Translations under genes and position numbers: made by a program | Shown here: one piece after another, positions 1 through 64,000 of the stretch | Position numbering within the stretch: position 1 is the first letter of the stretch | Layout of the letters: the number at the start of each line of letters is the position of its first letter | Notes under the pieces: model-generated | Told to the model about the DNA's origin: nothing | What the model saw: only the letters and a program-made list of their open reading frames with translations | The model's database searches: none | Source: Candidatus Peregrinibacteria bacterium | GTDB lineage: Bacteria; Patescibacteriota; Gracilibacteria; UM-FILTER-43-11; JACRIE01 | Assembly: GCA_016220165.1 (NCBI GenBank) | Contig: JACRIE010000040.1 | Coordinates: 16,364 to 80,363, forward strand | Direction: 5' to 3' | Length of the DNA: 64,000 bases

Positions 1-148
1 GCGCCTCCTTTGCCAAAGTCGCCGTTGCGAGAACAACCGTATCTCCAAGACGGGCGGTAGCGCTGCCATTACATTGCTTTGCTAGTTTTCCGGTTTCTAT
101 AACGAGCTCCTTGTCTCCGAGCATCAAACGAAATTCCTTTGGCTCCAT
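1..148 (-). CDS. pnp: polyribonucleotide nucleotidyltransferase (PNPase), N-terminal fragment running off the window edge
   Basis: Absent from the ORF track because it has no stop in the window. Reverse-strand translation from the ATG at complement 146-148 reads [49 protein letters not shown]. This carries the ETGKLAKQ...G..GDT.VL pattern of PNPase N-termini. It lies 14 nt downstream of rpsO, matching the conserved rpsO-pnp order. Confidence 0.7.
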
Positions 149-162
149 AAAAAATAAAGAAG

Positions 163-426
163 TTATTTGCGTAGATCAAGAGAGCCGACAACTTCTTCGT
201 AGGCCTTTGGGGATTTCGTTTTAAGATAATTGAGAAGTTTACGACGTTTGCCAACCATTAAAAGGAGGCCGCGGCGGCTATGATTATCCTTTTTATGATC
301 TTTAAGATGCTCAGTAAGCTGTTTAATGCGCTCAGTAAGAATGGCCACTTGAACCTGAGGGGAACCAGTGTCCTTTTCGTGCTTAGCATGTTTCTTAATA
401 ATTTTTTTCTTCTGTTTTCTTTCCAT
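163..426 (-). CDS. rpsO: 30S ribosomal protein S15
   Basis: The 87-aa product MERKQKKK...[49 protein letters not shown] carries the S15 signature (HKKD.HSRRGLL..V..RR.LL.YL). I start it at the second Met of ORF 163..459. Confidence 0.9.
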
Positions 427-465
427 GAGGGGGCTTGCTTTTAAAGAGTCAACATTCAAATGTTA

Positions 466-495
466 GCAAAAAAGACTATGCTTGACAAGTCTTTT
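466..495 (-). terminator. putative intrinsic terminator after the 516..920 gene
   Basis: On the minus strand the sequence reads AAAAGACT-tgtcaagcat-AGTCTTTT, followed by ttttgc. This is an 8-bp stem (470-477 with 488-495) running into a T-run. Confidence 0.4.
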
Positions 496-515
496 ATTGA
501 AAAAGAACATTTTCT

Positions 516-920
516 CTATTTTTTGAAAAAACGACCGATGCGTTCGTTTTGTTTTAAACGTTCTAAGCGGGAATGATATTCCGCTTTAAATTTTATCAAT
601 CGACTAACAACAAAATAAATAAAGAGTAAGCCAAAAATTGCCCACCAAAGACGCATGGAAAGATAAGGAACGCCGGAGATACGGATCAAAACCAAAAGGA
701 TCATAATTCCGCCGAAAACTTCAAAAAAACGGGGGTAATGTCTAAGCATTTTTTTAAGAATTTCATCTTTGATTCCTTTGCGACGATAAATTCTTAACAT
801 AATTCCAGATAGGATCAATAGTCCTCCCAAAATTAAAAATATCACTGCAAAACGAAAATGCGGAGTGGGAACAGGCGAAAAATAATAACGTAAGCCTAGA
901 AATTGACGGAAAAAATCCAT
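516..920 (-). CDS. hypothetical integral membrane protein (about 4 TM helices)
   Basis: 134-aa ORF with several hydrophobic helices (AVIFLILGGLLILSGIML, FGGIMILLVLI, LWWAIFGLLFIYFVV). No family recognised. Confidence 0.6.
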   Translation of the reverse strand: MDFFRQFLGLRYYFSPVPTPHFRFAVIFLILGGLLILSGIMLRIYRRKGIKDEILKKMLRHYPRFFEVFGGIMILLVLIRISGVPYLSMRLWWAIFGLLFIYFVVSRLIKFKAEYHSRLERLKQNERIGRFFKK

Positions 921-940
921 AATAATAAATCATTAATAAA

Positions 941-1462
941 TTATTTTTTAAGCGAAACCTTCATCTTAATTTTTTTGACAGGCTCCTTCTGGATAGAGCC
1001 ACAATAAGGACAAGAATTCCAAGGATCCGGAAAAGACTGATGACATTTATTGCAAGTTTTTTTTAATTTCGCCAAACAATTCGGACAATAAATAAAGGTT
1101 TTATCAAGGATCGTCAAGCATTTTTTGCAGGTTTGACCGTCCTCTCCTTTTTCTTCAAATAAATGTTTTTCCAATTCTTCATAATAACGTTCTACATGGG
1201 TACGTCCTGGTCGTATGATTAAATATAAAATAACTCCTAAAAGTGGAATCGCGATCGTCAAAAGGATTGCAAAAATTTGAAAAGAAAGGCTATTACTCCG
1301 GCTAATCGCATCTCGCGTGACCCAAATAATCAAAGAAAGCCATAAGAGTCCTATATAAACCAAAACAACGATTTGCCAGAGAGTGAAAGAGGGCGAATTA
1401 AGAAATTGAATGATCTCGGTAAGTCCAAATGACATAATCTTTTTTTTAAAAATTAAAAACAA
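941..1462 (-). CDS. membrane protein with a PLD-nuclease-N-like two-TM domain and a C-terminal double zinc ribbon
   Basis: The N-terminus WQIVVLVYIGLLWLSLIIWVTRDAISR...LGVILYLIIRP resembles the cardiolipin-synthase N-terminal (PLDc_N) module. The C-terminus has CKKC..x..CPNC..x..CNKC..x..CPYC. An alternative start lies at Met10 (1435). Confidence 0.6.
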   Translation of the reverse strand: MFLIFKKKIMSFGLTEIIQFLNSPSFTLWQIVVLVYIGLLWLSLIIWVTRDAISRSNSLSFQIFAILLTIAIPLLGVILYLIIRPGRTHVERYYEELEKHLFEEKGEDGQTCKKCLTILDKTFIYCPNCLAKLKKTCNKCHQSFPDPWNSCPYCGSIQKEPVKKIKMKVSLKK

Positions 1463-1466
1463 CTAT

Positions 1467-2222
1467 CTATTCCGAAAGGAATTTTTGAAGAGGAGAGGCA
1501 GCCTGGCCGCAAAAAATAAAACCGCCAAACGCAACAACGGCGAGAAGTGTCGCGTTTGCTTTAAGATAAAACGAAGGAATACCATGTAAAAAATCAAGAC
1601 CAAGAAGCAGTAAACCCATAATCATAATTCCTGCCGTACCAACAATTCCAGGTTGATGATGCCGTTTATTATAACGCATTAAATAACTAAATACAGCAAA
1701 GGCTGCTAGGGCAAGATAAAGCTGCGTAGGATGAATCGGAATGGCAAAAGGAACATCAATATTATTAAATAGGATCCCCCAGGGAAGATCCGTAGGAAGG
1801 CCATAATTACTTCCTTCAAAAAAATTTCCTAAAGAAAGAAAAAAAAGAAAAACAAGGCCTGCTAAAGTAAAAGCGTCTAGCCATGCCCAAAAATTTTCCC
1901 TATTTTTTTTACAATAAATGAATAAAGCGATAAGGCATCCATAAATAACCCCAAAAAAACTAAAATTCAAATCCCATATAAACAAAATTCGCCATGGTTC
2001 AGTCCATAACAAAGAAAAATGTTCTAAAAAAAATAAAATACGCCCTAGGAAAATGCCTATCCCCAAAATAATTAAAAGATTGTTGGACAAAAAGGAAAAA
2101 TTAATTTTTTTTCTGACTGAATATCTCATCAGAAAGAAAATACTGAAAATAAAACCACATGCTAAAAAAATATCAAAAGAACGAAGTGTGAATGGACCAT
2201 ATTGAAACAGAACAGGAAGCAT
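1467..2222 (-). CDS. lgt: prolipoprotein diacylglyceryl transferase
   Basis: Motifs: MLPVLFQYGPFTLRSFDIF at the N-terminus, GRILFFLEH, GLPTDLPWGI and HPTQLYLALAAF (the Lgt HPTQLYE motif). I start it at Met62 of ORF 1467..2405 because the longer form overlaps the upstream gene by 143 nt. Confidence 0.75.
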   Translation of the reverse strand: MLPVLFQYGPFTLRSFDIFLACGFIFSIFFLMRYSVRKKINFSFLSNNLLIILGIGIFLGRILFFLEHFSLLWTEPWRILFIWDLNFSFFGVIYGCLIALFIYCKKNRENFWAWLDAFTLAGLVFLFFLSLGNFFEGSNYGLPTDLPWGILFNNIDVPFAIPIHPTQLYLALAAFAVFSYLMRYNKRHHQPGIVGTAGIMIMGLLLLGLDFLHGIPSFYLKANATLLAVVAFGGFIFCGQAASPLQKFLSE

Positions 2223-2262
2223 AAAAAAAACTAAGGGAAAGATTAAGTCAAAAGAGAGAAAG

Positions 2263-5200
2263 TCAGCGGATCTCTTGGAAAAATTGCTGTTCGGAAGCCG
2301 CGCTAAAACCAGGAGGGGGATTAATTGTAATACGACGATCGTCTTTTTGTATAAAGAAGGGATCCAAAGTCGACTTTTCAAGAGAAATCGTTTCTTTAAT
2401 GCCATCCGCGTCTGTATCGACCAAAGAGATCACCGTCGGAAGACTTCCTAAAGTGCAAACGCCTTGGGAGTCACAACTGCCGCCTCCGCTGAATTTTCCG
2501 TTTCCCGCCACTTTATTCTCGGAAACAGTGAAGCGTCGCAGATAATCAAGATCATAACGTTGGGCGCAATTAAGCTGACTGATATTCGGACATGATTTTC
2601 CGGCAGGCGACTGAAGGCTGACCGCGCCGCCGATGGTATTTTTAGAAGCGATACTTCCCTGCCAAAGCAATTGATTATTGAGCAACTGAGGATTTGCGCC
2701 TCCATAGAAATATGGATAGCCGGAGACCGTAGTATCATCAACATAACTCATCAAACTTCCCTCGGCGTATACAGCGCCGACCATATTCGTAAGATTGGGA
2801 TCGATAAAGAGATTGCCGCCTTCGTCCTTCTCATCTGTCAGAAGAATAATCCCAAAAGAAGAGGAATCGTTGCCGTAAACGAAGTTATTTTTAATATAAA
2901 GATTCGCGCCTCCTTTAATAATAATTGTATAACGCTTTCCATCAGGAACTTTAATGGCATCAGAGGGGTTATCTCCCATTAACGTCAGCTTTTGGTCAGA
3001 AGTTCCTTCATAAAAAGCAATAACCGACGTCTCGTCAGCGTCTATTTTAATACAAGAACCGATTAGGGGAAGCGTCGCGCCGGACAATAGGGAAGAAACG
3101 GAACAGGAAGATAAATTTTGAGTTAAACTAGCCACATTCTTTCGCATGAGGGTCGTAAAATCTTTCGTATCGATTCCCTCAATCCCTTTAATTGCTTTTG
3201 ATTGAAGATCGGGTTGATAAATAGAATTTCCGGCGCCGATTCCTGTATATTCGACACCGATATCTTTAAGGGAAATACCGGGAAGGAGTGGCGTTTTATA
3301 AATAGTAAATTCCGGTTGGTTTTGGAAATGATAAGCAACGTAAGCGTCAATCCCGAAAGAAACATTGGAAATACCGACCGGAAGGATTTTTTCAGCGGTA
3401 AAATCAATCGCCTGAGGAGACAGAGGGGCAAGAATCTTACCCGTAACTGTATCAGGAACGGAAGGAATAAAATCCAATGAACTATTTGAATCGCTACGAT
3501 CGATCAATCCATCGTGCGTGCAGTTTCCCGTGATGGAATCTCTCGGATATTCTTTAGGGATACCAAAATCACAGGAAATCAAGTAGGTACCATCATCTCG
3601 CAAAGAAGTCGAAACTCCCTGATCATATTGTAAGGAAAGCGCAAACGCATTTCTAAAAATAGAGTTAATGCCTGAAAAAGTTGCGCCAGATTGTGAAACT
3701 CCATTATAAAATTCATAACGAGTTTCTCCTTCGAGCGGATCAGACCAGCCAAGATTATCTTCGGAAGAGGACTGACTTTGTATTTTTTGGATTTGCAGGA
3801 AAAGACTATCGCGATTCTCTAAGTTGAACACATGATCAATATCAACATCTTGCAGCAGTTGAGTGCTTAAAGATTTAGCCTGATAAGAAAATTTCGCGGG
3901 AACTCCGATGGTGATCTGATTTTCAATGCCCCCGCTGCTAAGAAGCGGATTCTCAAGAACAAGCGCTGGAATAAAAGAAAACTCCTGAGGAAAATTAACC
4001 GTAATAGGCTGGGCGGCCAGCGAATCAGAAATTTCGATAGAATTTAATTTTAATTTATAAGTATCAACCGTGGGAGCGAAAGAAGTGAATTCCATTCGAT
4101 ACGTTCCAGGCAATAGCGGCGCCGGAGAAAATAGCGAAGGGGCGCCAACCGGAAGATTATTGTTGGGGACAATATCCTTGATACGAACAGGTTGATAAGG
4201 AGAAAGATCAAAAGAAGTTGAATTAAAACGCATGGAGTTATCGAAAGAAGCCGAAAGCGCTACACTCCTTCCCGGACTTCCTGCGTAAGCACGATTAGAA
4301 TTAATAGTAATAATGGGGTTTCCCGCGATATCCTGAAGAGGGAAATTCATAACCGCTGCATCATAACCGTCAGCCATAATTTTATCCGTGTGTCTAAAAG
4401 CCGCTGCAGGAGCGGGACGGAAATAGTCGCCCGCACGCACATAAAAATTCAATGGATTTAAGTGAGGAGTGGTCGGCGAAACAGAGCTGGGTAGCTGTAA
4501 AGCTAGATAATATCGCATGCCGGCGTTATTGGTAATCACCCCGGACAAAGTGTACGAACAAAAACCATAAGGAACTCCTATGATAGAACCGGCTCCTAAA
4601 ATCGATAAATCGATATTGCCATTAGCCGCTGTAACCGCTTTGACCGTTGCAGAGGGGTTATTACAGGCAGGAAGAGACGTTCTTAGTGAAAAATTAGTTT
4701 CAGTAAGTCGGATGCCTGATTCTGGATCAGAAGCAAAATTAGCCCACGTCAAAGCCCCTGTGATGCTATTGACCCCAAACCATGTTTTATCGGTTGCGTT
4801 AAGAATCGGAGGGGAAACATCCGGATACCAATTCGCATAAACGGAAAAATCCGGGAGATCGTCATCTATTGATTCTTTATTAAATTTTATCCATCCTAAT
4901 TTTTGATTCCATGCATAGCCTCGGAGACGATAACCTAGTGTCTCGCCGTTCGTGCCATAAACAGGGGGACCTCCGAAATCAAGATAAACCCCCCACGTGG
5001 TTTGACTTTGCTCAATAACTGAAATTCGGCCAACAGGAAGCGAATCAAAACCAGGATTGCTGAGTCCGATCCATCCCGCCGCGTCGCTCCACGCGTATCC
5101 GATCAGAGCTCCATTTGCCGCGGAAAGACGAGCGTAATTAACTGAAGTAAATCCGCGGACGCGTAAAGTATCTTTAATAAAATTTCCATCGAGAGCAATC

Positions 5201-5430
5201 CATCCTAAGGCGCTGCTCCAGATAAAACCTTTCAAAAAACACCCTTTGGAATCGCACTGGTCAGACACTCTCGGCTGAAATTCAGGATCTAAACTGAGAC
5301 TAAACTCAAAATCGCCCGCTAATTTATTTTTAGCGGTTCCGTTAATCGTGGAATCCGCCAAGCTAAAAGGCGAAAAAAGACCCCAAAAAATGATTACTAA
5401 AACAAAAAAAATGAATTTCCTTTTGGTCAT
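2263..5430 (-). CDS. large secreted protein of unknown function with N-terminal G[YF]xW....GWI repeats
   Basis: 1055-aa ORF with a signal peptide (MTKRKFIFFVLVIIFWGLFSPFSLADS). Three repeats are present: GFIWSSALGWIAL, GYAWSDAAGWIGL and GYAWNQKLGWIKF. Its ATG overlaps the upstream stop (ATGA at 5427-5430). Confidence 0.8.
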   Translation of the reverse strand: MTKRKFIFFVLVIIFWGLFSPFSLADSTINGTAKNKLAGDFEFSLSLDPEFQPRVSDQCDSKGCFLKGFIWSSALGWIALDGNFIKDTLRVRGFTSVNYARLSAANGALIGYAWSDAAGWIGLSNPGFDSLPVGRISVIEQSQTTWGVYLDFGGPPVYGTNGETLGYRLRGYAWNQKLGWIKFNKESIDDDLPDFSVYANWYPDVSPPILNATDKTWFGVNSITGALTWANFASDPESGIRLTETNFSLRTSLPACNNPSATVKAVTAANGNIDLSILGAGSIIGVPYGFCSYTLSGVITNNAGMRYYLALQLPSSVSPTTPHLNPLNFYVRAGDYFRPAPAAAFRHTDKIMADGYDAAVMNFPLQDIAGNPIITINSNRAYAGSPGRSVALSASFDNSMRFNSTSFDLSPYQPVRIKDIVPNNNLPVGAPSLFSPAPLLPGTYRMEFTSFAPTVDTYKLKLNSIEISDSLAAQPITVNFPQEFSFIPALVLENPLLSSGGIENQITIGVPAKFSYQAKSLSTQLLQDVDIDHVFNLENRDSLFLQIQKIQSQSSSEDNLGWSDPLEGETRYEFYNGVSQSGATFSGINSIFRNAFALSLQYDQGVSTSLRDDGTYLISCDFGIPKEYPRDSITGNCTHDGLIDRSDSNSSLDFIPSVPDTVTGKILAPLSPQAIDFTAEKILPVGISNVSFGIDAYVAYHFQNQPEFTIYKTPLLPGISLKDIGVEYTGIGAGNSIYQPDLQSKAIKGIEGIDTKDFTTLMRKNVASLTQNLSSCSVSSLLSGATLPLIGSCIKIDADETSVIAFYEGTSDQKLTLMGDNPSDAIKVPDGKRYTIIIKGGANLYIKNNFVYGNDSSSFGIILLTDEKDEGGNLFIDPNLTNMVGAVYAEGSLMSYVDDTTVSGYPYFYGGANPQLLNNQLLWQGSIASKNTIGGAVSLQSPAGKSCPNISQLNCAQRYDLDYLRRFTVSENKVAGNGKFSGGGSCDSQGVCTLGSLPTVISLVDTDADGIKETISLEKSTLDPFFIQKDDRRITINPPPGFSAASEQQFFQEIR

Positions 5431-6401
5431 GGCTTAATATAATTTAAACAGGTAGTTCGGGCATCCTCCCGAATAATTTTTTGACATAAAGTTGCGTCCT
5501 TTTTTGCGATTGCCAGACGTAAAAAATAACCGTTGATTTTATCTTCCTGATCCATTTGGCATTTATTTTTAAGCGTAGAATCCGTAATGGAATTACAATA
5601 AACCAAATCCTTTTTTTCAAACGCCAATTCATAATTTGCTTCATCTTTGCACTTCAGTTTGTCTGCCTCATTTAGACTTTGACAAGTTTTAAGTTGCCCT
5701 TCAGGAGACAAATCCGGACGAACAGAAGCGGCGGAAGCGGGAATGGATTTTTGCGCTACTACTTTTTTGCAACGTTCCGAAAGGATCGGATCATTAATCT
5801 TTGAACAATCCGACGCCACTCCCTTTTCAATTCCAAGTTGATAATAGTATTGATCGAAACAGACGCTTTTTATGTCTCCGCTCTGGATTTGACCGCAACT
5901 CTCCAATGTTTGATGATTGGCGTTTAAAAGTACGTTAATCTGATCCAGACAATTGGCCTTAAGCGAAGCATCTATTATTTTTTCGCACACAGCCGCATCC
6001 AAACCGTCGACCCCTTTGAGAAAATAAATTTTATCAATACAAAACTGACGCGTTTTCGGGTCAAGTAATTGATCGCATGCTTCGACGTTGCGACGATTGA
6101 TAATGCCTGTAAAATGGATGCCGTCCAGACATTTTTGCTTGAGAGAATCGTCAAATTGAATTTGGTTGCACGCGTCATCGCTCCCTTCTTTTACGGCGGT
6201 CGCAAAGGCCTCATTGTCTTGCTTAATTCGAGTATCGATTGGAATGACTTGGCCTGTTGCCGCGGGCGTCTTTTCCTGGATGGCTTTTTCCGGCTCCGTT
6301 CGTGAAACGGGAGTGCTCAGTCTGTAAAGAAAAATGAGCAACGCACCGATAAGAATCAGGAAAAGGAGCCAAGCCCCCACGCGTACCCGTTGAGAATTCA
6401 T
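5427..6401 (-). CDS. membrane-anchored protein with about eight Cys-x(9-11)-Cys repeats
   Basis: Started at MNSQRVRVGAWLLFLILIGALLIFLY (Met25 of ORF 5427..6473). Repeats include ACNQIQFDDSLKQKC, ACDQLLDPKTRQFC, VCEKIIDASLKANC, SCGQIQSGDIKSVC, DCSKINDPILSERC, TCQSLNEADKLKC, YCNSITDSTLKNKC and LCQKIIREDARTTC. Confidence 0.7.
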   Translation of the reverse strand: MNSQRVRVGAWLLFLILIGALLIFLYRLSTPVSRTEPEKAIQEKTPAATGQVIPIDTRIKQDNEAFATAVKEGSDDACNQIQFDDSLKQKCLDGIHFTGIINRRNVEACDQLLDPKTRQFCIDKIYFLKGVDGLDAAVCEKIIDASLKANCLDQINVLLNANHQTLESCGQIQSGDIKSVCFDQYYYQLGIEKGVASDCSKINDPILSERCKKVVAQKSIPASAASVRPDLSPEGQLKTCQSLNEADKLKCKDEANYELAFEKKDLVYCNSITDSTLKNKCQMDQEDKINGYFLRLAIAKKDATLCQKIIREDARTTCLNYIKP

Positions 6402-6480
6402 ATACAATTTTTTTATTTTAAAGAAAAGGATTTTTACACGGCTTACCATAACAAATACGTAAATGAAAATCAAACGCCTC

Positions 6481-7773
6481 CTAGAGGTTGAATATCAGAA
6501 AAAAATAAAAAACATATCCGAAAAAAATAATCAAAAATTTACCTAAAAACTGTTTCTCGGGCAGATACTTTTGAAGATAAAAAATAAAGTGACTAAAAAA
6601 TAAAAAAATGACGATATTAATAATGAGGGGTGTCTTCAAAGTCCTGAAAACAAATTCGCGGGGCAGTCCGATCGCTTTTTCCAAAGAAAATGCGGCCAAA
6701 AAAAGATAAATAAGATAAAAAATAAGCAACCAGCCGATAAAACTATCTGCTTCTTCCAGAATATAGGCTCCTTTCTTGCGAAGCTCCCAATCAACTTTCT
6801 GAATAGACTCTTGTAGCTGCGGAAACGCTTTTTTCGCTGATTTTCGCTCTCGCCAATATCTTTTAACTCGATCCAGGAAACGAATATTAACAGTAGGGGT
6901 TCCGGGTGGAGATCCCTCTTTATCAAAATTAAAATACGACTTTTTAAAACGGGATATCGAATCAAAAAGCGACTGACTTAATTGTTTAATATTATTGAGC
7001 TGCCATTTTTTCTGAGTCAGAGCGGCATTTTTTTTAATAAGAGTATTTTGCCCCAAAACATTTAACGCTTGCTGAAAACGTTCACGCGTTTCAGCCGGAG
7101 CAGTCTCCAGCTTGTCCGGAGCAAGAATTAAGCCGTAAATCGTATGACACAGTTGCTCGATATGCTTTAAATTATTGCTTTGCCGGACGCGTTCTAATTC
7201 AGCGAGAGAATTTTTGATTTCTAATTGATGATCCGTGCTGAAAAAATCACTATATTCGTTTAACGCTTCTTTGGTTTTTAAAATAACGCGATCTATTTCT
7301 GCAATCATCTGCTGATCAACCGTTTTTTCTTCTTCCTCAGAAGATTCCTCGGGAAGTGTATTCTTTTTAATCGAAACCTCGCATTGACTGATAAGATCTT
7401 TAAAATGCTCAGCGAAAAATTTTTTTTCTTCTTCGCTCGCGGCTTGAGGATAAAGCGCGTGGAGAGTGAATTGATATTCCCGGATCAATCGCTCGCAGGC
7501 ATTTTCAATGGCAGGAGCTTCAATAGTCCCGTCAATTGGCTTCCCCCGATTGTCCGTGGCTTGGAAGCTGAATGTTTTAATTCCCTGAGATTCTTTTGTC
7601 GCTTTTTGCTTCAGGAGCTCATTCTGATAGTCAGCTTCCGCGATTTCCTGAATAGTCACAATAGAAAGCCCCATCTTATGAAGTTCCTCTTTCGCATTAT
7701 CAAGATCGATCGCCTCCAGGAGGCCATTCAGTTGTTTATTGCTTTTGCTGAGAGCGGTATAGCTGAATTTCAT
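6481..7773 (-). CDS. membrane protein with two N-terminal GspF/PilC-N-like modules
   Basis: MKFSYTALSKSNKQLNGLLEAIDLDNAKEELHKMGLSIVTIQEI and FSFQATDNRGKPIDGTIEAPAIENACERLIREYQF resemble the F.Y.A.d..G....G...A.s...A...L...G segment at the start of T2SS/T4P platform proteins. The C-terminus has 3-4 TM helices. It is the first gene of the minus-strand cluster 7773->516. Confidence 0.65.
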   Translation of the reverse strand: MKFSYTALSKSNKQLNGLLEAIDLDNAKEELHKMGLSIVTIQEIAEADYQNELLKQKATKESQGIKTFSFQATDNRGKPIDGTIEAPAIENACERLIREYQFTLHALYPQAASEEEKKFFAEHFKDLISQCEVSIKKNTLPEESSEEEEKTVDQQMIAEIDRVILKTKEALNEYSDFFSTDHQLEIKNSLAELERVRQSNNLKHIEQLCHTIYGLILAPDKLETAPAETRERFQQALNVLGQNTLIKKNAALTQKKWQLNNIKQLSQSLFDSISRFKKSYFNFDKEGSPPGTPTVNIRFLDRVKRYWRERKSAKKAFPQLQESIQKVDWELRKKGAYILEEADSFIGWLLIFYLIYLFLAAFSLEKAIGLPREFVFRTLKTPLIINIVIFLFFSHFIFYLQKYLPEKQFLGKFLIIFFGYVFYFFLIFNL

Positions 7774-7847
7774 CTTTCTTTTTTCTTTTAGAATATCTTA
7801 TGCTTAATCCGTAAAAAAATAAACCCGTAATTACGCAATTAGTATTT

Positions 7848-9509
7848 ATGTTCGCCCAAATCGTTCCATTGGTTCGCGCCGGTAGGTATTTAGCTCCGAC
7901 ATTAACCTATCGCTTTCCTGCGGAGGCGTTAGCCGATCTTTTCGTCGGTTCACTGATCCGGGTTCCGCTGCGAAATCAAAAGGCGACAGGCGTGATCATT
8001 GAGATTCTTTCTGAAAATACAACCGATCTCTCTGATTCAAAAATCAAAACGGTTGATCCGTTCACGCCCTCCGTTCAATTTTCACCGCTCCAAATGGAAT
8101 GGGTGGCGTGGATTCAAAAAACCTATCATGCAACGCCTTCTCAGGCGTGGCGGCTCATGGTGCCCGTTGCTCTTCAAAAAGCCAGAAAAACGAGAACGCC
8201 CAGCCCGTTTCAGGGCGTGATTCAGAATTCCCCTGAAGGCGAAGATCATGATCTTCGCCTTCAGGGGAATTTCCGGAAACCGACCGTGCTCCAGTCGCTT
8301 CCCGGAGTCAGACCATTGGAGTATTTTAAAAAAATCGTTAAAAAAACGATTGAGGAAGGGCGTCAGGCCTTATGGCTAGTCCCGGAAAAAAGCGCGATTC
8401 CTCTGGCCATAGATTGTTTTAAAAAGTCACTGGGTGACCGGATCGCAATTTTTCATTCCGGCCTGACGGAAGCGGAAGAGGGGAGGGAATGGTGGAAAAT
8501 TTATTCTGGCCATGCGTCACTCGTTGTCGGAACGCGCTCCGCTTTGTTCGCCCCCATCCGCCATTTGGGGTGCGTGCTGATCGAGGATGAACACGCGTGG
8601 ACCTATCAGGAAGAACAGGCGCCTTATTATAACGCCCCCACGGCCGCGGCGGCTCTGGCCGAACTTCACAAGGCCCGTCTGGTCTTGAGCAGCGCGACCC
8701 CACGGGCCGAAAGTTTTTATAAAACGGCCGTGACAAAGGAATGGGAATGGGTGTCTGTAGGGACAAGGCATGCCTTGTCCCTACAGACACCGAAAATCCA
8801 TGTCGTAGACATGCGCGAAGAATTGCAAAAACGGAACTTCGGCATTTTTTCCATGCCCCTCCAAAAAAAACTGAGCGAATGTCTTGAGCAAAAAGAGCAG
8901 GCGATCCTTTTCGTGAACCTGAGAGGGGTGGCAGGGGCGATCCTTTGCCGCGATTGCGGCGCGGGGGTGCGATGCCCGAAATGCGATATTTCGCTCACGC
9001 ATCATCGGGATAAAGGGGGCATTCTTTTATGCCATCAATGCGGATATACGGAACCGCTCCCCGCGCTTTGCCCGCGCTGCCGTTCGCCGCGCATCAAAAG
9101 CGTGGGGCTTGGCACGGAACGCGTGGAGCAGGAGGCGAAAAAACTTTTTCCTTCGGCCCGCGTCCTTCGCGTGGATCAAGACACTTCTGAAGGCGAGAAT
9201 CCGCATCTTCTCCTTCAAGACTACGACATTCTGGTCGGCACCCAAAAAATAGCGGGAAGCAAACCCGTCGCGCTGGTCGGCATGGTGCTGGCCGATATCG
9301 GAATCCATGCTCCGGACTTCCGGAGCAGTGAGCGAACCTTCCAGCAGATCATGACCATGGCAGGACTATGCAAAAAATCGGGCGAGCTGATCGTACAGAC
9401 CTACGCCCCCGAACTTCCGGCGATCCGCTTCGCCGCGGAATACAGATATGAAGACTTTATGAATCAGGAATTGGAATTCCGCAAACAATGGAAACGTTCG
9501 CCGTATTAA
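7848..9509 (+). CDS. priA: primosomal protein N' (PriA) homologue lacking a Walker A motif
   Basis: Motifs: ALWLVPEKSAIPL, HSGLTEAEEGREWW, VVGTRSALFAP, IEDEH, LSSATP, the Cys4+Cys4 zinc region CRDCG..CPKCD..CHQCG..CPRCRS, GTERVEQE and PDFRSSERTFQQ. No GxxxxGK[ST] occurs anywhere in the ORF. Confidence 0.85.
   Translation: MFAQIVPLVRAGRYLAPTLTYRFPAEALADLFVGSLIRVPLRNQKATGVIIEILSENTTDLSDSKIKTVDPFTPSVQFSPLQMEWVAWIQKTYHATPSQAWRLMVPVALQKARKTRTPSPFQGVIQNSPEGEDHDLRLQGNFRKPTVLQSLPGVRPLEYFKKIVKKTIEEGRQALWLVPEKSAIPLAIDCFKKSLGDRIAIFHSGLTEAEEGREWWKIYSGHASLVVGTRSALFAPIRHLGCVLIEDEHAWTYQEEQAPYYNAPTAAAALAELHKARLVLSSATPRAESFYKTAVTKEWEWVSVGTRHALSLQTPKIHVVDMREELQKRNFGIFSMPLQKKLSECLEQKEQAILFVNLRGVAGAILCRDCGAGVRCPKCDISLTHHRDKGGILLCHQCGYTEPLPALCPRCRSPRIKSVGLGTERVEQEAKKLFPSARVLRVDQDTSEGENPHLLLQDYDILVGTQKIAGSKPVALVGMVLADIGIHAPDFRSSERTFQQIMTMAGLCKKSGELIVQTYAPELPAIRFAAEYRYEDFMNQELEFRKQWKRSPY
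8227..8270. repeat. perfect 44-bp palindrome inside priA (hairpin repeat family, copy 1)
   Basis: attcccctgaaggcgaagatca / tgatcttcgccttcaggggaat, with the symmetry centre at 8248/8249. Translated in frame as NSPEGEDHDLRLQGN. Confidence 0.9.
9188..9217. repeat. degenerate hairpin-family copy inside priA (uncertain)
   Basis: tgaaggcgagaat-ccgc-atcttctccttca, with 10 of 13 arm positions complementary. Translated as SEGENPHLLLQ. Confidence 0.3.
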
Positions 9510-9515
9510 AACTTC

Positions 9516-12500
9516 TTATTTTTTGTCCTGGGTCGCGGTTTCCATAAAGGTAACCGTTTTTTGACTGATTTCAGGCGTTCCTTCGTTGAAAACTTCAAGG
9601 ATACGAAGGAGTTCGGTATTGGTTTTGCCGCCCATAATGGTGGCCGTGATTTTATCCATATTATCAAAAATCGTATTAAGATTGGCGAATCCTTTCTCTT
9701 TCGAATTTAGCAAACCGTTATTGGTGGCAAAATTATTGTAATGACTATCCAGATAACCGCAGATTCGTTGTACCAACGCATCCGGATCGGAAGTGGCGCT
9801 TCTGGTGTCCCGGATCATCTGAAAAAACGGAGCGTCGATCATGTCCTGAAAAGCCCGTATGCGTTCAAGATTTTTTTGAACATTCCAGTCGCCGTGATTG
9901 GTTTCGCTTGCTTCCCGCGCCGTCGCGTTAAGAATGCTGTTATTCATGCGTTTGTAAATCTGGGTGTCGCGATACGCCACGTTTCCCAGAATACCTTCCA
10001 TCATGGCCATAGAAGCCATATGCCGCGTAAAATTAGCGCGAAAATTCGTTGCATCGGGGTCACGCGCGTTTTCTTCCATGTACTGCAATGTCCCGACGAT
10101 CGTGTTTTCCACGGCTGTATCTTCACGGGCCTGTTCTCCTGATTTTCCGGACAGGAACTGTTTCATGGTGTTGGCGTCCCCCATGCATGAAATGGTGCGC
10201 GCCCAGTCATGATCCCATTTGCGCATAATGACGGCCTTTCGGACGCGCTGGGTCACCATGGAGTCATTCAGAACCTGGGTCCAGTAGAAATTTTTAAACT
10301 CGCCCCGGCATTTCCCGTCTTTGTAGTCCTCGCCGAATTGCTGCTGGCATGTTCTCTTATAATCTTCCCTGGTGAGCGGAGGACGCTTGTTATAAAACCA
10401 CTGGCTGGCCGGCCAGTTATTAAGATACGTGTCGTCCAAAGCCAAAGCGCGATCCTCTTCAAGCAGACCTGAGGCCGTGCCTACCATGAGATAAAACATA
10501 GCCGCTTCCGCGTAGGATTTTCCGTTGAGGATGGCGAATTCGATGGCGGCCTCGTATTCGGCCGGATCCACCTTGCCTCCGGCAACATGCTTTTTATAAA
10601 GCTCTTCCATGCGCCCTGTAAGAACGCTCGCCAATTTTTTGTAGGACTCCTGATATTCCTTCTTATGGCTTTCATAATGGCTTTCATTGGTGCGCTCCAG
10701 CGTGGTGTATTCATCATAATCCCAGATTTCACCCAAAGCCTTGTGGAGCTTGGTGCGGAGCAAATTGGGGGAAAGGGCCATGGAGGTGTCATTCGGATCC
10801 AGAAACACCTTATTCTGGAGGCGATTCAGCACTTTCCATAATTCAGGTTTAGACCAATTGATACGGCCTTTGTCGGCCAGAATCCTCAGGATCGCCTTCA
10901 ATTCATCTTTCTCCGGAGGCAGCGGATTCTCCGCCATACTCACGATTTGCTTTTCCAGATCCCAGGCATCCATATTTTCATACCGCCCCTTCCATTCGTT
11001 CACTTCCTCCTGCTCCGCTTTCTGCATGCGGGCTTTGGATTCCTGGCCCATACTGGTCCCTGCGAACAGCGCGGAGCCCAATTTCGCCGCATGATCCGCC
11101 TTGCGTCGCTTAAAACGGCGTTCCGTGAACTCGAAAAAATCTCTGCCGACCTGGAGGATGTCCTCGACGCACAGAAAGGAGGTTTTAAGCCATAATGCCG
11201 CGAAAGGGTTGAGTATTCCTTTGTCACTGGCGGACGACGCGGATTCCAGCTCCTTCATCACGGTTCCGAACGCGTGTTTTTCAAGAAGCCCGATCCGGCT
11301 TCCAACGGTTTTCCCCAATGCTTTATTTGAAGGATGTTCATCGTATTCTTCATTTATTTTCTCCGTTTCTTCCAGATAGGTAATCATGGTGCTGATCAGC
11401 GCCCCTATTCCGGGGATGCCTCCCGCGAAAGGGGAATGCGATGCCCCGTACAGGGCTTCCTTGAGCCTTTCAAGTTTTTGCCCAAACTCTTTGGCGGAAC
11501 TCGTTCCTTCATCAGTCTCTTTTGCTCCTGTTTCTTTTTCTTCTTCTTCTTCATCCTCTCCTGCGGCCACGGCGCCGGCAATGCTCGCTTTTTCCGAGTC
11601 CGCGATGATCTCCTCCGCCGTGCGCGTGTCGGACGGATTGAAAACTTCAATTCCGCCGATCGCGGAAAAGGCGGTCAGCAAATCGCGGTGCTTAGTATTC
11701 TTGCCCACCGGCATATCCTGCATGGCATAGAGCTCGCTGATGATTTCCCCGTCAGGCCACGTATAGGGCTCTGTGGCGTCCTTTCCCGCCGTGTGCGGCT
11801 TTTTAATGGCACCGATCTCAGCCATAAACCGATCGCGGACTTCCGGCCACTTCTTGTGTCCCAAAACAAGCGCGATGTATTCCCGCCTCTGCTGTTCCGG
11901 CATGCTGTCGAACTCCAGATGACGCATCTCATGGGTCAGATCCGTGCGGAAGGCGCGCGACTCTTCCTGCGTCCGGCTTTCTTCTTCTCCGTCTTTCGGT
12001 TTGCGGATAATGATTTTCCAAACGTGCCCTTTGGTATAAAACACCATGCCGCCATTCGTGTACTGACTATAATCGTCATTAAATTTTTTAAACGGCAAAC
12101 GCTCAACATGATCTTTAAAAAACGGGTCTTTCAGAAATTCATCCGGAGAAGTTTGTGAGTTTTTCAAAACATGGACCAGCCCTTGTACCTTTTGATAGCG
12201 GATATTTTTCTCAAATTCAGGATCTTTCCAGGCGCCGCTCACACGCTCCTCAAAACTTCCCACCGCGTCAAACGTTTTTTTCAGTTGAGCCAATCCGTTC
12301 GTCAGCTCAAGCCGCTGAAGCCGCGTCAGGGCGGCAGGATCGGCCAATAGGGCTTCAAATTCATCGAGCGAACGCTGAGCGCTTCCATCGCGCAACTTTT
12401 GGATGGCTTCGCGCGCCAGCTCGGTGTGTCGCGGCGGATGATCGGGAACAGACACGCCTGTAAGTATCGCGGCTCTACGGGCTTTTTGTGATGGATTCCC

Positions 12501-13586
12501 CAAAGAAGCTTCTAAAAAATTCAAGGTTTCGGGCGTGATGGCGCCGAGCTCTTGCCGCAAAGCAATGATGGACTTTCTGGCTTCGGCAGCTTGTTCGTCT
12601 CCATGAGCGACGGATTCATATAAATCTTTGCCCATATCATGAATATTCCTTTGAATAGTCACGAAGTCTCGAAGAAGTGTCCTATAGGTTTTGGGATCCG
12701 TCCGCGCCTCAGGATCCATAAACTGCCTCTCCATCGCGTCACCCGTTTTTTCAAAACGCCGCTCCGCCTCCCCGCGTTCCTCGGAATCCAGATTTTTAAG
12801 GAATTTTTGCGCCTCGGCATAAAGCGCCTCCTTCTTTTTTCGCAGATAGTCCTGAAGATGTCCGATCTGATACTGACGAATCTCCAGGGTTCGCGCTCGC
12901 TCACGCTCATAATCTTCCGGAATCTCCTCTCGCGCGTTCAAAACCAGATTTTTTCCGACGATCGCCCCTAGTTCTTCCCGAAAACCCCGACGCTGGTTGC
13001 CAACCTCAATGCGATCATTCGAGGGAAGACCGGTCTCCAGGGAATTAATATACGTATTGAGAGAACGAAGCTGATCCATTCGTCCTTCCATATCCTGATC
13101 CGTCGTAATAGGCTGACGAAGGGCTTCCAGCTCATTCAATTCCTGCTGAAACTCCCGCCGTTTTGTCAAATCCAGTTCGCCCTGCAAACGCGCCTGCAGA
13201 CCTACAACCTCGCGGCCGATAATGTCCGTGGGCGCGCCGATATCGGCGCGCGGCTGAAAGGGGATGCCCTTTCCAGCTCTTTTCTGTATTTGCTCATCGA
13301 TTTCCCCAAAATTCGCACCGTTTTCAACAAGATACTCCCGTTCCTTCTGCAATTCTTCCAGAAGGCTCCTCTGCACTTCGGACAATTTCTCCCGCAATGC
13401 CTTCCCCAGGCGTATGTCGCTCTCTCGTTCGATCTGCACAACCAAATCTGCCTCTTCTCTTTCAAGCGAAGCCCTGGCGCCACGAACCATATCAATACCC
13501 CTTTTGGAATCCTTTAAAAACGCGAAAAATTCGCCGAGAAAAGGATTTTTTTCATACAACCCGTGGCAGAAACATTTTAAGTACAT
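9516..13586 (-). CDS. 1356-aa protein of unknown function with a coiled-coil-rich N-terminus, an HExxH motif and an acidic tract
   Basis: Single uninterrupted ORF with no signal peptide. HEMRH occurs in TDLTHEMRHLEFDS, and an acidic run in GEDEEEEEKETGAKETDEG. No P-loop. The conserved leader hairpin sits immediately upstream. Confidence 0.8.
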   Translation of the reverse strand: MYLKCFCHGLYEKNPFLGEFFAFLKDSKRGIDMVRGARASLEREEADLVVQIERESDIRLGKALREKLSEVQRSLLEELQKEREYLVENGANFGEIDEQIQKRAGKGIPFQPRADIGAPTDIIGREVVGLQARLQGELDLTKRREFQQELNELEALRQPITTDQDMEGRMDQLRSLNTYINSLETGLPSNDRIEVGNQRRGFREELGAIVGKNLVLNAREEIPEDYERERARTLEIRQYQIGHLQDYLRKKKEALYAEAQKFLKNLDSEERGEAERRFEKTGDAMERQFMDPEARTDPKTYRTLLRDFVTIQRNIHDMGKDLYESVAHGDEQAAEARKSIIALRQELGAITPETLNFLEASLGNPSQKARRAAILTGVSVPDHPPRHTELAREAIQKLRDGSAQRSLDEFEALLADPAALTRLQRLELTNGLAQLKKTFDAVGSFEERVSGAWKDPEFEKNIRYQKVQGLVHVLKNSQTSPDEFLKDPFFKDHVERLPFKKFNDDYSQYTNGGMVFYTKGHVWKIIIRKPKDGEEESRTQEESRAFRTDLTHEMRHLEFDSMPEQQRREYIALVLGHKKWPEVRDRFMAEIGAIKKPHTAGKDATEPYTWPDGEIISELYAMQDMPVGKNTKHRDLLTAFSAIGGIEVFNPSDTRTAEEIIADSEKASIAGAVAAGEDEEEEEKETGAKETDEGTSSAKEFGQKLERLKEALYGASHSPFAGGIPGIGALISTMITYLEETEKINEEYDEHPSNKALGKTVGSRIGLLEKHAFGTVMKELESASSASDKGILNPFAALWLKTSFLCVEDILQVGRDFFEFTERRFKRRKADHAAKLGSALFAGTSMGQESKARMQKAEQEEVNEWKGRYENMDAWDLEKQIVSMAENPLPPEKDELKAILRILADKGRINWSKPELWKVLNRLQNKVFLDPNDTSMALSPNLLRTKLHKALGEIWDYDEYTTLERTNESHYESHKKEYQESYKKLASVLTGRMEELYKKHVAGGKVDPAEYEAAIEFAILNGKSYAEAAMFYLMVGTASGLLEEDRALALDDTYLNNWPASQWFYNKRPPLTREDYKRTCQQQFGEDYKDGKCRGEFKNFYWTQVLNDSMVTQRVRKAVIMRKWDHDWARTISCMGDANTMKQFLSGKSGEQAREDTAVENTIVGTLQYMEENARDPDATNFRANFTRHMASMAMMEGILGNVAYRDTQIYKRMNNSILNATAREASETNHGDWNVQKNLERIRAFQDMIDAPFFQMIRDTRSATSDPDALVQRICGYLDSHYNNFATNNGLLNSKEKGFANLNTIFDNMDKITATIMGGKTNTELLRILEVFNEGTPEISQKTVTFMETATQDKK

Positions 13587-13665
13587 AATTCAGTGACAAG
13601 TGACGAGTCAATAGAGACGAGTAACGAGTTGCAAGTTTTTTCTCGTCGCTCGTCACTAAAAATAT
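13587..13665 (-). promoter_or_regulatory. structured 5' leader, copy A of a duplicated promoter-leader module
   Basis: In gene orientation: agtgacgagcgacgag-aaaaaacttgcaa-ctcgttactcgtctctattgactcgtcacttgtcactgaatt-ATG. Positions 13610-13647 are 38/38 identical (as reverse complement) to 55070-55107. Confidence 0.7.
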
Positions 13666-13671
13666 CTAATT

Positions 13672-13700
13672 ATTATACCAAAAAATGGCCTTTTTATCAA
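13672..13700 (-). promoter_or_regulatory. sigma70-type promoter (TTGATA-17-TGgTATAAT) for the 1356-aa gene
   Basis: The -35 tatcaa is at 13695-13700 and the -10 attata at 13672-13677 (plus-strand spelling). The TGn extension is at 13678-13680. The layout matches the promoter at 55017-55045. Confidence 0.55.
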
Positions 13701-13782
13701 TGCTTTTCAGCATTTACTCCTCAGGTTTCAGAAAACAGGTTCGGGTCGCTTATTTAGACATCACTAGCCCGATTTTGTGATT

Positions 13783-13810
13783 ATTTTATCATATTATTAA
13801 TAAAAGTCAA
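13783..13810 (-). promoter_or_regulatory. second upstream promoter-like site (TTGACT-16-TGaTAAAAT)
   Basis: Complement of 13805-13810 reads TTGACT and complement of 13783-13788 reads TAAAAT, preceded by TGa. Its -35 is one half of the 13806-13822 palindrome. Confidence 0.4.
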
Positions 13811-13817
13811 TATTATA

Positions 13818-13846
13818 TTGACATATAACTAATTGTATGATATTTA
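13818..13846 (+). promoter_or_regulatory. promoter-like site for the 13876 lipoprotein gene (TTGACA-17-TGaTATTTA)
   Basis: TTGACA at 13818-13823 and a weak -10 TATTTA at 13841-13846 with a TGn extension. Confidence 0.35.
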
Positions 13847-13875
13847 TATATACATACTATTTTTCAAAAAACTTT

Positions 13876-14865
13876 ATGCGATCTCTTTTATCTCTCTTCC
13901 GCACGCCGGAAACAGGCCGTCCGGGAGCGCCAGCCCGTATCTGCGCTGCCGCGCCCGCTCTAGTCCTTGCCTTAGGCACCGGCTGCGCCGCTCTTATGGG
14001 CGATGTAAGGAAAGAATGTGATGCCCTCCTGGAATCTCAGGGCCTGTGTCCAAAAGTATCCGCGTCGCCAGCCGCGCCCGTACCTCCTCCTCCGCCGTCT
14101 CCGGTGGTAATAGCGGCTACGCCGGCAGAAGCGGCGTCAACGCCTTCCGAGCCTGAACCGCCGGAAGGGGAACCGCCGTCAGGGCCTGATCCGGAACTTT
14201 TAAAATCCGTTTTGGGACAGATGCATCAACCCGGAGCCGGGCCGGAAGAAACTCCGTTAAACGACGCCTTAGATAAACTGATCGGACAGGAGCAATGCCA
14301 AAAAATAATCGGAATCCGTGCGGAAGTGGATCGGGACGCCGCTCCTTTTTTAAAGGATTTACCCCAGGAATACCGTAGCCGCTCTTTCCCTTCTTTTTTG
14401 TCAGGTTCAACCCAAAAAGAATTTGAACGTAATCTCCTGACCGCGATGATTGAAATCAACGGACAGATTATCCGGGCGCTTGAAAAAGCGCTGGGGTTTA
14501 AAATCCCGATTCATCCTCTGCGTCTGCCAACGGGACCGGAGCATTTCAAACCGCATTTCGTGCCGAAAACAAGGCGCCAACGCCTATTATTGACTACCGG
14601 AATCGATCCGGCTTTCGCGACACGATTGCTTTATCTTGCTTTGGATTCTGCTGAAACAAACGCTTCATGCGGCACAATAACCGAACCCGAAAAAACGCCT
14701 TCGCCCGACCGCGAACCGATTTCGCCGCGGCCTGAAAATCCATCGAAAATCGGACCAGGGAATCCGTTGGATTTGGATGTTTGTCCGCCCGATACAACTC
14801 TTTTGGATGGCGAATGTTTTCCAAAGGACCTCCCGCCGCTCGATTTACCGCCTCTTCCCGATTAA
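13876..14865 (+). CDS. proline-rich putative lipoprotein or secreted protein, unknown function
   Basis: Started at MRSLLSLF...AAAPALVLALGTGCAAL (signal or lipobox-like sequence ending in Cys). PAAPVPPPPPSPVV and PSEPEPPEGEPPSGPDPE linkers. ORF track start 13837 lies inside the promoter, so Met14 is preferred. GC-rich. Confidence 0.6.
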   Translation: MRSLLSLFRTPETGRPGAPARICAAAPALVLALGTGCAALMGDVRKECDALLESQGLCPKVSASPAAPVPPPPPSPVVIAATPAEAASTPSEPEPPEGEPPSGPDPELLKSVLGQMHQPGAGPEETPLNDALDKLIGQEQCQKIIGIRAEVDRDAAPFLKDLPQEYRSRSFPSFLSGSTQKEFERNLLTAMIEINGQIIRALEKALGFKIPIHPLRLPTGPEHFKPHFVPKTRRQRLLLTTGIDPAFATRLLYLALDSAETNASCGTITEPEKTPSPDREPISPRPENPSKIGPGNPLDLDVCPPDTTLLDGECFPKDLPPLDLPPLPD

Positions 14866-14891
14866 AAATCTGAATTTCTTAAACCGGATCC

Positions 14892-15500
14892 ATGGATCGT
14901 CCAACGGAAGGCCCCTCCCCCGGCGTTTCTTCTGACCGAACCGGAAAAATAATCCAAAAGACCCGGCCTGCGATTTTATTCGCGATCCTTTTTTCAGCCT
15001 GTGTCACGCCGGCGTCCCCCATGCCACCGCCACCGGAAACTCAAGCCTGTAAGCCATGCCCCGTTTGCCCGTCCGCGCAGACAGCCGCCCCGGATACCCC
15101 AAAAAAACCGTCGGTTTTTCCCTACGGACTTTCCATAGAAGCCGTGCGGCAGGCCATACCCGGTTCTTTCAGCATGGATCTTCATCCCGGAGAATCCGAG
15201 CAGAGCGGCTTTGAAAGGCTCCTGCGCGTGCTGGCGATCCGCGTCATCGATTCCCTCCGAATCCCGCCGTCCCATTACCAGGGGGCGTTTGCCACGGTCC
15301 TCCGCACGCTTTTTGAACTTTTTTCCGACGGAAGAACACATCTGCGTGGATCCGGACGGCTTAAAATTACCGTATTGCCTTCGGGCGCGCAGCAATTCAC
15401 GTTTCATATTAAGGGGAAACATTATGAACTCGCTGTGGATTTCCTGCGGGCGGATCTTGTGAAGTGGGACTCTTCCCTTATCAATTCAGAAATAAAATAG
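14892..15500 (+). CDS. putative lipoprotein, unknown function
   Basis: 202-aa ORF. PAILFAILFSAC is followed by a Pro/Cys-rich linker (PMPPPPETQACKPCPVCPS). Its 3' end overlaps the ppsA 3' end by 20 nt (convergent). Confidence 0.6.
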   Translation: MDRPTEGPSPGVSSDRTGKIIQKTRPAILFAILFSACVTPASPMPPPPETQACKPCPVCPSAQTAAPDTPKKPSVFPYGLSIEAVRQAIPGSFSMDLHPGESEQSGFERLLRVLAIRVIDSLRIPPSHYQGAFATVLRTLFELFSDGRTHLRGSGRLKITVLPSGAQQFTFHIKGKHYELAVDFLRADLVKWDSSLINSEIK

Positions 15501-17895
15501 TCTTTACCACGGTGTCCGGGTTGAGCGAAATGCTGTCGATGCCTTCTTTAACAAGGAATTCGGCAAAATCCGGGAAATCGCTCGGCGCCTGGCCGCAGAT
15601 GCCGACTTTGCGTCCGTGCTTCTTGGCGACCCTGATCACGTTCCGGATAAGAGTTTTGACAGCCTCATTCCGTTCGCTGTAGATATGACTCACGAGCTCC
15701 GAATCGCGATCCACCCCGAGCGTCAATTGAGTGAGGTCGTTACTGCCGATAGAGAACCCGTCAAAAATCTTGCAGAACTCTTCGGCTAAAATAACGTTCG
15801 ATGGAATTTCGCACATCACATAAACCTCAAGGCCGTTCACGCCGCGCCTGAGACCGTTTTTAGCCATTTCCGTGAGCACTTTTTGGCCTTCTTCGACTGT
15901 GCGGCAGAAAGGAATCATCACTTTGACATTGGTGAGTCCCATCACTTCGCGCACTTTCCGCATGGCCTTGCATTCCAACGCGAATCCGGCGCGATACTTC
16001 GGATCGTAGTAGCGGCTCGCGCCTCGCCAGCCGATCATGGGGTTGTCTTCTTTGGGTTCAAAGGGCGCGCCGCCGATAAGGTTCGCGTATTCATTCGTCT
16101 TAAAATCGCTCATGCGGACGATCACCGGATTCGGATAAAACGCCGCGCCGATCATGGCAACGCCCTCCGCCAATTTATCCACAAAATAATCCGTTTTACG
16201 GCTGGCGGGATAATGCTCGGTCAGTTCGTCGATTTTATCTTTGGTCACGGGATCCGGGATCGTTGAATAATTGATCAAAGCGAGCGGATGGATCTTAATA
16301 TACGAATTAATAATAAATTCCTCGCGCGCGAGGCCGACCCCGGCATTGGGGATAAACGAAGTTTCAAAAGCGATCTCGGGGGAACCGATGTTCATCATGA
16401 TCGAGGTCTTCGGCATTTTAATATGCTTCAAGTCCGTCTTTTTAATCTCGAACGGTAGAATTCCTTCATAAATTTTGCCTTCTTCTCCTTCGCAGGCCAC
16501 GGTTATTTTTTGCCCTCTTTTGAGCGCTTTGGTTCCTTTCTCAGTTCCTACCACGCAGGGAATACCGAGCTCGCGGGAAATAATGGCCGCGTGGCACGTG
16601 CGGCCGCCGCGATTCGTCACAATGGCGGACGCGATTTTCATGATCGGTTCCCAGTCCGGATCCGTCATATCCGTCACGAGCACTTCGCCTTGCCTAAAAG
16701 CGCCGATTTGGGCGGCGTTTTCGATCACATGGGCTTTTCCAACGCCGATTCTGGCTCCGACAGGGGAACCCGTCACAAGCACCTTTCCTTTTTCTTTCAA
16801 TACATAAGTTTCCAAAACCGACAAATCCTTTCGGGATTGCACGGTTTCAGGGCGCGCCTGAACAATATAGAGCTGATTATCTTTGCCATCCTTGGCCCAT
16901 TCCATATCCATGGGCTTGAAATGCCCCGCTTCCTTAGTGTAGTGATCTTCGATAATAACGGCCCACTTCGCGAGTGTAAGAACTTCTTCATCCGTAACGC
17001 AAAAATGCTTTCTCAATTTCAAATCAACGGGCTGATTCCGGGTGGGGGACTTGCCCTCTTCATGGCTATACACCATGCGAAGCGATTTGCTCCCCAATTT
17101 TTTACTGATGATGGGTTTGAATCCTTGTTTGAGCGTCGGTTTGAAAACATAAAATTCATCCGTGTTGACCGCGCCCTGCACCACGTTCTCACCCAAGCCG
17201 TACGCGCCGGTAATAAGAACCGCGTCGCGGAACCCCGTTTCCGTATCGATCGAAAACATGACGCCGGAACAGGCGAGATCGGAACGAACCATCTTTTGGA
17301 CACCGATCGAAAGACCGATGGAAAAATGATCGAAATGTTTATCTACGCGATAGCTGATGGCGCGATTCGTAAAAAGCGACGCGAAGCAGTTTTTGCAGGC
17401 GCGGATCACAGCCGCGTCGCCGCGGATATTGAGATAGGTTTCCTGTTGTCCGGCAAACGACGCATCGGGGAGGTCTTCCGCCGTCGCGGAACTCCGAACC
17501 GCGACATCGCAATCCTTGCCGTACAATTTTTCCATCTTGTGATAAGACGCGATAATGGCTTGTTCTAGCTCTTTTGGAAAACTCGCGTTTCGGATCAATT
17601 CCCGGACTTGGCGGCCGCGCGTCGCCAGATTGTCCATATTTTTGGTATTCAGGTCGCTCAGAATTTTTTTGATCTGTTGCTTGATGCCCGCTTTTTCCAA
17701 TAAATAGTGATACGCGTAAGCGCTCACGGCAAAACCATTGGGGATCCGCACCCCTTTCCGAGTCAGCTTCTGGTACATCTCCCCTAGAGACGCGTTTTTG
17801 CCGCCCACAAGAGGGACGTCTTTAATGCCGAGTTCCTTAAACCAGAGGATGAACTTCTTGGTTCGATCCTCCTTTTTAAAAAGCTTGCTGAACAT
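15481..17895 (-). CDS. ppsA: phosphoenolpyruvate synthase (pyruvate, water dikinase)
   Basis: 804 aa. N-terminus ...VPLVGGKNASLGEMY...GVRIPNGFAVSAYAY, phospho-His region TNRGGRTCHAAIISRELGIPCVVG, and a C-terminal PEP-utilising TIM barrel (GSNDLTQLTLGVDRD). Confidence 0.92.
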   Translation of the reverse strand: MFSKLFKKEDRTKKFILWFKELGIKDVPLVGGKNASLGEMYQKLTRKGVRIPNGFAVSAYAYHYLLEKAGIKQQIKKILSDLNTKNMDNLATRGRQVRELIRNASFPKELEQAIIASYHKMEKLYGKDCDVAVRSSATAEDLPDASFAGQQETYLNIRGDAAVIRACKNCFASLFTNRAISYRVDKHFDHFSIGLSIGVQKMVRSDLACSGVMFSIDTETGFRDAVLITGAYGLGENVVQGAVNTDEFYVFKPTLKQGFKPIISKKLGSKSLRMVYSHEEGKSPTRNQPVDLKLRKHFCVTDEEVLTLAKWAVIIEDHYTKEAGHFKPMDMEWAKDGKDNQLYIVQARPETVQSRKDLSVLETYVLKEKGKVLVTGSPVGARIGVGKAHVIENAAQIGAFRQGEVLVTDMTDPDWEPIMKIASAIVTNRGGRTCHAAIISRELGIPCVVGTEKGTKALKRGQKITVACEGEEGKIYEGILPFEIKKTDLKHIKMPKTSIMMNIGSPEIAFETSFIPNAGVGLAREEFIINSYIKIHPLALINYSTIPDPVTKDKIDELTEHYPASRKTDYFVDKLAEGVAMIGAAFYPNPVIVRMSDFKTNEYANLIGGAPFEPKEDNPMIGWRGASRYYDPKYRAGFALECKAMRKVREVMGLTNVKVMIPFCRTVEEGQKVLTEMAKNGLRRGVNGLEVYVMCEIPSNVILAEEFCKIFDGFSIGSNDLTQLTLGVDRDSELVSHIYSERNEAVKTLIRNVIRVAKKHGRKVGICGQAPSDFPDFAEFLVKEGIDSISLNPDTVVKTILFLN

Positions 17896-17971
17896 ATTGG
17901 TTTGGGTTATTGGTATTTACCCAAAGGATACCTCAAAGCTTTTTTTGGATCAAGAAAATGCGGCGATTTTT

Positions 17972-20125
17972 CTAGTCTCCGCTATACGTCACCCAATTAT
18001 TCAACTCGATCATCTTCATTCGATAAATAGTTTCAGCCACTTCGGCGCGGGTCATGCCTTTCGCGGGCTCCAGGCGAGGATTATGATCCTCGCCTTCAGT
18101 AAGTGGCATCACGTTTTTCTTGTTGGCAAGAAATGCGTAGGACGCGAACCATGAATCCGTTGGGACATCTTCATAAGGCTTTACCTCTGGAGGAGCGGAA
18201 TCCATATTGTTCGTCTTAAAAAGGATTTTCAGGTATTCCGCCCGGGTCACGATTTGTGACGGTCGGAACGTGCCGTCGGCGTAGCCTCCGACAATATTCT
18301 TTTGAAGTGCCGTTGCCAAAAAAGACGCGTACCAATCGTTATTATTCGTATCCTTGAAATTCAAAGAGGCTCCCTTTTGGGCTTCAATATTAAAAGCAAG
18401 CATCAGCATCTTAAGGGCTTCGGCGCGATTCACGGTTTGATTGGGACGGAAACTTCCATCCGCGTATCCTCCTACGATTCCATTCTCTTTCAGAAATTTA
18501 ATCGATTTGAAATAGGGGTTCGTGGCGCTGATATCCACAAAAAGATTGCCGTTTTCACTGAAGAGTGGATTGCTTTCACCAATGAGCGCGCCGTTTTGCG
18601 CGCGAACCACAATCGTTTCGTCCGTCAGCGCAGTCATGAAAACAGACGCGGCTCCTTCCTTAAAATCTTTGAATTCCAATGCTTCCGGTTTAAAACGGGC
18701 TGAGCCTTGCTTGGCTGTCAATTGGATGATCCCTGTAAAATTATAAACGGGCGTCGGTTTTCCATTGGCGTCGATCGCCTTAATCACGAGCTCCTTGGGA
18801 ACCCCTTTAACGAAATGCCCGTCCTGCTCAATCTTAAAACCGGCAACCGGGTTCGCCTGCTCGATAAAGTTAACTTCATAAGCGCTTTTTCCGATCGTAA
18901 TCAAACTGCGGCCGAGCGTTTCACTGCGAACCGTGAATTGCGCCACGCGATTCACAAAATCGGACGATTTGAGATGTCGGTTACTCACGCGGGCGTCGCC
19001 TTCCACCTGGACATCGACCGTATCGTCAGACTTCCATTGTGAGACTTGATCCTTTTCATCCTCGATGTAGAGATTGATGCTACTCCCCAAAAGCGCGAAG
19101 TGTTCTCCGGTAATTTTAAAAACCGAAAGGTCAAGGGGGTTCGCCGCTTCCACAACCGATGAAGGAGAGGCGATCGGACTGGATTCCGGAGCAGCTGGTT
19201 CCGGAGTCACGCCTTGAGGAGCCACGGTTGTTTCTGAAGGCACTTCCTCGGTAGAAGCAATGCCGGAATAAACGGATTTCAGATATTTATCGAGATAGGG
19301 GAAAGGATCGATCGTATTTCTTTCAGCATTGTCTTTTCCGAGTCCGGCGCTCACCGCGTCAAAAAAACTGAGGCCGGCCTTTTGAGCTTCGTTCCAGGTG
19401 AAAGGCCAATAAGGATGCCAGGGGGCTGAATCGCGGTCGATTTGAAAGTGCAGATGAGGGGTCGTAGCCGTCCCTGTTTTGCCGCTGCGGCCGATCATAT
19501 CGCCCTTTTTCACATTCTGCCCTTCAACGACATTGACATCGCTCATGTGGGCATAAACGGAATAAAGAACAGCGGTCTGCCCGGGATAATCCGGATCCGG
19601 CGTATCCGGGTGACGGACGACGATATGATGGCCGAAACCGCTTTCCTGTACAGTCGACTTAATCACGCGACCGTTGGCAATGGCATAAATAGGCGTTCCT
19701 TCCGGAAGTTTTAAATCAACGGCCAGATGGCTTCCCGAATATTCTTCATGGTTGTTGTTATAAGCCGCCATGTAAACCACGGCGTAAGTGATTTTACTGT
19801 TACGGATTCGATCGCTTTCAGGGTCTTTCCAAAGCAATTTACTGTCCGGATAGCGCAAATCGGAAAGCGTGTAAGGCGGCAGATCGATCAGCTGATTTTC
19901 AGGAATCTTTTGATACGTCGGCATAGCGCTGCCGGTGACAAGAAATTTATTCCAATCCGGCACTTTTTGAACCGGATACGTGGTGCCGTTAAAAGGCTGT
20001 GGCGGCTCTAAAAGCGTTGCGCGAAACCATTCACTCGTTTTCTCCCCATAATAAACAATCACCAAAAAAAACAAAGTTCCTGTGATGAGTCCTGCGTATT
20101 TAAGGAGTTTTTTGTTTTTGAACAT
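17972..20125 (-). CDS. M23 family metallopeptidase with three C-terminal SLH domains
   Basis: M23 motifs: HLAVDLK..GTPIYAIANGRV, GHHIVVRH, YAHMSDV and GKTGTATTPHLHFQI. SLH repeats: ATNPYFKSIKFLKENGIVGGYADGSFRPNQTVNRAEAL, then two more. Started at MFKNKKLL (20125) so that it does not overlap recF. Confidence 0.85.
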   Translation of the reverse strand: MFKNKKLLKYAGLITGTLFFLVIVYYGEKTSEWFRATLLEPPQPFNGTTYPVQKVPDWNKFLVTGSAMPTYQKIPENQLIDLPPYTLSDLRYPDSKLLWKDPESDRIRNSKITYAVVYMAAYNNNHEEYSGSHLAVDLKLPEGTPIYAIANGRVIKSTVQESGFGHHIVVRHPDTPDPDYPGQTAVLYSVYAHMSDVNVVEGQNVKKGDMIGRSGKTGTATTPHLHFQIDRDSAPWHPYWPFTWNEAQKAGLSFFDAVSAGLGKDNAERNTIDPFPYLDKYLKSVYSGIASTEEVPSETTVAPQGVTPEPAAPESSPIASPSSVVEAANPLDLSVFKITGEHFALLGSSINLYIEDEKDQVSQWKSDDTVDVQVEGDARVSNRHLKSSDFVNRVAQFTVRSETLGRSLITIGKSAYEVNFIEQANPVAGFKIEQDGHFVKGVPKELVIKAIDANGKPTPVYNFTGIIQLTAKQGSARFKPEALEFKDFKEGAASVFMTALTDETIVVRAQNGALIGESNPLFSENGNLFVDISATNPYFKSIKFLKENGIVGGYADGSFRPNQTVNRAEALKMLMLAFNIEAQKGASLNFKDTNNNDWYASFLATALQKNIVGGYADGTFRPSQIVTRAEYLKILFKTNNMDSAPPEVKPYEDVPTDSWFASYAFLANKKNVMPLTEGEDHNPRLEPAKGMTRAEVAETIYRMKMIELNNWVTYSGD
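18070..18099. repeat. hairpin repeat family copy inside the M23/SLH peptidase gene
   Basis: ccAGGCGAGGAT-tatg-ATCCTCGCCTtcag. Read on the minus strand as TEGEDHNPRLEP. Confidence 0.8.
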
Positions 20126-20192
20126 AGTTGTTTTATACTCATCATGATTAATCTGAATATTATACCAATTTTTAAGCCAAAAATCAATCCTC

Positions 20193-21317
20193 ATGCGTCT
20201 TAAAACCCTGATCATTTCAGGATTTCGCAATCTGAAGCCTCTTAAACTCAATTTTTCAGACGAAAAAAACCTGAATGTCTTTATCGGAGCGAATGGACAG
20301 GGAAAAACTAATCTTTTGGAAGCAATTTACCTGTTGGCTTTCAGTAAATCGTTTCGAACCTCAGAGAATCAGGATTTGATCGGTTTCTCCGAAGACTTCT
20401 GCTCCGTGGAAGGGGAGTTCTCGGCAAAAACGAAAGAATCACCTGAAGGCGCGAATCGCGATTCGCGCCTTCAGGTGATTGTCACAAAAAATCCCCCGGA
20501 AAAAGGACTTAAAATCAACGGAGTCTCCAGTAGATCCGTAGACTTTATAGGACACCTTAAAGCGGTCTTTTTCAATCCGGATGACCTCGAGATGATCCAT
20601 GGCGCCCCTCGGCTCAGGCGACGATATCTGGATCTTCTTTTGCTTCAGCTGAACCATCGGTATCTCGTGGATCTAATGGACTACAACGCCTTAATAAAAC
20701 AACGCAATGCGCTGCTGCGTCAGATCAAGGCAGGGGAGAGTTCCGCCAACCATCTGAGCGTATGGGATGAAAAATGCGTGCCCCTGGGGTACAGCATCGT
20801 AAAACGGCGCCTGGAAGCCCTTTCTCAAATCAAAAAAAAGGTTCATCAATTTTACACTCAAATAAGTCAGACAAAAGAGGCAATCGATGTGGAATACCGA
20901 TTTTCCACAACGGATTTTCCGGCCAACGAACAGAAATTTGCCAGGATGATGCAGGATTCCCGGTCGCGGGACATTGAAATGCGTGCGACAACCATAGGAC
21001 CGCATCGCGACGATCTTCTATTCCTATTAGACAAAAAACCATTTCGAAATTTCGGTTCTCGCGGGCAATGGCGAAGTCTTGTATTGGCTTTAAAATTCAC
21101 GGAGATTGAATTGCTCCAGGAACAGTCAAAAACAGAACCGCTCCTCCTGCTGGACGATGTTTTTTCGGAGCTGGACGAATCGCACCAAAGACACCTCTTT
21201 GAAGCGGCCGTCGGAATTCAAACGCTGGTGACAACCACGCATGATTCCTTTTTGGACCTAATCAAGGACGAAAAATCAGTCTTTAAAGTTCAAAATGGGG
21301 CGATCACGATTCAATAG
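20193..21317 (+). CDS. recF: DNA replication and repair protein RecF
   Basis: MRLKTLIISGFRNLKPLKLNF...FIGANGQGKTNLLEAIYLLA (Walker A), GPHRDDL, GSRGQWRSLVLALK and LLLDDVFSELD. Confidence 0.92.
   Translation: MRLKTLIISGFRNLKPLKLNFSDEKNLNVFIGANGQGKTNLLEAIYLLAFSKSFRTSENQDLIGFSEDFCSVEGEFSAKTKESPEGANRDSRLQVIVTKNPPEKGLKINGVSSRSVDFIGHLKAVFFNPDDLEMIHGAPRLRRRYLDLLLLQLNHRYLVDLMDYNALIKQRNALLRQIKAGESSANHLSVWDEKCVPLGYSIVKRRLEALSQIKKKVHQFYTQISQTKEAIDVEYRFSTTDFPANEQKFARMMQDSRSRDIEMRATTIGPHRDDLLFLLDKKPFRNFGSRGQWRSLVLALKFTEIELLQEQSKTEPLLLLDDVFSELDESHQRHLFEAAVGIQTLVTTTHDSFLDLIKDEKSVFKVQNGAITIQ
20438..20477. repeat. perfect 40-bp palindrome inside recF (hairpin repeat family)
   Basis: tcacctgaaggcgcgaatcg / cgattcgcgccttcaggtga. 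Translated as SPEGANRDSRLQV. Confidence 0.9.
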
Positions 21318-21329
21318 GTTGAAAATAGC

Positions 21330-21357
21330 TTGCCTTTTTGTCAAAGAACGGTAAAAT
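21330..21357 (+). promoter_or_regulatory. promoter-like site for rpsA (TTGCCT-16-TAAAAT)
   Basis: The -35 is at 21330-21335 and the -10 at 21352-21357. This would give a leader of about 75 nt containing nested hairpins (atgcttt...aaagcat). Confidence 0.4.
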
Positions 21358-21436
21358 AATCATGCTTTTGTGACGTTTCCTGAGCAGAGGAAGCCAATCG
21401 AAAGCATTTCATTTTTTAACTTCTGCTCCTTTTTTT

Positions 21437-22732
21437 ATGTTTAAAATCATCGATTCCAACTTAACCATGGAAGACCTTTTGAAAGAGTCTTCTCCGCTCA
21501 TAAAGCCCCCCCTGGGAGCCGTAATCGAAGGAACAATCATCAGTAAAGCCAAAAACCAAATCATAGTGGATCTCAACGGCATCGCGGTCGGCCTCATCTC
21601 AGGCCGTGAAAGCCATGACAGCTTGGGCACTTCCCGGGATCTTAAAGAAGGCGATATCGTAAAGGCCGTCGTTGTGGAACGCGAAAACGCGGATGGAATG
21701 GTCGTTCTTTCCCTTCGTCGTGCCTCTCAGGCCAACACCTGGGATCGTTTCGAAAAAGCCTTTAAAGACGGCGAAGTAATCGAAGTCATGGTGAACGAAG
21801 CCAATAAGGGTGGCCTTTTGCTCGATTTGGACGGTATTAAGGGCTTCATTCCCGTTTCTCAGCTCGCTCCCGCTCACTACCCGCGCGTGGACGACGCCAA
21901 TGCCAACGAAATCTACAACCGTCTCCAAAAGCTTATCGGTCAGCGCTTCAAGGTAAAAGTGATCAGCATCGATCGCGAGGTCGGCAAAATGATTCTTTCC
22001 GAACGCGCCGCGCAGCATGTGATGTCCAAAAAAATCCTCTCCAAACTCCATGTGGGCGATGTAGTGGACGGCCAGATCAGCGGCGTGGTCAAATTCGGTA
22101 TTTTTGTCACGTTTGAAGGATTGGAAGGCCTCGTTCATATTTCAGAAATCGCGTGGGGACATGTCAGCAATCCTCATCAATATGGGAAAGTGGGAGATAC
22201 GGTCAAAATCCAGATCATTGGCATTGAGGGAGACAAATTGTCGCTCAGCATGAAACGTCTGACGCCTGATCCTTGGGAGGACATCGCCAAGCGCTATACC
22301 ATTGGTTCCCGCGTGAAAGGAACCATCGATCGCTTCTCTCAGTTCGGCGCCTTTGTGAAGCTTGGGGACGGACTGAACGGCCTCATTCATCTTTCCGAAA
22401 TTTCAGCGGACAAAGTGGAAGACCCGCGTGATTACGTAACTATCGGCGACGTTGTAGAAGCCGAAGTCATCAATATCGATCGCGAAGAGCATCGTATCGG
22501 CTTAAGCATTAAGGAGTTGAAATTATCCAAAAAAGCCAAAGCTGAAGCTGTTTCCGGAGAAAAAGTTCCCAAGGAAGAGAAAGAAATCAAAGAGACTCCT
22601 AAAAAAGCGAAAAAAGCCAAAGAGGCTGCCGAAGAAAAGTCTGAAAAAAACGAGGATTCTAAAAAAGAAAAAGCTCCGAAAAAGACGGTTAAAAAAACAG
22701 TCGCTAAAAAAGCGGAGAAGGCCGCGGAATGA
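21437..22732 (+). CDS. rpsA: 30S ribosomal protein S1 (four S1 domains and a Lys-rich tail)
   Basis: Repeated S1 OB-fold motifs: G.V.KAVV, GEVIEVMVNEANKGGLLLDLDGIKGFIP, GDVVDGQISGVVKFGIFV and GSRVKGTIDRFSQFGAFV. C-terminus is KKAK-rich. Confidence 0.88.
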   Translation: MFKIIDSNLTMEDLLKESSPLIKPPLGAVIEGTIISKAKNQIIVDLNGIAVGLISGRESHDSLGTSRDLKEGDIVKAVVVERENADGMVVLSLRRASQANTWDRFEKAFKDGEVIEVMVNEANKGGLLLDLDGIKGFIPVSQLAPAHYPRVDDANANEIYNRLQKLIGQRFKVKVISIDREVGKMILSERAAQHVMSKKILSKLHVGDVVDGQISGVVKFGIFVTFEGLEGLVHISEIAWGHVSNPHQYGKVGDTVKIQIIGIEGDKLSLSMKRLTPDPWEDIAKRYTIGSRVKGTIDRFSQFGAFVKLGDGLNGLIHLSEISADKVEDPRDYVTIGDVVEAEVINIDREEHRIGLSIKELKLSKKAKAEAVSGEKVPKEEKEIKETPKKAKKAKEAAEEKSEKNEDSKKEKAPKKTVKKTVAKKAEKAAE

Positions 22733-22753
22733 TAGCTTTGACTCCCTGTTTCC

Positions 22754-23002
22754 ATGAATCCGATTCGCACTTGTATTGCCTGTAGAACCCGAATTCCTCA
22801 ACAGGAATTGGTGCGTTTTGAGATAAAAGGGGGAAAAATAGAAATAAAAAATAAAGGGAAGGGGAGAGGCGCTTATCTTTGCCCGAAAACGTCGTGTCTC
22901 GAAAAGCTCTTAAAAAATCCTAAATTAATGAAACATTTTCTGCATGCTTCGACGCTTCCCGACGATTTAATCGCTCAATTAAAACAAGTGTGCACCCATT
23001 AA
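22754..23002 (+). CDS. ylxR: YlxR family (DUF448) RNA-binding protein
   Basis: RTCIACRTRIPQQELVRF......GRGAYLCP...C is the YlxR signature. Confidence 0.8.
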   Translation: MNPIRTCIACRTRIPQQELVRFEIKGGKIEIKNKGKGRGAYLCPKTSCLEKLLKNPKLMKHFLHASTLPDDLIAQLKQVCTH

Positions 23003-25935
23003 ACGCCCAACAGCAAGCGGCAGTGCGGCACCGCAACGGACCTTTGCTCGTGGTCGCGGGAGCGGGCACAGGGAAAACAAGCGTGATCACGCATCGGATC
23101 GCTCATATTTTAAACGAGGGATGGTGCAGACACGACGAAATTCTGGCGCTCACGTTCACGGATAAAGCGACTCAGGAAATTGAGGAACGGGTCGATCAGC
23201 TCATGCCGCTGGGGTATGAAGCCATCACCATTCGGACCTTTCATGGTTTTTGCGACGATCTCTTGCGCGAATTTGGGATCGACATCGGCATCAATCCGAA
23301 TTTTCGGATCTTACAGGGAGTGGCGCACTGGCTATTCCTTAAAGAGCGCCTATTTGAATTCGATTTGGATTATTATCGTCCTTTGGGAAATCCAACCGCG
23401 TTTATTGACGCCTTCATTAAGGCGTTTGCGCGATTCAAAGAAGAATTAAATACGCCGGAAGACGCGCTGGCATTTGCCGAAAAGAAGACTGCCGAAGCCA
23501 AAACCGACGAAGAAAAAATAGAGGCCAAACGGCTTGTGGAATTGACTACGGCATACGGACGATATCAGGAATTGCTCACGGAAAACGATTGTCTGGATTT
23601 CGCGGATCTCCAAATAAAAACGCTGGAGCTATTCGAAAAACGACCCAATATCCTTGCCCATCTGCAAAAGCGGTATCGCTACATTCTTGTAGATGAATAT
23701 CAGGACACCAACATCGCGCAAAACACGATCGTGGATCGTTTAGTCGAAAAACACCGTAATCTGACCGTGGTGGGGGATGATGATCAGTCCATTTATAAAT
23801 TCCGCGGCGCGGCCATTTCAAATATCCTCCAATTCCAGGAGCGGTATCCCGACCTCACGAAAATCGTGCTCACGGAAAATTATCGCTCCGGCCAATCTAT
23901 CCTCGATTTCGCGTACGCGTCCATTCAGCACAACAATCCCGATCGCCTTGAGATCAAATCAGGCGTGGATAAACGCCTGAAAGGCCGGCGCCCCAGCACG
24001 CCGGATTCCATTCATTTAATTCACTCAACGACGCTGGACCAAGAGGTCGAAACCGTGATTTCGGAAATCCAGAATTTGGTAGGGACGTGCCACGGCACGT
24101 CCTCCCTAATATCCCTATCCGAAATCGCGGTGTTGTCTCGCACCAACGCTCAACTGCAGGCCTTTACCGAAGGATTCCAAAAGGCAGGCATTCCTTACAA
24201 TTTTATCTCAGAACGCGGACTCTATCGCAAAGAAGAAATCCGCGATCTCGTGACGCTCCTGCGCGTGCTCGCGAATCCAACGGACGACATCAGCTTCTAT
24301 CGCGTGCTACGGATGCCATTCTGGAAACTTTCCATGGAACTAATCATGACGCTCATCGCGGAAGGAAGTAAGAACTATAAAGGTATCTATCAGCAGATTA
24401 AAGCTAAAGAAGAATGTCGTCTTTTAAGCGATACCTTCCGCGATCTGCTGGAATTTTCAAAAAATCATACCGCTGGCGAAACGCTTTATCGGTTCACGGA
24501 AACCGTACAGCTGTATCAACAGCTATTGGCTCAGGGAACCATTGAAACGGAAGAGCAAATTCTGAATATCGCCACGTTTTTTAATAAAATCCGCGAATTT
24601 GAACAAAATTCGGAAAACAAAACAATACTCGACTTTGTGGAATATCTTGATCTGGCCGAAGAAGCCGGCGAGAACCCAGCGGCCAGTTTTGAACTTCAAA
24701 ATCGCGAGGGCGTTTTCATATCCACCGTGCACGGCGCCAAAGGACTGGAATTCCACACGGTTTTTTTGACGAATCTCACGAACGATCGCTTTCCCGGATC
24801 CCGTCGCGGCGATTCAATTGAAATTCCGGACGAATTCGTGCACGAAATTCTGACGCATTCGGACACGCATCTTCAGGAAGAACGGAGGCTTTTTTATGTC
24901 GCGGTCACGCGCGCCAAAGAACGCCTGTATTTGCTTCACAGCGACTTTTACGGTCAGAGCTTTTCAAAAAATCCGCGTAAGAAAAAACGCTCGCGCTTCA
25001 TCGACGAAATTTTCTCCCCTGAAGGCGAGGATCATAATCTTCGCCTTCATATCAACGCGATCGAAAAAACCGCGGAAGGAATTGGGCAATTCATAAAGCC
25101 CTCTTCAAAAAATTCCCCTGAAGGCGAGGATCCCCATCCTCGCCTGGACCAAGAGCCCCTTCGAACCATCACCCAATTCAGCTATTCCCAATTAATGCAA
25201 TTCCAAACGTGCCCGCGCCAATACGAATACCAATACGTGCTGAAAATCCCGCAGCCCATGAGCGCGAACTTGAGCTTTGGCTCCACCATGCATACGACCT
25301 TGCAGAAGTTTTACAAGCACGTCTTGCAGCAAAAACAAACATCGCTTTTTCAGGAATTTGAGCCAAAGACGTCTCTCGAAGAACTTCTGAAAATTTACGA
25401 CGAAAACTGGATCGCCCAGGGATACGAGAGTAAAGCCCACATAGAGGTTAGAAAAACCCGCGGTCGCGAAATTTTGACTCAATTCCACGAACATTTTAAA
25501 GAAGACGTGTCTCACGTCCGATTCTTGGAAAAAAGCTTCAAGCTCAAAATCGGAAACTACACGCTCAGCGGTCGCATCGACCGCGCGGATGATTTGCCGG
25601 ACGGAACCCTCGAAATCATCGACTACAAAACCGGTCGGACGCGCACGGAAAAAGAGGTGGAAAACGATCTTCAGCTCTTCCTCTATGCCATCGCGGCGCA
25701 CGACTGTTTTAGCCTTAAGGCCTCACGCCTGACGCTTTATTTCCTCGACGAAGACGTAAAAATTTCCACCGCGCCGGATGAGGCTAAATTCGAGCAAGTC
25801 AAACGCGACGTCTCGGACATCGCGGACGCCGTCAACCGCTCCGACTTCTCTCCGACCCCAAGCCAATTCAAATGCCGTCAATGCCCTTACAACAAAATCT
25901 GCGAATCTTCTTTAGGTTTTATGGTCTTCAGGTAG
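22990..25935 (+). CDS. UvrD/PcrA-type superfamily 1 helicase fused to a C-terminal PD-(D/E)xK (Cas4/AddB-like) nuclease domain
   Basis: GTG start. Helicase motifs: LNAQQQAAV, VAGAGTGKTSV, TFHGFC, ILVDEYQDTN, VVGDDDQSIYKFRGA, TENYRS, TVHGAKGLEF, YVAVTRAKERL and SRFIDEI. The C-terminus has CPRQYEY...IDRAD..IIDYKTG...CRQCPYNKIC. Confidence 0.88.
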   Translation: MHPLNAQQQAAVRHRNGPLLVVAGAGTGKTSVITHRIAHILNEGWCRHDEILALTFTDKATQEIEERVDQLMPLGYEAITIRTFHGFCDDLLREFGIDIGINPNFRILQGVAHWLFLKERLFEFDLDYYRPLGNPTAFIDAFIKAFARFKEELNTPEDALAFAEKKTAEAKTDEEKIEAKRLVELTTAYGRYQELLTENDCLDFADLQIKTLELFEKRPNILAHLQKRYRYILVDEYQDTNIAQNTIVDRLVEKHRNLTVVGDDDQSIYKFRGAAISNILQFQERYPDLTKIVLTENYRSGQSILDFAYASIQHNNPDRLEIKSGVDKRLKGRRPSTPDSIHLIHSTTLDQEVETVISEIQNLVGTCHGTSSLISLSEIAVLSRTNAQLQAFTEGFQKAGIPYNFISERGLYRKEEIRDLVTLLRVLANPTDDISFYRVLRMPFWKLSMELIMTLIAEGSKNYKGIYQQIKAKEECRLLSDTFRDLLEFSKNHTAGETLYRFTETVQLYQQLLAQGTIETEEQILNIATFFNKIREFEQNSENKTILDFVEYLDLAEEAGENPAASFELQNREGVFISTVHGAKGLEFHTVFLTNLTNDRFPGSRRGDSIEIPDEFVHEILTHSDTHLQEERRLFYVAVTRAKERLYLLHSDFYGQSFSKNPRKKKRSRFIDEIFSPEGEDHNLRLHINAIEKTAEGIGQFIKPSSKNSPEGEDPHPRLDQEPLRTITQFSYSQLMQFQTCPRQYEYQYVLKIPQPMSANLSFGSTMHTTLQKFYKHVLQQKQTSLFQEFEPKTSLEELLKIYDENWIAQGYESKAHIEVRKTRGREILTQFHEHFKEDVSHVRFLEKSFKLKIGNYTLSGRIDRADDLPDGTLEIIDYKTGRTRTEKEVENDLQLFLYAIAAHDCFSLKASRLTLYFLDEDVKISTAPDEAKFEQVKRDVSDIADAVNRSDFSPTPSQFKCRQCPYNKICESSLGFMVFR
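25019..25049. repeat. hairpin repeat family copy inside the helicase-nuclease gene (first of two)
   Basis: tgaaggcgaggat-cata-atcttcgccttca, with one G.T position. Translated as SPEGEDHNLRLH. Confidence 0.8.
25122..25145. repeat. hairpin repeat family copy inside the helicase-nuclease gene (second of two)
   Basis: AGGCGAGGAT-cccc-ATCCTCGCCT, preceded by cccctga. Translated as SPEGEDPHPRLD. Confidence 0.8.
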
Positions 25936-26016
25936 AAACCAACCCGAATTGATATAAAATCGATTACAGATTCAGATCGTTTTAGACTATAATTTTTGCT
26001 GTAATCACTTTTTTAT

Positions 26017-27177
26017 ATGACTTTGATCACTATTCTCATTCTTATAGGTTTGGCAGCCATTGGCTTTTTAGTATATCAGCTCACGCAGGAATTTAAGCGT
26101 GCGCAACAGGGCAAAACCGAAGACAAAAGCCTTCTCATGCTCCAGCAGCAGCTCGATTCGCTCCGCAAGACGTTCCAGGAGGGGATGAAGAATCAGGACA
26201 AAACGCTCAACGAGCAACTCAATCGTTCGCAGGAAGCCCTTTCCAAACAGTTCGCGGCAAGCTCCCAGATCGTCAAAGAAGTGACGAACAATGTAAAAAG
26301 CGTGACGGAAAAGCTGACCCAGCTAAGCGAAACCAATAAACAGGTCGTGGGCTTCGCGGAACAGCTCAAAACGCTCGAAAACACGCTGAGGAACCCCAAA
26401 CAGCGTGGCATTTTAGGTGAATTTTTCCTTGAGAACATGCTGTCCAACGTGCTTCCGCCCAGCAGTTTCCAGATGCAATACGCGTTCCCCGGTGGCGAAA
26501 TCGTGGACGCCGCCATTTTCGTGAAGGATAAAATCATCCCCGTGGACGCCAAATTCTCGCTCGAAAACTACAATCGCATCATGGAAGAAAAAGACGACGC
26601 CTCCCGTGACAATCTGCAGAAGGAATTCAAATCCGACCTCAAAAAACGCATCGACGAGACCTCCAAATACGTCCGTCCGGAGAAAGGGACTACCGATTTC
26701 GCCTTCATGTTCATTCCGGCGGATGGCGTTTTCTATAATCTTCTCACGCACAAAGTGGGCGCGCTGGAAGTGAATACGACCGATTTGATCGATTACGCCT
26801 TCAAAAAACGGGTGATTCTGGTCTCGCCCATGACATTTTACGCCTATCTACAGACTGTCATGCATGCCCTTCGCGCGCTCGTCATCGAAGAGTCGGCCAA
26901 AGAGATCCAAAAGCGGGTGGGGGATTTAGGCCGCCATTTAAACGCGTACCAGGACTATTTCAAACGATTGGGCGGACATTTAGGAACCACGGTCAATACC
27001 TACAATAACGCCGGCAAGGAACTGGGGAAAATAGACAAGGACGTAGTCAAAATCACCGAAGGCGCCGTGGGCGGCGCCATTGAAATCCCCCTCATCGAGA
27101 AGCCTGAAGCGGATGAAGAAACGGAAATGAAAGTAACGTTAAAAGAAGCAAAAATCAAAACAACAAGAGACGAGTGA
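26017..27177 (+). CDS. rmuC: DNA recombination protein RmuC
   Basis: N-terminal TM helix, coiled coil, then the RmuC core (LRNPKQRGILGEFFLENMLSNVLP, IPVDAKFSLENY, FMFIPADGVFY, ILVSPMTFYAYL). Confidence 0.88.
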   Translation: MTLITILILIGLAAIGFLVYQLTQEFKRAQQGKTEDKSLLMLQQQLDSLRKTFQEGMKNQDKTLNEQLNRSQEALSKQFAASSQIVKEVTNNVKSVTEKLTQLSETNKQVVGFAEQLKTLENTLRNPKQRGILGEFFLENMLSNVLPPSSFQMQYAFPGGEIVDAAIFVKDKIIPVDAKFSLENYNRIMEEKDDASRDNLQKEFKSDLKKRIDETSKYVRPEKGTTDFAFMFIPADGVFYNLLTHKVGALEVNTTDLIDYAFKKRVILVSPMTFYAYLQTVMHALRALVIEESAKEIQKRVGDLGRHLNAYQDYFKRLGGHLGTTVNTYNNAGKELGKIDKDVVKITEGAVGGAIEIPLIEKPEADEETEMKVTLKEAKIKTTRDE

Positions 27178-27215
27178 CTAGTGACGAGTAAATGCGTTTC
27201 TCGTCTCTCGTCTCT
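27166..27215 (+). promoter_or_regulatory. GACGAG-type hairpin (copy C), overlapping the rmuC stop and upstream of the pilin-like operon
   Basis: AGAGACGAG-tgactagt-GACGAG-taaatgcgttt-CTCGTC-t-CTCGTCTCT. It shares AGTGACnAGTGACGAG ... CTCGTnnCTCGTCTCT with the leaders at 13587-13665 and 55052-55139, but the loop differs. Confidence 0.6.
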
Positions 27216-27222
27216 AATCCGC

Positions 27223-27251
27223 TGGTTTTTTGGCTTTAGAAATGGTATAAT
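27223..27251 (+). promoter_or_regulatory. extended -10 promoter for the pilin-like operon (TGgTATAAT)
   Basis: TGG at 27243-27245 and TATAAT at 27246-27251, with a weak -35 tggttt at 27223-27228. Confidence 0.5.
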
Positions 27252-27274
27252 AAATAGATTTAATCTATCTTTTG

Positions 27275-27688
27275 ATGGTACATAAAATTATTGCAGGATC
27301 GGCGCTCCTCTTTGTACTTATCTTGGTTGTGCCGGCTTTTTCATTTGCCCAGGATACGGTTTCTCCGTTAAATGACAGCGATTTCACATTCGATTTGAAC
27401 GCGATCACTCATCAAAAAATCAAACAGGATCGCTGGATCGATCAGGGCGTCAATTACGTGATTCAGCGCGTCATCACGCTGACCGCCCAAACAATCGGCG
27501 TGATCTCGATTTTAGGATTCAGCGCGGGCGGACTTTTGATTCTCATGTCCGCCGGCAGCGACGAATTAATCACCAAAGGAAAAAATTTAATGAAATACTC
27601 CCTGCTGGGCCTCGTTTTTGTGCTGTCCGCCTATCTGCTTGTCATGACTATCCAAACACTCGTAACGAGTATCTTTAAAGGTTTTTAA
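27275..27688 (+). CDS. TrbC/VirB2-like (T4SS-type) mini-pilin, paralogue 1
   Basis: Signal peptide (AGSALLFVLILVVPAFSFAQ) and a C-terminal helix-loop-helix: ISILGFSAGGLLILMSAGSDELITKGKNLMKYSLLGLVFVLSAYLLV. ATG at 27275; the track uses the TTG at 27272. Confidence 0.65.
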   Translation: MVHKIIAGSALLFVLILVVPAFSFAQDTVSPLNDSDFTFDLNAITHQKIKQDRWIDQGVNYVIQRVITLTAQTIGVISILGFSAGGLLILMSAGSDELITKGKNLMKYSLLGLVFVLSAYLLVMTIQTLVTSIFKGF

Positions 27689-27695
27689 CCGTATC

Positions 27696-28319
27696 TTGAA
27701 ACGTTATCTTTTTTCAATCACCGCTTTTTTATTCCTGATGATCGGGCTGGTTGGCCCTGTCAGCTTAACTTATGCACTTGGCGCCCCCGAACAGGGCGAA
27801 TTGAAAGTGGCTGATACGGTCAGCGGATGTGAAGGAATTATCTACGGAGGAGGAAATAAAAAAAATTCGATGCCCATCAATTGCCTTTTTCTGGATGAAC
27901 CCATCGGCGGCAAGCCGGGTTATGATTTATTTTCAAGGGAGTGCAAAAAGGCCGACAAAAATAAGCAGCCGGCCGAACCCTCCCAGTGCGAATATAAACT
28001 ATGGACCGGAGGCTCCATTGACCCGGGCAAAGGCCCTTTTCAGGCCATACTTTCCTACACGCCGGGCAAAGAGGCGCAGGGGTCGCTTCAGCTTTTGTAT
28101 AACTACGTGGGGCTGATCTACAAATATCTTTCCGGCGTCATTGTCGGCGTCACGGTCTTGATGACCGTGGTCGGGGGAATCCAGATCATCACGTCGCATG
28201 GATCCGAAGGAAAAACCGCCGGCACGGACCGCATCCTCCATTCCTTGCTGGGCATGGTACTGTGGTTTTTGGCGTCCCTGATCCTTTACACGATTAACCC
28301 GACCTTCTTCCGGTTTTAA
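27696..28319 (+). CDS. TrbC/VirB2-like mini-pilin, paralogue 2, with a Cys-containing insert
   Basis: TTG start, signal peptide, 4-Cys middle region, and C-terminus VLMTVVGGIQIITSHGSEGKTAGTDRILHSLLGMVLWFLASLILY. Confidence 0.6.
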   Translation: MKRYLFSITAFLFLMIGLVGPVSLTYALGAPEQGELKVADTVSGCEGIIYGGGNKKNSMPINCLFLDEPIGGKPGYDLFSRECKKADKNKQPAEPSQCEYKLWTGGSIDPGKGPFQAILSYTPGKEAQGSLQLLYNYVGLIYKYLSGVIVGVTVLMTVVGGIQIITSHGSEGKTAGTDRILHSLLGMVLWFLASLILYTINPTFFRF

Positions 28320-28322
28320 AAA

Positions 28323-28724
28323 ATGGTGATTATGAAAAAATATTACATGGTTCTCATCGGCGTTTTAATTAATTTTTCTCAGGCATTAGCGCTTGCGACA
28401 AATGAGACTCAAATCACCGAACCGTTGGGCGGCGACACCCTTTTGGGAAAAACATTGTTTCAGAAAGACGTTGGAACTGGCATTCAGGGTAGTTTTATTT
28501 TTAGTAAACTTATTCCTTTTTTAATCAGATATGGCATTCAGCTCGCGGTGGCGCTCGCCGTCATCGCGATCATCGCGGGAGGTTTCCAATTCATCATCGC
28601 GTTCGGAAATACCGAAAAGCGCGAAGCAGCTCAAAAAACCATTATTTATGCCGTTATCGGCCTAGTCATCGCGTTAACCGCGTATGGAATCGTCAAAATT
28701 ATCACCGGCATTAATCTCGTCTAA
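28323..28724 (+). CDS. TrbC/VirB2-like mini-pilin, paralogue 3
   Basis: Signal peptide and AIIAGGFQFIIAFGNTEKREAAQKTIIYAVIGLVIALTAYGIVKII. Confidence 0.65.
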   Translation: MVIMKKYYMVLIGVLINFSQALALATNETQITEPLGGDTLLGKTLFQKDVGTGIQGSFIFSKLIPFLIRYGIQLAVALAVIAIIAGGFQFIIAFGNTEKREAAQKTIIYAVIGLVIALTAYGIVKIITGINLV

Positions 28725-29351
28725 ATGAGCCTCTTCATTTCTTTAAAAAAAGGCGTTCCATTGTTCACTCTCTTTGTTCTTTTCGTTATTTTACTATCCC
28801 CTGGACGACTACTGGCGGACCGCACACCGCGCGATATCATGAAAGACGAGCTGGCTCGAATCAGCCAGACGATCGACAGGACTGATCTGGACGACACCAT
28901 TAAGATAGAAAACGACAAAACTCAAAAGCAGATCATCGGGGAACTTCTGGACATCGCTGAAAACAAAGTTAATGACGATCCAACTAAGACGAGTGACGAT
29001 GACGCGCGATCGGCGATTCAGGCCGTCCAGCAGGCGTTAGTCAATCCGCATCTATTTAAAAATGCGATAAATGATAAAAAGGAAGTCACCCAAGTCGCAT
29101 TGGATGTCCTGAAAGGCGACATTTTCGAGGATCTGGTGCCTCAACTCATCAAACTCGCCTTCAAAGTGGCCTGGGTCGTCATCTTTATCTCGTTTTTGGT
29201 CTCCGGCATCCTCATGATCCTGTCCATGGACAGCGAAGACCGTCTGGTTAAGGCCAAAGCCATTCTCTATTATTCGTTGATCGGCTTTACAATGATAACG
29301 CTGGCGTTCGCCATCGTGAAGGCCCTAACCAATATCAATTTTTTCAGTTAA
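28725..29351 (+). CDS. TrbC/VirB2-like mini-pilin, paralogue 4, with an extended N-terminal domain
   Basis: Starts on the base after the previous stop. Signal peptide, charged helical region, and C-terminus FLVSGILMILSMDSEDRLVKAKAILYYSLIGFTMITLAFAIV. Confidence 0.6.
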   Translation: MSLFISLKKGVPLFTLFVLFVILLSPGRLLADRTPRDIMKDELARISQTIDRTDLDDTIKIENDKTQKQIIGELLDIAENKVNDDPTKTSDDDARSAIQAVQQALVNPHLFKNAINDKKEVTQVALDVLKGDIFEDLVPQLIKLAFKVAWVVIFISFLVSGILMILSMDSEDRLVKAKAILYYSLIGFTMITLAFAIVKALTNINFFS

Positions 29352-29753
29352 ATGAACCAGAAAAAAAACATCATCAATGGTATTTTCGCTGCATTTCTTT
29401 CGTTTTTTCTAAAAGCTCACAAAGCGGCTGCTTTTGGGATCAACGATTTCCGGAGCGAGCTGTTCAAGCCCATCAATTTGACGGGCATCAAAAGCACGAC
29501 GCTCGGCGCCGCGGCCAAAATCACAGTAGCCGCCAATTTTTTTATCAATTTAATCCTTTACGCTTCGGGTGGACTTGCGGTATTGTTGCTCATCATCGGA
29601 GCCATCCAATACATTTCCAGTTTCGGCCAACAGGAGGGAATGGACAGAGGTAAAAAAACGATCCAATACGCTTTGCTGGGCCTCCTCGCAGTTATCACGG
29701 CCTATTTTATAGTCACTAATCTCATTAAAATTCTTTACAGTACCGCAGGATAA
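29352..29753 (+). CDS. TrbC/VirB2-like mini-pilin, paralogue 5
   Basis: Starts on the base after the previous stop. LLIIGAIQYISSFGQQEGMDRGKKTIQYALLGLLAVITAYFIV. Confidence 0.65.
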   Translation: MNQKKNIINGIFAAFLSFFLKAHKAAAFGINDFRSELFKPINLTGIKSTTLGAAAKITVAANFFINLILYASGGLAVLLLIIGAIQYISSFGQQEGMDRGKKTIQYALLGLLAVITAYFIVTNLIKILYSTAG

Positions 29754-29784
29754 CGAAAACTATTAAATAAAAAATAAAAAATAT

Positions 29785-29808
29785 CCAAAATTCCAAAATT
29801 CCAAAATT
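29785..29808 (+). repeat. three tandem CCAAAATT octamers abutting a -35 box
   Basis: ccaaaatt ccaaaatt ccaaaatt runs directly into TTGACA (29808-29813). Confidence 0.8.
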
Positions 29809-29835
29809 TGACATTTAAATTATTACTGATAAAAT
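29808..29835 (+). promoter_or_regulatory. strong sigma70-type promoter (TTGACA-16-TAAAAT) for the riboswitch-controlled operon
   Basis: TTGACA at 29808-29813 and TAAAAT at 29830-29835. Confidence 0.6.
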
Positions 29836-29848
29836 AAAGTCAAATTCA

Positions 29849-29986
29849 TTATCAAGAGTCCGCTGAGGGAACGGCCCTATGAAGCGGCAGCAACCGCCTT
29901 CTGAGGCGCCATGAACCGCCTGGTTCAGGGCCCTACAAGATGGCAAGGTGCTAACTCCGTCCTGCCTTAAGCGGGAAAGATAAGTT
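29849..29986 (+). promoter_or_regulatory. SAM-I (S-box) riboswitch aptamer
   Basis: TTATCAAGAG-tccgc-TGAGGGAacGGCCCtATGAAgcggCaGCAACC...(long P3 insert)...GGTGCTAActCC-gtcctgccttaagcggga-AAGATAAG. All conserved S-box blocks are present, and P1 is TTATC/GATAA. Confidence 0.85.
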
Positions 29987-29992
29987 AACAGT

Positions 29993-30026
29993 CTTTCTTC
30001 CTTCAGGAGGCAAGATTTTTTTATTT
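29993..30026 (+). terminator. riboswitch expression-platform terminator
   Basis: Imperfect stem tctttcttcc-ttca-ggaggcaaga followed by tttttttatttt, ending 9 nt before the ATG at 30035. Confidence 0.55.
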
Positions 30027-30034
30027 TACAACCT

Positions 30035-30874
30035 ATGCCCCCTCTCGATTTATCGCGTCTAGAATGTCCTTCATTCGCTTTTCGCCCTGATGAGTGGACG
30101 GAAGCCTTTCAGACAGGCTTACAAAAAGATGGCCTGACAGGACAGGAAGTATTTGAAGTAGGCGTCGGAACAGGCGTCAATGCACACTTTGCGCTTAGTC
30201 GGCTTCAGGTAACCAGATTTTTTGGCGCGGATCTTGACGAACGGCTACTTCCTGTCGCGAGACGAAACGTTGACCGCGCATTGTCGCCGGAGCTTGCCGC
30301 GCGCTTTTCTGCGATCGAAGGATCCACTGATCTTCTGACTTCGGAAGCGGCTATTGCCATTGTCCGCGAAAGAGTCCGGGTCGTGATCGCCTGCATCCCG
30401 CAAGCGCTTAGACCGAAAGGCGTCCCCGAACATCCTGATGACATAGCTCATTATTACCCCGAGGAACCTTTCAGGAAATATCCTTTTAATCGATTCGCTT
30501 TAGGACTCAACGAAGCTCTGCTCCGACAATTTTATGAGTTAATTCAACAGGCTCAAGATCCCTCTTCAAAATACATTATCCTCAATTTAGGCGGGCGTGT
30601 CGGAAGAAAAGTTTTACTCGATCTTTTTAGGACAAATGGGCTGGTGCCGCACATCCTCCATGAACAAATGATTCCCCAATGCCCGACAACTCATCTCGAT
30701 TTTTTCGTTAAATTGGAACGCACGGGAACTCCCTGCGAATTTTTTTCCGATGCCGAAGGACAGCTCCCCATTACAGCGGCAACGGCCGAAGCTCGACGTC
30801 TGGAAGAACAAAGTGTCTTTCATAAAATTTATGTAATAAAAGGAACACTGAAAACGCAATCTGACATTTCATAA
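30035..30874 (+). CDS. SAM-dependent methyltransferase resembling methionine S-methyltransferase (plant MMT N-terminal domain / bacterial MmtN)
   Basis: FRPDEW..AF..GL......VFEVGVGTGVN (motif I), FGADLD, then RVVIACIPQAL.P, FALGLNE and ILNLGGRVG. I recall these blocks from MMT/MmtN as CIPQIL.P, FGLGLIA and IFNMGGRPG. The comparison is from memory only, with no alignment run. Confidence 0.55.
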   Translation: MPPLDLSRLECPSFAFRPDEWTEAFQTGLQKDGLTGQEVFEVGVGTGVNAHFALSRLQVTRFFGADLDERLLPVARRNVDRALSPELAARFSAIEGSTDLLTSEAAIAIVRERVRVVIACIPQALRPKGVPEHPDDIAHYYPEEPFRKYPFNRFALGLNEALLRQFYELIQQAQDPSSKYIILNLGGRVGRKVLLDLFRTNGLVPHILHEQMIPQCPTTHLDFFVKLERTGTPCEFFSDAEGQLPITAATAEARRLEEQSVFHKIYVIKGTLKTQSDIS

Positions 30875-30886
30875 TTTCTTTAATTT

Positions 30887-31777
30887 ATGGCCTCATTCAC
30901 TGATTTTATCGCTTCCAAAAAATATGTCATTTTAAGCGGCGCTATGGGCACTGAATTGCAACGCCGTGGGTACGAAACGCGTCTGCCGCTATGGTCTGCC
31001 CAAGCTAACCTTGATGCTCCTGAACTCGTCAGACAAATTCATGAAGACTACATTAAAGCGGGCACGGACCTCCTCACGACCAACACCTTTCGTACTCAGC
31101 CCTATACATTCCAAAAAGTGAGGCGACGCCCACTCGCCTCTGAAGCGACTAAAAACGCGGTACAGGCAATTCTCCGGGCCAAAAAAAGCGCTGACAGGGA
31201 TGTGTTCGCGGGAGGTGAATTGGCTCCTTTGGAAGATTGTTATTTACCAGATCTTATTCCGGAAGATTCTATCCTGGAAGAAGAACATTTTTCTCAGGCG
31301 AAGTTGCTCGCGTCGCTGGGAGTTGATTTTCTTTTTTGCGAAACGATTAACTCAATTCGGGAAGCCTTAATAATGATACGCGCGGCAAAGTCAACAGGGC
31401 TTCCTTTTATGATCAGCTTTTTAGTCAATCCTCAAGGCGATCTTTTAAACGGAGAATCATTAAAAAAAGTTATCGATCGCGTGGCAGTCTTCCATCCGGT
31501 AGGCATCCTCCTTAATTGCCGTCCCATTGACATTATAAATCAGGGAATCGATTCTCTATGCCGGTATTATTCCGGAGTGAAGGGAGTTTATCCTAATGGC
31601 ATAGGTAAGCCTGCTGACGATCTCGGTTGGACGTTCTCAGGTGAAGGAGATAATATTGTAAAATTTGTGGAATTCTGTGAGCGTTGGTATAAGCAGGGAG
31701 TCAAAATTCTAGGCGGCTGCTGTGGAACTACTCCCGAGTACATTAAGGCTTTGAGTAAACGAATGGCAATGCTTTAA
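30887..31777 (+). CDS. mmuM: homocysteine S-methyltransferase
   Basis: ILSGAMGTELQRRGY...LPLWSAQANL..PELVRQIHEDYIKAGTDLLTTNTFRT and the C-terminal zinc-ligand pair ILGGCCGTTPEYI. Confidence 0.85.
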   Translation: MASFTDFIASKKYVILSGAMGTELQRRGYETRLPLWSAQANLDAPELVRQIHEDYIKAGTDLLTTNTFRTQPYTFQKVRRRPLASEATKNAVQAILRAKKSADRDVFAGGELAPLEDCYLPDLIPEDSILEEEHFSQAKLLASLGVDFLFCETINSIREALIMIRAAKSTGLPFMISFLVNPQGDLLNGESLKKVIDRVAVFHPVGILLNCRPIDIINQGIDSLCRYYSGVKGVYPNGIGKPADDLGWTFSGEGDNIVKFVEFCERWYKQGVKILGGCCGTTPEYIKALSKRMAML

Positions 31778-31832
31778 AGATTTACAGGCGATGGCGCAAC
31801 CGTTACAATCGTTGTGCTTTATCTCTTTCCTT

Positions 31833-33347
31833 ATGCCTTCCGAAAAATCGTTTTACGTCACCACGGCCATCGCGTATGTGAATGGCGATCCGCACATCGG
31901 TTTTGCCATGGAATGCATCCAGGCCGACGCCATCGCGCGCTACAAACGATTGATGGGTTTTGACGTTCATTTCTTAACCGGCACGGATGAGAATGGAACC
32001 AAAAATTACGAAAGCGCTCAAAAAGAGGGGATTCCGCCTCAGGAATTCGTGGATCGGCAATCTAAAAAATTCCAAGGACTCAAAACGCTTCTCAATCTCA
32101 GCAATGATGATTTTATCCGCACCACGGACCAAAAACGTCACTGGCCGGCATGCCAAAAACTTTGGAAAAAAATGGTTGAGAAAGGAGACATCTATAAAAA
32201 AGAATATGAAGGTCGCTATTGCACAGGCTGCGAACGTTTTATGACTGAACGCGACCTTGTGAACGGAAAATGTGTTCTTCACAAACGCGCCCCGGAGATT
32301 CTCAAAGAGGAAAACTATTTTTTTAAACTCTCACGTTATTCAAAACAGATCATAAAACTCTTAGAATCCAACACGGTTTGTATCGTTCCGCAATTTCGCA
32401 AAAACGAAATCCTTAATTTGACGAAAGAAGGTCTCCATGACGTAAGCTTTTCGCGCCCCTGCAACGTGCTTCCGTGGGGCGTTCCGGTTCCCGGCGACGA
32501 CACTCAGATGATGTATGTCTGGTGCGACGCGCTTACAAATTACATTTCAGCCATTGATTATACCGGAGAGGGAAGTCTATTTAAAAAATTCTGGCCCGCG
32601 GACGTCCATGTGATTGGCAAAGACATTGTTCGCTTTCATGCGGGCATATGGATTGGAATGCTTCTTTCGGCTGAAATAGCGCTTCCAAAGGCTGAATTCA
32701 TTCATGGATTTATCACACATAATGGCGAAAAGATGAGTAAAAGCCTGGGAAATGTAGTAGACCCGCAAGAAGTAATCGCTGACTACGGTACTGATGCATT
32801 ACGCTATTATCTCTTAAAAGAAATTCCTCTCGGGAATGATGGTGATTTTACATATGAATTGTTCAAGGCAAGGCATAACGCTGATTTAGCCAACAATCTT
32901 GGGAATCTCGTGAATCGAGTCCATACATTAGTTTCGAAGGGCGGCTTCACGGATTTTACGGTTGGAAATGAAGCTAATCCCTGCAGAACCAAAGTGGAGG
33001 AGACCTGGGGGAAATATGAAAAAACCATGGACGTTTATTCACTTCACGAAGGCATTGAAACCGTGTGGGCCTTGGTTGACTTTGCGAATCAGGAAATGGA
33101 GCGGACCAAGCCATGGGCTCTCAAAAACCAGCCGGAAGAGCAAAAAAAGGTTCTTTGCAGCCAACTCGAGATGATCCGTCATATTTCGGTTTTGCTTAGC
33201 CCTTTCCTACCAAAAACATCACAAATCATCCGGGGACAGATCGGCCTTTCTCCTGAAATGAACCGCGAGACACAACAAAAATGGGGGGCGCTTACTTCGT
33301 GGAAGAAGCTGGGGGAACGAGCTATCCTATTCCAGCGCAGAGAATAA
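31833..33347 (+). CDS. metG: methionine--tRNA ligase
   Basis: FYVTTAIAYVNGDPHIGF (HIGH-type motif), CTGCERF...C zinc knuckle, KMSKSLGN (KMSKS motif) and the anticodon-binding helices. Started at MPSEKSF; the ORF track start 31791 is possible. Confidence 0.9.
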   Translation: MPSEKSFYVTTAIAYVNGDPHIGFAMECIQADAIARYKRLMGFDVHFLTGTDENGTKNYESAQKEGIPPQEFVDRQSKKFQGLKTLLNLSNDDFIRTTDQKRHWPACQKLWKKMVEKGDIYKKEYEGRYCTGCERFMTERDLVNGKCVLHKRAPEILKEENYFFKLSRYSKQIIKLLESNTVCIVPQFRKNEILNLTKEGLHDVSFSRPCNVLPWGVPVPGDDTQMMYVWCDALTNYISAIDYTGEGSLFKKFWPADVHVIGKDIVRFHAGIWIGMLLSAEIALPKAEFIHGFITHNGEKMSKSLGNVVDPQEVIADYGTDALRYYLLKEIPLGNDGDFTYELFKARHNADLANNLGNLVNRVHTLVSKGGFTDFTVGNEANPCRTKVEETWGKYEKTMDVYSLHEGIETVWALVDFANQEMERTKPWALKNQPEEQKKVLCSQLEMIRHISVLLSPFLPKTSQIIRGQIGLSPEMNRETQQKWGALTSWKKLGERAILFQRRE

Positions 33348-33414
33348 ACCGTGAAAAGAGTCAAAAATATTGACATTTATAACAAAATAGTATATTTTTA
33401 TTATATATAATTTC

Positions 33415-33443
33415 TTGAAAATAATCGGTTTTTTTGTTATAAT
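33415..33443 (+). promoter_or_regulatory. extended -10 promoter (TTGAAA-17-TGtTATAAT) upstream of the sortase gene
   Basis: TTGAAA at 33415-33420, TGT at 33435-33437 and TATAAT at 33438-33443. Confidence 0.55.
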
Positions 33444-33454
33444 TAAGGGCTATT

Positions 33455-34255
33455 ATGCATCATGTTCATATTCATTTTCCATCGGCTGACAAGGAAGGGG
33501 AGTGCCGTTCAATTTTTATGAACGAAAGGGTGTCGTTTCCCCTGTACGAAAAATTATGGCAATTGATTCGCTTTGCCGTAGTAACAGGCATCATTTTTAT
33601 TGGTATCTTTAGTCTCATCAATTTTTCAGCGTATAAACAAATTGTTCTCGACACCCTCAATCCTCAGGCTCAAAAAACCGCGCAAGTGGCTCTGGAAAAA
33701 GTAGTAGGAGCTGATTCCTCAGCGAGTCTTTCGCTACTTCCGATCCTTTCTGTTAAAAAAAAAGAGAGCCAAAAACATTTTTCTTACGATTTCCCGGTGA
33801 CACCCACAGATCATCGATTGATTATACCTAAACTTGGTAAAAATATTCCCGTGGTTGAAATGGATACCGGAGCCTTGAATGGTGAAGACTGGCCCGCGTT
33901 AGAAAAACAAATTCAATCCGGACTTCAAAAAGGGGTTGTCCATTATCCCGGAACCGCCAAACCAAATGAATTCGGGAACGTTTTTATCACAGGCCATAGT
34001 TCCTTTTATCCTTGGGATCCTGGAAAATTCAAAGACGTCTTTGCCCGCTTAGGCAAATTAGAGATCGGTGAAGAATTTTATCTTTATTACGATCAGAAGC
34101 GTTATGCCTATCAAATCATCGGAAAAAAAGAAGTGCCCCCGACGGATGTCTCTGTTTTGAAACAACCGAGAGATAAGAAGATTCTTACGCTCATGACCTG
34201 CGTGCCCGTTGGAACTACTTTGCGTCGCCTTATCATCACCGCCGCACAGGTTTAA
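33455..34255 (+). CDS. sortase family transpeptidase
   Basis: N-terminal TM anchor, catalytic His in VFITGHSS, TLMTC catalytic Cys motif, and a downstream Arg (TLRRLII). An alternative start lies at Met22 (33518). Confidence 0.8.
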   Translation: MHHVHIHFPSADKEGECRSIFMNERVSFPLYEKLWQLIRFAVVTGIIFIGIFSLINFSAYKQIVLDTLNPQAQKTAQVALEKVVGADSSASLSLLPILSVKKKESQKHFSYDFPVTPTDHRLIIPKLGKNIPVVEMDTGALNGEDWPALEKQIQSGLQKGVVHYPGTAKPNEFGNVFITGHSSFYPWDPGKFKDVFARLGKLEIGEEFYLYYDQKRYAYQIIGKKEVPPTDVSVLKQPRDKKILTLMTCVPVGTTLRRLIITAAQV

Positions 34256-34278
34256 AAAATTTGCTAACGGCGATTATT

Positions 34279-34308
34279 AATCCCGTATAAGATATATTGT
34301 ACGGGATT
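34279..34308. terminator. hairpin between convergent sortase and ftsA-like genes
   Basis: aatcccgta-taagatatattg-tacgggatt: a 9-bp stem with a 12-nt loop in a convergent intergenic region. Confidence 0.45.
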
Positions 34309-34376
34309 CTTTAAAAGACTTTTAAAACAAAAAAATATTAAAAACTACTCCCCTTGTCACGATCTTTACTCATTTT

Positions 34377-35660
34377 TCATATTTTCATAATCCCAATGAC
34401 CTTTTTTAAAACCTTTTGCATGATCGCCTCTTCTTCTAAAAGTTCTAATCCGCTATTGACTAAAGACAAAGGAATGATATCTTCATTATTTTTCAATTGT
34501 CGCGTCTCATCAATAAGATTATTCGTTAAATGACTTGGAGTAATAAACGCGATCTCCGGCTTTTCGTAAAAAGGTAATTTTTGATACCACTTAGTTTGAG
34601 TTAGCGCTTCTTTAATCTCAGATAAATAAGCCCCGCCGCCACACAAAAGAATTTTGGAAGGCAATACTTTAATCTGTTGGAAATCAGATAAAGCTAAAAT
34701 AAGCCCTGAAAGCCAGACTGAAATGTCCTCTACAATAATTTTTTCAATCCACTTTTTCGATTTTTTTTCTAATTTATCGGATGTATAAGCCAATTTTATT
34801 TTTTCCGCCTCTTCGAGTGAAATATTAAGTTCGGTAGCAATTCGCTTAGTGATCGTATGACTTCCAATGCTAAAAATCTTAGTACCGCTCAGCACTCCCT
34901 TCTCAAGCAACGTCAAATCCGTTGAGAAACCCCCTACATCAATTAAAATAACAGATTTTTCGCTGCTATACTCATTGAGACAGCGTGAAAGGGCGTAAGG
35001 TTCCGAAACAATTCCAAGAGATTCTAAATTAATCTCACTGACGATCGCTTGCAAAGCTTCAAAATGGACTAAAGGAGCAAAAGCATTAAAAATTGAAAGC
35101 TGTATAGTCTTTCCTTGAAATCCTAAAGGATTGGACACCTTGTAGCCATCAATAGCGATATCAACAATAGCGCTTTCAATAAGCTTAATATCAATTTCAG
35201 GATAACCCATCTCTTCACTCAAAGCCTTTCTGGATTCGCCAAAAGCCTTCCATTGAAGTTTGTGGACAATATTTTGAAGTTCGGAAAGATCAATTTTTGT
35301 TTCTTTCCCCTCTTCTCGCTTATATTCCATCACCATAGTAATACCCCGGACAAACTCTCCTCCAACGCCCATAATAAATTTTTGCGGCACAAGCCGTGGA
35401 ATTTTCACAATAGCCTCTAAAATAGCCCTTTTCGCGCTATTAGCGACACTGGCTACATCAGTGATAGCAGTATTATGAATATCATTTAAAAAATGGCTAA
35501 CCTTTCCCATGCCCTGAATAATTGCCCGCTTCCCGATCTGCTCTCCTTTTTTATTGTATTTTTGTTCCACGGTAAAAATAAGTGCCTTAATCACAGTTGT
35601 TCCTATATCAAGAGCGACAAATGCGGCTTCTTTTTTTTGTCGATGAAAGAAATTAAACAT
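34377..35660 (-). CDS. ftsA: FtsA-like actin-family cell division ATPase
   Basis: VALDIGTTVIKALIF (phosphate 1), LIDVGGFSTDLTL (phosphate 2), LCGGGAYL, and a C-terminal amphipathic helix (MQKVLKKVIGIMKI). Confidence 0.6.
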   Translation of the reverse strand: MFNFFHRQKKEAAFVALDIGTTVIKALIFTVEQKYNKKGEQIGKRAIIQGMGKVSHFLNDIHNTAITDVASVANSAKRAILEAIVKIPRLVPQKFIMGVGGEFVRGITMVMEYKREEGKETKIDLSELQNIVHKLQWKAFGESRKALSEEMGYPEIDIKLIESAIVDIAIDGYKVSNPLGFQGKTIQLSIFNAFAPLVHFEALQAIVSEINLESLGIVSEPYALSRCLNEYSSEKSVILIDVGGFSTDLTLLEKGVLSGTKIFSIGSHTITKRIATELNISLEEAEKIKLAYTSDKLEKKSKKWIEKIIVEDISVWLSGLILALSDFQQIKVLPSKILLCGGGAYLSEIKEALTQTKWYQKLPFYEKPEIAFITPSHLTNNLIDETRQLKNNEDIIPLSLVNSGLELLEEEAIMQKVLKKVIGIMKI

Positions 35661-35662
35661 AA

Positions 35663-36964
35663 TTAACGTACAATCATCTGCTCCCGATCTGCCCCGACTC
35701 CTATAAATTGAATAGGCGTTCCTAAAAGTTCTTCAAGTTTAAGAACATAATTCTGACAAAGTTTCGGCAAATCCTTGAATTTTTCTTTAGTTGAAATATC
35801 CTGCTTCCACCCCGGCATTTCTAAATATTCTACGTCAACTTTTCTAAGCTCTTCTACCGTAGCCGGAATAAAAGAAATAGGCTTATTTTCCAATAAATAC
35901 CGTGTTCCGATTTTAATAGTCTCAAAACCTGAAAAAACATCTAATTTAGTAAGATTAAGTGTCGAAATCCCACTTGTAACAATGGCATTTCTAACAACCG
36001 TTACGTCAAACCATCCGCAACGACGAGGTCGACCGGTAGTAGCTCCATATTCTTTCCCCGCCTCTCTTAATAAGTCACCTTCGATAGGAGGAAGTTCTGT
36101 CGGGAAAGGGCCGCTGCCTACTCGAGTGGTATAAGCTTTGGCAATTCCAATAACTGTTTCAAGCCGATTCGGCGCAAGACCCAACCCAATACAAGCGCCT
36201 CCGGATGAAGTGTTAGAAGAAGTAACATAAGGATAAGTTCCTAAATCAATATCCAAATGTGCTCCCTGCGCCCCTTCAATCAAAATTCTTTTTCCTTGTC
36301 GATAAGCCAAATCAATAAATTCAGTAGTATTGACAATATAAGGCGATAAAATCTCCGCGATATCCTTATAACGAACTATTTCCTGCTCAATATCTAAATT
36401 GCAGTGATACATCTTCGCAACCCATTCCATATTAGCCCTCAACTTTTCTGCAAATAAATTAAAATTTTTAAGATCAGCCAATCGTATGCCTCGACGTGAA
36501 ATCTTATCAGCATAAGCAGGCCCGATCCCTCTTTTCGTAGTGCCCACTTTATTCCCTCCTCTCCCCTGCTCCTGAATAGCGTCAATCTCTTGATGATAAT
36601 CAAAAAGAAGATGGGCGCGATCACTAAGCAGTAAACGATTTTCAAGCGCAATTCCGTCCTCTCTTAACATTTCCATCTCTTCAAGAAGCGTTGGAACATG
36701 AACCACCATTCCATTCCCAATGATACATATTTTATCAGCATGAAGAGCACCGCTAGGAATCAGATGAAAAATAATTTTTTTCTTTTTACCTCCAACATTC
36801 GTACAAATCGTATGCCCTGCGTTGGCTCCTCCCGTCGCTCGTGCGATAATATCGCACTCCTCTGCCAGGATATCAACCAATTTCCCTTTGCCTTCATCCC
36901 CCCATTGAGTACCTGCAATATAAATAACCTGGCCGAGATTTTTAAGGATTGAATCGTAGGACAT
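35663..36964 (-). CDS. purA: adenylosuccinate synthase
   Basis: IAGTQWGDEGKGKLVD, GGANAGHT, VGTTKRGIGPAY, GAQG..LDID.GTYPYVTSS and GATTGRPRRCGW. Started at MSYDSIL (36964); the longer track form adds a hydrophobic N-terminus. Confidence 0.92.
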   Translation of the reverse strand: MSYDSILKNLGQVIYIAGTQWGDEGKGKLVDILAEECDIIARATGGANAGHTICTNVGGKKKKIIFHLIPSGALHADKICIIGNGMVVHVPTLLEEMEMLREDGIALENRLLLSDRAHLLFDYHQEIDAIQEQGRGGNKVGTTKRGIGPAYADKISRRGIRLADLKNFNLFAEKLRANMEWVAKMYHCNLDIEQEIVRYKDIAEILSPYIVNTTEFIDLAYRQGKRILIEGAQGAHLDIDLGTYPYVTSSNTSSGGACIGLGLAPNRLETVIGIAKAYTTRVGSGPFPTELPPIEGDLLREAGKEYGATTGRPRRCGWFDVTVVRNAIVTSGISTLNLTKLDVFSGFETIKIGTRYLLENKPISFIPATVEELRKVDVEYLEMPGWKQDISTKEKFKDLPKLCQNYVLKLEELLGTPIQFIGVGADREQMIVR

Positions 36965-37043
36965 AACCAAAATTAAGAGAACCAGGAGGATAGTAACAGA
37001 CACTGTTTTTAAAAGCAATTTTTGCGATTGTGATCTGTTCTTC

Positions 37044-37628
37044 TTATGAATTACAAACCATTTTTTTAATAAATTCTAGAAAAAACGCAGGGAACCCTAT
37101 CACATTCCAATAATCTCCCTGAATTCGTCTAACAAAAACGCTCCCGGCTCCTTCAAGAGTCATGGCGCCGGAGCGCCCCTTCCACTCCCCTGTCTTAAGA
37201 TAAGCTTCACAAGTCTTACGACTAATCTTTCGAAAAAAAAGCCTTGTTTTTTCCGCTTCAAAAATGCGCCTCTTTTTACACTTATTAATAAGCGCTACCC
37301 CCGAATAAACATCACAATATTTTCCGCTGAAATTTTGGATTATTTTCTTAGCTTCTTCGCGATCTTTCGGCTTTCCTATCTGCCTATTTTTATCAAAAAA
37401 AACCAAAGTGTCAACTCCGATCACCCAATGATTCGGATAATGACTAGCCACACTTTCTGCTTTTCTTTTTGCGATTTCTCTTACGATAGCGGAAGGAATT
37501 TTTCTTGAACCCCATGTTTCAGAAACTCCTGAAGAAATCGCCTTAAAAGGGATCCCCCATTTTTTCAAAATAGCCTTCCGTTGCGGGCTTTTTGAAGCCA
37601 ATATCCACTGACTACATTCCGTTGCCAT
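37044..37628 (-). CDS. maf: Maf-like nucleoside triphosphate pyrophosphatase
   Basis: ILASKSPQRKAILKKWGIPF.., VIGVDTLV, GKP.DREEA and SGAMTLEGAG. Confidence 0.85.
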   Translation of the reverse strand: MATECSQWILASKSPQRKAILKKWGIPFKAISSGVSETWGSRKIPSAIVREIAKRKAESVASHYPNHWVIGVDTLVFFDKNRQIGKPKDREEAKKIIQNFSGKYCDVYSGVALINKCKKRRIFEAEKTRLFFRKISRKTCEAYLKTGEWKGRSGAMTLEGAGSVFVRRIQGDYWNVIGFPAFFLEFIKKMVCNS

Positions 37629-39312
37629 GGATCATATTATTTAACTCTTTGAGCGCTCGCTCCATTTGGGCGTCAAAATCTTCTTCCGTATTTTTGACTA
37701 TGATATCCGGAGTAATCCCCTTTCCATTAATACTCTTTCCAAGAGAAGTAAGCCATTCGGCAACGGTAAGCTTTAAGCTGGAGTTGTCTTCAAAAAAATT
37801 GATTTCTTGCACTGTCCCTTTACCGAAACTAATCTCCCCTATCAATTTCCCGATTTTCAGATCTTGAATAGCTCCCGCAGTAATTTCTGAAGCGGAAGCG
37901 CTCCCCTTATTCACAAGAACAACCAGGGGATAACGACTCAATTCACCTTTCCCGTTAGTATATTGGATAAAATCAAAACGAGGATATTTAATATTAACTG
38001 CTACAGATTCCGGAGGAAGAAAATAACTCAAAACACCGATGGCCGTGTCTAAAAAACCTCCCGGATTATCGCGAAGATCAAGAACGACCCCTTTTATTTC
38101 AATATTTTTCACAATTTTTTCTACCGCGTCCGCCAATTCTTTCATAGTTTGTTTTCCAAATTGACTCAGTTTGATAGTGGCGATTTCCCCATTAACTTCA
38201 AGCGTAACCGAAACAATGGTTATTAAGTCACGAACTACTTTCAAATTCACTATTTCCTCCTGACGAAGGAGCGAGAGGCTCACTTCGGTGCCACGTTTTC
38301 CTTTAATCCGACTGGCGACCTCGGGCAGAGACATTCCTTCCGTATTCACGCTATCAACAGATCTGATAATGTCGCCTGCTTTTATACCGGCTCGCTCTGC
38401 AGGAGAGCCCCTAATCGGGGCCACAATTACAATTTTATCTCCTTGAATCTCAAGATAGGCTCCAATACCTTCTATCTCTCCGTTAAGATCGTCCGATAAC
38501 GATTTATTTTCATTAGGATTCAAATAAACGGAATAAGTGTCACCAAGTGTTTTTGTCATTTCTTTAAGCGCAGCATTGATCATCTTCGCATCATCGATTT
38601 TAGACGAGTGGAGATAATTTTTATGGATTAAATTCCATATCTGAAGGAATTTAACTAATTGTGGATTATCGATTTTTTCCTGAGATCCTGCCGAAGAAAT
38701 TGTCAAATCAATAGTCGCGAGCTCCATTTGATAAATCATTTGAACGGCTTCTCCTCGAGTAAGATTATTACGTATTCCAAAATATTTTTCATTTTTAGGT
38801 TTAACCAATTTTAATTCCATAGCCCGAACGACCAAGGGTAATTCCGCGCTTTCCCCGGGAAGATCTCGATAAGGCAATACAACAGGAGTTGTACGCGGAA
38901 TAGGGATACTTTTAGAATGAAAAAGGAGCGTTATTGCTTCTATCGTATTTAATTTCCCGTAAGGAGCCAATGACCGCTTTTCAGAATCTAATATGCCTAA
39001 ATCGATTGCTTCTTGGACATAGGGGGCATACCACGCGTTATCGGAAGTGTCCGTGAAAGGAAGGTTTATTTTCAAAGGAAGAGGCCGATTGGGTGCATTA
39101 AGCTTTACAAGATATTTAATAAACTCTGCTTTTAAAATCGGAAGGTTCGGCTGAAACTTCTTCACTTTCAGAAAAATATTTTTCTGATTCAAATAATTAA
39201 CACTGTAATAATAGGGAGAATCATTGGGGATATCGTCAAAAGCGGCGCACCACGGAATCATGAAAACCATGACTAAAAACATAGATGCCATAATTCGGCT
39301 TAAATTTTTCAT
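37612..39312 (-). CDS. S41 carboxy-terminal processing protease with N-terminal SLH-like repeats and a PDZ domain
   Basis: Signal peptide. FDDIPNDSPYYYSVNYL and FTDTSDNAWYAPYVQEAIDLGIL (SLH-like). PDZ motif GSPAERAGIKAGDII. S41 core GVVLDLRDNPGGFLD and LVNKGSASASEI. Confidence 0.85.
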   Translation of the reverse strand: MKNLSRIMASMFLVMVFMIPWCAAFDDIPNDSPYYYSVNYLNQKNIFLKVKKFQPNLPILKAEFIKYLVKLNAPNRPLPLKINLPFTDTSDNAWYAPYVQEAIDLGILDSEKRSLAPYGKLNTIEAITLLFHSKSIPIPRTTPVVLPYRDLPGESAELPLVVRAMELKLVKPKNEKYFGIRNNLTRGEAVQMIYQMELATIDLTISSAGSQEKIDNPQLVKFLQIWNLIHKNYLHSSKIDDAKMINAALKEMTKTLGDTYSVYLNPNENKSLSDDLNGEIEGIGAYLEIQGDKIVIVAPIRGSPAERAGIKAGDIIRSVDSVNTEGMSLPEVASRIKGKRGTEVSLSLLRQEEIVNLKVVRDLITIVSVTLEVNGEIATIKLSQFGKQTMKELADAVEKIVKNIEIKGVVLDLRDNPGGFLDTAIGVLSYFLPPESVAVNIKYPRFDFIQYTNGKGELSRYPLVVLVNKGSASASEITAGAIQDLKIGKLIGEISFGKGTVQEINFFEDNSSLKLTVAEWLTSLGKSINGKGITPDIIVKNTEEDFDAQMERALKELNNMIHGNGM

Positions 39313-39348
39313 AAGACAAAATAATGTTTAAATAAAGAACCTCATTGG

Positions 39349-40605
39349 TTAATTTATTCCAGGAATTGGAAAGCGAGAGCAGAGCGTTTTCACTGCTCCA
39401 TGAAGCTCTCTCAGACGCTTCTCATTTCCTATATTTTTGACCGCCTCAATCATCCAGCCGACAATCCTTTCCATTTCCTTTTCTTTCATGCCTCGCGTGG
39501 TAATAGCAGGAGTTCCCAAACGAACACCCGATGGATCCATGGGGGAACGAGTATCGTCCGCAATCATATTCTTATTCAGCGTGATACCAATCAAATCCAA
39601 TACTTTTTCCACTTCTTGCCCTGATTTTCCGAAAGAACGAACCGTATCCATGAGCATCATATGATTATCCGTTCCGTTAGTGATAAGTTTGCATCCTTTT
39701 TTCATCAAGGTATCTGCCATCGTTTTCGCGTTGCGAATAATTTGAGCAGCGTATTCTTTAAATTCTGGCTTCATTGCTTCGCCTAGGGCAACGGCTTTGG
39801 CCGCCGTATTATTCATATGAGGACCACCTTGAAAACCTGGGAACACGGCTTTGTCAATTTTTTGAGCGAGTTCTTTTTTGCATAAAATCATTCCGCCTCG
39901 TGGTCCGCGTAAGGTCTTATGAGTAGTAGTCGTGACTACGTCAAAACCAAAATCAACCGGATTGATAAGCTGTTTCCCCGCGATAAGGCCTGCGATATGA
40001 GCCATATCCATCATGGCATAAGCCCCCACTTCATCCGCGATCTCACGAAATTTGGCATAATTAAGTTCTCGGGGATAAGCGGAAAAACCTGCCAAAATAA
40101 GTTTTGGTTTTACTTCTTTCGCCGTTCGTCGCAACTCTTCAAAATCGATTTCGCCCGTTTCCACATCTTTCATTTTATAACGGACAAAACGATAAATTTT
40201 CGCCATAAAAGTGACGGGGTGCCCATGAGTCAAATGCCCTCCATGAGACAAGTCCATTCCCATGATCGTATCCCCGGGTTCCAAAAGCGCTGAATAAACA
40301 GCGATATTTGCCGGAGCTCCAGAATGAGGCTGAACATTAACATGCTCCGCATTGAATAACTTTTTAGCGCGTTCAATCGCCAATGATTCAACGACGTCCG
40401 TGTACTCCTGTCCTCCATAATATCGTTTGCCAGGATAGCCTTCTGAATATTTATTAGTGAATACGCTTCCAAGCGCCTCCAAAACAGCCGGAGAAACATA
40501 ATTTTCCGAAGCAATGAGTTCCATTCCATCATTCTGTCGCTTGAATTCCCCTTGAAGAGCGGAATAAACTTCAGAATCCTCTTTTTGGATATAGTTTGAT
40601 GACAT
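39349..40605 (-). CDS. glyA: serine hydroxymethyltransferase
   Basis: ELIASENYVS, NKYSEGYPGKRYYGG, HLTHG and VTTTTHKTLRGPRGGMIL (PLP lysine). Confidence 0.95.
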   Translation of the reverse strand: MSSNYIQKEDSEVYSALQGEFKRQNDGMELIASENYVSPAVLEALGSVFTNKYSEGYPGKRYYGGQEYTDVVESLAIERAKKLFNAEHVNVQPHSGAPANIAVYSALLEPGDTIMGMDLSHGGHLTHGHPVTFMAKIYRFVRYKMKDVETGEIDFEELRRTAKEVKPKLILAGFSAYPRELNYAKFREIADEVGAYAMMDMAHIAGLIAGKQLINPVDFGFDVVTTTTHKTLRGPRGGMILCKKELAQKIDKAVFPGFQGGPHMNNTAAKAVALGEAMKPEFKEYAAQIIRNAKTMADTLMKKGCKLITNGTDNHMMLMDTVRSFGKSGQEVEKVLDLIGITLNKNMIADDTRSPMDPSGVRLGTPAITTRGMKEKEMERIVGWMIEAVKNIGNEKRLRELHGAVKTLCSRFPIPGIN

Positions 40606-40633
40606 TCTGAAATTTTATGAAATAAAATCTATT

Positions 40634-41218
40634 TTAGGGCTTAGATGACACAAAATAAATTCTTTGATCTGTAATAACAACATTCATAGCCACATCATAC
40701 GGATCATGAGGAATAGAATCAACCACTTGCTCAAAAAATGCTAATCCGATTTTCAATGTCTTCGAATATCTTTTTAAAAAATGGTCGTAAAAACCTTTAC
40801 CAAAACCAAGACGGTTGCCTTTCACATCAAAAGCCACTCCGGGAACAATAATTAAATCCAATGGCCCCGAATCCCCTTCTTCAACCCCCATCTCATTCTT
40901 CTGGAACTTAATCGGTTCTGGAATTCCAGCGTATCCTGAATGCAAATAAGGTTCGCCATAAAATCGCGCTGGCTCTATAAAGCCTTTTACCATCTGAGGA
41001 AGAAATAGATTCTTTGTTTTATAATAATTATTCAAAAGGACAATCGTATCCACTTCACTCGAAAAAGAATGGTAAAAAAGAATATTCTTTGCCTCTTGAA
41101 AATAAGACAATTGCTCTAATGATTTTGCGATGAGGCGGCTTTTGGCCTGACGTATTCCTTCGGAAAGATTATTCCTAAATTTAACGGCTTTTTGTCGAAT
41201 TTTTTCTTTCTGATTCAC
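40634..41218 (-). CDS. 5-formyltetrahydrofolate cyclo-ligase
   Basis: LDLIIVPGVAFDVKGNRLGFGKGFYDHFL is the family signature. It lies next to glyA. Confidence 0.85.
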   Translation of the reverse strand: MNQKEKIRQKAVKFRNNLSEGIRQAKSRLIAKSLEQLSYFQEAKNILFYHSFSSEVDTIVLLNNYYKTKNLFLPQMVKGFIEPARFYGEPYLHSGYAGIPEPIKFQKNEMGVEEGDSGPLDLIIVPGVAFDVKGNRLGFGKGFYDHFLKRYSKTLKIGLAFFEQVVDSIPHDPYDVAMNVVITDQRIYFVSSKP

Positions 41219-41239
41219 GTCTTTTGCTCATTTAATAAG

Positions 41240-42718
41240 CTATTTTTTAATTCCAAATACTTCTTCTGCCATTTCAATCATGGTAGGCGCCACGGCAACT
41301 TCTTCTTTTTTAGACTGAATTGGCTTAAGATCAATTTTCTTAAGCTCTAACTTTAATTTAATTTTAGTAGAAAATAAATTTTCAAAAACTTTAATAATAA
41401 CCGTCTGATTCGCCGGATTTGAAATTTTTTCGCGGAACGATTCCGAATTAAAATAGAGTGTTAAAATATTTCTTTCTAATTTGACAGGTTCACTATCCGA
41501 AAAAGACATCCGGATAAAAGGAGTTTCAATTCGTTCCAAAATTCGTTGCCATTGCTTTCGAACATTCTCTAAGCTCAACTCTCCCGTAGTTGCAGCAGAA
41601 TAGGCTGCTGCTGCCTCTCCGACTGTCTTCTCCGTTCTAAGAGATTTAAACTCTTCTTGAGTCCTTGGCATATCCGATATAATCTCGCGACTCTTATCCT
41701 GCTTTTTTGGGATCTGACAAACTTTAATAACGGCAATTTCGAGTGGCAATTGAGAAATCGACGCCTTGCTGATAGCAAGTTTAGCCTCCATAAAAATCTC
41801 AATAGTATTAATAATCCAACTGACATCTTCTTCTTTTTGTATTCCTAATAACATTTTTTCGCGCAAAAAATCGATCCATTCAGTAGCAAATTGTTGTAAA
41901 CTTTGTCCTTCCGCGTTGATTTCATTAATAATCTCAATCGCTCGTTTCGCGTTTTTCTGAATTAAAATACTAAAAAAATCTTCTATCAATTTTTGTCCGG
42001 TCAGTCCTAAATTCTTCAAAACTTCTGTATAAATCACTTCATGATTAATATTCATTTGCTCCAAAAGACCAATCGCGTCTCTAAGGCCTCCTGAAGATTG
42101 TCTGGCAATTAATTTAAGGGATTCTAAATCGGCTTTAATCGATTCCTCGGATGCGATAGTTTCTAAGCGCGAAACAATGTCATCCGTTGAGATTCTCTGA
42201 AAATTAAATTGTTGGCAGCGCGAAAGAATAGTCTCAGGAATTTTATGAAGTTCCGTAGTCGCTAGAATAAAATAAGCATGAGAAGGAGGTTCTTCCAAAG
42301 TTTTAAGGAGAGCGTTAAAAGCCTCCTTAGTCAGCATATGAACCTCATCAATAATATAGATTTTCTTTTTCGCCTGCGTAGGGGCAAATTGAATTTTCTC
42401 ACGCAATTCTCGTATCTCATCAATACCACGATTACTGGCGGCATCAATTTCAATAAGATCGACCAAGCGCCCCTCTCTGATATTTTGACAAATAGAACAT
42501 TCATCGCAAGGTTCCACTCCGCCCTTTAAATTAAGGCAATTAATCGCTTTGGCAATAATTCTGGCAAGAGAAGTTTTTCCAGTGCCTCGTGGACCGCTAA
42601 AAAGATACGCATGATGTACCGTATTATGCTTAAGAGCATTCTGAATACTGCGAATAACATGTTCTTGCCCTACGACACTTCCAAACCCCTGTGGTCTATA
42701 TTTAAGATAGAGAGACAT
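41240..42718 (-). CDS. dnaX: DNA polymerase III subunit gamma/tau
   Basis: LYLKYRPQGFGSVVGQEHV, HAYLFSGPRGTGKTS, zinc module C..CDECSIC, IIDEVHML and ILSRCQ. Confidence 0.92.
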   Translation of the reverse strand: MSLYLKYRPQGFGSVVGQEHVIRSIQNALKHNTVHHAYLFSGPRGTGKTSLARIIAKAINCLNLKGGVEPCDECSICQNIREGRLVDLIEIDAASNRGIDEIRELREKIQFAPTQAKKKIYIIDEVHMLTKEAFNALLKTLEEPPSHAYFILATTELHKIPETILSRCQQFNFQRISTDDIVSRLETIASEESIKADLESLKLIARQSSGGLRDAIGLLEQMNINHEVIYTEVLKNLGLTGQKLIEDFFSILIQKNAKRAIEIINEINAEGQSLQQFATEWIDFLREKMLLGIQKEEDVSWIINTIEIFMEAKLAISKASISQLPLEIAVIKVCQIPKKQDKSREIISDMPRTQEEFKSLRTEKTVGEAAAAYSAATTGELSLENVRKQWQRILERIETPFIRMSFSDSEPVKLERNILTLYFNSESFREKISNPANQTVIIKVFENLFSTKIKLKLELKKIDLKPIQSKKEEVAVAPTMIEMAEEVFGIKK

Positions 42719-42799
42719 AAAAATAGCTTGTAAAAATTAGACTATCGGATTTCTATTATAAAGTTTGTACCTGGCTATCTACAAGCTAAAACCTACAAG

Positions 42800-44176
42800 C
42801 TAATTCCTCTCTTGCTTTTCGCGGAATTCAAGCTTAATACTCGTGCCCATAAAACCAAATTTTTCTCTAAGTCGATTTTCCAGATAACGCCAATAAGAGA
42901 AATGAAAATTTTTCTTTTTATTCACAAAAATGACGAAAGAAGGAGGATTCGTTTCTACCTGAGTCATATAATAAATTTTTGGGAAAGTAGTTTTAGTTCC
43001 GGAAGGAAGATGTTGGGCGGTGATTTCTTCTACGAATTGATTCAACTGATGAGTTTCGATGCGTTTTTTCCGCTCGCATTCGATCTCGTCAAAAATTTCA
43101 AAAATTTTCGTCATCTCTTTTCGCGTAAGAGCTGAAGTAAAAATGACAGGTACCCATGGCAAAAAAACGAATTTTCTTTTTAAATAAAGAAAAAAAGTTG
43201 TTCGCCTTTCTTCTTCTGACATTTTTGGATCAACCTTGATGTCCCATTTATTAGCCAAAATCACGAGTCCTTTGCCTGCTTTAAGAATCAGCCCGGCAAT
43301 TTGCTGATCTTGATGGCTGACCGTTTGGCTGCTATCAATGACCAGCAGAGCGATGTCGCATCGTTCAATGGCCAGAAGCGTTCTCATGGTGCTCCATGAT
43401 TCAACTCCTTTGCCAACTCGCCCTGCCTTTCGTATGCCTGCCGTATCGATAAGAACATAACGACTTTTTTGAACCTGAAGAGTCGTATCAATAGCATCAC
43501 GAGTCGTCCCAGGCACTGCGCTGACGATAAGACGGTTCTTATTGAGCCACGCGTTAATAAGCGATGATTTTCCTACATTGGGCCTCCCTACTACGGCAAT
43601 CTGCGGCATGGCCTCCTCTTCAGTTTGGAGTAATGAATAATCAAAATCCTTTTTGCTTAAAAAATGTAATTCCAAACATGCTTCTGCAATTTTCTTTTCT
43701 AGCTCTTTAAGTCCCTTTTTATGAAGCGCTGAAACAGGAATCGCTTCCCCTAAACCCAATTGAAAATAATTAGCGAACTCTCCTTCTCTGATCGGAGTAT
43801 CGCATTTATTGATTACAAGGATAACGGGCTTCTTTTTTACCTTTTTCCTAAAAAATTGAGCGATTTCTTTATCGTCTTCAAAAAAAACGCTCTTATCTTC
43901 GGTAACAAAAAGAATAATATCTGCCTCCTCAATAGCTACTGCAGCTTGATTAAAAACGTCCGCTTCAATCGTCTCTTCCTTTTTTCCAAAAACGATCCCG
44001 CCCGTATCTATCAAAAAAAAATCAATCAGCGATGTACTTATTTTTCGAATAATACGATCACGAGTCGTGCCTGCTTCATGGGCTGTAAGCGCTGTTCTTG
44101 TCCCGCTTATAGCGTTAAATAAGCTAGACTTCCCAACATTGGGCCGACCAATGATGGCGACACTTGGAATTTTCAT
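42800..44176 (-). CDS. der: ribosome-associated GTPase Der (EngA)
   Basis: Two tandem G domains (IIGRPNVGKSSLFN and VVGRPNVGKSSLIN, DTGG/DTAG, NKCD/NKWD) and a KH-like C-terminus. Confidence 0.92.
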   Translation of the reverse strand: MKIPSVAIIGRPNVGKSSLFNAISGTRTALTAHEAGTTRDRIIRKISTSLIDFFLIDTGGIVFGKKEETIEADVFNQAAVAIEEADIILFVTEDKSVFFEDDKEIAQFFRKKVKKKPVILVINKCDTPIREGEFANYFQLGLGEAIPVSALHKKGLKELEKKIAEACLELHFLSKKDFDYSLLQTEEEAMPQIAVVGRPNVGKSSLINAWLNKNRLIVSAVPGTTRDAIDTTLQVQKSRYVLIDTAGIRKAGRVGKGVESWSTMRTLLAIERCDIALLVIDSSQTVSHQDQQIAGLILKAGKGLVILANKWDIKVDPKMSEEERRTTFFLYLKRKFVFLPWVPVIFTSALTRKEMTKIFEIFDEIECERKKRIETHQLNQFVEEITAQHLPSGTKTTFPKIYYMTQVETNPPSFVIFVNKKKNFHFSYWRYLENRLREKFGFMGTSIKLEFREKQERN

Positions 44177-44856
44177 TGTTTACGTATATCACGACTCCAT
44201 TCAGGACGGGAGTGATGCATTCGATCTAAAATATGCACAAAATCTTCCTGCAGAAAAAGATAATCCGCCTCCTGAAAAGGGCTCAAACTAAGTTGACGGT
44301 CGATTCGTTTGGCTCGTATGACCTCATCAACGATTCTTCGGAAGTCACTGGGAGTCAATTTTTGATTGCGCTCAGAACGAACGGCAGCTTCAATGGAATC
44401 AGTGAGAAAAACGATGGTTTCTTCGCGAGTAGACGGCTTTTTACCAGTATACCGCACTTTAATCTCTTTATTGGGATTAGGGGCGACCGAAGTACCGTGA
44501 TGAGATCGGATAATATTGCAAAGTGGCTTTGGAAAATGAAAACTTTTCGCAAGAAGATATCCTTTTTCGACATGAGAAAGTATGGCTTCTGCGTCGAAAT
44601 CAGTATTACTAATCGTATCCTGATTTTCTGCGAAAGCCTCTGGAACCGCTATTTTCCCGATATCATGATAAAGACCTCCAAAATACACAAGTAGAGGATC
44701 CGTATTCTCCATGACTCGCGCAATAGAGTAGCCCATTTCCGCTACTAGGTGACTATGAAAATAGGTACCCAGCGCTTTTTCCCTTAATTTTTGAAGTAAA
44801 GGGAAGCGAGGGTCGAGATACCTAAGATAAAAGTCGCCCTCCATAAGATTATCCAA
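44173..44856 (-). CDS. HDIG-domain phosphohydrolase (PgpH-type HD domain without the 7TM part)
   Basis: HSHLVAEM, LYHDIGKI and IIRSHHG. Overlaps the der start by 4 nt. Confidence 0.7.
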   Translation of the reverse strand: MDNLMEGDFYLRYLDPRFPLLQKLREKALGTYFHSHLVAEMGYSIARVMENTDPLLVYFGGLYHDIGKIAVPEAFAENQDTISNTDFDAEAILSHVEKGYLLAKSFHFPKPLCNIIRSHHGTSVAPNPNKEIKVRYTGKKPSTREETIVFLTDSIEAAVRSERNQKLTPSDFRRIVDEVIRAKRIDRQLSLSPFQEADYLFLQEDFVHILDRMHHSRPEWSRDIRKQ

Positions 44857-44903
44857 AATTATTATTCAAGATCCGCTACTGGCTCAAGATCTATTAATTT
44901 TAA

Positions 44904-45110
44904 TTAACTGTAATATTGCTCAAGAGCGCGTCGTGCACGATGTCCTGCTGCAATGATCGCCGCCTTTCGAATTTCTCTTTGAGTGATCGTGGGAATATGG
45001 AAACGCTTCTTTTTTCCATCAATAATAATGCGACTTCGTTGAACTAATTTTTTAAAACGATTGATCAAACGTTCGTTTGACTCATTCTTCTTCTTGAACG
45101 CATAAAGCAT
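44904..45110 (-). CDS. rpsU: 30S ribosomal protein S21
   Basis: MLYAFKKKNESNERLINRFKKLVQRSRII..GKKKRFHIP parallels the S21 pattern ..V.KNES.E.AL.RFKR.V.K.G...E.R.R..YEKP. Started at Met13 of ORF 44904..45146. Confidence 0.7.
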   Translation of the reverse strand: MLYAFKKKNESNERLINRFKKLVQRSRIIIDGKKKRFHIPTITQREIRKAAIIAAGHRARRALEQYYS

Positions 45111-45269
45111 AGTGTGTGTACCTCCTTTAAAAAAATTAATGCTCACCTTTTATACCCGAATTTTATGATAAAATCAAGGACTCTATGCCGCAAAATTTAA
45201 GTTGTAAATTACAAACGTTTTATTTTATGGTATATAAAGAAGGATATTTTAATTTTTAAATAAAAATGT

Positions 45270-45557
45270 ATGGGGTTCTTTGATAAAGCGAAAAATTTAT
45301 ACAGCCTTCAAAAACAGGCAAAACAGATTAAAAATGAGCTTAAAACAATCCATGTTGAAGCGGAAACGGATGGGATAAAAATCGTAGTCGATGGCGAACA
45401 GGAATTCCAAAGTGTTGAGATACCTGAAAGTATGGCCGGCGATACGAAAAGAGTCTCTAAAGCCTTCATAGACGCTTCTAATAAAGCTATCAAAAAATCC
45501 CAACAAATCGGAGCTGAAAAAATGAAAGGAGTGATGGGGAACATGTTTGGAGCCTAA
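45270..45557 (+). CDS. ybaB: YbaB/EbfC family nucleoid-associated protein
   Basis: 95 aa. LQKQAKQIKNELKTIHVEAETDGIKIVVDGEQEFQSVEI and a C-terminal helix, which is the typical YbaB layout. Confidence 0.8.
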   Translation: MGFFDKAKNLYSLQKQAKQIKNELKTIHVEAETDGIKIVVDGEQEFQSVEIPESMAGDTKRVSKAFIDASNKAIKKSQQIGAEKMKGVMGNMFGA

Positions 45558-45558
45558 T

Positions 45559-46533
45559 ATGAAAAAAACTGTTTTCCTATTATCATTCTCTATCCTCTTC
45601 CTATTGTCTCTTTATGGTGGGTTTGCCTTCTTTTTCGTATCACCAGGTCAGCGTGTCCTTTTTGAAATTCCAAAAGGCGCTTCTGCCACGGAGATAGCTG
45701 AATCTCTTGAAAAAAATCGACTGATTCAAAGCTCTCTTCTTTTTAAATTTTATTTAAAAAAACAAGGATTAAGCGAAAAAATTAAGGCGGGACGCTATAT
45801 TATTCCTGCGAAAACACGTCTCGCAGATCTTGCCGACCTTTTAGTCAGTGGAAAAAATGCAGAAATGCCAATCACTTTTCCTGAAGGCTTCACGGCGAAT
45901 GAAATGGCTTTGCTCTTGGAACAACAAGGATTAACAACGCACAAGACATTTTTAGCATGTCTTGTCAATTGTGCCTTCTCTTTCAATTTTCTGCCTTCAC
46001 AAAGCGGATTGGAAGGCTATCTATTTCCGGATACTTACTTTATAAATATCGCTGACTACGATAATCAAACCTTCATCAATCGCATGCTTCGGACATTTCA
46101 AAAGCGTCTTTCAGCGGAAGACTGGAAAACAATTAGCGAATCCTCCCATTCACTGGAAGAAATTATTAAAATAGCTTCTATCGTGGAAGCGGAAGAATCT
46201 TCTGAAACGAATCGTCCGATAGTGGCTGGCATTTTATGGAAACGTTTTGATCACGGGATAGGATTAGGAGCTGATGCAACGATCCGCTATGCCATCAAAA
46301 AAAGAACCGGCGCTCTCTCAAAAGATGATCTCGCCACCAATTCCATCTATAACACACGAAAATATAGAGGATTGCCGCCTACTGCCATTGGAAATCCGGG
46401 CATTTCCAGTATACGGGCAGCTCTTTATCCTGTCGCCTCGGATTTTCTTTATTATCTCCACGATTCGGATGGCGTAATTCATTACGCCAAAACACTCGAA
46501 GAACACAATCGTAATAAAGCGCTCTATCTCTAA
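45559..46533 (+). CDS. mltG: endolytic murein transglycosylase MltG (YceG family)
   Basis: N-terminal TM helix, GRYIIPAKTRLADL, FPEGFTANEM, LEGYLFPDTY, ASIVEAEE and YNTRKYRGLPPTAIGNPG. Confidence 0.88.
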   Translation: MKKTVFLLSFSILFLLSLYGGFAFFFVSPGQRVLFEIPKGASATEIAESLEKNRLIQSSLLFKFYLKKQGLSEKIKAGRYIIPAKTRLADLADLLVSGKNAEMPITFPEGFTANEMALLLEQQGLTTHKTFLACLVNCAFSFNFLPSQSGLEGYLFPDTYFINIADYDNQTFINRMLRTFQKRLSAEDWKTISESSHSLEEIIKIASIVEAEESSETNRPIVAGILWKRFDHGIGLGADATIRYAIKKRTGALSKDDLATNSIYNTRKYRGLPPTAIGNPGISSIRAALYPVASDFLYYLHDSDGVIHYAKTLEEHNRNKALYL

Positions 46534-46538
46534 AAAAT

Positions 46539-46570
46539 AAGAAGACGAGGATATATATCCTCGTCTTCTT
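46539..46570. terminator. bidirectional terminator hairpin, AT-shifted member of the hairpin repeat family
   Basis: aagaagacgaggatat / atatcctcgtcttctt, a perfect 32-bp palindrome between convergent mltG and the 688-aa gene, flanked by A-run and T-run. It differs from the 51511 copy by a compensatory G>A / C>T pair. Confidence 0.7.
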
Positions 46571-48636
46571 TAATAATATTTGATCGTAATTTTTGCGACA
46601 CCGCTTTTTTGCTCGCCTTGGGTTGCGTACACGCGGAAAACGTTATCCCCGGGAGTAAGCGTGACGGATTTGCGCCACTTTCCTGACTTGTCTTCGTAAT
46701 TGATTTTTTCTCCGTTAAGATAGACTTCTTCAGCAACGGCATTGACGGTTCCTCCAATCGTGATGACATTCAGATTCGTGCTGTAACTATTTTTATCGGT
46801 TGGGATCGTGATAACAGGCGCGGATAATTTTTCAGAAACGAGAATAATGGTCAAAGAAGCTTCTCCCAGCTTATCCCCTTTCGCATCATAAGCAACCACC
46901 GTGAAATAATTTTTCTGATCAGGCTTCAAATTACCAAGCTGGACTGAAGCACGGTATTTCCATTCCGCATTACCTAGCTGATAAGCGCTTAATTTATAAT
47001 CATTAACAAAAATACCGGACGTATTGGCAGGAGCTGTCCCTTTAATCTCAAAAAAAGTTTCTGACGTCGTTAAATCCTTTCCCCCATTTGGGTCAGTGAT
47101 AACAACACCGGCTCCGGTGGACGACGCGCCTTGAAGTGGCACTGGAGGCTGAGATGATCCATTTTTATCTGTCGTTGGCGTTGCAGTAGGTGTCTCGGCA
47201 TCTCCGATTGCCTTTGAATCCAATACTAATGTAATAATCGCCGATCCGCTCAAATTTCCTGCTTTGTCTTCAGCAAAAATTTGATATTGATTTTCTCCTG
47301 ACATTAAATTGCCGTAAGCCACTTTAGCGTAATAACTGAATTCTTTACTGCCTGGCACATATTTTCCGAGAGCATAATCGTTAACAATGACTTTCTGAGT
47401 ATCTGCGCTCACGATCCCTTTAATAATTTGTTCCGTCAATTGAATCGGGACAACCGCGCCAGTCAGTCCTGGTTCAATAATAATAGGAACGACTGGCGGC
47501 GTTTTATCATAAATAATATTAAAATCATCTAACTTAATTTTCGCTCCTTTAAGATCTGTGGCGCTGATCTGAAAAGTATTAATCCCTTCTTTGGAAAATT
47601 TTATTTTTTGGACTTCCCACGTGCTTGTTTCCTGGGAAAGAACAGCCTTAAGATCGTCCACAAAAATAGCAGCCGCTATTTTAGGATCGTAGTGCCCCTT
47701 CATATCAAAAAAATCTTTATTGGTTGCAGTCTGTAAAGAAGGAGAAAGAACATAGACTACTTTTGAGATCACCCCTTGATCCTGCGCCACAATGGCTGGG
47801 GAAGCCGTTGGAGTAATAATAGACGAATCAGCGCTCTTGGTCGTACTCGTCGCAGGATTCGCCTTTTCCGCTGGAATATTGGCCTTATCCGATTCCTCAT
47901 AAGCGGAAATAGTCCCATCCTTCTGACTATTCCAAAGATACCAATCGCTTTTAGTAAAATCTTCGATCCAGGCATTAACAAGCTCAACCTTTCCTCCTGA
48001 ATTAAGTTTACTGATATCTTCCTCGGAAATATTGAGCTCTTGTCCGATTCCGAGAGTGACTGCTTTGATAACAGCGTCATCGTATTTAATCCCCACATCA
48101 ACGGTTCCCTTGATGACTCGAACAAGTCCCGGAGCTACGATAGAAACAATCGCATCTTCTGAATCGATATTTAATAAAGAAGTATCTATCGCGAAAGAAG
48201 AACCGGAGTCGCCAAGAGGCCCGATTTTTGCCCACGCCTCCCCCTGATTAAGAGTCGTCTTAATAATAACGGTAGATTTATTCTTTTTAAGCACATTAAG
48301 CCGGATTTCACTATTATTATTGAGACGCATGATACTCTGATCGAAATAAGTCAGCGTGATACGGGAATCGGCACCTGTTTTAGCCTGCTCTCCCTGATAG
48401 AGATAAATCTTATCAGGAGCATTTTGCCATTGGCTTAATTCAGCCGTCATGGCCTTAGCGCTCCCCTGCTCGATATTCAGGAAGACTCGTTCATTCTGAG
48501 TGGTGGCGGCAGAAGTTCCAAAAAAAATATTCAACATTTTCCACCCCAAAATCACCATTAAAAAAATGGCGATAATAACCACAAGAGGCATGATATAAGA
48601 AAAGACGCTCTTGCGAATAGGACGACGCTGGTACAT
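46570..48636 (-). CDS. membrane-anchored extracytoplasmic protein with a FecR-like N-terminal region and Ig-like repeats
   Basis: 688 aa with an N-terminal TM helix (IMPLVVIIAIFLMVILGW). A beta-rich repetitive body contains several units of about 100 aa ending in ...Y.I.A.D..GN.S.. / ...F.V.A.D..G.K. motifs. Confidence 0.7.
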   Translation of the reverse strand: MYQRRPIRKSVFSYIMPLVVIIAIFLMVILGWKMLNIFFGTSAATTQNERVFLNIEQGSAKAMTAELSQWQNAPDKIYLYQGEQAKTGADSRITLTYFDQSIMRLNNNSEIRLNVLKKNKSTVIIKTTLNQGEAWAKIGPLGDSGSSFAIDTSLLNIDSEDAIVSIVAPGLVRVIKGTVDVGIKYDDAVIKAVTLGIGQELNISEEDISKLNSGGKVELVNAWIEDFTKSDWYLWNSQKDGTISAYEESDKANIPAEKANPATSTTKSADSSIITPTASPAIVAQDQGVISKVVYVLSPSLQTATNKDFFDMKGHYDPKIAAAIFVDDLKAVLSQETSTWEVQKIKFSKEGINTFQISATDLKGAKIKLDDFNIIYDKTPPVVPIIIEPGLTGAVVPIQLTEQIIKGIVSADTQKVIVNDYALGKYVPGSKEFSYYAKVAYGNLMSGENQYQIFAEDKAGNLSGSAIITLVLDSKAIGDAETPTATPTTDKNGSSQPPVPLQGASSTGAGVVITDPNGGKDLTTSETFFEIKGTAPANTSGIFVNDYKLSAYQLGNAEWKYRASVQLGNLKPDQKNYFTVVAYDAKGDKLGEASLTIILVSEKLSAPVITIPTDKNSYSTNLNVITIGGTVNAVAEEVYLNGEKINYEDKSGKWRKSVTLTPGDNVFRVYATQGEQKSGVAKITIKYY

Positions 48637-48708
48637 ATAAAAAATTTTCTTTGTAAATCTTACAACTTACAATTTACAATTTTCGCTATTCAATGTAAAG
48701 ATCCATAA

Positions 48709-48737
48709 TTGTCAATTCTAAGAGCTTACGCTATACT
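48709..48737 (+). promoter_or_regulatory. promoter for secA (TTGTCA-17-TATACT)
   Basis: TTGTCA at 48709-48714 and TATACT at 48732-48737. The ORF-track TTG start at 48709 is this -35 box. Confidence 0.5.
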
Positions 48738-48768
48738 ATCCGCGCTTTACGTCATACTATCCGAACCT

Positions 48769-51441
48769 ATGTTCATTCACAATTTTATCAACAAAATTAT
48801 TGGCGATTATAATGCCAAGGAAATCAAAAAAATCGAACCCCTGATCCGCGAAATAAATCGTCTTGAAGAATCCTATCAGGCGCTAAGCGAAGAGGAACTT
48901 AAAGGTCATACGAGACAATTTCGCGAACGTATTCAAAAAGGAGAATCCCTCAATTCGATTCTTCCTGAAGCTTTTGCCACAGTTAAAAATGCCTGCCGCC
49001 GTCTCGTAGGTAAAAAATTCATATTGGGAAAAGAAGAACAAACATGGTCTATTGTCCCTTACGATTGCCAGCTCATTGGAGGCGTTATTCTGCATCGTGG
49101 CCGAATCGCTGAAATGAAAACAGGTGAAGGTAAAACGCTCGTAGCGACACTCCCTCTTTATCTAAACGCGCTCACGGGAAAAGGGGCCCATCTGGTGACA
49201 GTCAATGATTATCTCGCGAAACGTGACGCTGCTTGGATGGGGGTGATTTATCAATACCTAGGTCTTTCCGTAGGAGTGATTGTCCATGGGCTCTCTACGG
49301 AACAGCGCCAGGAGGCCTACGCGGCGGATATTACCTATGGAACGAATAATGAATTCGGATTCGATTATCTGCGCGACAATATGGCGACTCAGCTTCAGCA
49401 TCGCGTTCAGCGCAAACTGCATTATGCCATCGTGGATGAAGTTGATTCGATTTTAATCGACGAGGCGCGGACGCCTCTCATTATTTCGGCCCAAGCCGAG
49501 GAATCGACGGATAAATATCGAAAATACGCTCATCTGATTCGTCAGCTCAAGTCCGATGAAGACTATGTGATTGATGAAAAAAAACGGACCGCCACGCTGA
49601 CCGAGGCCGGTATCGCCTCAATGGAAAGACTGTTGGGAATAGAGAATATTTACACGGAAGCGGGATTTATTGAAGTTCATCATATCGAGCAATCGCTCAA
49701 GGCGGAGGCTATATTCAAACGGGATATTGACTACGTCATTAAAGAGGATGAAATTTTAATCGTTGATGAATTCACCGGACGCTTAATGCCGGGACGCCGC
49801 TACAGCGACGGCCTGCATCAAGCCATAGAAGCGAAGGAAAACGTTGAAGTCAAACGGGAAAGCCGCACGCTCGCGACCATCACTTTCCAAAACTATTTCC
49901 GTTTATTCGAAAAATTGGCGGGCATGACAGGCACTGCGGCAACCGAAGCGGAAGAATTTGAAAAAATTTACGGACTGCAAACCTTCGTGATTCCGACCGC
50001 GAAGTCCATGATCCGCGCGGACAAAGGGGATGTGATTTATAAAACGGTGAAAGGTAAATTGTTGAGTGTCATGAATGTAATCAAAGAAAAGCATGCGAAA
50101 GGACAGCCGGTCCTCGTGGGCACCATTTCGGTCGAAAAATCTGAACAACTTTCTCAGCTTCTGAAACTTCATGGGGTTCCTCATAATGTCCTCAACGCTA
50201 AAAATCACGAAAAAGAGGCTGAAATCGTGGCACAGGCCGGTCAAAAAGGCGCGGTAACGATCGCCACCAATATGGCAGGCCGTGGAACGGATATTAAGTT
50301 AGGGCCTGACGTCGTGGAGCTGGGGGGGCTCGCCATTCTCGGCACGGAAAGGCACGAATCCCGGCGTATCGACAATCAATTGCGAGGCCGCTCCGGACGC
50401 CAGGGGGATCCGGGAGAATCTCAATTTTTTGTTTCCATGGAGGACGATTTAATGCGGCTTTTTGGAGCCGATAGAATCAAGTCCATGATGGATCGTTTGG
50501 GACTGCTGGAAGACATGCCGATCGAAAACCGCATGATCAGCCGGAGCATCGAAAGCGCCCAAAAACGCGTGGAAGGCCATCACTTTGATATTCGTAAACA
50601 CTTATTGGAATACGATGATGTGATGAATAAACACCGTCAGATCATTTATGTGCGTCGCCTGAAGGCTCTCGAACAGGAAAGCCTCAGGGAAGACATCGTC
50701 GGCATGATGCGGGCCGAAGCCAAAGCGCTGGCGCAAGAATACACGGAAAACGTGGATGCCCTGGAATGGAATTTTAAGACGATGGCGGAAGCCATTAATG
50801 CTTTTTTGACTCATCCTGTGGCCGAGATTGCCGCCCTTGAAAAATGCGCCACTCCTCAACAAATTGAAAATTATATGTTCAATGCTTTTTCTTCAGAGTA
50901 CGAGAAAAAAGAGCAAGGGCTTCCCGATCCTACGTTGTGGAGGCAAGTGGAAAAAGGCGTATCGTTACGAGTCATCGATACCTTATGGATGGAGCATATC
51001 GACCTTATGACTCATTTACGGGAAAGCGTTTCTTTGAGCGGCTACGGCCAGCGTGACCCTTTAATCGAATACAAACGCGAAGCATTTGCTTACTTCCAAC
51101 AGTTGCTCGCTAATATCCAACATAATACGTTAGCCACGCTTCTAAAACTTCAGGTCAATATTGAGCTCCCTCAGGAAGCGATTCCTGCGCCTGAACCCGA
51201 TCTTCTCCATCTGCAGACCAACGAGGATCAGATTGAACAAGCGGTAACGACTTCCTCTCTCAAACAATCCGCGACAGCTTCGCCCGAAACAGCCGTCGCT
51301 CAACGCATCAGCGCTGAAATCAAAAAAACACCCCCGAAGGGAGCCCCTTCGGGGCCCCTCGCGGCCGCCCTGGGCACGGAACGAAATGAGCCGTGCCCCT
51401 GCAAAAGCGGCAAAAAATATAAAAAATGTTGCGGAAAATAA
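48769..51441 (+). CDS. secA: preprotein translocase ATPase SecA
   Basis: MKTGEGKTLVATLP, TVNDYLA.RD, VDEVDSILIDEARTPLIIS, GMTGTA, TNMAGRGTDIKLG, RIDNQLRGRSGRQGDPG and the C-terminal zinc finger CPCKSGKKYKKCCG. Started at MFIHNFINKIIG. Confidence 0.95.
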   Translation: MFIHNFINKIIGDYNAKEIKKIEPLIREINRLEESYQALSEEELKGHTRQFRERIQKGESLNSILPEAFATVKNACRRLVGKKFILGKEEQTWSIVPYDCQLIGGVILHRGRIAEMKTGEGKTLVATLPLYLNALTGKGAHLVTVNDYLAKRDAAWMGVIYQYLGLSVGVIVHGLSTEQRQEAYAADITYGTNNEFGFDYLRDNMATQLQHRVQRKLHYAIVDEVDSILIDEARTPLIISAQAEESTDKYRKYAHLIRQLKSDEDYVIDEKKRTATLTEAGIASMERLLGIENIYTEAGFIEVHHIEQSLKAEAIFKRDIDYVIKEDEILIVDEFTGRLMPGRRYSDGLHQAIEAKENVEVKRESRTLATITFQNYFRLFEKLAGMTGTAATEAEEFEKIYGLQTFVIPTAKSMIRADKGDVIYKTVKGKLLSVMNVIKEKHAKGQPVLVGTISVEKSEQLSQLLKLHGVPHNVLNAKNHEKEAEIVAQAGQKGAVTIATNMAGRGTDIKLGPDVVELGGLAILGTERHESRRIDNQLRGRSGRQGDPGESQFFVSMEDDLMRLFGADRIKSMMDRLGLLEDMPIENRMISRSIESAQKRVEGHHFDIRKHLLEYDDVMNKHRQIIYVRRLKALEQESLREDIVGMMRAEAKALAQEYTENVDALEWNFKTMAEAINAFLTHPVAEIAALEKCATPQQIENYMFNAFSSEYEKKEQGLPDPTLWRQVEKGVSLRVIDTLWMEHIDLMTHLRESVSLSGYGQRDPLIEYKREAFAYFQQLLANIQHNTLATLLKLQVNIELPQEAIPAPEPDLLHLQTNEDQIEQAVTTSSLKQSATASPETAVAQRISAEIKKTPPKGAPSGPLAAALGTERNEPCPCKSGKKYKKCCGK

Positions 51442-51510
51442 TTAAATTATAAAATAAACTGATTCGCATTCTAAACTATTTTTGAATTGAATGCCGGGCT
51501 GTGATCCTTT

Positions 51511-51548
51511 AAGATGAAGGCGAGGATATATATCCTCGCCTTCATCTT
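51511..51548. terminator. terminator hairpin after secA, member of the hairpin repeat family
   Basis: aagatgaaggcgaggatat / atatcctcgccttcatctt, a perfect 38-bp palindrome followed by tttttatt. ORF-track start 51514 for hrcA lies inside it and is rejected. Confidence 0.7.
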
Positions 51549-51555
51549 TTTATTC

Positions 51556-52260
51556 ATGAATCTCCGTCAGGAACGTATCTTGCAGGCGATTATCGACTCT
51601 TTTTTAAAAACGGCTTCCCCCATAGGCTCGCATTACCTTTATGAAGCCTATGATTTCGATGTCTCCCCTGCCACCATCCGCAACGACATGACCGCGCTGG
51701 AGGACGAAGGGCTCATTTATCAACCCCATACGTCCGCGGGACGGGTTCCCACCGGTCATGCGTACCGCGCGTTCGTGGATCGCCTTTCCGTCGACGCTGG
51801 AACGACCCGGCGCGTCCATCGCGAAGTGACTGACGCCTATCTCAGACATCATCTAAAAAAATTAAAAGAGCGCTTATTCGATCTGGTGGCGGTTCTCGCC
51901 GAAGTGACGGGGGAAATTAGCTTCGCGACGCTTCCGGACAAAAAACGTGTTTTCTACATCGGAGTCGGGCGGGCGCTGCGCCAACCCGAATTCATGGAAT
52001 TTCCGGAACGCGCGAGCCGAGTGATCGAAGTGCTTGAAAATGATCTTTATGAACTTTTACAGGAATTGGAAATTCAGGACGAAGTCATTGTCTCGATCGG
52101 TGAAGAAAATTTAATTTCAGCCATGCGCACGTGCTCCCTGCTCGCCATCCGCTACGAAGATCATGGATACAGCGGCATTATGGGAATTCTCGGGCCTACC
52201 CGCATGAATTACGCTTACAATATCGCGGCTTTAAAAGAGATCCTCAGACTCCTCCAATAG
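51556..52260 (+). CDS. hrcA: heat-inducible transcription repressor HrcA (compact, about 234 aa)
   Basis: LRQERILQAIIDSFLKTASPIGS...VSPATIRNDMTALEDEGLIYQPHTSAGRVPT (wHTH) and the C-terminal GILGPTRMNYAYNIAAL. Confidence 0.8.
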   Translation: MNLRQERILQAIIDSFLKTASPIGSHYLYEAYDFDVSPATIRNDMTALEDEGLIYQPHTSAGRVPTGHAYRAFVDRLSVDAGTTRRVHREVTDAYLRHHLKKLKERLFDLVAVLAEVTGEISFATLPDKKRVFYIGVGRALRQPEFMEFPERASRVIEVLENDLYELLQELEIQDEVIVSIGEENLISAMRTCSLLAIRYEDHGYSGIMGILGPTRMNYAYNIAALKEILRLLQ

Positions 52261-52271
52261 CTTTCGATTTT

Positions 52272-52757
52272 ATGGAGATTTTTTTAGGAATCGATCCGGG
52301 ACTGGCAACCGTAGGATTTGGCGTCATCCAAAAAGAAGGAAACCAACTTCGTCATGTCGGCCATGGCACTATCCGAACTCCTTCGGCATTGCCGGCAGGC
52401 GAACGGCTTCGGCTGATCAAAACGGATCTGGTTTCGCTTTTTCAGGAATACAACCCCTGTTCCGTAGGGATTGAAAAACTCTTTTTCTCACAAAACACTA
52501 AAACAGCTCTTCAGGTGGCCGAAGCGCGCGGTGTCATTGTGGAGACTGTTTTTTCACACCATCTGCCATTTTTTGAAATGACGCCCCTTCAGATTAAAAA
52601 CGATGTCTGTGGAGATGGCGGAGCGGATAAAATACAGATCCAACGCATGGTGAAACAGCTCCTTTCTCTCGCCTCCCCTCCCCGATCCGACGACGCGGCC
52701 GACGCGCTGGCTATAGCGATTTATACAAGCCGCGTCTATAAAGCAAAAAATATTTAA
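52272..52757 (+). CDS. ruvC: crossover junction endodeoxyribonuclease RuvC
   Basis: LGIDPGLATVGFGVI, VGIEKLFF.QN, EMTPLQIK and DAADALAIAI. Started at the ATG at 52272; the track extension overlaps hrcA. Confidence 0.88.
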   Translation: MEIFLGIDPGLATVGFGVIQKEGNQLRHVGHGTIRTPSALPAGERLRLIKTDLVSLFQEYNPCSVGIEKLFFSQNTKTALQVAEARGVIVETVFSHHLPFFEMTPLQIKNDVCGDGGADKIQIQRMVKQLLSLASPPRSDDAADALAIAIYTSRVYKAKNI

Positions 52758-53653
52758 TGATCATTTTTATGGACACGAATGCCGAACTTCTTAGTCCTGC
52801 CATTAAGAAAAAAATTGAAACATTTCAGCAGGCCGAAATTACGGAACAATTTGTGTATAAAACGCTGGCTTCCGCCACGCCCGATCCTGACGACCATTCT
52901 ATACTGGAAGACATCGCTCGCGAGGAGCAAACTCATTACGATTTTTGGAAACAATACACAAATAAGGATTTTAAACCCAACCCCTGGAAAGCCCGTCAGT
53001 ACTTAATGCTTGCTAAACTTTTCGGCCTTTCATTCGCGCTAAAACTTATGGAAAGCGGAGAAGGGATAGCCCAAAAAGAATATAAGGAAATAATCCCTAT
53101 CATTCCCGAGGCCGATTCTATACTTCAGGACGAAATAAAACATGAAGCGGAGCTTTTGGCCCTGATTAACGTTGCGTCGCTAAAATACATCAGCTCTATT
53201 GTTCTGGGGCTCAATGACGCCCTGGTTGAGCTCACGGGAGCGCTCGCGGGGCTCACACTGGCGCTCGCGGATACTCATTTGATCGCGCTCACCGGACTCA
53301 TCACGGGCATCGCGGCCTCGCTTTCCATGGGCGCCTCGGAATACTTATCGCTGAGGGCGGAAAAATCAACCAACGCCTTACGGGCATCCCTTTACACGGG
53401 AATGACCTATTTTATAACGGTTCTTATTCTGGTAGCCCCTTATTTCATCTTATCTGATTTTTATTTCGCCCTCCTTTTCACGGTTATTAACGCGCTTCTG
53501 ATCATCTTGGCCTTCACCTTTTATACATCCGTCATAGAAAACGCCTCCTTTCGGAGGCGTTTTCTGGAAATGGCTATTTTGAGCTTTTCAGTGATGACAA
53601 TCACCTTTCTGATCGGATTCCTGGTCAATAAATTCTGGGGGGTCCGGATCTAA
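52757..53653 (+). CDS. VIT1/CCC1-family iron/manganese transporter with an N-terminal ferritin-like (erythrin) domain
   Basis: E..FVY..LA...D......LE.IAREEQTHYDFW (di-iron-like helices) followed by LGLNDALVELTGALAG and five TM helices. Confidence 0.75.
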   Translation: MIIFMDTNAELLSPAIKKKIETFQQAEITEQFVYKTLASATPDPDDHSILEDIAREEQTHYDFWKQYTNKDFKPNPWKARQYLMLAKLFGLSFALKLMESGEGIAQKEYKEIIPIIPEADSILQDEIKHEAELLALINVASLKYISSIVLGLNDALVELTGALAGLTLALADTHLIALTGLITGIAASLSMGASEYLSLRAEKSTNALRASLYTGMTYFITVLILVAPYFILSDFYFALLFTVINALLIILAFTFYTSVIENASFRRRFLEMAILSFSVMTITFLIGFLVNKFWGVRI

Positions 53654-53655
53654 GA

Positions 53656-54930
53656 TCATTGTTTCGGAAGATAAAAACTGGATGGCGCTTCCTCATCCGG
53701 AGTCGATTCTTCTTCGGACGTATTCTCGTCAGCGTTTTCCGTATCCTCCCCGGATGCGCCGCCGGAACAAACCTTGTCTTCCAGCCATTCCAGCTCACTC
53801 TGGAACGCGCTGATCATAGTCGCTTTGGATTCTTTATTTTTGGTGTCCAGCACACGCCAGAGAGAAACGTTGTCCCGAATCTTGAGGGGCGACCGGCTGA
53901 CGAGATCGGCGCAATGGGCGCGCGTCGTCGAATTGCACACCATGGTTTCACATGTCTTTTTAATGTCGGCAATCATCTGCGGAGCGTATCTAGTGCGGAT
54001 CGCGCCCGGCAGAAGACGCCATGAATCCCACCGCCCGAGCCCTTCCAGCATCTGCGTAACAGGATTGCCTGTCATAGTGACGGGCGCCGGCGGTTCCTGA
54101 TCGAGAGGACGGTCGGAACCTCCGTACATGTCCTCGAAACGGTCGTTCAGATAGCCGATTTCTGAGTTCAGGATGCTGAAAATCTCGGTTCGGCCTTTTT
54201 TCAGTCTGGAATTCAGGGATGCCGCCTTCTGCAATTCCTTCACTTCCTCGCAGGCAAACGTGGCCCGCGCCCGTACGCTCCGTTGGGTCGGAACGTCATC
54301 CGGACCGCGTACTTCCAGTTTCTCGCAATAAGAATTAATAAGATTCATTATCATGGGGATCCCCACCCGCCGATCGGATCGGATAACACGGGTTTTAAAA
54401 GCCCCTTCTTTCAGCCAATTTACCCAATCCAGAATTTCCTCGATCGGATTGAATAAAGCTCTTTCTTTACGTTCCGGGTAGCGGGTGACATTGTATTGAT
54501 CGCTGGGAAGATCCGGCTCGGCCACCTCTTCATTTTCATCGCCGCCGTATAGCGCTTGGAATTGGGAAGACATCGACTCCAGATCCTCTGACGCCTTTTC
54601 CTTAAAATTGTCCAGCGCTCCCTCTGTGTCCCCGCGGGAAGCCCGAGTCGCCTCGTTCAGCGCCGATTTGATGGCTTTATATTCGTCGGGGCAGCCCTTC
54701 ATGTCGTTGAGTTCCAGCTCTTTGCAGTTTTTAAGAATCTGCGGAAGCAAAGCGCGCGCCTGTCCAACCGACGTCAGGGCGCTCACTTTTTCTAAAAAGG
54801 CTTCAAACGGATCGCTCAGCACTCTCAATGAATCCGTTGAGACAGGGGCCGGAGCCGCATTCGACAGCAAGGGTAAAAGCAAAAACGCCCCAACGACTGC
54901 CAATAAACGTGGAAACCATTTTATTTTCAT
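53656..54930 (-). CDS. secreted protein of unknown function built from three related modules
   Basis: Started at MKIKWFPRLLAVVGAFLLLPLLSNAAPAP (signal peptide). Recurrent module ends: SSQFQALYGGDENEE, LNDRFEDMYGGSDRPLD and FQSELEWLEDKVCSGGASGED. Acidic C-terminus. Confidence 0.65.
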   Translation of the reverse strand: MKIKWFPRLLAVVGAFLLLPLLSNAAPAPVSTDSLRVLSDPFEAFLEKVSALTSVGQARALLPQILKNCKELELNDMKGCPDEYKAIKSALNEATRASRGDTEGALDNFKEKASEDLESMSSQFQALYGGDENEEVAEPDLPSDQYNVTRYPERKERALFNPIEEILDWVNWLKEGAFKTRVIRSDRRVGIPMIMNLINSYCEKLEVRGPDDVPTQRSVRARATFACEEVKELQKAASLNSRLKKGRTEIFSILNSEIGYLNDRFEDMYGGSDRPLDQEPPAPVTMTGNPVTQMLEGLGRWDSWRLLPGAIRTRYAPQMIADIKKTCETMVCNSTTRAHCADLVSRSPLKIRDNVSLWRVLDTKNKESKATMISAFQSELEWLEDKVCSGGASGEDTENADENTSEEESTPDEEAPSSFYLPKQ

Positions 54931-55016
54931 AAACTCAAAGTTAAGATTAATTTTTTTAAATTTAACACAAGATTCTACCCCGCGCAAATGGATTGTACGG
55001 TTCACACCGTAAACCC

Positions 55017-55045
55017 TTGAGTTTTAGGCTTATTTTTGCTATAAT
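55017..55045 (+). promoter_or_regulatory. sigma70-type promoter (TTGAGT-17-TGcTATAAT) for the 55140-60141 operon
   Basis: The -35 is at 55017-55022, TGc at 55037-55039 and TATAAT at 55040-55045. Its architecture and spacer resemble 13672-13700 on the other strand. Confidence 0.6.
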
Positions 55046-55051
55046 AATCAG

Positions 55052-55139
55052 ATAAATCAAGTGACGAGTGACGAGAAAAAACTTGCAACTCGTTACTCGT
55101 CTCTATTAGTTCGTCACTGGTCACTCGTCACTAAGTAAA
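55052..55139 (+). promoter_or_regulatory. structured 5' leader, copy B of the duplicated promoter-leader module
   Basis: agtgacgagtgacgag-aaaaaacttgcaa-ctcgttactcgtctctattagttcgtcactggtcactcgtcactaagtaaa-ATG. Hairpin 55063-55075/55089-55101 (13 bp including one G.U) competes with the perfect 13-bp pairing 55060-55072/55120-55132. Confidence 0.7.
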
Positions 55140-55640
55140 ATGGATATGAACGATCTCGAAATTGCAGAAAATCAGGATCCGGTGCTACTCGCCTGGCAGG
55201 CGCCGGAATTCATCAGCCATCCACGGGGGAAATTATGGTACACAGTCGTGGGCCTTCTGACCGCTGGAATCGTTGTTTATTCGCTCATAACGCAATCGGT
55301 CACGACAGCCATTGTGTTTTTGCTGCTGGCCACGGTTTACGTGCTGACCCGTAATCAGAAGCCAAGGACAATCGATATCAAAATCACGCAGCTGGGAATT
55401 TGGGTTCATCGGACGTTCTATCCCTACAACATGATCCGTTCCTTTTGGGTGGTATACACTCCGCCGTTTGTTCAGACGCTCAACCTTGAAATCGCCAAAA
55501 AATCCCTTCCGCACGTCGCGATTCAGCTCAACGGTCAGGAACCCGTTCCGATCCATGAGATTTTAAGCAAAAAAATCCCTGAAGCCGAAGGGCGCGAGGA
55601 AAGCCTCATGGAAATCGTCACCAGACTTTTCCGACTTTAA
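55140..55640 (+). CDS. small two-TM membrane protein, unknown function
   Basis: 166 aa. W.APEF..H.R...WY is followed by two TM helices (VVGLLTAGIVVYSLI and AIVFLLLATVYVL) and a beta-rich C-terminal domain. Confidence 0.7.
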   Translation: MDMNDLEIAENQDPVLLAWQAPEFISHPRGKLWYTVVGLLTAGIVVYSLITQSVTTAIVFLLLATVYVLTRNQKPRTIDIKITQLGIWVHRTFYPYNMIRSFWVVYTPPFVQTLNLEIAKKSLPHVAIQLNGQEPVPIHEILSKKIPEAEGREESLMEIVTRLFRL

Positions 55641-55654
55641 CAGTTTAATTCATT

Positions 55655-57853
55655 ATGACAGCGTCTGTTCCTGAAACAGCGGTGATAGAAGCGCAAAAGG
55701 CATTTGAAGTCACTCTTTTCCCTGAAAGCGTTTCCGCGGATAACTTAGCCGCCCAATTTGCCGAACGCTACGATCCAAAAAAATACGAAGACGCGATCCG
55801 GACATACGTTGACACGATCACCGCGAAAGATGAAAAAAGCGCCAGTCTTACGGCTGAATCCGTAAGAGCTTATGAAGTATTTTATCAAAAAAATATGGGC
55901 GATCTTCTGAAAGACGCCAAAGCCGAAATGAGTCGCTATCAGGAAGCCCAAAAAGCCATCCGCGACTGGACACGGAATGAGCTTGGCCTCTTAAGAGCGC
56001 AAGTGGAGGCGGCGCGGCGCGTAGCGCCTGCGACCGAAGCGGCCAAAAAGGCCCCGACGGCCAAATATGCGGAAAAAAACAACCTTTTGGGACTTTTCGC
56101 ATCAGCGGACTATAAAACCTATTCCGAAAGCAAAGATAAAACATCCGATCTCTTTGAAAACTACCTAAAAACTTTGAACGATCAGTACCTCGATCTTCCG
56201 CGCCAAAAACGGAATCTCATCGATGAGTTCGGCAAAAAAGAGGGCGGAGATCGCTTTGGGCGTTATAAGGCCATGGCTGACACGTTCAGGGAAGGGATGA
56301 GGGCGCGCGTCGTCGGTAAAATTGACCTTATTTTCTACGAAGGGGCCGCTCCTGAAAAAATCGCGGCGCTTCAGGAAGAAATTCAAAAGGCCTACGCGGA
56401 TTTCGCCAAAAACGATGATGAGATCGGGTTTGAGGATTTAACCGCGCTGGATCGAACCGCCGCGTTTGGAATCGATTTGAACTTATTGGTAAATGGCACA
56501 GGCAGCCGTCAGGCGATTCTCGATCAACTGGAGACGCAGCATTCCATGCGACCCGAGGTCTGGGAAAAAACGGCCGGGGGATTCACGAAGCGCCTCATCG
56601 AAAACGCGATTAACAATGGTCAATCCGGGGCGATTATTACGTTCGTGAAACAATATTGCGTAAAAATCGGACGGCCAAACGATACGCTTGATTTGAAAGG
56701 CGCCTGCAAAGAACTCGTGGCCATGACGGAACGCGCGGCCAAAGCGGGAATCAGGGAAACGCTTGCCTTATGGGAAGGAGAAAACGGACTCGATACGATT
56801 GTCAACGGGCCTCTGAAAAAATCGGCGAATCAAACGGATCAGCGCATCCGCGCGACAGCCATCCTGGAGCGCGCGCAATTATTGACCGAGGAAGTGTGGC
56901 CCAAGAACGAGCCGGATCGGGCCGTAGTCACATTCATTCGCTCTGATTTTGAAGGACGCGGCGAGATCCTGAATAATCCGGGCCGTCTATCGGAGCTCCT
57001 GGAAGGCGTCAAAATCGCAACCGTGGATTACGCCAAAGCGCTGAAGGGATATCTACCCGCCGGCAGTCGGAAATTGGAGGGAAGGGCGGCCCGCGATCCC
57101 GCTCGTCTGCAGGCGCTGATACTGCTGGGGCAGGAGGCGGAAACGATCATTATAAACTTCGGACAGAAGGAAAAATATGAAAAAATTAAAACCGAACACG
57201 AAAAAGACGCGCCCTATCCCGTCGATCTTAAATTCGGCAGTCTTAAAGACCGGCCGGACAATCGTTACATTTCCAATGTCGCGTTGGGCGGATTCAGCGG
57301 TATAGGATTAGGCGGCACGCTCCTTCAGGTGCTGGCGGGGGCAACCCTGGTCGCGAACGTGATGTCCTCCGGATCGGATGCCTGGAAAAACCCGTACGTA
57401 GCGGCTTCGGTGGGCGTTCTTACCGGCTTTCATTACAACAATCGCATGCCGGGCGGGCTTGCCGGCTATCCAATGGCCAGTGAAGCGGAACGCCAGCTTA
57501 AGATGACCCATCTGCACCTAAACACGTTGTGTCTGAATCGCGATTTTAAGAAGGATGCGGTAGTAAAATTTTGCCATACCTCTGCCGAATTCAACGCGAT
57601 CCGGGCGCTCGTTCGTGAGCCATCCAGGATAAAAAAACTAGTTGAAGACGCAGTCAAAAAACCGAATGACCCCAAATATCCAGTGATAAAAGCCGCGGAT
57701 CTGAAAAAGGCGGGAATCGATGAAAAACTGACCGGCGTAACGGACGATCCTCGTCAGTCCCGCCTGCGGTATGAATTTTATAAAACCTTCCTGCTCGGCC
57801 AAAAAAGCGTCAATGTCACGAAACTGCGGGAAGACTGTCGTTTATTCAACTAA
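55655..57853 (+). CDS. 732-aa protein of unknown function with a hydrophobic Gly-rich hairpin near residues 560-610
   Basis: Long helical N-terminal part with no signal peptide. VALGGFSGIGLGGTLLQVLAGATLVANV and YVAASVGVLTGF are predicted membrane segments. No recognised catalytic motif. Confidence 0.75.
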   Translation: MTASVPETAVIEAQKAFEVTLFPESVSADNLAAQFAERYDPKKYEDAIRTYVDTITAKDEKSASLTAESVRAYEVFYQKNMGDLLKDAKAEMSRYQEAQKAIRDWTRNELGLLRAQVEAARRVAPATEAAKKAPTAKYAEKNNLLGLFASADYKTYSESKDKTSDLFENYLKTLNDQYLDLPRQKRNLIDEFGKKEGGDRFGRYKAMADTFREGMRARVVGKIDLIFYEGAAPEKIAALQEEIQKAYADFAKNDDEIGFEDLTALDRTAAFGIDLNLLVNGTGSRQAILDQLETQHSMRPEVWEKTAGGFTKRLIENAINNGQSGAIITFVKQYCVKIGRPNDTLDLKGACKELVAMTERAAKAGIRETLALWEGENGLDTIVNGPLKKSANQTDQRIRATAILERAQLLTEEVWPKNEPDRAVVTFIRSDFEGRGEILNNPGRLSELLEGVKIATVDYAKALKGYLPAGSRKLEGRAARDPARLQALILLGQEAETIIINFGQKEKYEKIKTEHEKDAPYPVDLKFGSLKDRPDNRYISNVALGGFSGIGLGGTLLQVLAGATLVANVMSSGSDAWKNPYVAASVGVLTGFHYNNRMPGGLAGYPMASEAERQLKMTHLHLNTLCLNRDFKKDAVVKFCHTSAEFNAIRALVREPSRIKKLVEDAVKKPNDPKYPVIKAADLKKAGIDEKLTGVTDDPRQSRLRYEFYKTFLLGQKSVNVTKLREDCRLFN

Positions 57854-57864
57854 AAAATCGATCC

Positions 57865-58125
57865 GTGTCCATCGAACAAACCGACATCATTGACCGCCAG
57901 GCGAACCAGGCCCAAATCAACCGGCACCGCGAAGAAGAGGAAACGGACTCCCAGCAATCCGCCTCAGGCGGGCGGCAGCGGAAACAACGACAGTCCGACC
58001 CCTCCCCTGCCTCGGGCATGGCCAAAGCCGCCATCGGCGGCATGAAAAAAAAATTACTGATCGCGGTCGGGGCCACCGGCGGCGTCGCGGGAATAGGCTC
58101 CCTGATTAATTATCTTATCGGCTAG
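57865..58125 (+). CDS. small tail-anchored membrane protein
   Basis: GTG start, a charged N-terminus, and a C-terminal TM helix (LLIAVGATGGVAGIGSLINYLIG). Tightly packed between its neighbours (11-nt and 3-nt gaps). Confidence 0.45.
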   Translation: MSIEQTDIIDRQANQAQINRHREEEETDSQQSASGGRQRKQRQSDPSPASGMAKAAIGGMKKKLLIAVGATGGVAGIGSLINYLIG

Positions 58126-58128
58126 CCC

Positions 58129-60141
58129 ATGGAACGATTTCAAAAAATCATCGTCACAGCGCTCCTCTGCATCTCGCTCGCGTTGACGCTGGCGGGCGTG
58201 AGCGGGCAAGGCAAAGTTTACGCAAAACCGCCCGCCGACCCCGGAACAATTTCTTCTGACTCTGGCGGCGCGCCCGCTAGTCCGGCGGCAACCCCCTCAA
58301 AAAAACCCGAGACCGATCCTGTGACGTTTCAGGAGCTGGTAAAAAAAACCCTGCAGGCTTCCACAACGGTTAACCGGATTTTCAGTCCCATGATTCACTT
58401 CTTGGTCTTCCAGATCGGAAATTTTTTGGGAAACGACTACATTTATGGCGGCGATATGGGCACGATGCTCCACACCATTTGGGTCATCATGCGGAACATC
58501 GTTAACGTCATCTTCGCGCTGATCTTATTAGCAATCGCCCTGATGAACGTGATCCGGCCAGAAGGCGATTCGAATTTCGCCATCAAAAAAACGCTCCCGA
58601 AATTGGTGCTGGTGCTCATCGCGGTCAACTTTTCATGGATGGCGAGCCGCGTGATTCTGGACGCGGCCAACGTGGCCACTAATATCATTTTCCAGATTCC
58701 CGCCGGAGTCCAATCCGTCGGCAGGCCGGATCCAAAAGACTGCACCGTCGACTCGACGAAAAATACGTATGAAGGCGATTGCGCCCCTTATAAGATATAT
58801 TTTCCTTTTGACGGAAAAGAAGCGGATTACAACAAAGAGAATTGCCCCCCTGAAGATGAAATCGATAAAGCTTACGCTTACAAAGTAACAGACAGTAGCG
58901 CATCGGATATGGGTCCGGAAAAACAAGCGTATGATAAGTACTTTGGCAAACGCATTTTCTGCTGGCAGACCATGGATTTTACAAAATACAACCAGAACAC
59001 GGCTTCCCTGTTTTTGTCGTACGGCATGGTCAAAGTCCAGAAAATCGGCCAAATGAGTCAGGCGATCAAAGAAGGCGACACGATCAAAGCGATCGATAAA
59101 ACCTTCATCGGCACCGTCTTCGCTCTTGCCATCCAAATCGTTTATCTGGCAACCTTTCTGGCCCTGTGGCTCGGCCTGCTGGCCCGCACCGCGGCGCTGT
59201 GGCTGCTCGTAGCCTTTTCGCCGATACTGCTTCTGGCGCTCGCCGCCAAAGAGGCCGGCGTCAATCTTCTTCCGGAACAGCTCTCGTTCAATTCATTCAT
59301 CGATTACGCCTTCATTCCCGCCAAAGTCGGAGCCGTGCTTTCGATCGGCTTCATCATGATCGCGGCAGGCCAGACGATGGGCGATTTCTCCTCGAATTCC
59401 ACGGGAAAAATCCTCGAAATAACCAATTTTGCCGGCATGGAAACTCTGCAGCAGTTCATCTGGCTCGTCATGGTCATCGTCGTGGTCTGGATGGGAGTGT
59501 TCGCGATCCTCGGCAAGACCCCCGGAGTTTCTCATCTCACGGGCTGGATCGGCGAGCTGGGCAACCGCGCCGGGAAGTTTATTTCCACCGCGCCCAAATG
59601 GGCCCCCATTATTCCTTTGGGTGTTGACAAACAAACAGGCAAGGCCAAATGGAGGAGCGCTGAAACGATTGACAGGGAGGTGAGCGATAAATTCCACGAC
59701 GCCCTCCGTGAATTCCAGGGAATCAGGGGAACGAGTCAGAACGAAGCGGATAAACTGGCTGAAATGCTGAGAAAGGATGAAAGGGCCCGGCAGGAGCTCG
59801 TCAAAACGACCGATCACAAAGACATCGTCACAAAAATAAACGCGACGCTGAAAATAGACAGGGAGAAACTGAGAGACGTGACCCGGGATAATAAATTGAC
59901 CGGCCTCCTGACGAGCGGAGGAATAGACGCGACCAATGCCGAACGCATAACCGCCGCCGTCCGCCAGGAACTGGATCTGAATCCAGCTGCCGCAGGGTCT
60001 GCGGTATCCGCTCCCGTTCAGCCAGCCGCCGCACCGCCACTACCTCCTGCGCCGCCAGCGCCTCCTGCAACAGTCCCCCCTGCCGCTCCCGCTGGATCTG
60101 GTGCACCTAATGGTGGAACTGGAACCGCCGCCAGACCATAA
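58129..60141 (+). CDS. polytopic membrane protein, possibly TrbL/VirB6-like, with a Cys-containing extracytoplasmic loop and a Pro-rich tail
   Basis: 670 aa. Signal peptide, about 6 TM helices, a loop of about 150 aa with 4 Cys (DCTVD..GDCAPY..ENCPPED..IFCWQ), a cytoplasmic coiled-coil, and a PAAAPPLPPAPPAPPATVPPAAP tail. The VirB6 assignment rests on topology only. Confidence 0.75.
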   Translation: MERFQKIIVTALLCISLALTLAGVSGQGKVYAKPPADPGTISSDSGGAPASPAATPSKKPETDPVTFQELVKKTLQASTTVNRIFSPMIHFLVFQIGNFLGNDYIYGGDMGTMLHTIWVIMRNIVNVIFALILLAIALMNVIRPEGDSNFAIKKTLPKLVLVLIAVNFSWMASRVILDAANVATNIIFQIPAGVQSVGRPDPKDCTVDSTKNTYEGDCAPYKIYFPFDGKEADYNKENCPPEDEIDKAYAYKVTDSSASDMGPEKQAYDKYFGKRIFCWQTMDFTKYNQNTASLFLSYGMVKVQKIGQMSQAIKEGDTIKAIDKTFIGTVFALAIQIVYLATFLALWLGLLARTAALWLLVAFSPILLLALAAKEAGVNLLPEQLSFNSFIDYAFIPAKVGAVLSIGFIMIAAGQTMGDFSSNSTGKILEITNFAGMETLQQFIWLVMVIVVVWMGVFAILGKTPGVSHLTGWIGELGNRAGKFISTAPKWAPIIPLGVDKQTGKAKWRSAETIDREVSDKFHDALREFQGIRGTSQNEADKLAEMLRKDERARQELVKTTDHKDIVTKINATLKIDREKLRDVTRDNKLTGLLTSGGIDATNAERITAAVRQELDLNPAAAGSAVSAPVQPAAAPPLPPAPPAPPATVPPAAPAGSGAPNGGTGTAARP

Positions 60142-60741
60142 TCAATATTCCTGTCGCCCTTCCAGCGCGCGGCGGATCGTCTGACTGTCCGCGTACTCAA
60201 GATTGCCGCCCACGGGAAGCCCGCGCGCGATACGCGTCACGCGGCATTCAAGCGGCTTGAGGGCACGCATCAGATAAGCGGCCGTGGCTTCGCCTTCGAT
60301 GGAATGATTGAGCGCGAAAATGATTTCTTTAGGCGGTATCTTTTTGATCCGTTCGACCAGCTCCGCGATCTTGAGGTCGTCCGGCCCCACGCCGTCCATG
60401 GGCGAAATAACCCCGTGGAGCACGTGGTACACGCCTTTGTATTCGTTCGTTTTTTCGATCGCGATGAGATCAAGGAGCTCTTCCACGATACAGATGACGA
60501 ACCGATCGCGTTCCGGATTACTGCAAAGCTCGCAGGGATTTTTAGCGCTCAGATTGCAGCAAATACTGCAATACCCCAACCCGTCCTTCAGATGCAGGAT
60601 CGCGTCCGACAAAACCGCGAGATCCTGCTCCGGCTTCCGGAGTAAATAAAACGCGAGCCGTTCCGCGGTTTTCGGACCGATGCCGGGCAACCGGTTCAGC
60701 GCTTCAACGAGCCGTTGGATATTTTCGGGAAGGAGAGACAT
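60142..60741 (-). CDS. recR: recombination protein RecR
   Basis: LVEALNRLPGIGPKTAERLAFYLL (HhH), the C4 finger CSICCN..CELC, and the Toprim ICIVEELLDLIAIE. Its stop abuts the stop of the convergent 670-aa gene. Confidence 0.92.
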   Translation of the reverse strand: MSLLPENIQRLVEALNRLPGIGPKTAERLAFYLLRKPEQDLAVLSDAILHLKDGLGYCSICCNLSAKNPCELCSNPERDRFVICIVEELLDLIAIEKTNEYKGVYHVLHGVISPMDGVGPDDLKIAELVERIKKIPPKEIIFALNHSIEGEATAAYLMRALKPLECRVTRIARGLPVGGNLEYADSQTIRRALEGRQEY

Positions 60742-60749
60742 TTTTCAAT

Positions 60750-60847
60750 TTCTAATTTCTAATATCTAATTTCTAAATAAATTCTTTTTTTCTTTTTTAT
60801 TCTTAAAATTTGGGGTTTTATTAGAAATTAGTAATTAGATATTAGGC
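60750..60847. repeat. inverted arrays of tandem heptamers (4 x TTCTAAT ... 4 x ATTAGnn) in the suhB-recR intergenic region
   Basis: 60750-60777 reads TTCTAAT TTCTAAT ATCTAAT TTCTAAA. A 42-nt T-rich spacer follows. 60820-60847 reads ATTAGAA ATTAGTA ATTAGAT ATTAGGC. Confidence 0.75.
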
Positions 60848-61636
60848 ATTAATGACCGATAAAATCCGTTCATGCAGCGCCGTGCCATTGCTCGCCAGAA
60901 CGTCTGTCTTGCCCAAGTCAGCCGGGGGCGCCCACGGTTCTCCTATAAAAGTGGTTACTTTTCCGCCCGCCTCCCGGACGAGGAGCGCGCCCGCGGCCGC
61001 GTCCCATAGCGGCGCGCGATCAAGGAAATACGCTTCCGCGCGGCCGCTGGCCATCATGGCCATTTCGCATCCCGCGGAGCGGAATCGGATCAGATTGCTG
61101 AATTCGGTTCGCAAAAGCGCCAAACGTCTGGCCGAGGACGCCACGGGATCCGACGCCCTTCCATGGCAATAAAGAATGGAGGCTTCGGACGAAACGCCGA
61201 TGGAAGAAACTTGAATGGCTTCATTATTACAAAAACTTCCTTTGCCTTTTATAGCGGTGTATAAATCCCCTGTTATAGGCTCAAAAATCAGTCCCATAAC
61301 CGGCATATTCTTCTGAACCAAAGAAAGCATGGTGCAGAAAAACGGGATGCCGCGCACGTAATTCGTGGTTCCGTCCAAAGGATCGATAACCCAGTGGAAT
61401 TCCGATTGGGCGCGCTTATTTTCACCTTCTTCGCCCAAGATTCCATGAGTCGGAAACCGTTGCCGAATCGCTATCGCGTAAAATTTTTCAACAGCCCTGT
61501 CTAGATCCGTGACCAGATCATTAGGACCTTTCTTTTGATAAATTTGAGTCGCTTTCAGGCGTCGAAAATTTTCTTTTAAAAGCCTTCCTCCTTCGCGTAC
61601 CAGTTCTTCAGCCCATGACAGCATTTCCTGATTCAT
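60842..61636 (-). CDS. suhB: inositol monophosphatase family protein (SuhB-like)
   Basis: LVTDLDRAVE, GEEG, WVIDPLDGTTNY and WDAAAGALLVREAGG. Confidence 0.85.
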   Translation of the reverse strand: MNQEMLSWAEELVREGGRLLKENFRRLKATQIYQKKGPNDLVTDLDRAVEKFYAIAIRQRFPTHGILGEEGENKRAQSEFHWVIDPLDGTTNYVRGIPFFCTMLSLVQKNMPVMGLIFEPITGDLYTAIKGKGSFCNNEAIQVSSIGVSSEASILYCHGRASDPVASSARRLALLRTEFSNLIRFRSAGCEMAMMASGRAEAYFLDRAPLWDAAAGALLVREAGGKVTTFIGEPWAPPADLGKTDVLASNGTALHERILSVINA

Positions 61637-61639
61637 AGT

Positions 61640-62098
61640 TTAATAATGTTTTAAGACGCGCTGGATATCGCGTTTCATGCTTCGTTCCTTGATTTTTTCG
61701 CGTTTGTCGAACGCCTTTTTTCCGCGCGCCACCGCGATTTTAACTTTCGCGAACCGATTTTGCAAAAAAACGGACAGGGGTACCATGGTAACCCCCTCGG
61801 TGTTCAGACTGGCCTCAATTTTATTCAATTCCCGTTTTTTAAGCAGTAGCTCGCGATCCCGAAAGGGGTCATACATCGCATCGCTGTCGTATTGATAGCG
61901 ACTGATATTCGCTTTTTTAAGCCAAATCCGTCCGCCGCTCATACCGACGTACGCGCTTTTCAGGTGAATGCCGCCGCCGCGGATCGACTTGATTTCGGGT
62001 CCCGTCAAAATCATTCCTGCCACGAATTCTTCTAAAATTTCATAGTCGAAGTAAACCTTCTTATTGCGGATAATTTCCTTGTCCAATGGATTATTCAA
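61640..62098 (-). CDS. smpB: SsrA-binding protein SmpB
   Basis: NKKVYFDYEILEEFVAGMILTGPEIKSIR, LKKANISRY, RDRELLLKKRE and a basic C-terminal tail. Apparent TTG start. Confidence 0.9.
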   Translation of the reverse strand: MNNPLDKEIIRNKKVYFDYEILEEFVAGMILTGPEIKSIRGGGIHLKSAYVGMSGGRIWLKKANISRYQYDSDAMYDPFRDRELLLKKRELNKIEASLNTEGVTMVPLSVFLQNRFAKVKIAVARGKKAFDKREKIKERSMKRDIQRVLKHY

Positions 62099-62106
62099 AT
62101 TACAAG

Positions 62107-62134
62107 TTACGAATTACGATTTTAATTGTATAAT
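62107..62134 (+). promoter_or_regulatory. promoter-like site for tRNA-Ser (TTACGA-16-TATAAT)
   Basis: TTACGA at 62107-62112 and TATAAT at 62129-62134, 34 nt upstream of the tRNA. Confidence 0.4.
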
Positions 62135-62167
62135 GGAACGGATTTTTTATACACCTTCATTTTATAA

Positions 62168-62259
62168 GGAGAGATGGCCGAGTGGCTGAAGGCGCCGCTC
62201 TCGAAAAGCGGTTCCCGGTTTATATCGGGACGAGGGTTCGAATCCCTCTCTCTCCGCCA
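62168..62259 (+). tRNA. tRNA-Ser (anticodon CGA) with a long variable arm and encoded CCA
   Basis: Acceptor GGAGAGA/TCTCTCC, D-arm GCCGAGTGGCTGAAGGC, anticodon stem-loop CCGCT-CTCGAAA-AGCGG, a variable arm of about 20 nt, T-arm GAGGG-TTCGAATC-CCTC, discriminator G, and CCA. Confidence 0.9.
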
Positions 62260-62311
62260 TGAACCAGTCGAGGACTCCGGTTCATGGCGTCGCCCGTCTT
62301 CATCGTCAACC

Positions 62312-64000
62312 ATGCATTTTATCAATTCCATTCTGCCGGCCTTGGAGCATTTTCACGGATTGGGATATTGGGCTCTTTTTTTAGTCTCTTTTATTGAATC
62401 GCTCGCGTTCATCGGTTTTTTGGTGCCGGGAACGGCCTTGGTTCTTTTACTTATTAGCTTTCTTGTTTCTCAGGAAATCATGAACATTCCCCTGTTAATC
62501 GGTTTCGCGGCCGCGGGAGCTATTTTAGGCGATAGCGTCAGCTTTTATTTGGGGGCTAAAGGAGGCCGTTTTTTCAAAACCAAAGGCCGCGGTTTGAAAA
62601 AAGAATTCCTTGAAAAAGGCCGCCGATTTTTAAACCGCCATGGAAATAAAAGCATCCTTTTGGCCCGATTTATAGGCCCCCTTCGTCCGATCATCCCTTT
62701 TGCCGCCGGTTTTCTTAAAATGGACGCCGGAGAATTCCTTTTTTGGAATATTTCGAGCGGAATTTTTTGGGCGATCATTTTTGTTTCCTTGGGATTCTTT
62801 TTCGGCCAAACATGGCGAGTCATTGAAGCATGGGGATCGCGGGCTGGCATTTTTTTGATCGTTCTTTTCCTCCTCTTCTTTTTTCTCTACCTTCTTAAAA
62901 AACTTTTTACCGAAAAAGGGAAATCTTTATTAATCGCTTTTGGAATCTTTTGTTCTTCTATGATTCAATCCGTCACGGCCTCCCCCTTCGCTCATTCTTT
63001 AATCGCGCGATATCCCGGATTCTTTGATTTTTTAAAACACAGGCTTGATTCTAAAAAATTTTCCGGAAAGCCAATCACGCTCGCCAGTCTTGTATTTATC
63101 GGCTTCCTCTTTCTTTTTTGGGGAGCGACTGCACAATCCGCTTCGATCGTAGCCACAGACATACGGCTGGCCAACCTCTTTTTAGCATTTCGAACTCCTT
63201 TTTTAACAAACATTTTTTTGTGGATCACCTTTTTGGGAAGCGCTTACGCCCTCATCAGTTTCGCGTTTTCCTTCTCTCTCATTTTATGGATTCGGAATAG
63301 GGCGCGTTTCATTCTTCCTTTATGGCTCACGCTTCTGGGAAGTGAAATGACAGCGCTATTCCTTAAATCGACTCTCAATAATCTGCAACCGATTATCAAT
63401 AAGCATTGGCAAGACTTTTTTTCCTTCTCCTTCGTCCACACAACAGGGACGATAGCCTTTTACGGATTCATCACCTACCTCCTCGTTCGTCGCACCACAC
63501 GGCAAGAATGGAAAACCAAAATCAATTTCCTTTTCGGCGGATCAATATTTGTATTTTTAGTCGGAATCAGCCGCCTTTATTTAGGAGCCTATTTCTTCAC
63601 CGATATTCTGGGAGGGTATCTTCTGGGAATTTTATGGCTCGTCATCGGTATTATGCTCGCGGAATGGTCGCGCTGGAAACATCCCCTGCCCTCTTTGCGC
63701 CGTTTACGGCCTATAGCCATGGCCATAATTACCTTGTTTCTCATTACGCTGCCGGTGGCAGGAATCTTCTCGATTGCCTATCGCTACAATCCTTCTTTGG
63801 TATTTCCGCCTGCCCCCATCTACGAAACCATTCGACTCCCTTCTCCCGATGTCACGCTCGCCATTTTTGACATTTATCAGCTTCCCCGTACGGTTGAAAA
63901 TATCACGGGGAGGCCGCGCGAAGCTTTGAATTTTATCATAGTGACGTCCCAAAAAGAAGATCTGATTCATATTTTTAAACAAGCAGGGTGGAATGAGGCG
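62312..64000 (+). CDS. DedA family / PAP2-like / LssY_C-like fusion membrane protein (3' end outside the window)
   Basis: Absent from the ORF track because it has no stop in the window. Translation from the ATG at 62312 is open for 563 codons. DedA part: WALFLVSFIESLAFIGFLVPG...ILLARFIGPLRPIIPFAAG. PAP2-like part: KSTLNNLQP, SFSFVHT and SRLYLGAYFFTD. C-terminus: ...IVTSQKEDLIHIFKQAGW. Confidence 0.75.
   Translation, partial: MHFINSILPALEHFHGLGYWALFLVSFIESLAFIGFLVPGTALVLLLISFLVSQEIMNIPLLIGFAAAGAILGDSVSFYLGAKGGRFFKTKGRGLKKEFLEKGRRFLNRHGNKSILLARFIGPLRPIIPFAAGFLKMDAGEFLFWNISSGIFWAIIFVSLGFFFGQTWRVIEAWGSRAGIFLIVLFLLFFFLYLLKKLFTEKGKSLLIAFGIFCSSMIQSVTASPFAHSLIARYPGFFDFLKHRLDSKKFSGKPITLASLVFIGFLFLFWGATAQSASIVATDIRLANLFLAFRTPFLTNIFLWITFLGSAYALISFAFSFSLILWIRNRARFILPLWLTLLGSEMTALFLKSTLNNLQPIINKHWQDFFSFSFVHTTGTIAFYGFITYLLVRRTTRQEWKTKINFLFGGSIFVFLVGISRLYLGAYFFTDILGGYLLGILWLVIGIMLAEWSRWKHPLPSLRRLRPIAMAIITLFLITLPVAGIFSIAYRYNPSLVFPPAPIYETIRLPSPDVTLAIFDIYQLPRTVENITGRPREALNFIIVTSQKEDLIHIFKQAGWNEA

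Follow-up and report, generated by a model that had tools for sequence, protein, structure and literature searches.

A hairpin repeat family of probable REP type with in-frame copies in priA, recF and other genes of a Candidatus Peregrinibacteria bacterium

The perfect palindrome in the priA gene of this Candidatus Peregrinibacteria bacterium belongs to a family of hairpin repeats, of which the window (the whole 64-kb stretch of DNA analysed) carries eight copies, six inside genes and two between genes. We regard it as probable that the family is of the REP type, dispersed by a REP-associated tyrosine transposase (RAYT), with the arms of resident copies being kept complementary. The copies and their host genes, together with a palindrome of a second family, are as follows.

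7848–9509, + strand: host gene priA, 553 aa; PriA 3′BD and Cys-rich domains; three palindromes
8226–8271, unstranded: priA copy, perfect 46-bp palindrome with halves AATTCCCCTGAAGGCGAAGATCA and TGATCTTCGCCTTCAGGGGAATT; codons 127–141, N127–N141 = NSPEGEDHDLRLQGN
8750–8791, unstranded: second-family palindrome in priA, perfect, 42 bp, GTAGGG...CCCTAC; codons 301–315
9186–9219, unstranded: decayed family copy in priA; codons 447–457, SEGENPHLLLQ
17972–20251, − strand: host gene, M23 peptidase (759 aa) carrying SLH domains
18067–18100, − strand: M23/SLH copy; codons 718–728, TEGEDHNPRLE; core 18072–18095
20193–21317, + strand: host gene recF, 374 aa
20437–20480, unstranded: recF copy, perfect 44-bp palindrome, GAAGGCGCGAAT variant; codons 82–96, ESPEGANRDSRLQVI
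22990–25935, + strand: host gene, fusion of UvrD-type helicase and PD-(D/E)XK nuclease, 981 aa; two linker copies
25018–25051, + strand: helicase-nuclease copy 1; codons 677–687, PEGEDHNLRLH; between the UvrD_C and PD-(D/E)XK domains
25117–25150, + strand: helicase-nuclease copy 2; codons 710–720, PEGEDPHPRLD; same inter-domain linker as copy 1
46539–46570, unstranded: intergenic copy, perfect 32-bp palindrome, GACG/CGTC compensated variant
51511–51548, + strand: intergenic copy between secA and hrcA, perfect palindrome of 38 bp with a T tract following

The family is defined by a 24-nt core, AGGCG-N14-CGCCT, which has the length of eight codons and most commonly takes the form GAAGGCGAGGAT-N4-ATCCTCGCCTTC. 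Beyond the core, the arms are extended palindromically by sequence that differs from copy to copy, giving total lengths of 24–46 bp and, across the seven intact window copies, RNA folds of −17 to −37 kcal/mol. At its foot the hairpin reads GAAG, or GTAG in the L116 and L114 copies, mirrored by CTTC on the opposite arm. With at most one mismatch, CCTGAAGGCG was matched 23 times in the window versus 3.9 expected, and AGGCGAGGAT 18 times versus 5.1. Six perfect hairpins in the window have arms of 12 bp or longer, versus none in 60 dinucleotide-preserving shuffles. Across 50 copies, 95.7% of stem cells were paired, with changes on both sides at 8 of 13 pairs, a level reached by none of 500 shuffles. 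The preliminary description had proposed a dispersed hairpin repeat family and had asked whether its motif exceeds chance; the eight copies and the clear excess bear the proposal out. Every relative that it listed was recovered, including a possible one at 9188–9217, which turned out to be the degenerate copy at 9186–9219. Its label of ‘type copy’ for the priA palindrome was dropped, as nothing singles that copy out.

Several searches returned nothing for the family. Rfam has no entry for the hairpin, the window matching only a SAM riboswitch and tRNA at gathering score, and a literature search for the literal core sequence returned primers and guide sequences only. Viral contigs gave no matches to the core, but a shuffled control palindrome gave none either, which makes that control uninformative. 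One metagenome scan with a lineage-specific pattern gave only four matches, all non-palindromic chance hits in high-GC DNA. No direct duplications were found flanking the copies, nor did any transposition intermediate, target site or within-species difference in the presence of a copy come to light.

Both intergenic copies of the window had been described as terminator-type hairpins, and the ranking of terminator-like sites agrees. The copy at 51511–51548 (49.2 bits with the covariance model) is the top-ranked such site of the window, and that at 46539–46570, which lies between a convergent yceG-like gene and a FecR-domain gene and is terminator-like in both directions, ranks among the top sites. 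These two are the only copies in which a G+C-rich hairpin and a T tract coincide with the 3′ end of a gene; no sense-strand T tract follows the intragenic copies.

A genome scan for the core returned at least 107 loci, which were chosen by the hairpin pattern and are mostly from metagenome-assembled genomes (MAGs), where mis-binning is possible. The hairpin is multi-copy in at least ten other genomes, with families in Peregrinibacteria (CP064978), Altimarinota, Spirochaetes (RBG_16_49_21), Ignavibacteriae and the Sagan-, Falkow-, Buchanan-, Kerfeld- and Dojkabacteria. Most copies in the other genomes are intergenic and terminator-like, mainly just downstream of genes and between convergent or co-directional ORFs. 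We rejected the view that the cross-phylum matches are chance terminators for the multi-copy families, where about half are perfect palindromes, versus the 1 in 16 tetranucleotide centres that are palindromic. Single-copy matches with non-palindromic loops (Shewanella, Bordetella and others) are probably chance terminators.

Physical linkage of the hairpin to RAYT genes is found in these other genomes. Among the matches listed from the loci (at least 107), eight encode a RAYT (Pfam Y1_Tnp); the four that were scanned score 94–111 bits against NCBIfam NF047646 (cut-off 80), and one searched against the PDB matches TnpA-REP (4ER8). All eight carry a perfect family palindrome of 24–40 bp inside the ORF, at one fixed position. 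In L032 and L088 the in-ORF palindrome had been missed by the search pattern, so these are unbiased cases. The embedded hairpin stems are 90% identical, versus 51% for the proteins and 42% for third codon positions, and in L032 the hairpin is read in a different frame, which indicates that the constraint acts on DNA. An extra copy adjoins the gene in four of the eight. Two more distant, outgroup RAYTs have no internal palindrome of the family type, and one of them has classical flanking REPs. A hairpin inside the RAYT ORF at one fixed position may be a new result.

The preliminary description had recommended a search for a RAYT. RAYTs were found in other hairpin-bearing genomes, with the hairpin within the ORF, whereas none of the 44 ORFs of the window encodes a RAYT or any other transposase. 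That a REP-type transposase spreads the hairpin is the most likely reading; since the window itself lacks one, we infer both the mobilisation of its copies and the presence of a RAYT in its genome.

The intragenic copies are subject to a strict frame filter. All six in the window are read as GAA GGC GAG GAT, giving (P)EGEDxxxRL, while the second frame would give the hydrophobic K-A-R-I..I-L-A-F and the third contains TGA where the arm is CTGAAGG. The bias claimed in the preliminary description, one frame used, a hydrophobic second and a TGA-containing third, therefore holds for six of six copies, with TGA tied to the CTGAAGG arm. In other genomes, copies inside long ORFs show the EGEDxxPRL frame in an IleRS-like ORF (two copies; the ORF was assigned by reading its sequence), an AddB-like nuclease, Mfd, TruB and an uncharacterised ORF.

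Such behaviour had been likened to that of the Rickettsia palindromic elements (RPEs), reportedly described by Ogata et al. in 2000 as lying in frame in essential genes, in a hydrophilic frame and in surface loops. RPE-1 is about 100–150 bp long and specific to Rickettsia, and we know of no transposase linked to it. The family resembles RPEs in that its palindromes lie in frame within functional genes, in a hydrophilic frame and in loops of low pLDDT. Unlike RPE-1, it has a 24-nt core in a unit of 24–46 bp, spans many phyla, has a terminator role and is linked to RAYTs. We therefore considered whether the palindrome is an orphan selfish element of the RPE kind, colonising genes in frame with no dedicated transposase, its copies in RAYTs being further insertions into tolerant loops. 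In-frame copies in essential genes, the single frame, the loop location and the absence of a transposase from the window all agree with this, and no dedicated transposase is known for the CGTC-type REPs, RPE-4 and RPE-6 among them (PMC3733652). Nevertheless, we judge it unlikely. The unit is far from the size of RPE-1, copies in other genomes are mostly intergenic, and the hairpin, absent inside the two outgroup RAYTs, occupies the same position in eight of the eight listed RAYT genes and is far better conserved there than its coding context. The REP/RAYT comparison fits instead of the Rickettsia one, and short in-frame REPs in replication and repair genes are themselves already known (PMC3733652).

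How the copies came to lie in genes differs from case to case. Copy 1 of the helicase-nuclease gene, whose product has its best match in Candidatus Peregrinibacteria at 65% identity, is a clean addition of eight codons (24 nt) relative to 18 orthologues (59–66% identity) and to five syntenic loci. The recF copy (44.3 bits) adds eight codons relative to the modal orthologue loop and to L115–L117, nine relative to L112 and four relative to L114, and the M23 copy adds five to six relative to five syntenic orthologues. Because these three copies are missing from syntenic orthologues, they are insertions, representing lineage-specific additions of 5–9 codons. In-frame insertion, as claimed in the preliminary description, thus stands for helicase copy 1, recF and M23; it does not stand for the flagged priA palindrome, which adds no length. 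The suggestion that the inserts form surface loops was pursued on RecF and PriA models, and the peptides do fall in low-confidence loops. In RecF, the copy lies in the loop between strands 69–77 and 91–98, with residues 84–88 at pLDDT <50.

Helicase copy 2 is different. Three relatives hold a hairpin at the same codons, namely GCGCGGAT-TATC-ATCCGCGC in L112, CTGAAAGCGCGAAT-AGCC-ATTCGCaCTTTCAG in L115 and GTAGGCGAGGAT-GATC-ATCCTCGCCT in L116, and the arms show compensating changes among these and the window. The window and L116 cores are identical although the proteins are 60% identical. At the same site L114 has no recognisable hairpin and L117 has only a short outer-arm stem (CCCTGAA-tcaag-TTCAGGG), states that we read as apparent decay. 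Judged from this comparison, copy 2 is old and orthologous rather than a recent coloniser, and the colonising-repeat reading given to it earlier does not apply.

[quoted passage not shown] The persistence of copy 2 in four lineages with compensating substitutions and with one core unchanged between window and L116, the location of copies at domain boundaries in PriA, the helicase-nuclease and the L082 nuclease, and the very stable stems (−17 to −37 kcal/mol) would all be expected from such a role. We judge this, too, unlikely. The priA copy at 9186–9219 has decayed, as the helicase site has in L114 (hairpin-free) and L117 (outer-arm stem only), and hosts and positions are otherwise unrelated, inter-domain linkers simply tolerating inserts. 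Moreover, a sense-strand-specific G-U signature, sought in the stems, is not consistent, as mismatches occur on either strand.

The priA gene presents a further complication. The perfect 44-bp palindrome reported at 8227–8270 in the PriA ORF is exact and extends to 46 bp (8226–8271; 45.3 bits, −36.9 kcal/mol). It brings no net length gain relative to 12 PriA orthologues and stands where these have a conserved LTxxQxxAL segment; in the PriA model it lies within segment 119–155, at pLDDT <50. The decayed copy at 9186–9219 reaches 21.5 bits (E = 3e-4) against a covariance model trained without it, and folds at just −8.7 kcal/mol. There the window PriA is 6 aa shorter than its orthologues, and the model places the copy in the low-pLDDT segment 445–454. 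The second-family palindrome at 8750–8791 spans the invariant R307 and P315, also leaves the length unchanged relative to orthologues, and lies in the low-pLDDT segment 283–312. Relatives of the GTAGGG...CCCTAC family occur at L074, L081, L076, L088 and L112:1394–1421, and no matches to it were found in viral contigs. The protein itself has degenerate helicase motifs, having lost Walker A and motif VI, lacks the C-terminal domain and has no relative above about 46% identity. Since the flagged copy adds no length, simple insertion is not demonstrated for it, and such insertion explains neither this copy nor the 8750–8791 palindrome.

One could also argue for a local origin without mobility, whereby each palindrome was made in place by template switching during replication, one flank being copied in inverted form. 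Template switching is an established route to perfecting and extending inverted repeats, and lengthens the arms of quasi-palindromes (PMC7202029, PMC3820800). The priA copies and the 8750–8791 palindrome replace sequence rather than add it while conserved residues are kept; LQVI, encoded by the outer arm in recF, lines up with a native LEVI strand; and outer arms differ among copies, even in orthologous RAYT copies, yet pair perfectly. However, such a process can account neither for a 20–24 nt core shared across unrelated genes and many phyla, nor for clean eight-codon additions bearing that core, and we give this origin slightly less credence still than the two explanations above. Template switching (PMC7202029, PMC3820800) is a process of mutation and not itself an element. 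The perfectly paired, copy-specific outer arms match it, whereas the shared core is left unexplained, and its more fitting role is the upkeep and lengthening of copies already in place. Finally, an ancestral peptide motif EGEDxxPRL or a metagenome assembly artefact is very improbable: the peptide does recur in many proteins and nearly all records bearing it are MAGs, but the host proteins are unrelated with intact ORFs, L032 keeps the palindrome in a different frame, the same hairpin comes from many independent studies and assemblers, including the closed genome CP064978, and the orthologous-site hairpin is present in four separately assembled genomes.

Returning to the REP/RAYT reading, the family resembles the REP/REPIN and RAYT (TnpA-REP) systems of E. 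coli, Pseudomonas and Stenotrophomonas in its short, dispersed, multi-copy palindromes, in their location outside the window, mostly just downstream of genes, and in the AG-ending tetranucleotide at the hairpin foot. In other genomes the hairpin is physically linked to RAYT genes, those scanned passing the NCBIfam equivalog cut-off. Several differences exist. First, the family hairpins are perfect, symmetrical and bulge-free (stems are perfect in eight of the eight RAYT-embedded copies among the matches listed and in most others), whereas TnpA-REP of E. coli depends on a bulge in the stem and on a GTAG that is left unpaired (PMC3479197), the bulge requirement being known for that enzyme only. 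Second, REPs have GTAG or CGTC unpaired at one end, whereas the GAAG/GTAG of the family is paired with CTTC. The E. coli enzyme requires the hairpin plus a 5′ GTAG, whose A3 and G4 determine where it cleaves (PMC3479197); these two bases are retained in the GAAG foot. Third, a copy lies in frame within the RAYT ORF, rather than just flanking it. Fourth, the hosts are CPR/Patescibacteria, Margulisiibacteriota and Ignavibacteriae. Fifth, usual REPs are mostly extragenic, downstream of ORFs, whereas in the window six copies of eight lie within genes. A MITE, by comparison, has terminal inverted repeats, spans 70–300 bp and is flanked by direct duplications of its target site, while here the whole unit is a palindrome of 24–46 bp with no flanking duplications.

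In-frame REPs in replication and repair genes have been known since 2013 (PMC3733652). The R. conorii elements RPE-4 and RPE-6 are counted there among the short in-frame REPs, and intragenic REPs are given for tRNA synthetase genes as well as for uvrA/B/D, recBCD, polA, dnaE and truB. Like the GTAG/CGTC REPs of Di Nocera et al. (Opitutus terrae GTAG-20, R. conorii RPE-4 and RPE-6), the family has single units of about ten codons lying in frame, and it occupies matching classes of host gene, namely truB, tRNA synthetases and replication and repair genes, UvrD/Rec-type helicase-nucleases among them (PMC3733652). The phyla differ, and the core sequence appears to differ as well; single-frame use and orthologous conservation with compensating changes are features of the present family that the text consulted does not mention for the earlier REPs (PMC3733652).

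Based on these comparisons, we propose the following scheme. A RAYT, an HUH/Y1 transposase, would recognise the hairpin on single-stranded DNA and disperse copies. Those landing between genes would serve as intrinsic terminators, often bidirectional, and those landing in genes would survive only as tolerated loop or linker additions in the hydrophilic frame (P)EGEDxxPRL, the losing frames giving K-A-R-I..I-L-A-F or a TGA stop, the latter where the arms are CTGAAGG. Resident arms would then stay or become complementary, presumably either under selection for the hairpin or by template switching at quasi-palindromes, in which the hairpin itself serves as the template. In this way old copies could still pair through double substitutions, and a perfect palindrome could grow into its flanks. 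More tentatively, a RAYT clade spanning several phyla (of the HRNSQKR...DHVHLL...WQxSFxDHxIR type) might carry its own substrate hairpin in frame within the transposase gene, in perfectly palindromic form, as a master copy and/or a self-regulatory site, the dispersed descendants being actively kept as hairpins in host genes for nucleic-acid enzymes instead of decaying as junk.

The findings extend REP/RAYT biology to the reduced genomes of CPR bacteria and to several other uncultured phyla, show that a stringent filter on reading frame applies in different phyla, and document a case in which compensating substitutions have preserved an intragenic hairpin at one orthologous site. For annotation, hairpin repeats of this kind yield eight-codon inserts and, as in priA, can make motifs appear to be lost. 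The in-ORF palindrome of the RAYT clade suggests self-regulation or a master copy, and is predicted to set 24 nt of single-stranded DNA as the minimal substrate of a small HUH enzyme. If the master-copy reading is true, the copies in genes would be maintained structures rather than decaying junk.

The palindrome and its relatives in the window are as the preliminary description had them throughout. The palindrome is exact at 8227-8270 and spans 46 bp in full (8226-8271), within an ORF at 7848-9509(+) that carries the PriA 3′-DNA-binding and Cys-rich domains, and it encodes N127-N141, NSPEGEDHDLRLQGN. With a covariance model built from 50 members of the hairpin family, we found eight copies in the window, seven at 36-49 bits and a degenerate one, outside the training set, at 21.5 bits (E = 3e-4). 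Two family motifs gave 23 and 18 matches against 3.9 and 5.1 expected, respectively, and six perfect hairpins had arms of 12 bp or more, compared with none in 60 dinucleotide-preserving shuffles. The single reading frame claimed for the intragenic copies was also confirmed: all six read GAA GGC GAG GAT, giving EGED..RL. Two further strong hairpins, in the 3′ regions of a VIT1-family ORF (53536-53565, AGAAAACGCCTCC-TTTC-GGAGGCGTTTTCT) and the secA ORF (51332-51354, CCCCGAAGGG-AGC-CCCTTCGGGG), score only ~13 bits with the family model.

The best protein matches of the window come from Candidatus Peregrinibacteria and other Patescibacteria, with best identities of 65% for the helicase-nuclease and 56% for RecF; for PriA, a search of 5.8 billion proteins gave no relative closer than 44-46% identity. 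Related genomes yielded five syntenic loci (L112, L114, L115, L116 and L117), all with the order M23/SLH peptidase, recF, S1 protein, helicase-nuclease, rmuC. The eight copies are as follows, with any change in length compared with orthologues.

8232-8265, priA: no added length; the full palindrome occupies the place of the orthologues' conserved LTxxQxxAL segment
9186-9219, priA, degenerate copy: region 6 aa shorter than in orthologues
18067-18100, M23/SLH peptidase gene: 5 to 6 codons added
20442-20475, recF: 8 codons added versus L115-L117, 9 versus L112, 4 versus L114
25018-25051, helicase-nuclease gene, copy 1: a clean 8 codons (24 nt) added versus 18 orthologues and 5/5 syntenic loci
25117-25150, helicase-nuclease gene, copy 2
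46538-46571, intergenic
51513-51546, intergenic

Thus, the in-frame insertion into genes proposed earlier holds for helicase copy 1, recF and M23, where codons are added; for the palindrome in priA first described, simple insertion is not supported. Since the conserved core AGGCG-N14-CGCCT is exactly 24 nt, insertion of a core-sized unit never shifts the frame. The priA pattern could be explained by relaxed constraint combined with either insertion plus deletion or local conversion. RecF was modelled at pLDDT 85, with the residues encoded by the palindrome falling in the loop between strands 69-77 and 91-98 and pLDDT <50 at residues 84-88; in the PriA model (pLDDT 71), the sites of three palindromes are low-confidence coil (119-155, 283-312 and 445-454). 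Taken at full length, the divergent ORFs of recF and the M23 peptidase gene overlap at their starts by 59 bp (20193-20251), and translation of M23 probably begins further downstream. In L115, the recF stop codon is spanned by a tandem of two different AGGCG...CGCCT hairpins (7888-7940), the first GAAGGCGCGAAT-GATC-ATTtGCGCCT and the second AGGCGAACAAT-CG-ATTGTTCGC.

Judged from its motifs, the window PriA looks helicase-dead. Walker A (GVTGSGKTE to SLPGVRPLE) and motif VI (AGRAGR to AGLC) are lost, GKGLDFP is shortened and ~100 C-terminal residues are missing; the 553-aa ORF is nonetheless intact. It also carries in frame, at 8750-8791, an unrelated perfect 42-bp palindrome, which leaves the length unchanged and spans the invariant R307 and P315. 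This belongs to a second family, GTAGGG...CCCTAC, whose GTAG foot is mirrored on the opposite arm and which recurs in loci from other genomes (L074:6613-6640, L081:7950-7977, L076:1342-1369, L088:509-530 and L112:1394-1421).

As to the wider setting, the G+C content averages 45.5% (37% to 53% across 2-kb blocks), compared with 34-39% in the syntenic regions of L112, L115 and L116 and 42-49% in L114 and L117; the G+C-rich hairpins lie in the G+C-richer part of the window. A SAM riboswitch (RF00162, 69 bits; 29846-29986) precedes the methyltransferase, homocysteine S-methyltransferase and MetRS genes. An AT-rich inverted repeat of TAATTTC-like units (60747-60850) lies between recR and an inositol monophosphatase gene, and a separate AGTGACGAGTGACGAG inverted repeat (55060-55132) upstream of ORF 55140-55640. 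No Pfam match was obtained for the large ORFs 9516-13586 (1356 aa), 2263-5430 (1055), 55655-57853 (732) and 58129-60141 (670).

Helicase copy 2 is informative about age, for the same codons carry a hairpin in the window and in three relatives.

Window: GAAGGCGAGGAT-CCCC-ATCCTCGCCT
L116: GTAGGCGAGGAT-GATC-ATCCTCGCCT
L112: GAAAGCGCGGAT-TATC-ATCCGCGCCT
L115: CTGAAAGCGCGAAT-AGCC-ATTCGCaCTTTCAG

This copy is therefore older than the divergence of lineages with helicases ~60% identical. Differences among the four are compensated on both arms, and the pairing has been kept. No recognisable hairpin was found at this site in L114, and L117 has only a short outer-arm stem (CCCTGAA-tcaag-TTCAGGG); we take both to be decayed states of this one ancient copy. 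Orthologues encoding the same peptide by non-palindromic DNA had been named as evidence against a mobile palindrome; here, the DNA by which the orthologues encode the peptide is palindromic.

A scan of 185,579 species genomes with the pattern AAGGCGARGAT-N4-ATCYTCGCCT returned at least 107 loci, so that the comparison genomes, mostly MAGs, were chosen by the hairpin itself. Single matches with non-palindromic loops (Shewanella, Bordetella etc.) look like chance terminators. Among the matches listed, the family is multi-copy in Peregrinibacteria CP064978, Altimarinota, Spirochaetes RBG_16_49_21, Ignavibacteriae and Sagan-, Falkow-, Buchanan-, Kerfeld- and Dojkabacteria; perfect palindromes make up about half of the matches, each genome having its typical centre (ATAT, GATC, AATT), and the majority fall between genes, preceded by an A tract and followed by a T tract. 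Over 50 family copies, 95.7% of stem cells are paired, with both-sided changes in 8 of 13 pairs. Listed copies deep within long ORFs read EGEDxxPRL, the only other frame being that of L077, a doubtful case. Their hosts are as follows.

L059: IleRS-like ORF (named by reading the sequence, not by Pfam scan), two copies
L082: AddB-like PD-(D/E)XK nuclease, copy just before the nuclease domain
L085: Mfd
L044: TruB
L102: uncharacterised ORF

Intragenic copies thus recur in nucleic-acid enzymes: PriA, RecF (window 20193-21317), UvrD/AddB-type helicase-nucleases (that of the window at 22990-25935), Mfd, TruB, the IleRS-like ORF and the REP-associated tyrosine transposase (RAYT). This could reflect either targeting or tolerance.

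Eight of the at least 107 loci link the family to a RAYT, in that they encode a small HUH/Y1 protein. All eight match Pfam Y1_Tnp; the four run against NCBIfam were each named 'REP-associated tyrosine transposase' (94-111 bits, cut-off 80), and for L086, the one compared with PDB sequences, the match is E. coli TnpA-REP, 4ER8. In all eight, the ORF contains a perfect family palindrome of 24-40 bp, always at the same point, preceded by ...LKRxxSxxIN and followed by (F)xWQxSFxDHxIR. This places it between the HUH half and the helix with the catalytic tyrosine, at a point corresponding to residues 83-94 of TnpA-REP. Seven are in the EGED frame, with a GAAGGCGCGATTG variant in L088, and the L032 copy is in another frame (RRRGCASPPS); these two loci were brought in by other nearby copies and are therefore unbiased examples. 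The embedded stems are 90% identical, as against 51% for the proteins and 42% for third codon positions. Four of the eight genes have an additional copy beside them, and that of L083 (346-1089) has a 38-codon tandem duplication starting at the embedded hairpin, hence two in-ORF copies. No internal palindrome of this kind was found in two more distant plasmid RAYTs, of which the Chloroflexota one has internally only a 7-bp AT-rich inverted repeat, its flanking REPs being in the classical arrangement.

The best-supported reading is that the family consists of REP-type repeats, spread by a RAYT that acts on hairpins in single-stranded DNA. E. coli TnpA-REP requires a hairpin and a 5′ GTAG, of which A3 and G4 base-pair with the CT cleavage site (PMC3479197); the foot here is GAAG (GTAG in L116 and L114), which retains A3 and G4. 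Intergenic copies are predicted to work as terminators, and intragenic ones would persist only where they fall in a loop or linker and are read in the hydrophilic frame. No transposase was found among the 44 window ORFs; we infer that a RAYT mobilised the copies in this genome. The outer arms differ copy by copy yet pair perfectly, orthologous RAYT copies included. This pattern and the compensated changes at the helicase site point either to selection on the hairpin or to copying templated by it, a process known as template-switch mutation at quasi-palindromes (PMC7202029, PMC3820800); what makes the arms symmetrical is likewise our inference.

The family shares with Rickettsia palindromic elements the respects listed in the preliminary description, but it is not one of them and fits the REP/RAYT kind. 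In-frame REPs in repair genes are already known, and the intragenic REPs of Di Nocera et al. 2013 (PMC3733652) have the same host classes. Unlike REP/RAYT systems, however, these are perfect, symmetrical palindromes with a paired tag, GAAG; the window copies are mostly intragenic, and an in-frame copy lies inside the transposase gene. A non-exhaustive search of the RAYT literature turned up no report of a REP within a RAYT gene. New here are the lineage that hosts the family, a frame filter that holds across phyla, conservation at an orthologous site with compensating changes and, as far as that search goes, the palindrome embedded in the RAYT gene.

Follow-up and report, generated by a model that had tools for sequence, protein, structure and literature searches.

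The longest open reading frame (ORF) in the 64,000-nucleotide stretch of Candidatus Peregrinibacteria DNA analysed here (hereafter, the window) encodes a giant protein with a single HExxH motif. The locus raises two questions: whether the motif marks a zinc protease, and what a protein of this size, carrying such a domain, may do in the cell. The first-pass annotation, made from the nucleotide sequence alone, had described a cytoplasmic-looking, possibly translocated effector or toxin encoded next to secretion machinery.

The giant gene and its predicted protease domain

The giant gene spans 9516..13586, starts with ATG and encodes 1356 residues, in agreement with the ORF as originally reported, to which we add that it lies on the minus strand; the runner-up ORF in the window has 1055 residues. 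It is monocistronic, and 7 nt separate its stop codon from that of the convergent priA. The maximum 19-residue Kyte-Doolittle mean is 1.43, so the protein lacks a transmembrane (TM) segment or signal peptide, as had been proposed. Also as described, an EEEEE tract is present (residues 679-683), and the sole HExxH is HEMRH within THEMRHLEF, at residues 552-556 (earlier placed near 560). Since about 0.05 HExxH motifs are expected in this protein by composition alone, the lone motif is not significant by itself; it is its conservation in relatives that raises it above chance.

An exhaustive HMMER search identified 467 relatives of the giant protein, 116 of them at E<=1e-30, and all those labelled with an organism belong to Peregrinibacteria or Patescibacteria. 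The ORF is thus a real, conserved protein of uncultured groundwater Peregrinibacteria. Essentially all full-length close orthologues (clade 1) carry HExxH; in them, H552, E553, H556, W580, E618 and A621 are invariant and W610 nearly so (96-98%), at an overall identity of only 23-34%. Loss of the motif in orthologues had been named in advance as a possible refutation, and the claim stands. The deeper clade 2, with proteins of 1500-1800 residues, retains both HExxH and E-[LIV]-[FLY]-A with unchanged spacing. Clade 3 lacks the protease domain, yet its members are still found within the membrane-module operon described below; proteolysis therefore cannot be the family-wide function.

Using AlphaFold and Foldseek, we delimited a predicted minimal gluzincin metallopeptidase domain of about 155 residues (aa 490-646; 11649..12119, minus strand), modelled with a pLDDT of 86.9 and a pTM of 0.78. 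The model runs through a strand, a backing helix, two strands, the active-site helix, two helices, the Glu helix and a final helix, the elements up to the active-site helix being E5-8, H10-20, E25-30, E33-39 and H51-71 in model numbering. HEMRH (11919..11933, minus strand) falls within helix 51-71, with H552 and H556 as candidate zinc ligands and E553 as candidate catalytic base. Downstream, SELYAMQ (aa 617-623; 11718..11738, minus strand) offers, from conservation and the model, E618 as candidate third zinc ligand and A621 as the turn residue of an ExxA motif; both lie on helix 123-132, so that E618 sits, by sequence and secondary structure, where a Glu-helix ligand is expected. The ExxA is 62 residues downstream of HExxH, a spacing within the range of M48/M56. 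A strand, backing helix, two strands, HExxH helix and Glu helix in this order define gluzincins (PMC6414381), and the AlphaFold model of the domain has this layout. The HExxH region is thus predicted to contain three strands, a backing helix and a Glu helix instead of the plain helix that would have spoken against a zincin, and the zincin reading holds. The third ligand and the Met-turn that the first-pass annotation had suggested looking for fared differently: a Glu candidate was found for the former, the latter is absent. Metzincins were also considered: in HEMRHLEFD (orthologue consensus HELLHLEFE) the second His is followed by neither a Gly at +3 nor a His/Asp at +6, and the domain is not a metzincin, since it lacks both a Met-turn and a third His.

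Database comparisons were overall weak. The giant protein had no match in Pfam or NCBIfam and hit no curated peptidase family at significance, and a PDB profile search gave nothing in this respect. The sub-threshold Pfam matches obtained by scanning individual members were all zincins (SprT-like, M91 and Tox-MPTase2, E 0.02-0.05). The best Foldseek match in the PDB, and the sole fold match above noise, was 4l7a (BACCAC_01431 of Bacteroides caccae), a putative Zn metallopeptidase from structural genomics that is itself without known function; the match has a probability of 0.96 over 151 aligned columns, but is weak (E 0.019, TM 0.39, rmsd 7.9 A, identity 13%). Fold matches in BFVD were all at E>0.05, with zincin names recurring among them.

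Compared to the gluzincin families with HExxH and ExxA (M48/M56 "minigluzincin", anthrax lethal factor, neprilysin; PMC6414381), the domain is alike in its HExxH helix following a three-stranded sheet with a backing helix, and in having, on a later helix, an invariant Glu followed at +3 by an invariant Ala; it is likewise small. It differs in being soluble and located in the middle of a very long protein, in the two additional helices and the long loop that separate the active-site helix from the Glu helix, and in the absence of a significant match to a curated family. Sub-threshold Pfam and BFVD matches went only to small zincin families of effectors, toxins or repair proteins (SprT-like, Peptidase_M91/NleD, Tox-MPTase2) and to the zincins of polyvalent proteins, all well short of the family thresholds (E 0.02-0.9). 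In SprT-type families the third ligand is a His, which is absent here. The polyvalent proteins of phages and conjugative elements are similarly very large and multidomain, with an internal zincin module, but the giant gene sits in a core chromosomal locus and not in a mobile element. Judging from conserved residues and the predicted fold, the giant protein probably carries a zinc protease domain of the gluzincin type.

Regions outside the protease domain and gene order

Near the N-terminus we identified, by eye and with a regular expression, a conserved motif, NPFLGEFFAF (aa 14-23; 13518..13547, minus strand). Across the family it approximates to F-x-(G/S)-E-x-R-h-x-F and lies in the first 15-35 residues; it recurs in many, though not all, members of all three clades (28/121 with a loose regular expression), supporting the ATG at 13586 as the start of the gene. 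It is followed by a charged helical region (aa ~33-480; 12147..13490, minus strand), delimited by heptad score and alignment, which is poorly conserved in sequence and holds the coiled-coil PDB matches of the orthologue profile. This region had been presented as about 450 heptad-rich residues; over ~350-450 residues it is indeed rich in charge, with patchy heptads interrupted by Pro and Gly, and by a crude score the description is roughly right. Beyond the protease domain lies an acidic linker that includes the EEEEE tract (aa ~665-692; 11511..11594, minus strand), predicted with low confidence (pLDDT 30-43). The rest of the protein is an all-alpha C-terminal domain of about 640 residues, defined by alignment and AlphaFold (aa ~698-1340; 9567..11495, minus strand). 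It is the best-conserved part of the giant protein and the sole part common to all clades, and has no relative in Pfam or the PDB. The orthologue alignment highlights in it the motif WDHDW (aa 1124-1128; 10203..10217, minus strand), in which D1125 and D1127 are invariant and W1124, H1126 and W1128 are conserved to 90% or more.

The gene order RecF, M23-SLH, PEP synthase, giant, convergent priA, GspF_N-like, 348-aa protein, 1055-aa protein and Lgt is kept, whole or for the part covered by each contig, in most of about 20 species-level genomes. Across these, the giant gene is single-copy, monocistronic, syntenic and chromosomal, with its own promoter on one side and the convergent priA on the other. 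The immunity-like neighbours that the first-pass annotation had proposed looking for in relatives were absent across the ~20 genomes, as was any mobile context. Polymorphic toxins are recognized by a small immunity gene next to them, a toxin end that varies and a context that is variable or mobile; here there is no adjacent immunity gene, the C-terminal end is the most conserved and the context is fixed.

Shared promoter, membrane module and a probable link to type IV secretion

The sequence directly upstream of the giant ATG (13592-13706, minus strand) is 82% identical over 115 nt to 55011-55125 on the plus strand, where a second copy of promoter and leader precedes a membrane module. A 32-mer at the core of the leader occurs exactly twice in the window, so the shared leader first noticed by the earlier annotation is real, and within this genome it is common to the giant gene and the membrane module only. 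The giant-gene promoter (13664..13700, minus strand) consists of a -35 box TTGATA (13695-13700), a 17-nt spacer and TGG-TATAAT (13672-13680), followed by AATTAGAT; 14 distinct relatives repeat this architecture in front of their giant orthologue. The 5' leader proper, of about 75-80 nt (13587..13663, minus strand), contains an imperfect GTGACGAG...CTCGTCAC palindrome (fold z-score -3.8) and is an insertion specific to this genome, the orthologues having ~12-25 nt from the -10 box to the ATG.

The motif TATAATA[AT]NNAGAT has four exact matches in the window: upstream of the giant gene, of the module, of an M23 peptidase with SLH domains (17972..20164, minus strand; in-frame start ATG at 20125), and of five tandem genes for VirB2-like pilins (27246..29753, plus strand), whose array also carries the GTGACGAG element. 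In ~460 kb of related loci we counted 22 matches, a number biased by the choice of these loci for carrying the giant gene or the module. All 22 lie directly upstream of the giant gene, M23-SLH, the module or one 983-aa membrane protein. The motif could mark strongly expressed envelope genes rather than a dedicated regulon.

The membrane module comprises three genes (55140..60141, plus strand), co-regulated according to the shared promoter and leader. They encode a 166-aa protein with two TM segments, a soluble protein of 732 aa that has a hydrophobic, Gly-rich segment, and a polytopic membrane protein of 670 aa that bears a signal peptide. Only on the grounds of topology and neighbourhood are the 166-aa and 670-aa proteins candidate VirB3-like and VirB6-like components of a type IV secretion system (T4SS), as no T4SS family was matched by sequence: neither the giant protein nor the module proteins had a significant match among known T4SS families, the one hint of homology being the two-TM protein of locus L008 against VirB3 (E=0.069). 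We take the class Gracilibacteria, as used in the published description of Patescibacterial T4SS, to include Peregrinibacteria (following GTDB). In that class, VirB6 was undetectable and VirB3 rarely near virB4, "suggesting extreme sequence divergence" (PMC12102498).

Gene arrangement in relatives ties the giant protein to this module. In L001/L002 and L008, the giant homologue comes directly after the two-TM and polytopic homologues in one operon; it closes the membrane-module operon in the most distant relatives. Two further genomes (L011 and L012) have the module next to a gene for an 843-aa DUF87/TrwB_AAD_bind ATPase of the VirB4/T4CP type. The giant gene is thus linked to T4SS-type genes by leader, promoter class, operon membership and, through the module, a VirB4-type neighbour. 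In the window itself, Pfam scans covering most ORFs from 150 aa upwards found no VirB4-type ATPase, and no virB4 within about 20 genes; as the source contig is 98 kb long, the gene could lie outside the window. The proposed connection to secretion machinery stands for the T4SS-like module, 41 kb away, but not for the adjacent GspF_N-like cluster.

Patescibacterial T4SS have been described as MPF-FATA-like, with VirB4, TrsD, VirB3/PrgI, VirB6 and arrays of VirB2-like pilins, lacking relaxases and without a known substrate or function (PMC12102498). The locus resembles them in being chromosomal and relaxase-free, in its five-gene pilin array, and in a co-regulated module with two-TM and polytopic proteins, next to the VirB4-type ATPase in the two genomes above. 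It differs in that the giant protein has no counterpart among described components and no T4SS profile matches the module proteins; nor was any large zincin protein reported among T4SS neighbours ("metallopeptidase" has no occurrences in PMC12102498). Since the promoter type is common to the giant gene and the secretion-pilus genes, the giant protein is probably a part of a T4SS-like apparatus or its cargo.

Possible roles of the giant protein

The reading we favour, which we hold with even confidence, is that of a lineage-specific, four-part core protein of Peregrinibacteria and related Patescibacteria that works with a T4SS-like envelope apparatus. Expressed from the promoter class common to the membrane module, the VirB2-like pilins and the M23-SLH wall hydrolase, it would be made without a Sec signal, and would consist of the N-terminal motif, the charged helical region, the gluzincin domain, and the linker with the helical domain. 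H552 and H556 would bind zinc together with E618 of ExxA, and E553 would act as the base. The helical C-terminal domain may dock onto the cytoplasmic face of the membrane module, where the zincin domain would cut a partner or substrate protein, or the giant protein itself at its linker. A bolder form of this reading, which we put forward only tentatively, is that the giant protein and the three-gene module are the missing, highly diverged Peregrinibacteria-specific T4SS parts, forming a single TATAAT-AWNN-AGAT regulon with the pilin array and M23-SLH; the giant protein would then be a protease-bearing cytoplasmic subunit or the first identified protein cargo, and its C-terminal domain a new fold coupling to the VirB6-like channel.

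A translocated effector or toxin, as first proposed, seems to us rather unlikely. The giant protein would in this case be T4SS-like cargo delivered into the host bacterium of an episymbiont, its zincin cutting a host protein and its N-terminal motif or helical domain serving as the signal. The lack of a signal peptide or TM segment, the conserved and probably active zincin, and the co-regulation or operon with secretion-type genes are consistent with this, as are the short N-terminal motif, which recurs across all clades as a targeting signal would, and weak resemblances in Foldseek to large "polyvalent" proteins of phages and to proteins bearing the name lethal factor. However, known T4SS signals are C-terminal; the gene is single-copy at a fixed chromosomal position in ~20 species, with neither immunity-like neighbour nor mobile context; and the best-conserved part is the non-catalytic C-terminal domain. 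The clade without the protease stayed in the operon of the machine, which fits a machine part better than a weapon. In favour of an effector, Patescibacterial T4SS lack relaxases and are for that reason taken to serve a purpose other than conjugation (PMC12102498).

More doubtful still is a housekeeping role without relation to secretion, as a scaffold or cytoskeletal protein acting for example in envelope growth or division, with the zincin as a regulatory or processing protease and the promoter as that of a strongly expressed class of envelope genes. The giant gene behaves as a core gene with replication and repair genes nearby, its product has a long helical N-terminal region, and the promoter motif is also found upstream of the M23-SLH hydrolase and the 983-aa membrane protein, neither with a demonstrated T4SS role. 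Against such a role are the joining of the giant gene and the membrane module into one operon, seen in two distant lineages, the 115-nt leader restricted in this genome to the giant gene and the module, and the pilin array with the same promoter type and GTGACGAG element. Lastly, a chance or dead HExxH in a purely structural protein without catalysis is very improbable and largely refuted by sequence conservation: ~5% of proteins with this length and composition would carry one HExxH and no curated family was matched, but the two His, the Glu between them, E618 and A621 are invariant despite the low overall identity, the motifs are kept in clade 2, and the predicted fold places HExxH and ExxA on the correct helices.

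The giant protein probably represents a new family with a gluzincin domain, tied to the T4SS-like system of Patescibacteria. A large part of bacterial diversity belongs to the Patescibacteria (CPR). A cultured Saccharimonadia strain is reported to depend on its T4SS genes for epibiotic growth, for which they are essential (PMC12102498). At least 467 sequence clusters make up the unannotated family that the giant protein defines, and its large domain is without a Pfam model or structural relative; the locus also supplies candidate VirB3-like and VirB6-like genes, and its promoter motif offers a means of listing the remaining members of the proposed regulon in any Peregrinibacteria genome. For these bacteria, the giant protein is a widely conserved candidate partner or cargo of the T4SS, with a predicted catalytic site that can be tested.

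The giant protein and its family

The longest ORF of the window, a claim of the first-pass annotation that the ORF listing bore out, lies on the minus strand at 9516-13586, where it begins with an ATG and encodes 1356 aa. As had been described, this giant protein contains the sequence THEMRHLEF, with its sole HExxH motif at aa 552-556, and an EEEEE tract at aa 679-683. It was correctly described as lacking a signal peptide and TM segments, since its most hydrophobic 19-residue stretch has a Kyte-Doolittle mean of only 1.43. The description of the N-terminus as heptad-rich holds in part: by our own crude score, the N-terminal third is highly charged and has patchy heptads, but their periodicity is interrupted by Pro and Gly. 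A lone HExxH proves nothing by itself, since about 0.05 such motifs are expected in this protein from composition alone.

Searches of Pfam, NCBIfam and PDB gave no match to the giant protein. A word-indexed search (whole protein; 32-sequence alignment) retrieved, besides the protein itself, a single distant relative, which comes from a Candidatus Peregrinibacteria MAG, although orthologues are present in the collection that it covered; low-complexity words from the charged region probably filled its candidate list. An exhaustive HMMER search with aa 157-1356 as query returned 467 cluster representatives at the cut-off of E<=0.001 and 116 at E<=1e-30. All relatives that have a name are annotated as “hypothetical protein” and come from MAGs of Peregrinibacteria, Peribacteria, Gracilibacteria or “Patescibacteria group”.

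The family comprises three clades. Clade 1 contains the close orthologues (1300-1470 aa, 37-42% identical), which align from approximately aa 480 to the end. Clade 2 proteins are longer (1500-1800 aa) and have both the protease motifs and the C-terminal domain, while those of clade 3 (1050-1250 aa) have only the C-terminal domain in common with the family, and contain neither HExxH nor WDHDW. In all three clades, many but not all of the proteins carry a short motif (approximately F-x-(G/S)-E-x-R-h-x-F) within their first 15-35 residues, which a loose regular expression matched in 28 of 121 sequences. The giant protein has it as NPFLGEFFAF (aa 14-23), which is evidence that translation does start from the ATG at 13586.

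The best conserved part of the protein is its C-terminal domain (approximately aa 698-1340), which follows a disordered acidic linker and is predicted by AlphaFold to be all-helical, with pLDDT mostly >90. Many of its charged residues are invariant or near-invariant, namely the RR..R cluster at 823-827, E849, E858, E864, K897, R901, D956, D958, E959, D1007, E1012, R1046, R1114, K1117 and W1124-D-H-D-W1128. The density of these conserved polar residues suggests that the domain has either a further catalytic site or a surface for tight interaction. We found no relative of the domain in Pfam or among PDB sequences, and nothing recurrent in Pfam scans of individual members. A fold search of PDB structures with the 916-aa model yielded no relative either (best E 0.12, generic helical repeats), and a profile search of PDB with the family returned only coiled coils within the N-terminal overhang.

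The predicted metallopeptidase domain

The HExxH motif is conserved in orthologues. In clade-1 alignments of 22-51 sequences, the invariant residues are H552, E553, H556, W580, E618 and A621; W610 is nearly so (96-98%), and T510, G512, M514, V515, W523 and M622 are kept at roughly 88-98%. Since the overall identity of the aligned sequences is only 23-34%, this amounts to strong purifying selection. The residues E618-L-Y-A621 form an ExxA motif 62 residues past the second His, and clade 2 retains both HExxH and E-[LIV]-[FLY]-A at the aligned position. A chance occurrence of HExxH is therefore rejected, and the same conservation makes it very unlikely that the protein is purely structural and its motif dead.

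Structure prediction agrees with the zincin-like character that had been proposed from the motif. AlphaFold gave a confident model of aa 441-1356 (80-sequence alignment; pLDDT 87.0, pTM 0.72), and the protease domain was also modelled alone (aa 490-646; pLDDT 86.9, pTM 0.78). The predicted domain consists of a strand, a helix, two strands, the long HExxH helix, two helices, a loop, the E618 helix and a last helix; E618, on a later helix than HEMRH, is the candidate third ligand. [quoted passage not shown] The layout predicted for aa 490-646 fits this definition. A metzincin is ruled out, because the motif is followed by HLEFD/E, without the Gly/His extension.

Matches to known structures and families were weak. 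The best PDB fold match was a putative zinc metallopeptidase (4l7a; prob 0.96, E 0.019, TM 0.39), and those below it were noise. No match was significant in a viral library fold search, although its matches repeatedly bore the names “lethal factor”, IrrE, SprT-like and “polyvalent”; the sole Pfam matches, all sub-threshold, were SprT-like, Peptidase_M91 and Tox-MPTase2. A profile search of the domain against PDB gave nothing relevant, a ferritin match (E 0.1) being spurious. We consider it likely that the predicted zincin-type metallopeptidase domain is real and probably active.

Genomic position

The clade-1 gene occupies the same place in nearly all of 21 species-level genomes and in further metagenome contigs, where the contig reaches. 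The conserved order is RecF, the M23 peptidase with SLH domains (M23-SLH; 17972..20164 with its promoter, minus strand), PEP synthase, the giant gene, convergent priA, a GspF_N-like gene, genes for 348-aa and 1055-aa proteins, and lgt. The giant gene is monocistronic, flanked on one side by its own promoter and on the other by the end of priA. Clade-2 genes are also single, amid housekeeping genes, one of them on a 1.37-Mb contig marked circular. An immunity-like neighbour, as would be looked for beside a toxin, did not emerge: no small conserved gene accompanies the giant gene in the syntenic loci examined. The gene thus behaves as a vertically inherited core gene and not as a mobile toxin cassette; a toxin of a mobile element is rejected because the synteny is strict.

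The GspF_N-like (430 aa), 348-aa and 1055-aa genes (2263-7773, minus strand) adjoin priA in approximately 14 related genomes, wherever the contig extends far enough. The GspF_N-like protein has only the N-terminal T2SS-F domain, and no further Pfam matches were found in the trio. Between PEP synthase and the giant gene, two genes for Pro-rich proteins (342 and 202 aa, with an N-terminal hydrophobic segment; 13837-15500, plus strand) represent a genome-specific insertion that relatives lack at their syntenic loci; neither gene has a family match. PriA (7848-9509, plus strand) is short here, with 553 aa vs 726-731 aa for its orthologues. Missing from it are the Walker A motif (GVTGSGKT in the related locus L005) and approximately 100 C-terminal residues, and a palindrome of the TGAAGGCGAGGATnnnnATCCTCGCCTTCA type occupies the expected Walker A site. 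This PriA may be degenerate or ATPase-dead.

The TGAAGGCGAGGATnnnnATCCTCGCCTTCA palindrome (30-35 nt) has 7-8 copies in the window. Six are inside genes: two in PriA (8229-8263, 9183-9217), one each in M23-SLH (18064-18098) and RecF (20439-20473), and two in a UvrD/PD-(D/E)XK helicase (25015-25049, 25114-25148); those at 46536-46568 and 51510-51544 are intergenic. Each coding copy is read in a phase that gives a peptide like (S/T)PEGE(D/N)xxLRLQ. In-frame palindromic elements are known from Rickettsia, and the coding copies resemble them.

Otherwise the window is ordinary chromosomal DNA of a bacterium with a small genome, encoding PriA, PEP synthase, RecF, S1, a UvrD-type helicase, SecA, HrcA, RuvC, DnaX, Der, SHMT, MetRS, SmpB and tRNA-Ser. 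A SAM riboswitch (Rfam RF00162, 69 bits; 29846-29986, plus strand) precedes a methyltransferase gene, a homocysteine S-methyltransferase gene and metG. G+C is 45-53% over 8-32 kb and 50-62 kb vs 37-41% over 34-46 kb and 0-8 kb. Among public data, only the DNA runs of a single groundwater metagenome study contain the locus.

Shared promoters and T4SS-like genes

The leader reported to be shared is indeed duplicated: the 115 nt upstream of the giant gene (13592-13706) recur at 82% identity (55011-55125, plus strand) upstream of the 166-aa gene at 55140, and the leader core occurs exactly twice in the window. The repeated 115 nt comprise a textbook promoter (TTGATA, 17 nt, TGG-TATAAT) and a leader of approximately 80 nt. 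Within the leader, an imperfect GTGACGAG...CTCGTCAC palindrome gives a better fold than shuffled sequences do (z-scores -3.8 and -4.2). Six matches to the GTGACGAG element are present in the window (0.76 expected), and the imperfect palindromes (13600-13656, 27170-27220 and 55061-55131) are limited to the two shared leaders and a site just upstream of a pilin promoter. Orthologous promoters of other genomes lack this insert of approximately 70 nt, and a 27-mer of the leader is absent from public genome and metagenome contigs. The insert may act as an operator or form an RNA hairpin, in either case peculiar to this genome.

The promoter itself belongs to a class, TGnTATAAT followed by A-W-N-N-AGAT-W. 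TATAATA[AT]NNAGAT has four exact matches in the window (approximately one expected even with one mismatch), which precede the giant gene (13664-13677, minus strand), M23-SLH (20151-20164, minus), a five-gene VirB2-like pilin array (27246-27259, plus) and a three-gene membrane module (55040-55053, plus); the remaining intergenic TATAAT boxes of the window lack the AWNNAGAT extension. In approximately 460 kb of related loci (L004-L033) there are 22 sites, with roughly 0.5 estimated by chance, a count biased by the selection of these loci for giant or module genes. All lie directly upstream of the giant gene (14), M23-SLH (5), the module (in three further genomes) or the gene of a 983-aa membrane protein. 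This bias does not affect the absence of the motif from the other promoters of these loci, which form roughly 25 families. The class may define a regulon. Further upstream, a GGGCTAGTRA-N13-CGACCCG element lies approximately 60-100 nt from the giant -35 box in six genomes (13735-13770 here, minus strand; L004 9831, L005 9861, L006 9820, L016 116, L024 8402), with no Rfam match and no covariation; the TATAAT at 13812-13817 (minus) could drive a transcript through it.

The module (55140..60141, plus strand) encodes three proteins. The first (166 aa) is a two-TM protein; the second (732 aa) is soluble and has a hydrophobic segment rich in Gly; the third (670 aa) is polytopic and, besides a signal peptide and five or six TM segments, has an outer loop containing Cys and a tail rich in Pro. 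In two clade-3 genomes, genes for homologues of the two-TM and the polytopic protein share an operon that ends with the giant homologue. The giant protein is not a fusion of module middle proteins, because those of 732, 536 and 494 aa are not homologous to its N-terminal half. In two other Peregrinibacteria, the module adjoins an 843-aa ATPase which, by its DUF87 and TrwB_AAD_bind domains, is of VirB4 or coupling-protein type. The pilin array (27246-29753, plus strand) has five tandem genes (138, 207, 133, 208 and 133 aa), each encoding a protein with a signal peptide and, at its C-terminus, two TM helices; one of these proteins matches Pfam T4SS_pilin (E 1e-6). In GTDB, Peregrinibacteria belong to the class Gracilibacteria. 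Patescibacterial T4SS are chromosomal and relaxase-free, with VirB2-like pilin arrays of the same kind as that in the window; in Gracilibacteria, VirB6 cannot be detected and VirB3 is seldom located close to virB4 (PMC12102498). The module is a natural candidate for these missing VirB6/VirB3 parts; sequence searches for T4SS families gave this no support, and the polytopic family had no VirB6 match in PDB.

The best-supported reading is that the giant protein is a lineage-specific multidomain protein, with a predicted and probably active gluzincin domain, that works with a T4SS-like apparatus. Substantial weight must be given to its being a translocated effector, the cargo of this system: it has no Sec signal, its N-terminal motif recurs across clades, and the function of the relaxase-free Patescibacterial T4SS is not established. 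We lean towards a subunit or adaptor of the apparatus, because the non-catalytic domain is the conserved core, because clade 3 has lost the protease domain yet stays in the operon of the machine, and because the gene is single-copy and fixed in position. Neither the family nor its T4SS-like tie is described in PMC12102498. Zincin modules as such are already known; the apparent novelty lies in the family, which has at least 467 clusters, no Pfam model and a domain of approximately 640 aa without any relative, and in its link, through regulation and operon structure, to T4SS-like genes of Patescibacteria.

Follow-up and report, generated by a model that had tools for sequence, protein, structure and literature searches.

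Overview of the locus

The analysed stretch of DNA, referred to below as the window, comprises 64 kb of a Candidatus Peregrinibacteria genome. It encodes the housekeeping proteins S15, PriA, PPDK, RecF, S1, a UvrD/PD-(D/E)XK helicase, MetRS, AdSS, SHMT, DnaX, Der, SecA, HrcA, RecR and SmpB, together with a sortase, SLH-domain proteins and T4SS pilins. For RmuC and for two proteins specific to the lineage, all the named homologues among the closest matches came from "Candidatus Peregrinibacteria". No Shine-Dalgarno motifs were found before the start codons of this genome.

Two intergenic regions of the window, 13700->13587 on the minus strand (copy A) and 55017-55139 on the plus strand (copy B), align with one another, as seen both by direct reading and by alignment. 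In the whole-window repeat search they gave the longest inverted pair of the 64 kb, formed by 13592-13706 and 55011-55125 (115 nt, 82% complementary). In gene orientation, both regions read as a -35 box TTGAnn, a 17-nt spacer, TGnTATAAT, AATYAGATA, AGTGACGAGYGACGAG, AAAAAACTTGCAA, CTCGTTACTCGTCTCTATT, more GTCACT heptads and the ATG. This layout of promoter, heptads and start codon had been proposed in a preliminary description of the DNA, and direct reading bore it out in both copies. The 38-mer GACGAGAAAAAACTTGCAACTCGTTACTCGTCTCTATT was identical in copy A (13647->13610) and copy B (55070-55107), which confirmed the identical core placed there by that description.

Copy A precedes a 1356-aa ORF (9516..13586, minus strand) that starts at ATG 13586 or at TTG 13559, the start called in the Logan assembly. 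Copy B precedes an operon of four ORFs of 166, 732, 86 and 670 aa (55140..60141, plus strand). Sequence searches of Pfam, NCBIfam and PDB yielded no function for the 1356-aa ORF and no match for the ORFs of the copy B operon, and within these searches the downstream genes indeed lack a recognisable function, as had been suggested. The copy A gene had one distant homologue only. The four-gene operon is conserved in Peregrinibacteria, where it adjoins a gene of a DUF87/TrwB-type ATPase. Both copies lie in divergent intergenic regions, so neither can be the terminator of an upstream gene.

Anatomy of the three copies

The repeat proper in copies A and B spans 66-73 nt, from AGTGAC to GTCACT, and the similarity between the two copies ends sharply on either side. 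In each copy, a 13-nt loop separates a 5' arm from a degenerate 3' arm, and two to three perfect distal heptads follow; the units are AGTGACG and CGTCACT, and the element termini are inverted repeats (AGTGACGAG...CTCGTCACT). Tandem 7-nt units near the start codons were picked up by TRF and by pattern scans. Both copies begin exactly 14 nt past the -10 box and stop 5-7 nt short of the ATG. The hairpins have predicted minimum free energies of -26 to -28 kcal/mol, with z-scores of -3.3 to -3.6.

Copy A occupies 66 nt on the minus strand (13592..13657) and ends 5 nt before the ATG. Its 5' arm AGTGACGAGCGACGAG (13657-13642) is followed by the loop AAAAAACTTGCAA (13641-13629), the degenerate 3' arm CTCGTTACTCGTCTCT (13628-13613), the spacer ATTGA (13612-13608) and the distal heptads CTCGTCACTTGTCACT (13607-13592). 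It folds with -26 kcal/mol and z = -3.6. Copy B is longer (55060..55132, plus strand, 73 nt) and ends 7 nt before the ATG. It contains the 5' arm AGTGACGAGTGACGAG (55060-55075), a loop (55076-55088), a degenerate 3' arm (55089-55104), the spacer ATTAGTT (55105-55111) and the distal heptads CGTCACTGGTCACTCGTCACT (55112-55132).

A search of the window for the 16-mer AGTGACGAGYGACGAG with at most 3 mismatches returned 11 matches against 0.33 expected, a count reached in 0/100 shuffles. All 11 matches were confined to three loci, namely 13592-13657, 55060-55132 and a third one at 27166-27215. The preliminary description had listed two copies, both in leaders; the third copy (copy C, plus strand, 50 nt) corrects this, since it lies at the 3' end of rmuC and upstream of a promoter. 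Copy C is composed of AGAGACGAGTGACTAGTGACGAG, the loop TAAATGCGTTT and CTCGTCTCTCGTCTCT. Its first arm encodes the last three codons of rmuC (RDE) and the TGA stop codon (27175-27177); the gene was identified by the Pfam RmuC family. The end of copy C lies 7 nt ahead of the -35 position of a pilin-operon promoter, and five T4SS-pilin-like genes with the T4SS_pilin domain follow. Its predicted fold is no poorer than those of copies A and B, and its sequence is more diverged than that of the A/B pair.

Logan contigs of run SRR12113407, which are 100% identical to the window, terminate within the A/B core at 13638 and 55078, as is expected where a repeat longer than the k-mer breaks the de Bruijn graph. 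We also observed a second, unrelated palindromic repeat family in the window, which is inserted in frame into genes; the Logan contigs break at both families. None of the window ORFs contained a transposase or RAYT domain, and no regulator gene was found among the window ORFs adjacent to the element copies.

Promoters of the three units

Copies A and B each have a promoter of the sigma-70 type with an extended -10. The promoter of the 1356-aa gene (13672..13700, minus strand) consists of TTGATA (13700-13695), a 17-nt spacer, and TGG with TATAAT (13677-13672), followed by AATTAGAT; it has 11/12 matches, with the TG present. The promoter of the 166-732-86-670-aa operon (55017..55045, plus strand) is formed by TTGAGT, a 17-nt spacer, and TGC with TATAAT (55040-55045), followed by AATCAGAT, and has 10/12 matches. 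The T4SS-pilin-like cluster has a consensus-type promoter (27223..27259, plus strand) with TGG and TATAAT (27246-27251), followed by AAATAGAT.

The extended -10 promoters of the window (13677-, 20164-, 27246+, 33438+ and 55040+) and those of the relatives' contigs were all alike, with the form TTGAtTTTTaGGc..aaTTTGgTATAATAATnaGATtt. The copy A promoter fits the lineage consensus TTGAtTTTTaGGC..TTTGgTATAATAATnAGAT. As judged from this comparison, TTGA-17-TGnTATAATAATnAGAT is the usual consensus for strong promoters in this Peregrinibacteria lineage.

Once the TG and TATAAT are excluded, identity between the promoters of copies A and B is 60%. Of the 78 pairs that can be formed from 13 extended -10 promoters in the window and the relatives, 36% were at least as similar as this pair, and each of the two promoters had a closer match in a CP064978.1 promoter (0.71 and 0.74) than in the other. 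Since the identity of the two promoters is no higher than that between unrelated promoters, the shared spacer aggc..atttttg and the shared aatYagata are features of the promoter class. Moreover, the similarity of the A and B elements opens exactly at AGTGAC and closes exactly at the last GTCACT. The comparison indicates that the two promoters were not copied along with the element and that both are near-consensus promoters of the lineage. Of the promoter and leader that were initially described as duplicated together, the shared leader element of 66-73 nt stands; the promoter half is ordinary for the lineage.

Comparison with relatives

The 166-aa protein has four orthologues with 42-62% identity, each encoded in the same four-gene operon (contigs L114, L116, L119 and L131). 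In all four, an A-rich leader of 22-28 nt separates the consensus promoter from the ATG and contains no heptads, and the position of the copy B promoter matches that of the promoter upstream of the orthologous operon. Deletion of the element in silico leaves a distance from the -10 box to the ATG of 21 nt in B (minus 55060-55132) and of 19 nt in A (minus 13592-13657). As removal restores this normal 19-21-nt spacing, the element has the character of an insertion.

In the complete Peregrinibacteria genome CP064978.1, synteny with the window covers the helicase, rmuC, the five pilin genes, metS, the sortase, the ftsA-like gene and purA. At the rmuC-pilin junction of that genome, the promoter follows directly after the stop codon and there is no hairpin. 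The comparison of orthologous sites covers copies B and C, as the copy A gene has one distant homologue only. No heptad arrays were found in the sampled sequence of the relatives (L114-L119, L131 and L132), nor in ~ 2 kb of sequence from outside the window in the same genome (L130). The copies therefore show presence/absence differences at orthologous sites of the kind seen in REP/REPIN elements, and sequence comparison indicates that the hairpin is inserted at these sites. The flanks (ATTTTT|..|GAATT, AAATCA|..|AAGTAA and AACAACA|..|AATCCG) contain no direct repeat, i.e., no target-site duplication.

Heptad hairpins in other phyla

The pattern GTGACNAGYGACGAG-N8-16-CTCGTNWCTCGT, derived from the window, is expected to match by chance ~ 0.04 times in 596 Gb according to our own calculation. 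It matched more than 111 loci in roughly ten other phyla. Among the matches listed, the hosts were Acidobacteriota (above all Pyrinomonadaceae, Blastocatellia), Chloroflexota, Planctomycetota, Nitrospirota, Desulfobacterota, Cloacimonadota, Abditibacteriota, Verrucomicrobiota, Bacteroidota, Gammaproteobacteria and one Streptomyces. In these phyla, a typical unit is 50-85 nt long and has four AGTGACN heptads on one side of a variable loop and four or five NGTCACT heptads on the other.

With crude ORF calling, the flanking genes were arranged in tandem at 52 of the matches listed; the arrangement was convergent at 19, divergent at 11 and intragenic at 8. The upstream stop codon lay at a median of -3.5 nt from the hairpin, i.e., inside it, among the matches listed. 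We must also note that direct reading gives TGA in all three frames of (AGTGACG)n and no stop in (CGTCACT)n, so that this overlap of stop codon and hairpin is partly automatic. The close spacing between the hairpin and the downstream ORF start in other phyla was rejected as a signal; it is largely an artefact, as ORF calls restart after the stops of the arm.

One orthologous site has kept the hairpin in at least three Acidobacteriota genomes (Pyrinomonadaceae/Blastocatellaceae-type) and in a fourth, more distant one, with the arms conserved and the loop diverged. This retention in the sequences compared speaks for function over selfish spread. Across the 111 hairpins, the seventh heptad position was nearly independent on the two arms (41 Watson-Crick pairs observed vs 36 expected). 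The conserved heptads with a free seventh position suggest sequence recognition rather than pairing alone. The covariation that had been put forward as a check of an RNA structure did not appear, given that the wider family has no excess of compensatory pairs and that the leader copies A and B are too similar to show any.

In 52 co-directional loci, the folding energies of the sense and antisense strands showed no asymmetry (p = 0.65). A T run on a given side accompanied ~ 20% of the hairpins in other phyla. An all-against-all BLAST of 733 ORFs from the 111 loci found no linked mobilising gene, no family being present in more than 8 loci. Viral contigs gave 1 match only, which argues that the hairpin family is not phage-borne, and blastn returned no plasmid match. 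Rfam contained no relevant family at the gathering threshold for the window and 18 loci; at E ≤ 10, copies A and B and one Pyrinomonadaceae hairpin had sub-threshold matches to generic hairpins only. In metagenomes, the lineage-specific hairpin carrying the GTCTCT arm had 0 matches and the consensus promoter with a following heptad had 8, all of them chance matches without arrays; neither scan recovered further copies from this genome. A description of AGTGACG heptads or arrays was not found in the searched literature.

Comparison with known repeat and regulatory families

The element resembles REP, BIME and REPIN sequences in being a short (20-70 nt) imperfect palindrome that is dispersed in intergenic DNA, forms a stable stem-loop, is distributed patchily between related genomes, and often stands straight after a stop codon or between convergent genes. 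REP elements of Proteobacteria are mobilised by RAYT (Y1) transposases. Unlike in REP elements, whose arms are unique sequence and species-specific, the arms here are tandem 7-nt repeats and the same arm occurs in about ten phyla. Unlike in REPINs, no RAYT gene was present in the window or the sampled loci, and two of the copies here occupy 5' leaders. With no RAYT found in this material, membership in REP/REPIN proper is not established.

Correia elements (NEMIS/CREE) of Neisseria, and likewise the similar MITEs ERIC, BOX and RUP, are small and have terminal inverted repeats. [quoted passage not shown] Correia elements differ in their length (100-155 bp), TA target duplication, IHF and promoter motifs and restriction to one genus, in contrast to the 50-73 nt, the lack of duplication and the heptad arms observed here. 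By analogy, they would nevertheless be the best functional analogue of copies A and B. On the sequence of the flanks, assignment to MITEs fails on target-site duplication, and the window contains no insertion sequence that shares the termini of the element.

A 7-nt period in intergenic DNA is also known from heptanucleotide repeats, i.e., cyanobacterial STRR, TAACTGA and the families of Geobacter metallireducens, the genome of which has heptanucleotide repeat families (PMC2700814). MacGregor 2015 (PMC4679880) describes TAACTGA repeats in Beggiatoaceae, Cyanobacteria and Bacteroidetes, with arrays that occur in distant phyla and stand a few nt ahead of the start codon where the leader has no ribosome-binding site. 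According to the abstract of that paper, these arrays are almost always direct (169 direct sets vs 1 indirect). Copies A and B share with them the placement near the start codon in leaders of this kind and the unexplained distribution over distant phyla. They differ in the unit, which here is AGTGACG, and in the arrangement of the arrays as inverted pairs that form hairpins.

[quoted passage not shown] They differ from them in that orthologous leaders do not conserve the element, no described family matches it, neither a terminator nor a Shine-Dalgarno platform accompanies it, and it is not tied to a single gene function. Membership in the riboswitches, operators or terminators fails on conservation or anatomy.

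Predicted effect in the leaders

The reading that we favour, with a probability of about 0.68, is that the element is a dispersed REP/MITE-like palindrome that was inserted in two short leaders lacking Shine-Dalgarno motifs, where it probably dampens translation. An arm of AGTGACG heptads and an arm of CGTCACT heptads would together make up a short dispersed palindromic element, REP- or MITE-like. In the 64 kb, it would have been inserted at least three times: as two closely related copies in short A-rich leaders and as one diverged copy at the 3' end of rmuC. The sequence data show the repeat, its anatomy, its status as an insertion and the breadth of the family; that it is transcribed, that it affects translation and how it spread are inferred. 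Counting against this reading, only three copies lie in the 64 kb examined, neither the window ORFs nor the sampled loci yielded a mobilising enzyme, and there is no target-site duplication. The identical offsets of A and B and their 38-nt core could reflect selection, targeted insertion or gene conversion.

With the transcription start assumed at ~ 7 nt past the -10 box, ~ 7-8 nt of transcript would precede the 5' arm. Transcription of the leaders would then reach the element at about +8, and the element would form a stable stem-loop. Folding and direct reading show two possible pairings of the 5' arm. In the first, it pairs with the degenerate proximal arm, with one G-U and one U-U in B and an additional C-A in A. 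In the second, which is more stable, its partners are the perfect distal heptads, the last of which stops 5-7 nt short of the AUG. With the element present, opening the region from -15 to +12 around the AUG is computed to cost 5.9 instead of 1.3 kcal/mol in A and 8.7 instead of 4.9 kcal/mol in B. The predicted occlusion of the start region (+3.8 to +4.6 kcal/mol) is thus partial.

An open A/U-rich start region matters for initiation without Shine-Dalgarno pairing. The stem near the AUG would probably make the initiation region harder to open, and a moderate drop in translation is expected from the thermodynamic prediction, as the opening cost rises where initiation proceeds without Shine-Dalgarno pairing. 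Correia and REP elements alter mRNA processing or stability, and the element may change these as well.

An intrinsic terminator or attenuator was rejected as a candidate, since no U tract stands immediately after the stem in A, B or C. The terminator-site calls placed no terminator after the hairpin in any of the three copies, and the T run near copy C begins 11 nt downstream of the stem.

Alternative explanations

The element might instead be a dedicated cis-regulatory device, as the preliminary description had proposed. A factor that binds the heptads, on DNA or in the transcript, would co-regulate strongly promoted operons for the cell surface or pili. At +8 in A and B, the factor would serve as a roadblock or translational repressor; in C it would work from upstream of the pilin promoter. 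All three copies are indeed within 50 nt of extended -10 consensus promoters, and by our own count 3/6 extended -10 promoters carry a copy vs 0/~ 16 of the other gaps (roughly p = 0.01). With ~ 22 intergenic gaps in the 64 kb, most of which have promoters, such proximity is partly unavoidable. It would also be explained by targeted insertion near strong promoters or by selection for tolerated sites in a compact genome.

Consistent with a regulator, two of the three promoters drive units tied to T4SS-like pilus genes, i.e., the pilins after copy C and the copy B operon by the DUF87/TrwB ATPase gene. A and B have the same placement relative to the -10 box and the ATG; their boxes overlap the early transcribed region (~ 7 nt past the assumed start site), and those of C end 7 nt upstream of the -35. 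The 5' arm has two alternative pairings, and the heptad sequence is kept with a free seventh position across the 111 hairpins among the matches listed.

Against it, the orthologous leaders and the orthologous junction in the relatives are without the element, though the promoters and operons are kept. Copy C precedes its promoter and overlaps a stop codon, and the wider family stands mainly at gene 3' ends among the matches listed. Furthermore, no regulator gene is adjacent, Rfam gave no match, and sense and antisense folding showed no asymmetry in the 52 co-directional loci. We regard such a device as unlikely.

Both forms in which the device had been envisaged lose support on these grounds. 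A protein operator is disfavoured by its absence from the orthologous promoters of relatives and by the lack of an adjacent regulator gene. An RNA switch is disfavoured by the four orthologous leaders without it, the lack of an Rfam family and the lack of a terminator platform. What remains of the proposal is a heptad-spaced AGTGAC/GTCACT element between a strong promoter and the ATG of two unrelated units; the notion of a device that defines a regulon probably does not. Within the 64 kb, the findings come close to the generic dispersed repeat that the preliminary description had itself named as the counter-case, with copy C and most of the loci listed from other phyla at gene 3' ends.

A second alternative assigns the AGTGACG hairpin to a sequence-specific functional module of about ten phyla that would be read by a putative factor and would serve as a two-way stop, ending translation and forming a hairpin at the RNA 3' end. 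In this Peregrinibacterium, it would have been co-opted beside strong promoters to co-regulate surface and pilus operons from within their leaders. As the AGTGACG arm comes first from either side, it would present a three-frame stop to reading frames arriving in both directions. We consider this module quite doubtful, more so than the regulator.

It is also conceivable that the whole ~ 115-nt cassette of promoter and leader was duplicated, or homogenised by gene conversion, and that the promoters are alike by common descent. The 115-nt alignment at 82% and the AGGC..TTTTTG present in both spacers agree with this. The identity outside the element, however, is at the level of unrelated promoters in different genomes; AGGC with a T-rich spacer recurs in the relatives' promoters and at 20164 and 27246 in the window; and the copy B promoter occupies the same site as in the orthologous operon of four relatives. 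A duplicated cassette is in our view very improbable.

Finally, an error of assembly, either a chimeric join or a repeat that the assembler had collapsed or duplicated, would fit the breaks of short-read contigs at the element and can practically be dismissed, as the independent assembly of SRR12113407 joins both downstream halves to their genes with 100% identity, the promoters in the upstream halves are of the type to be expected, and copy C and more than 111 loci elsewhere, long-read assemblies included, have the same architecture.

Biological implications

The favoured reading, an inserted palindrome, replaces the riboswitch or operator by a small palindromic repeat that sits in the leaders of two operons with strong promoters in a bacterium of the candidate phyla radiation. 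Genomes of this radiation are considered streamlined and poor in repeats. As translation here starts without Shine-Dalgarno pairing, a hairpin in the leader should matter. The promoter consensus of the lineage can be used for annotating Peregrinibacteria genomes, and the element is a site at which short-read assemblies break. Beyond this lineage, the hairpins form a family built on one heptad, usually located at stop codons among the matches listed, which stands outside Rfam and the searched literature. The family is unexpectedly broad and apparently undescribed, and the conservation of its heptad across phyla may reflect mobility, horizontal transfer or a conserved binding factor.

Repeat families in other phyla and in the window

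Hairpins of the form (AGTGACN)n-loop-(NGTCACT)n were found at more than 111 loci among the matches listed (L003-L113), spread over about ten phyla, with an identical heptad sequence across them. Most of these hairpins contact stop codons, and the first arm presents TGA in all three frames, whichever direction it is approached from. At an orthologous site shared by four of the loci (L016, L053, L088 and L102), the hairpin arms were kept while the loop had diverged. The family has no Rfam entry, and no description of it was found in the literature searched.

The window also carries eight copies of a second palindromic repeat family, approximately CCTGAAGGCGAGGATnnnnATCCTCGCCTTCAGG, which is unrelated to the AGTGACG-heptad element (8229-8263, 9183-9217, 18064-18098, 20439-20473, 25015-25049, 25114-25148, 46536-46568 and 51510-51544). 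Six of the eight lie within housekeeping ORFs, namely those of PriA (two copies), an SLH/M23 protein, a RecF-like protein and a UvrD/PD-(D/E)XK helicase (two copies). All six are read in one common frame, giving peptides resembling SPEGEDH(D/N)LRLQ. When the helicase is aligned with its orthologue from the complete, syntenic Peregrinibacteria genome CP064978.1, its two copies fall where gaps (8 and 10 residues) open, and they are therefore in-frame insertions. In this respect, they are reminiscent of the Rickettsia palindromic elements. A palindrome near 8637-8676 of L114, a contig from a relative, may be related to this family.

Another heptad-based inverted repeat, the unit of which differs from AGTGACG, separates recR from an inositol-phosphatase-family gene (60743-60851). 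It consists of (TTTCTAA)x5 at 60743-60776 and (ATTAGAA)x3.7 at 60820-60845, and the Logan contigs, an independent assembly of run SRR12113407, break off within it.

Promoters and other gene-flanking features

A well-conserved strong-promoter consensus, TTGAtTTTTaGGc..aaTTTGgTATAATAATnaGATtt, was observed in these Peregrinibacteria. It occurs in the window at 13672-13700, 20135-20164 (minus strand), 27223-27259, 33415-33443 and 55017-55053, and in the relatives' contigs L114 (~9950-9990 and ~8480-8526 (-)), L116 (~1742-1785), L119 (~246-290) and L131 (~11172-11215). The leaders that follow are very short and A-rich, the -10 box and the ATG being separated by 13-28 nt, and they have no Shine-Dalgarno motif.

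A SAM-I riboswitch (29846-29986, plus strand, 69.4 bits) precedes genes for a methyltransferase and a homocysteine S-methyltransferase, and metS. In two relatives, a bAvd/23S_rRNA_IVP-family gene lies immediately upstream of rmuC (L131, 9586-9948; L132, 3343-3720), and in L131 it is flanked by a helicase gene and rmuC; the corresponding site in the window is a gap of only 81 nt (25936-26016). bAvd is an accessory gene of diversity-generating retroelements.

The inverted leader copies

The true start of the 1356-aa ORF downstream of copy A is uncertain, either ATG 13586 or TTG 13559, where an independent gene call begins the ORF; the length of the copy A leader is therefore uncertain as well. 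A hairpin resembling a terminator, GCGAATTTTTCGC and then GTTTTTAAAG (13522-13534, minus strand), sits ~50 nt into the predicted ORF. The leader copies themselves (13592-13706 and 55011-55125) lie 41 kb from each other in inverted orientation and share an identical core of 38 nt. Recombination between them would flip the 41-kb segment that they enclose and exchange their promoters.
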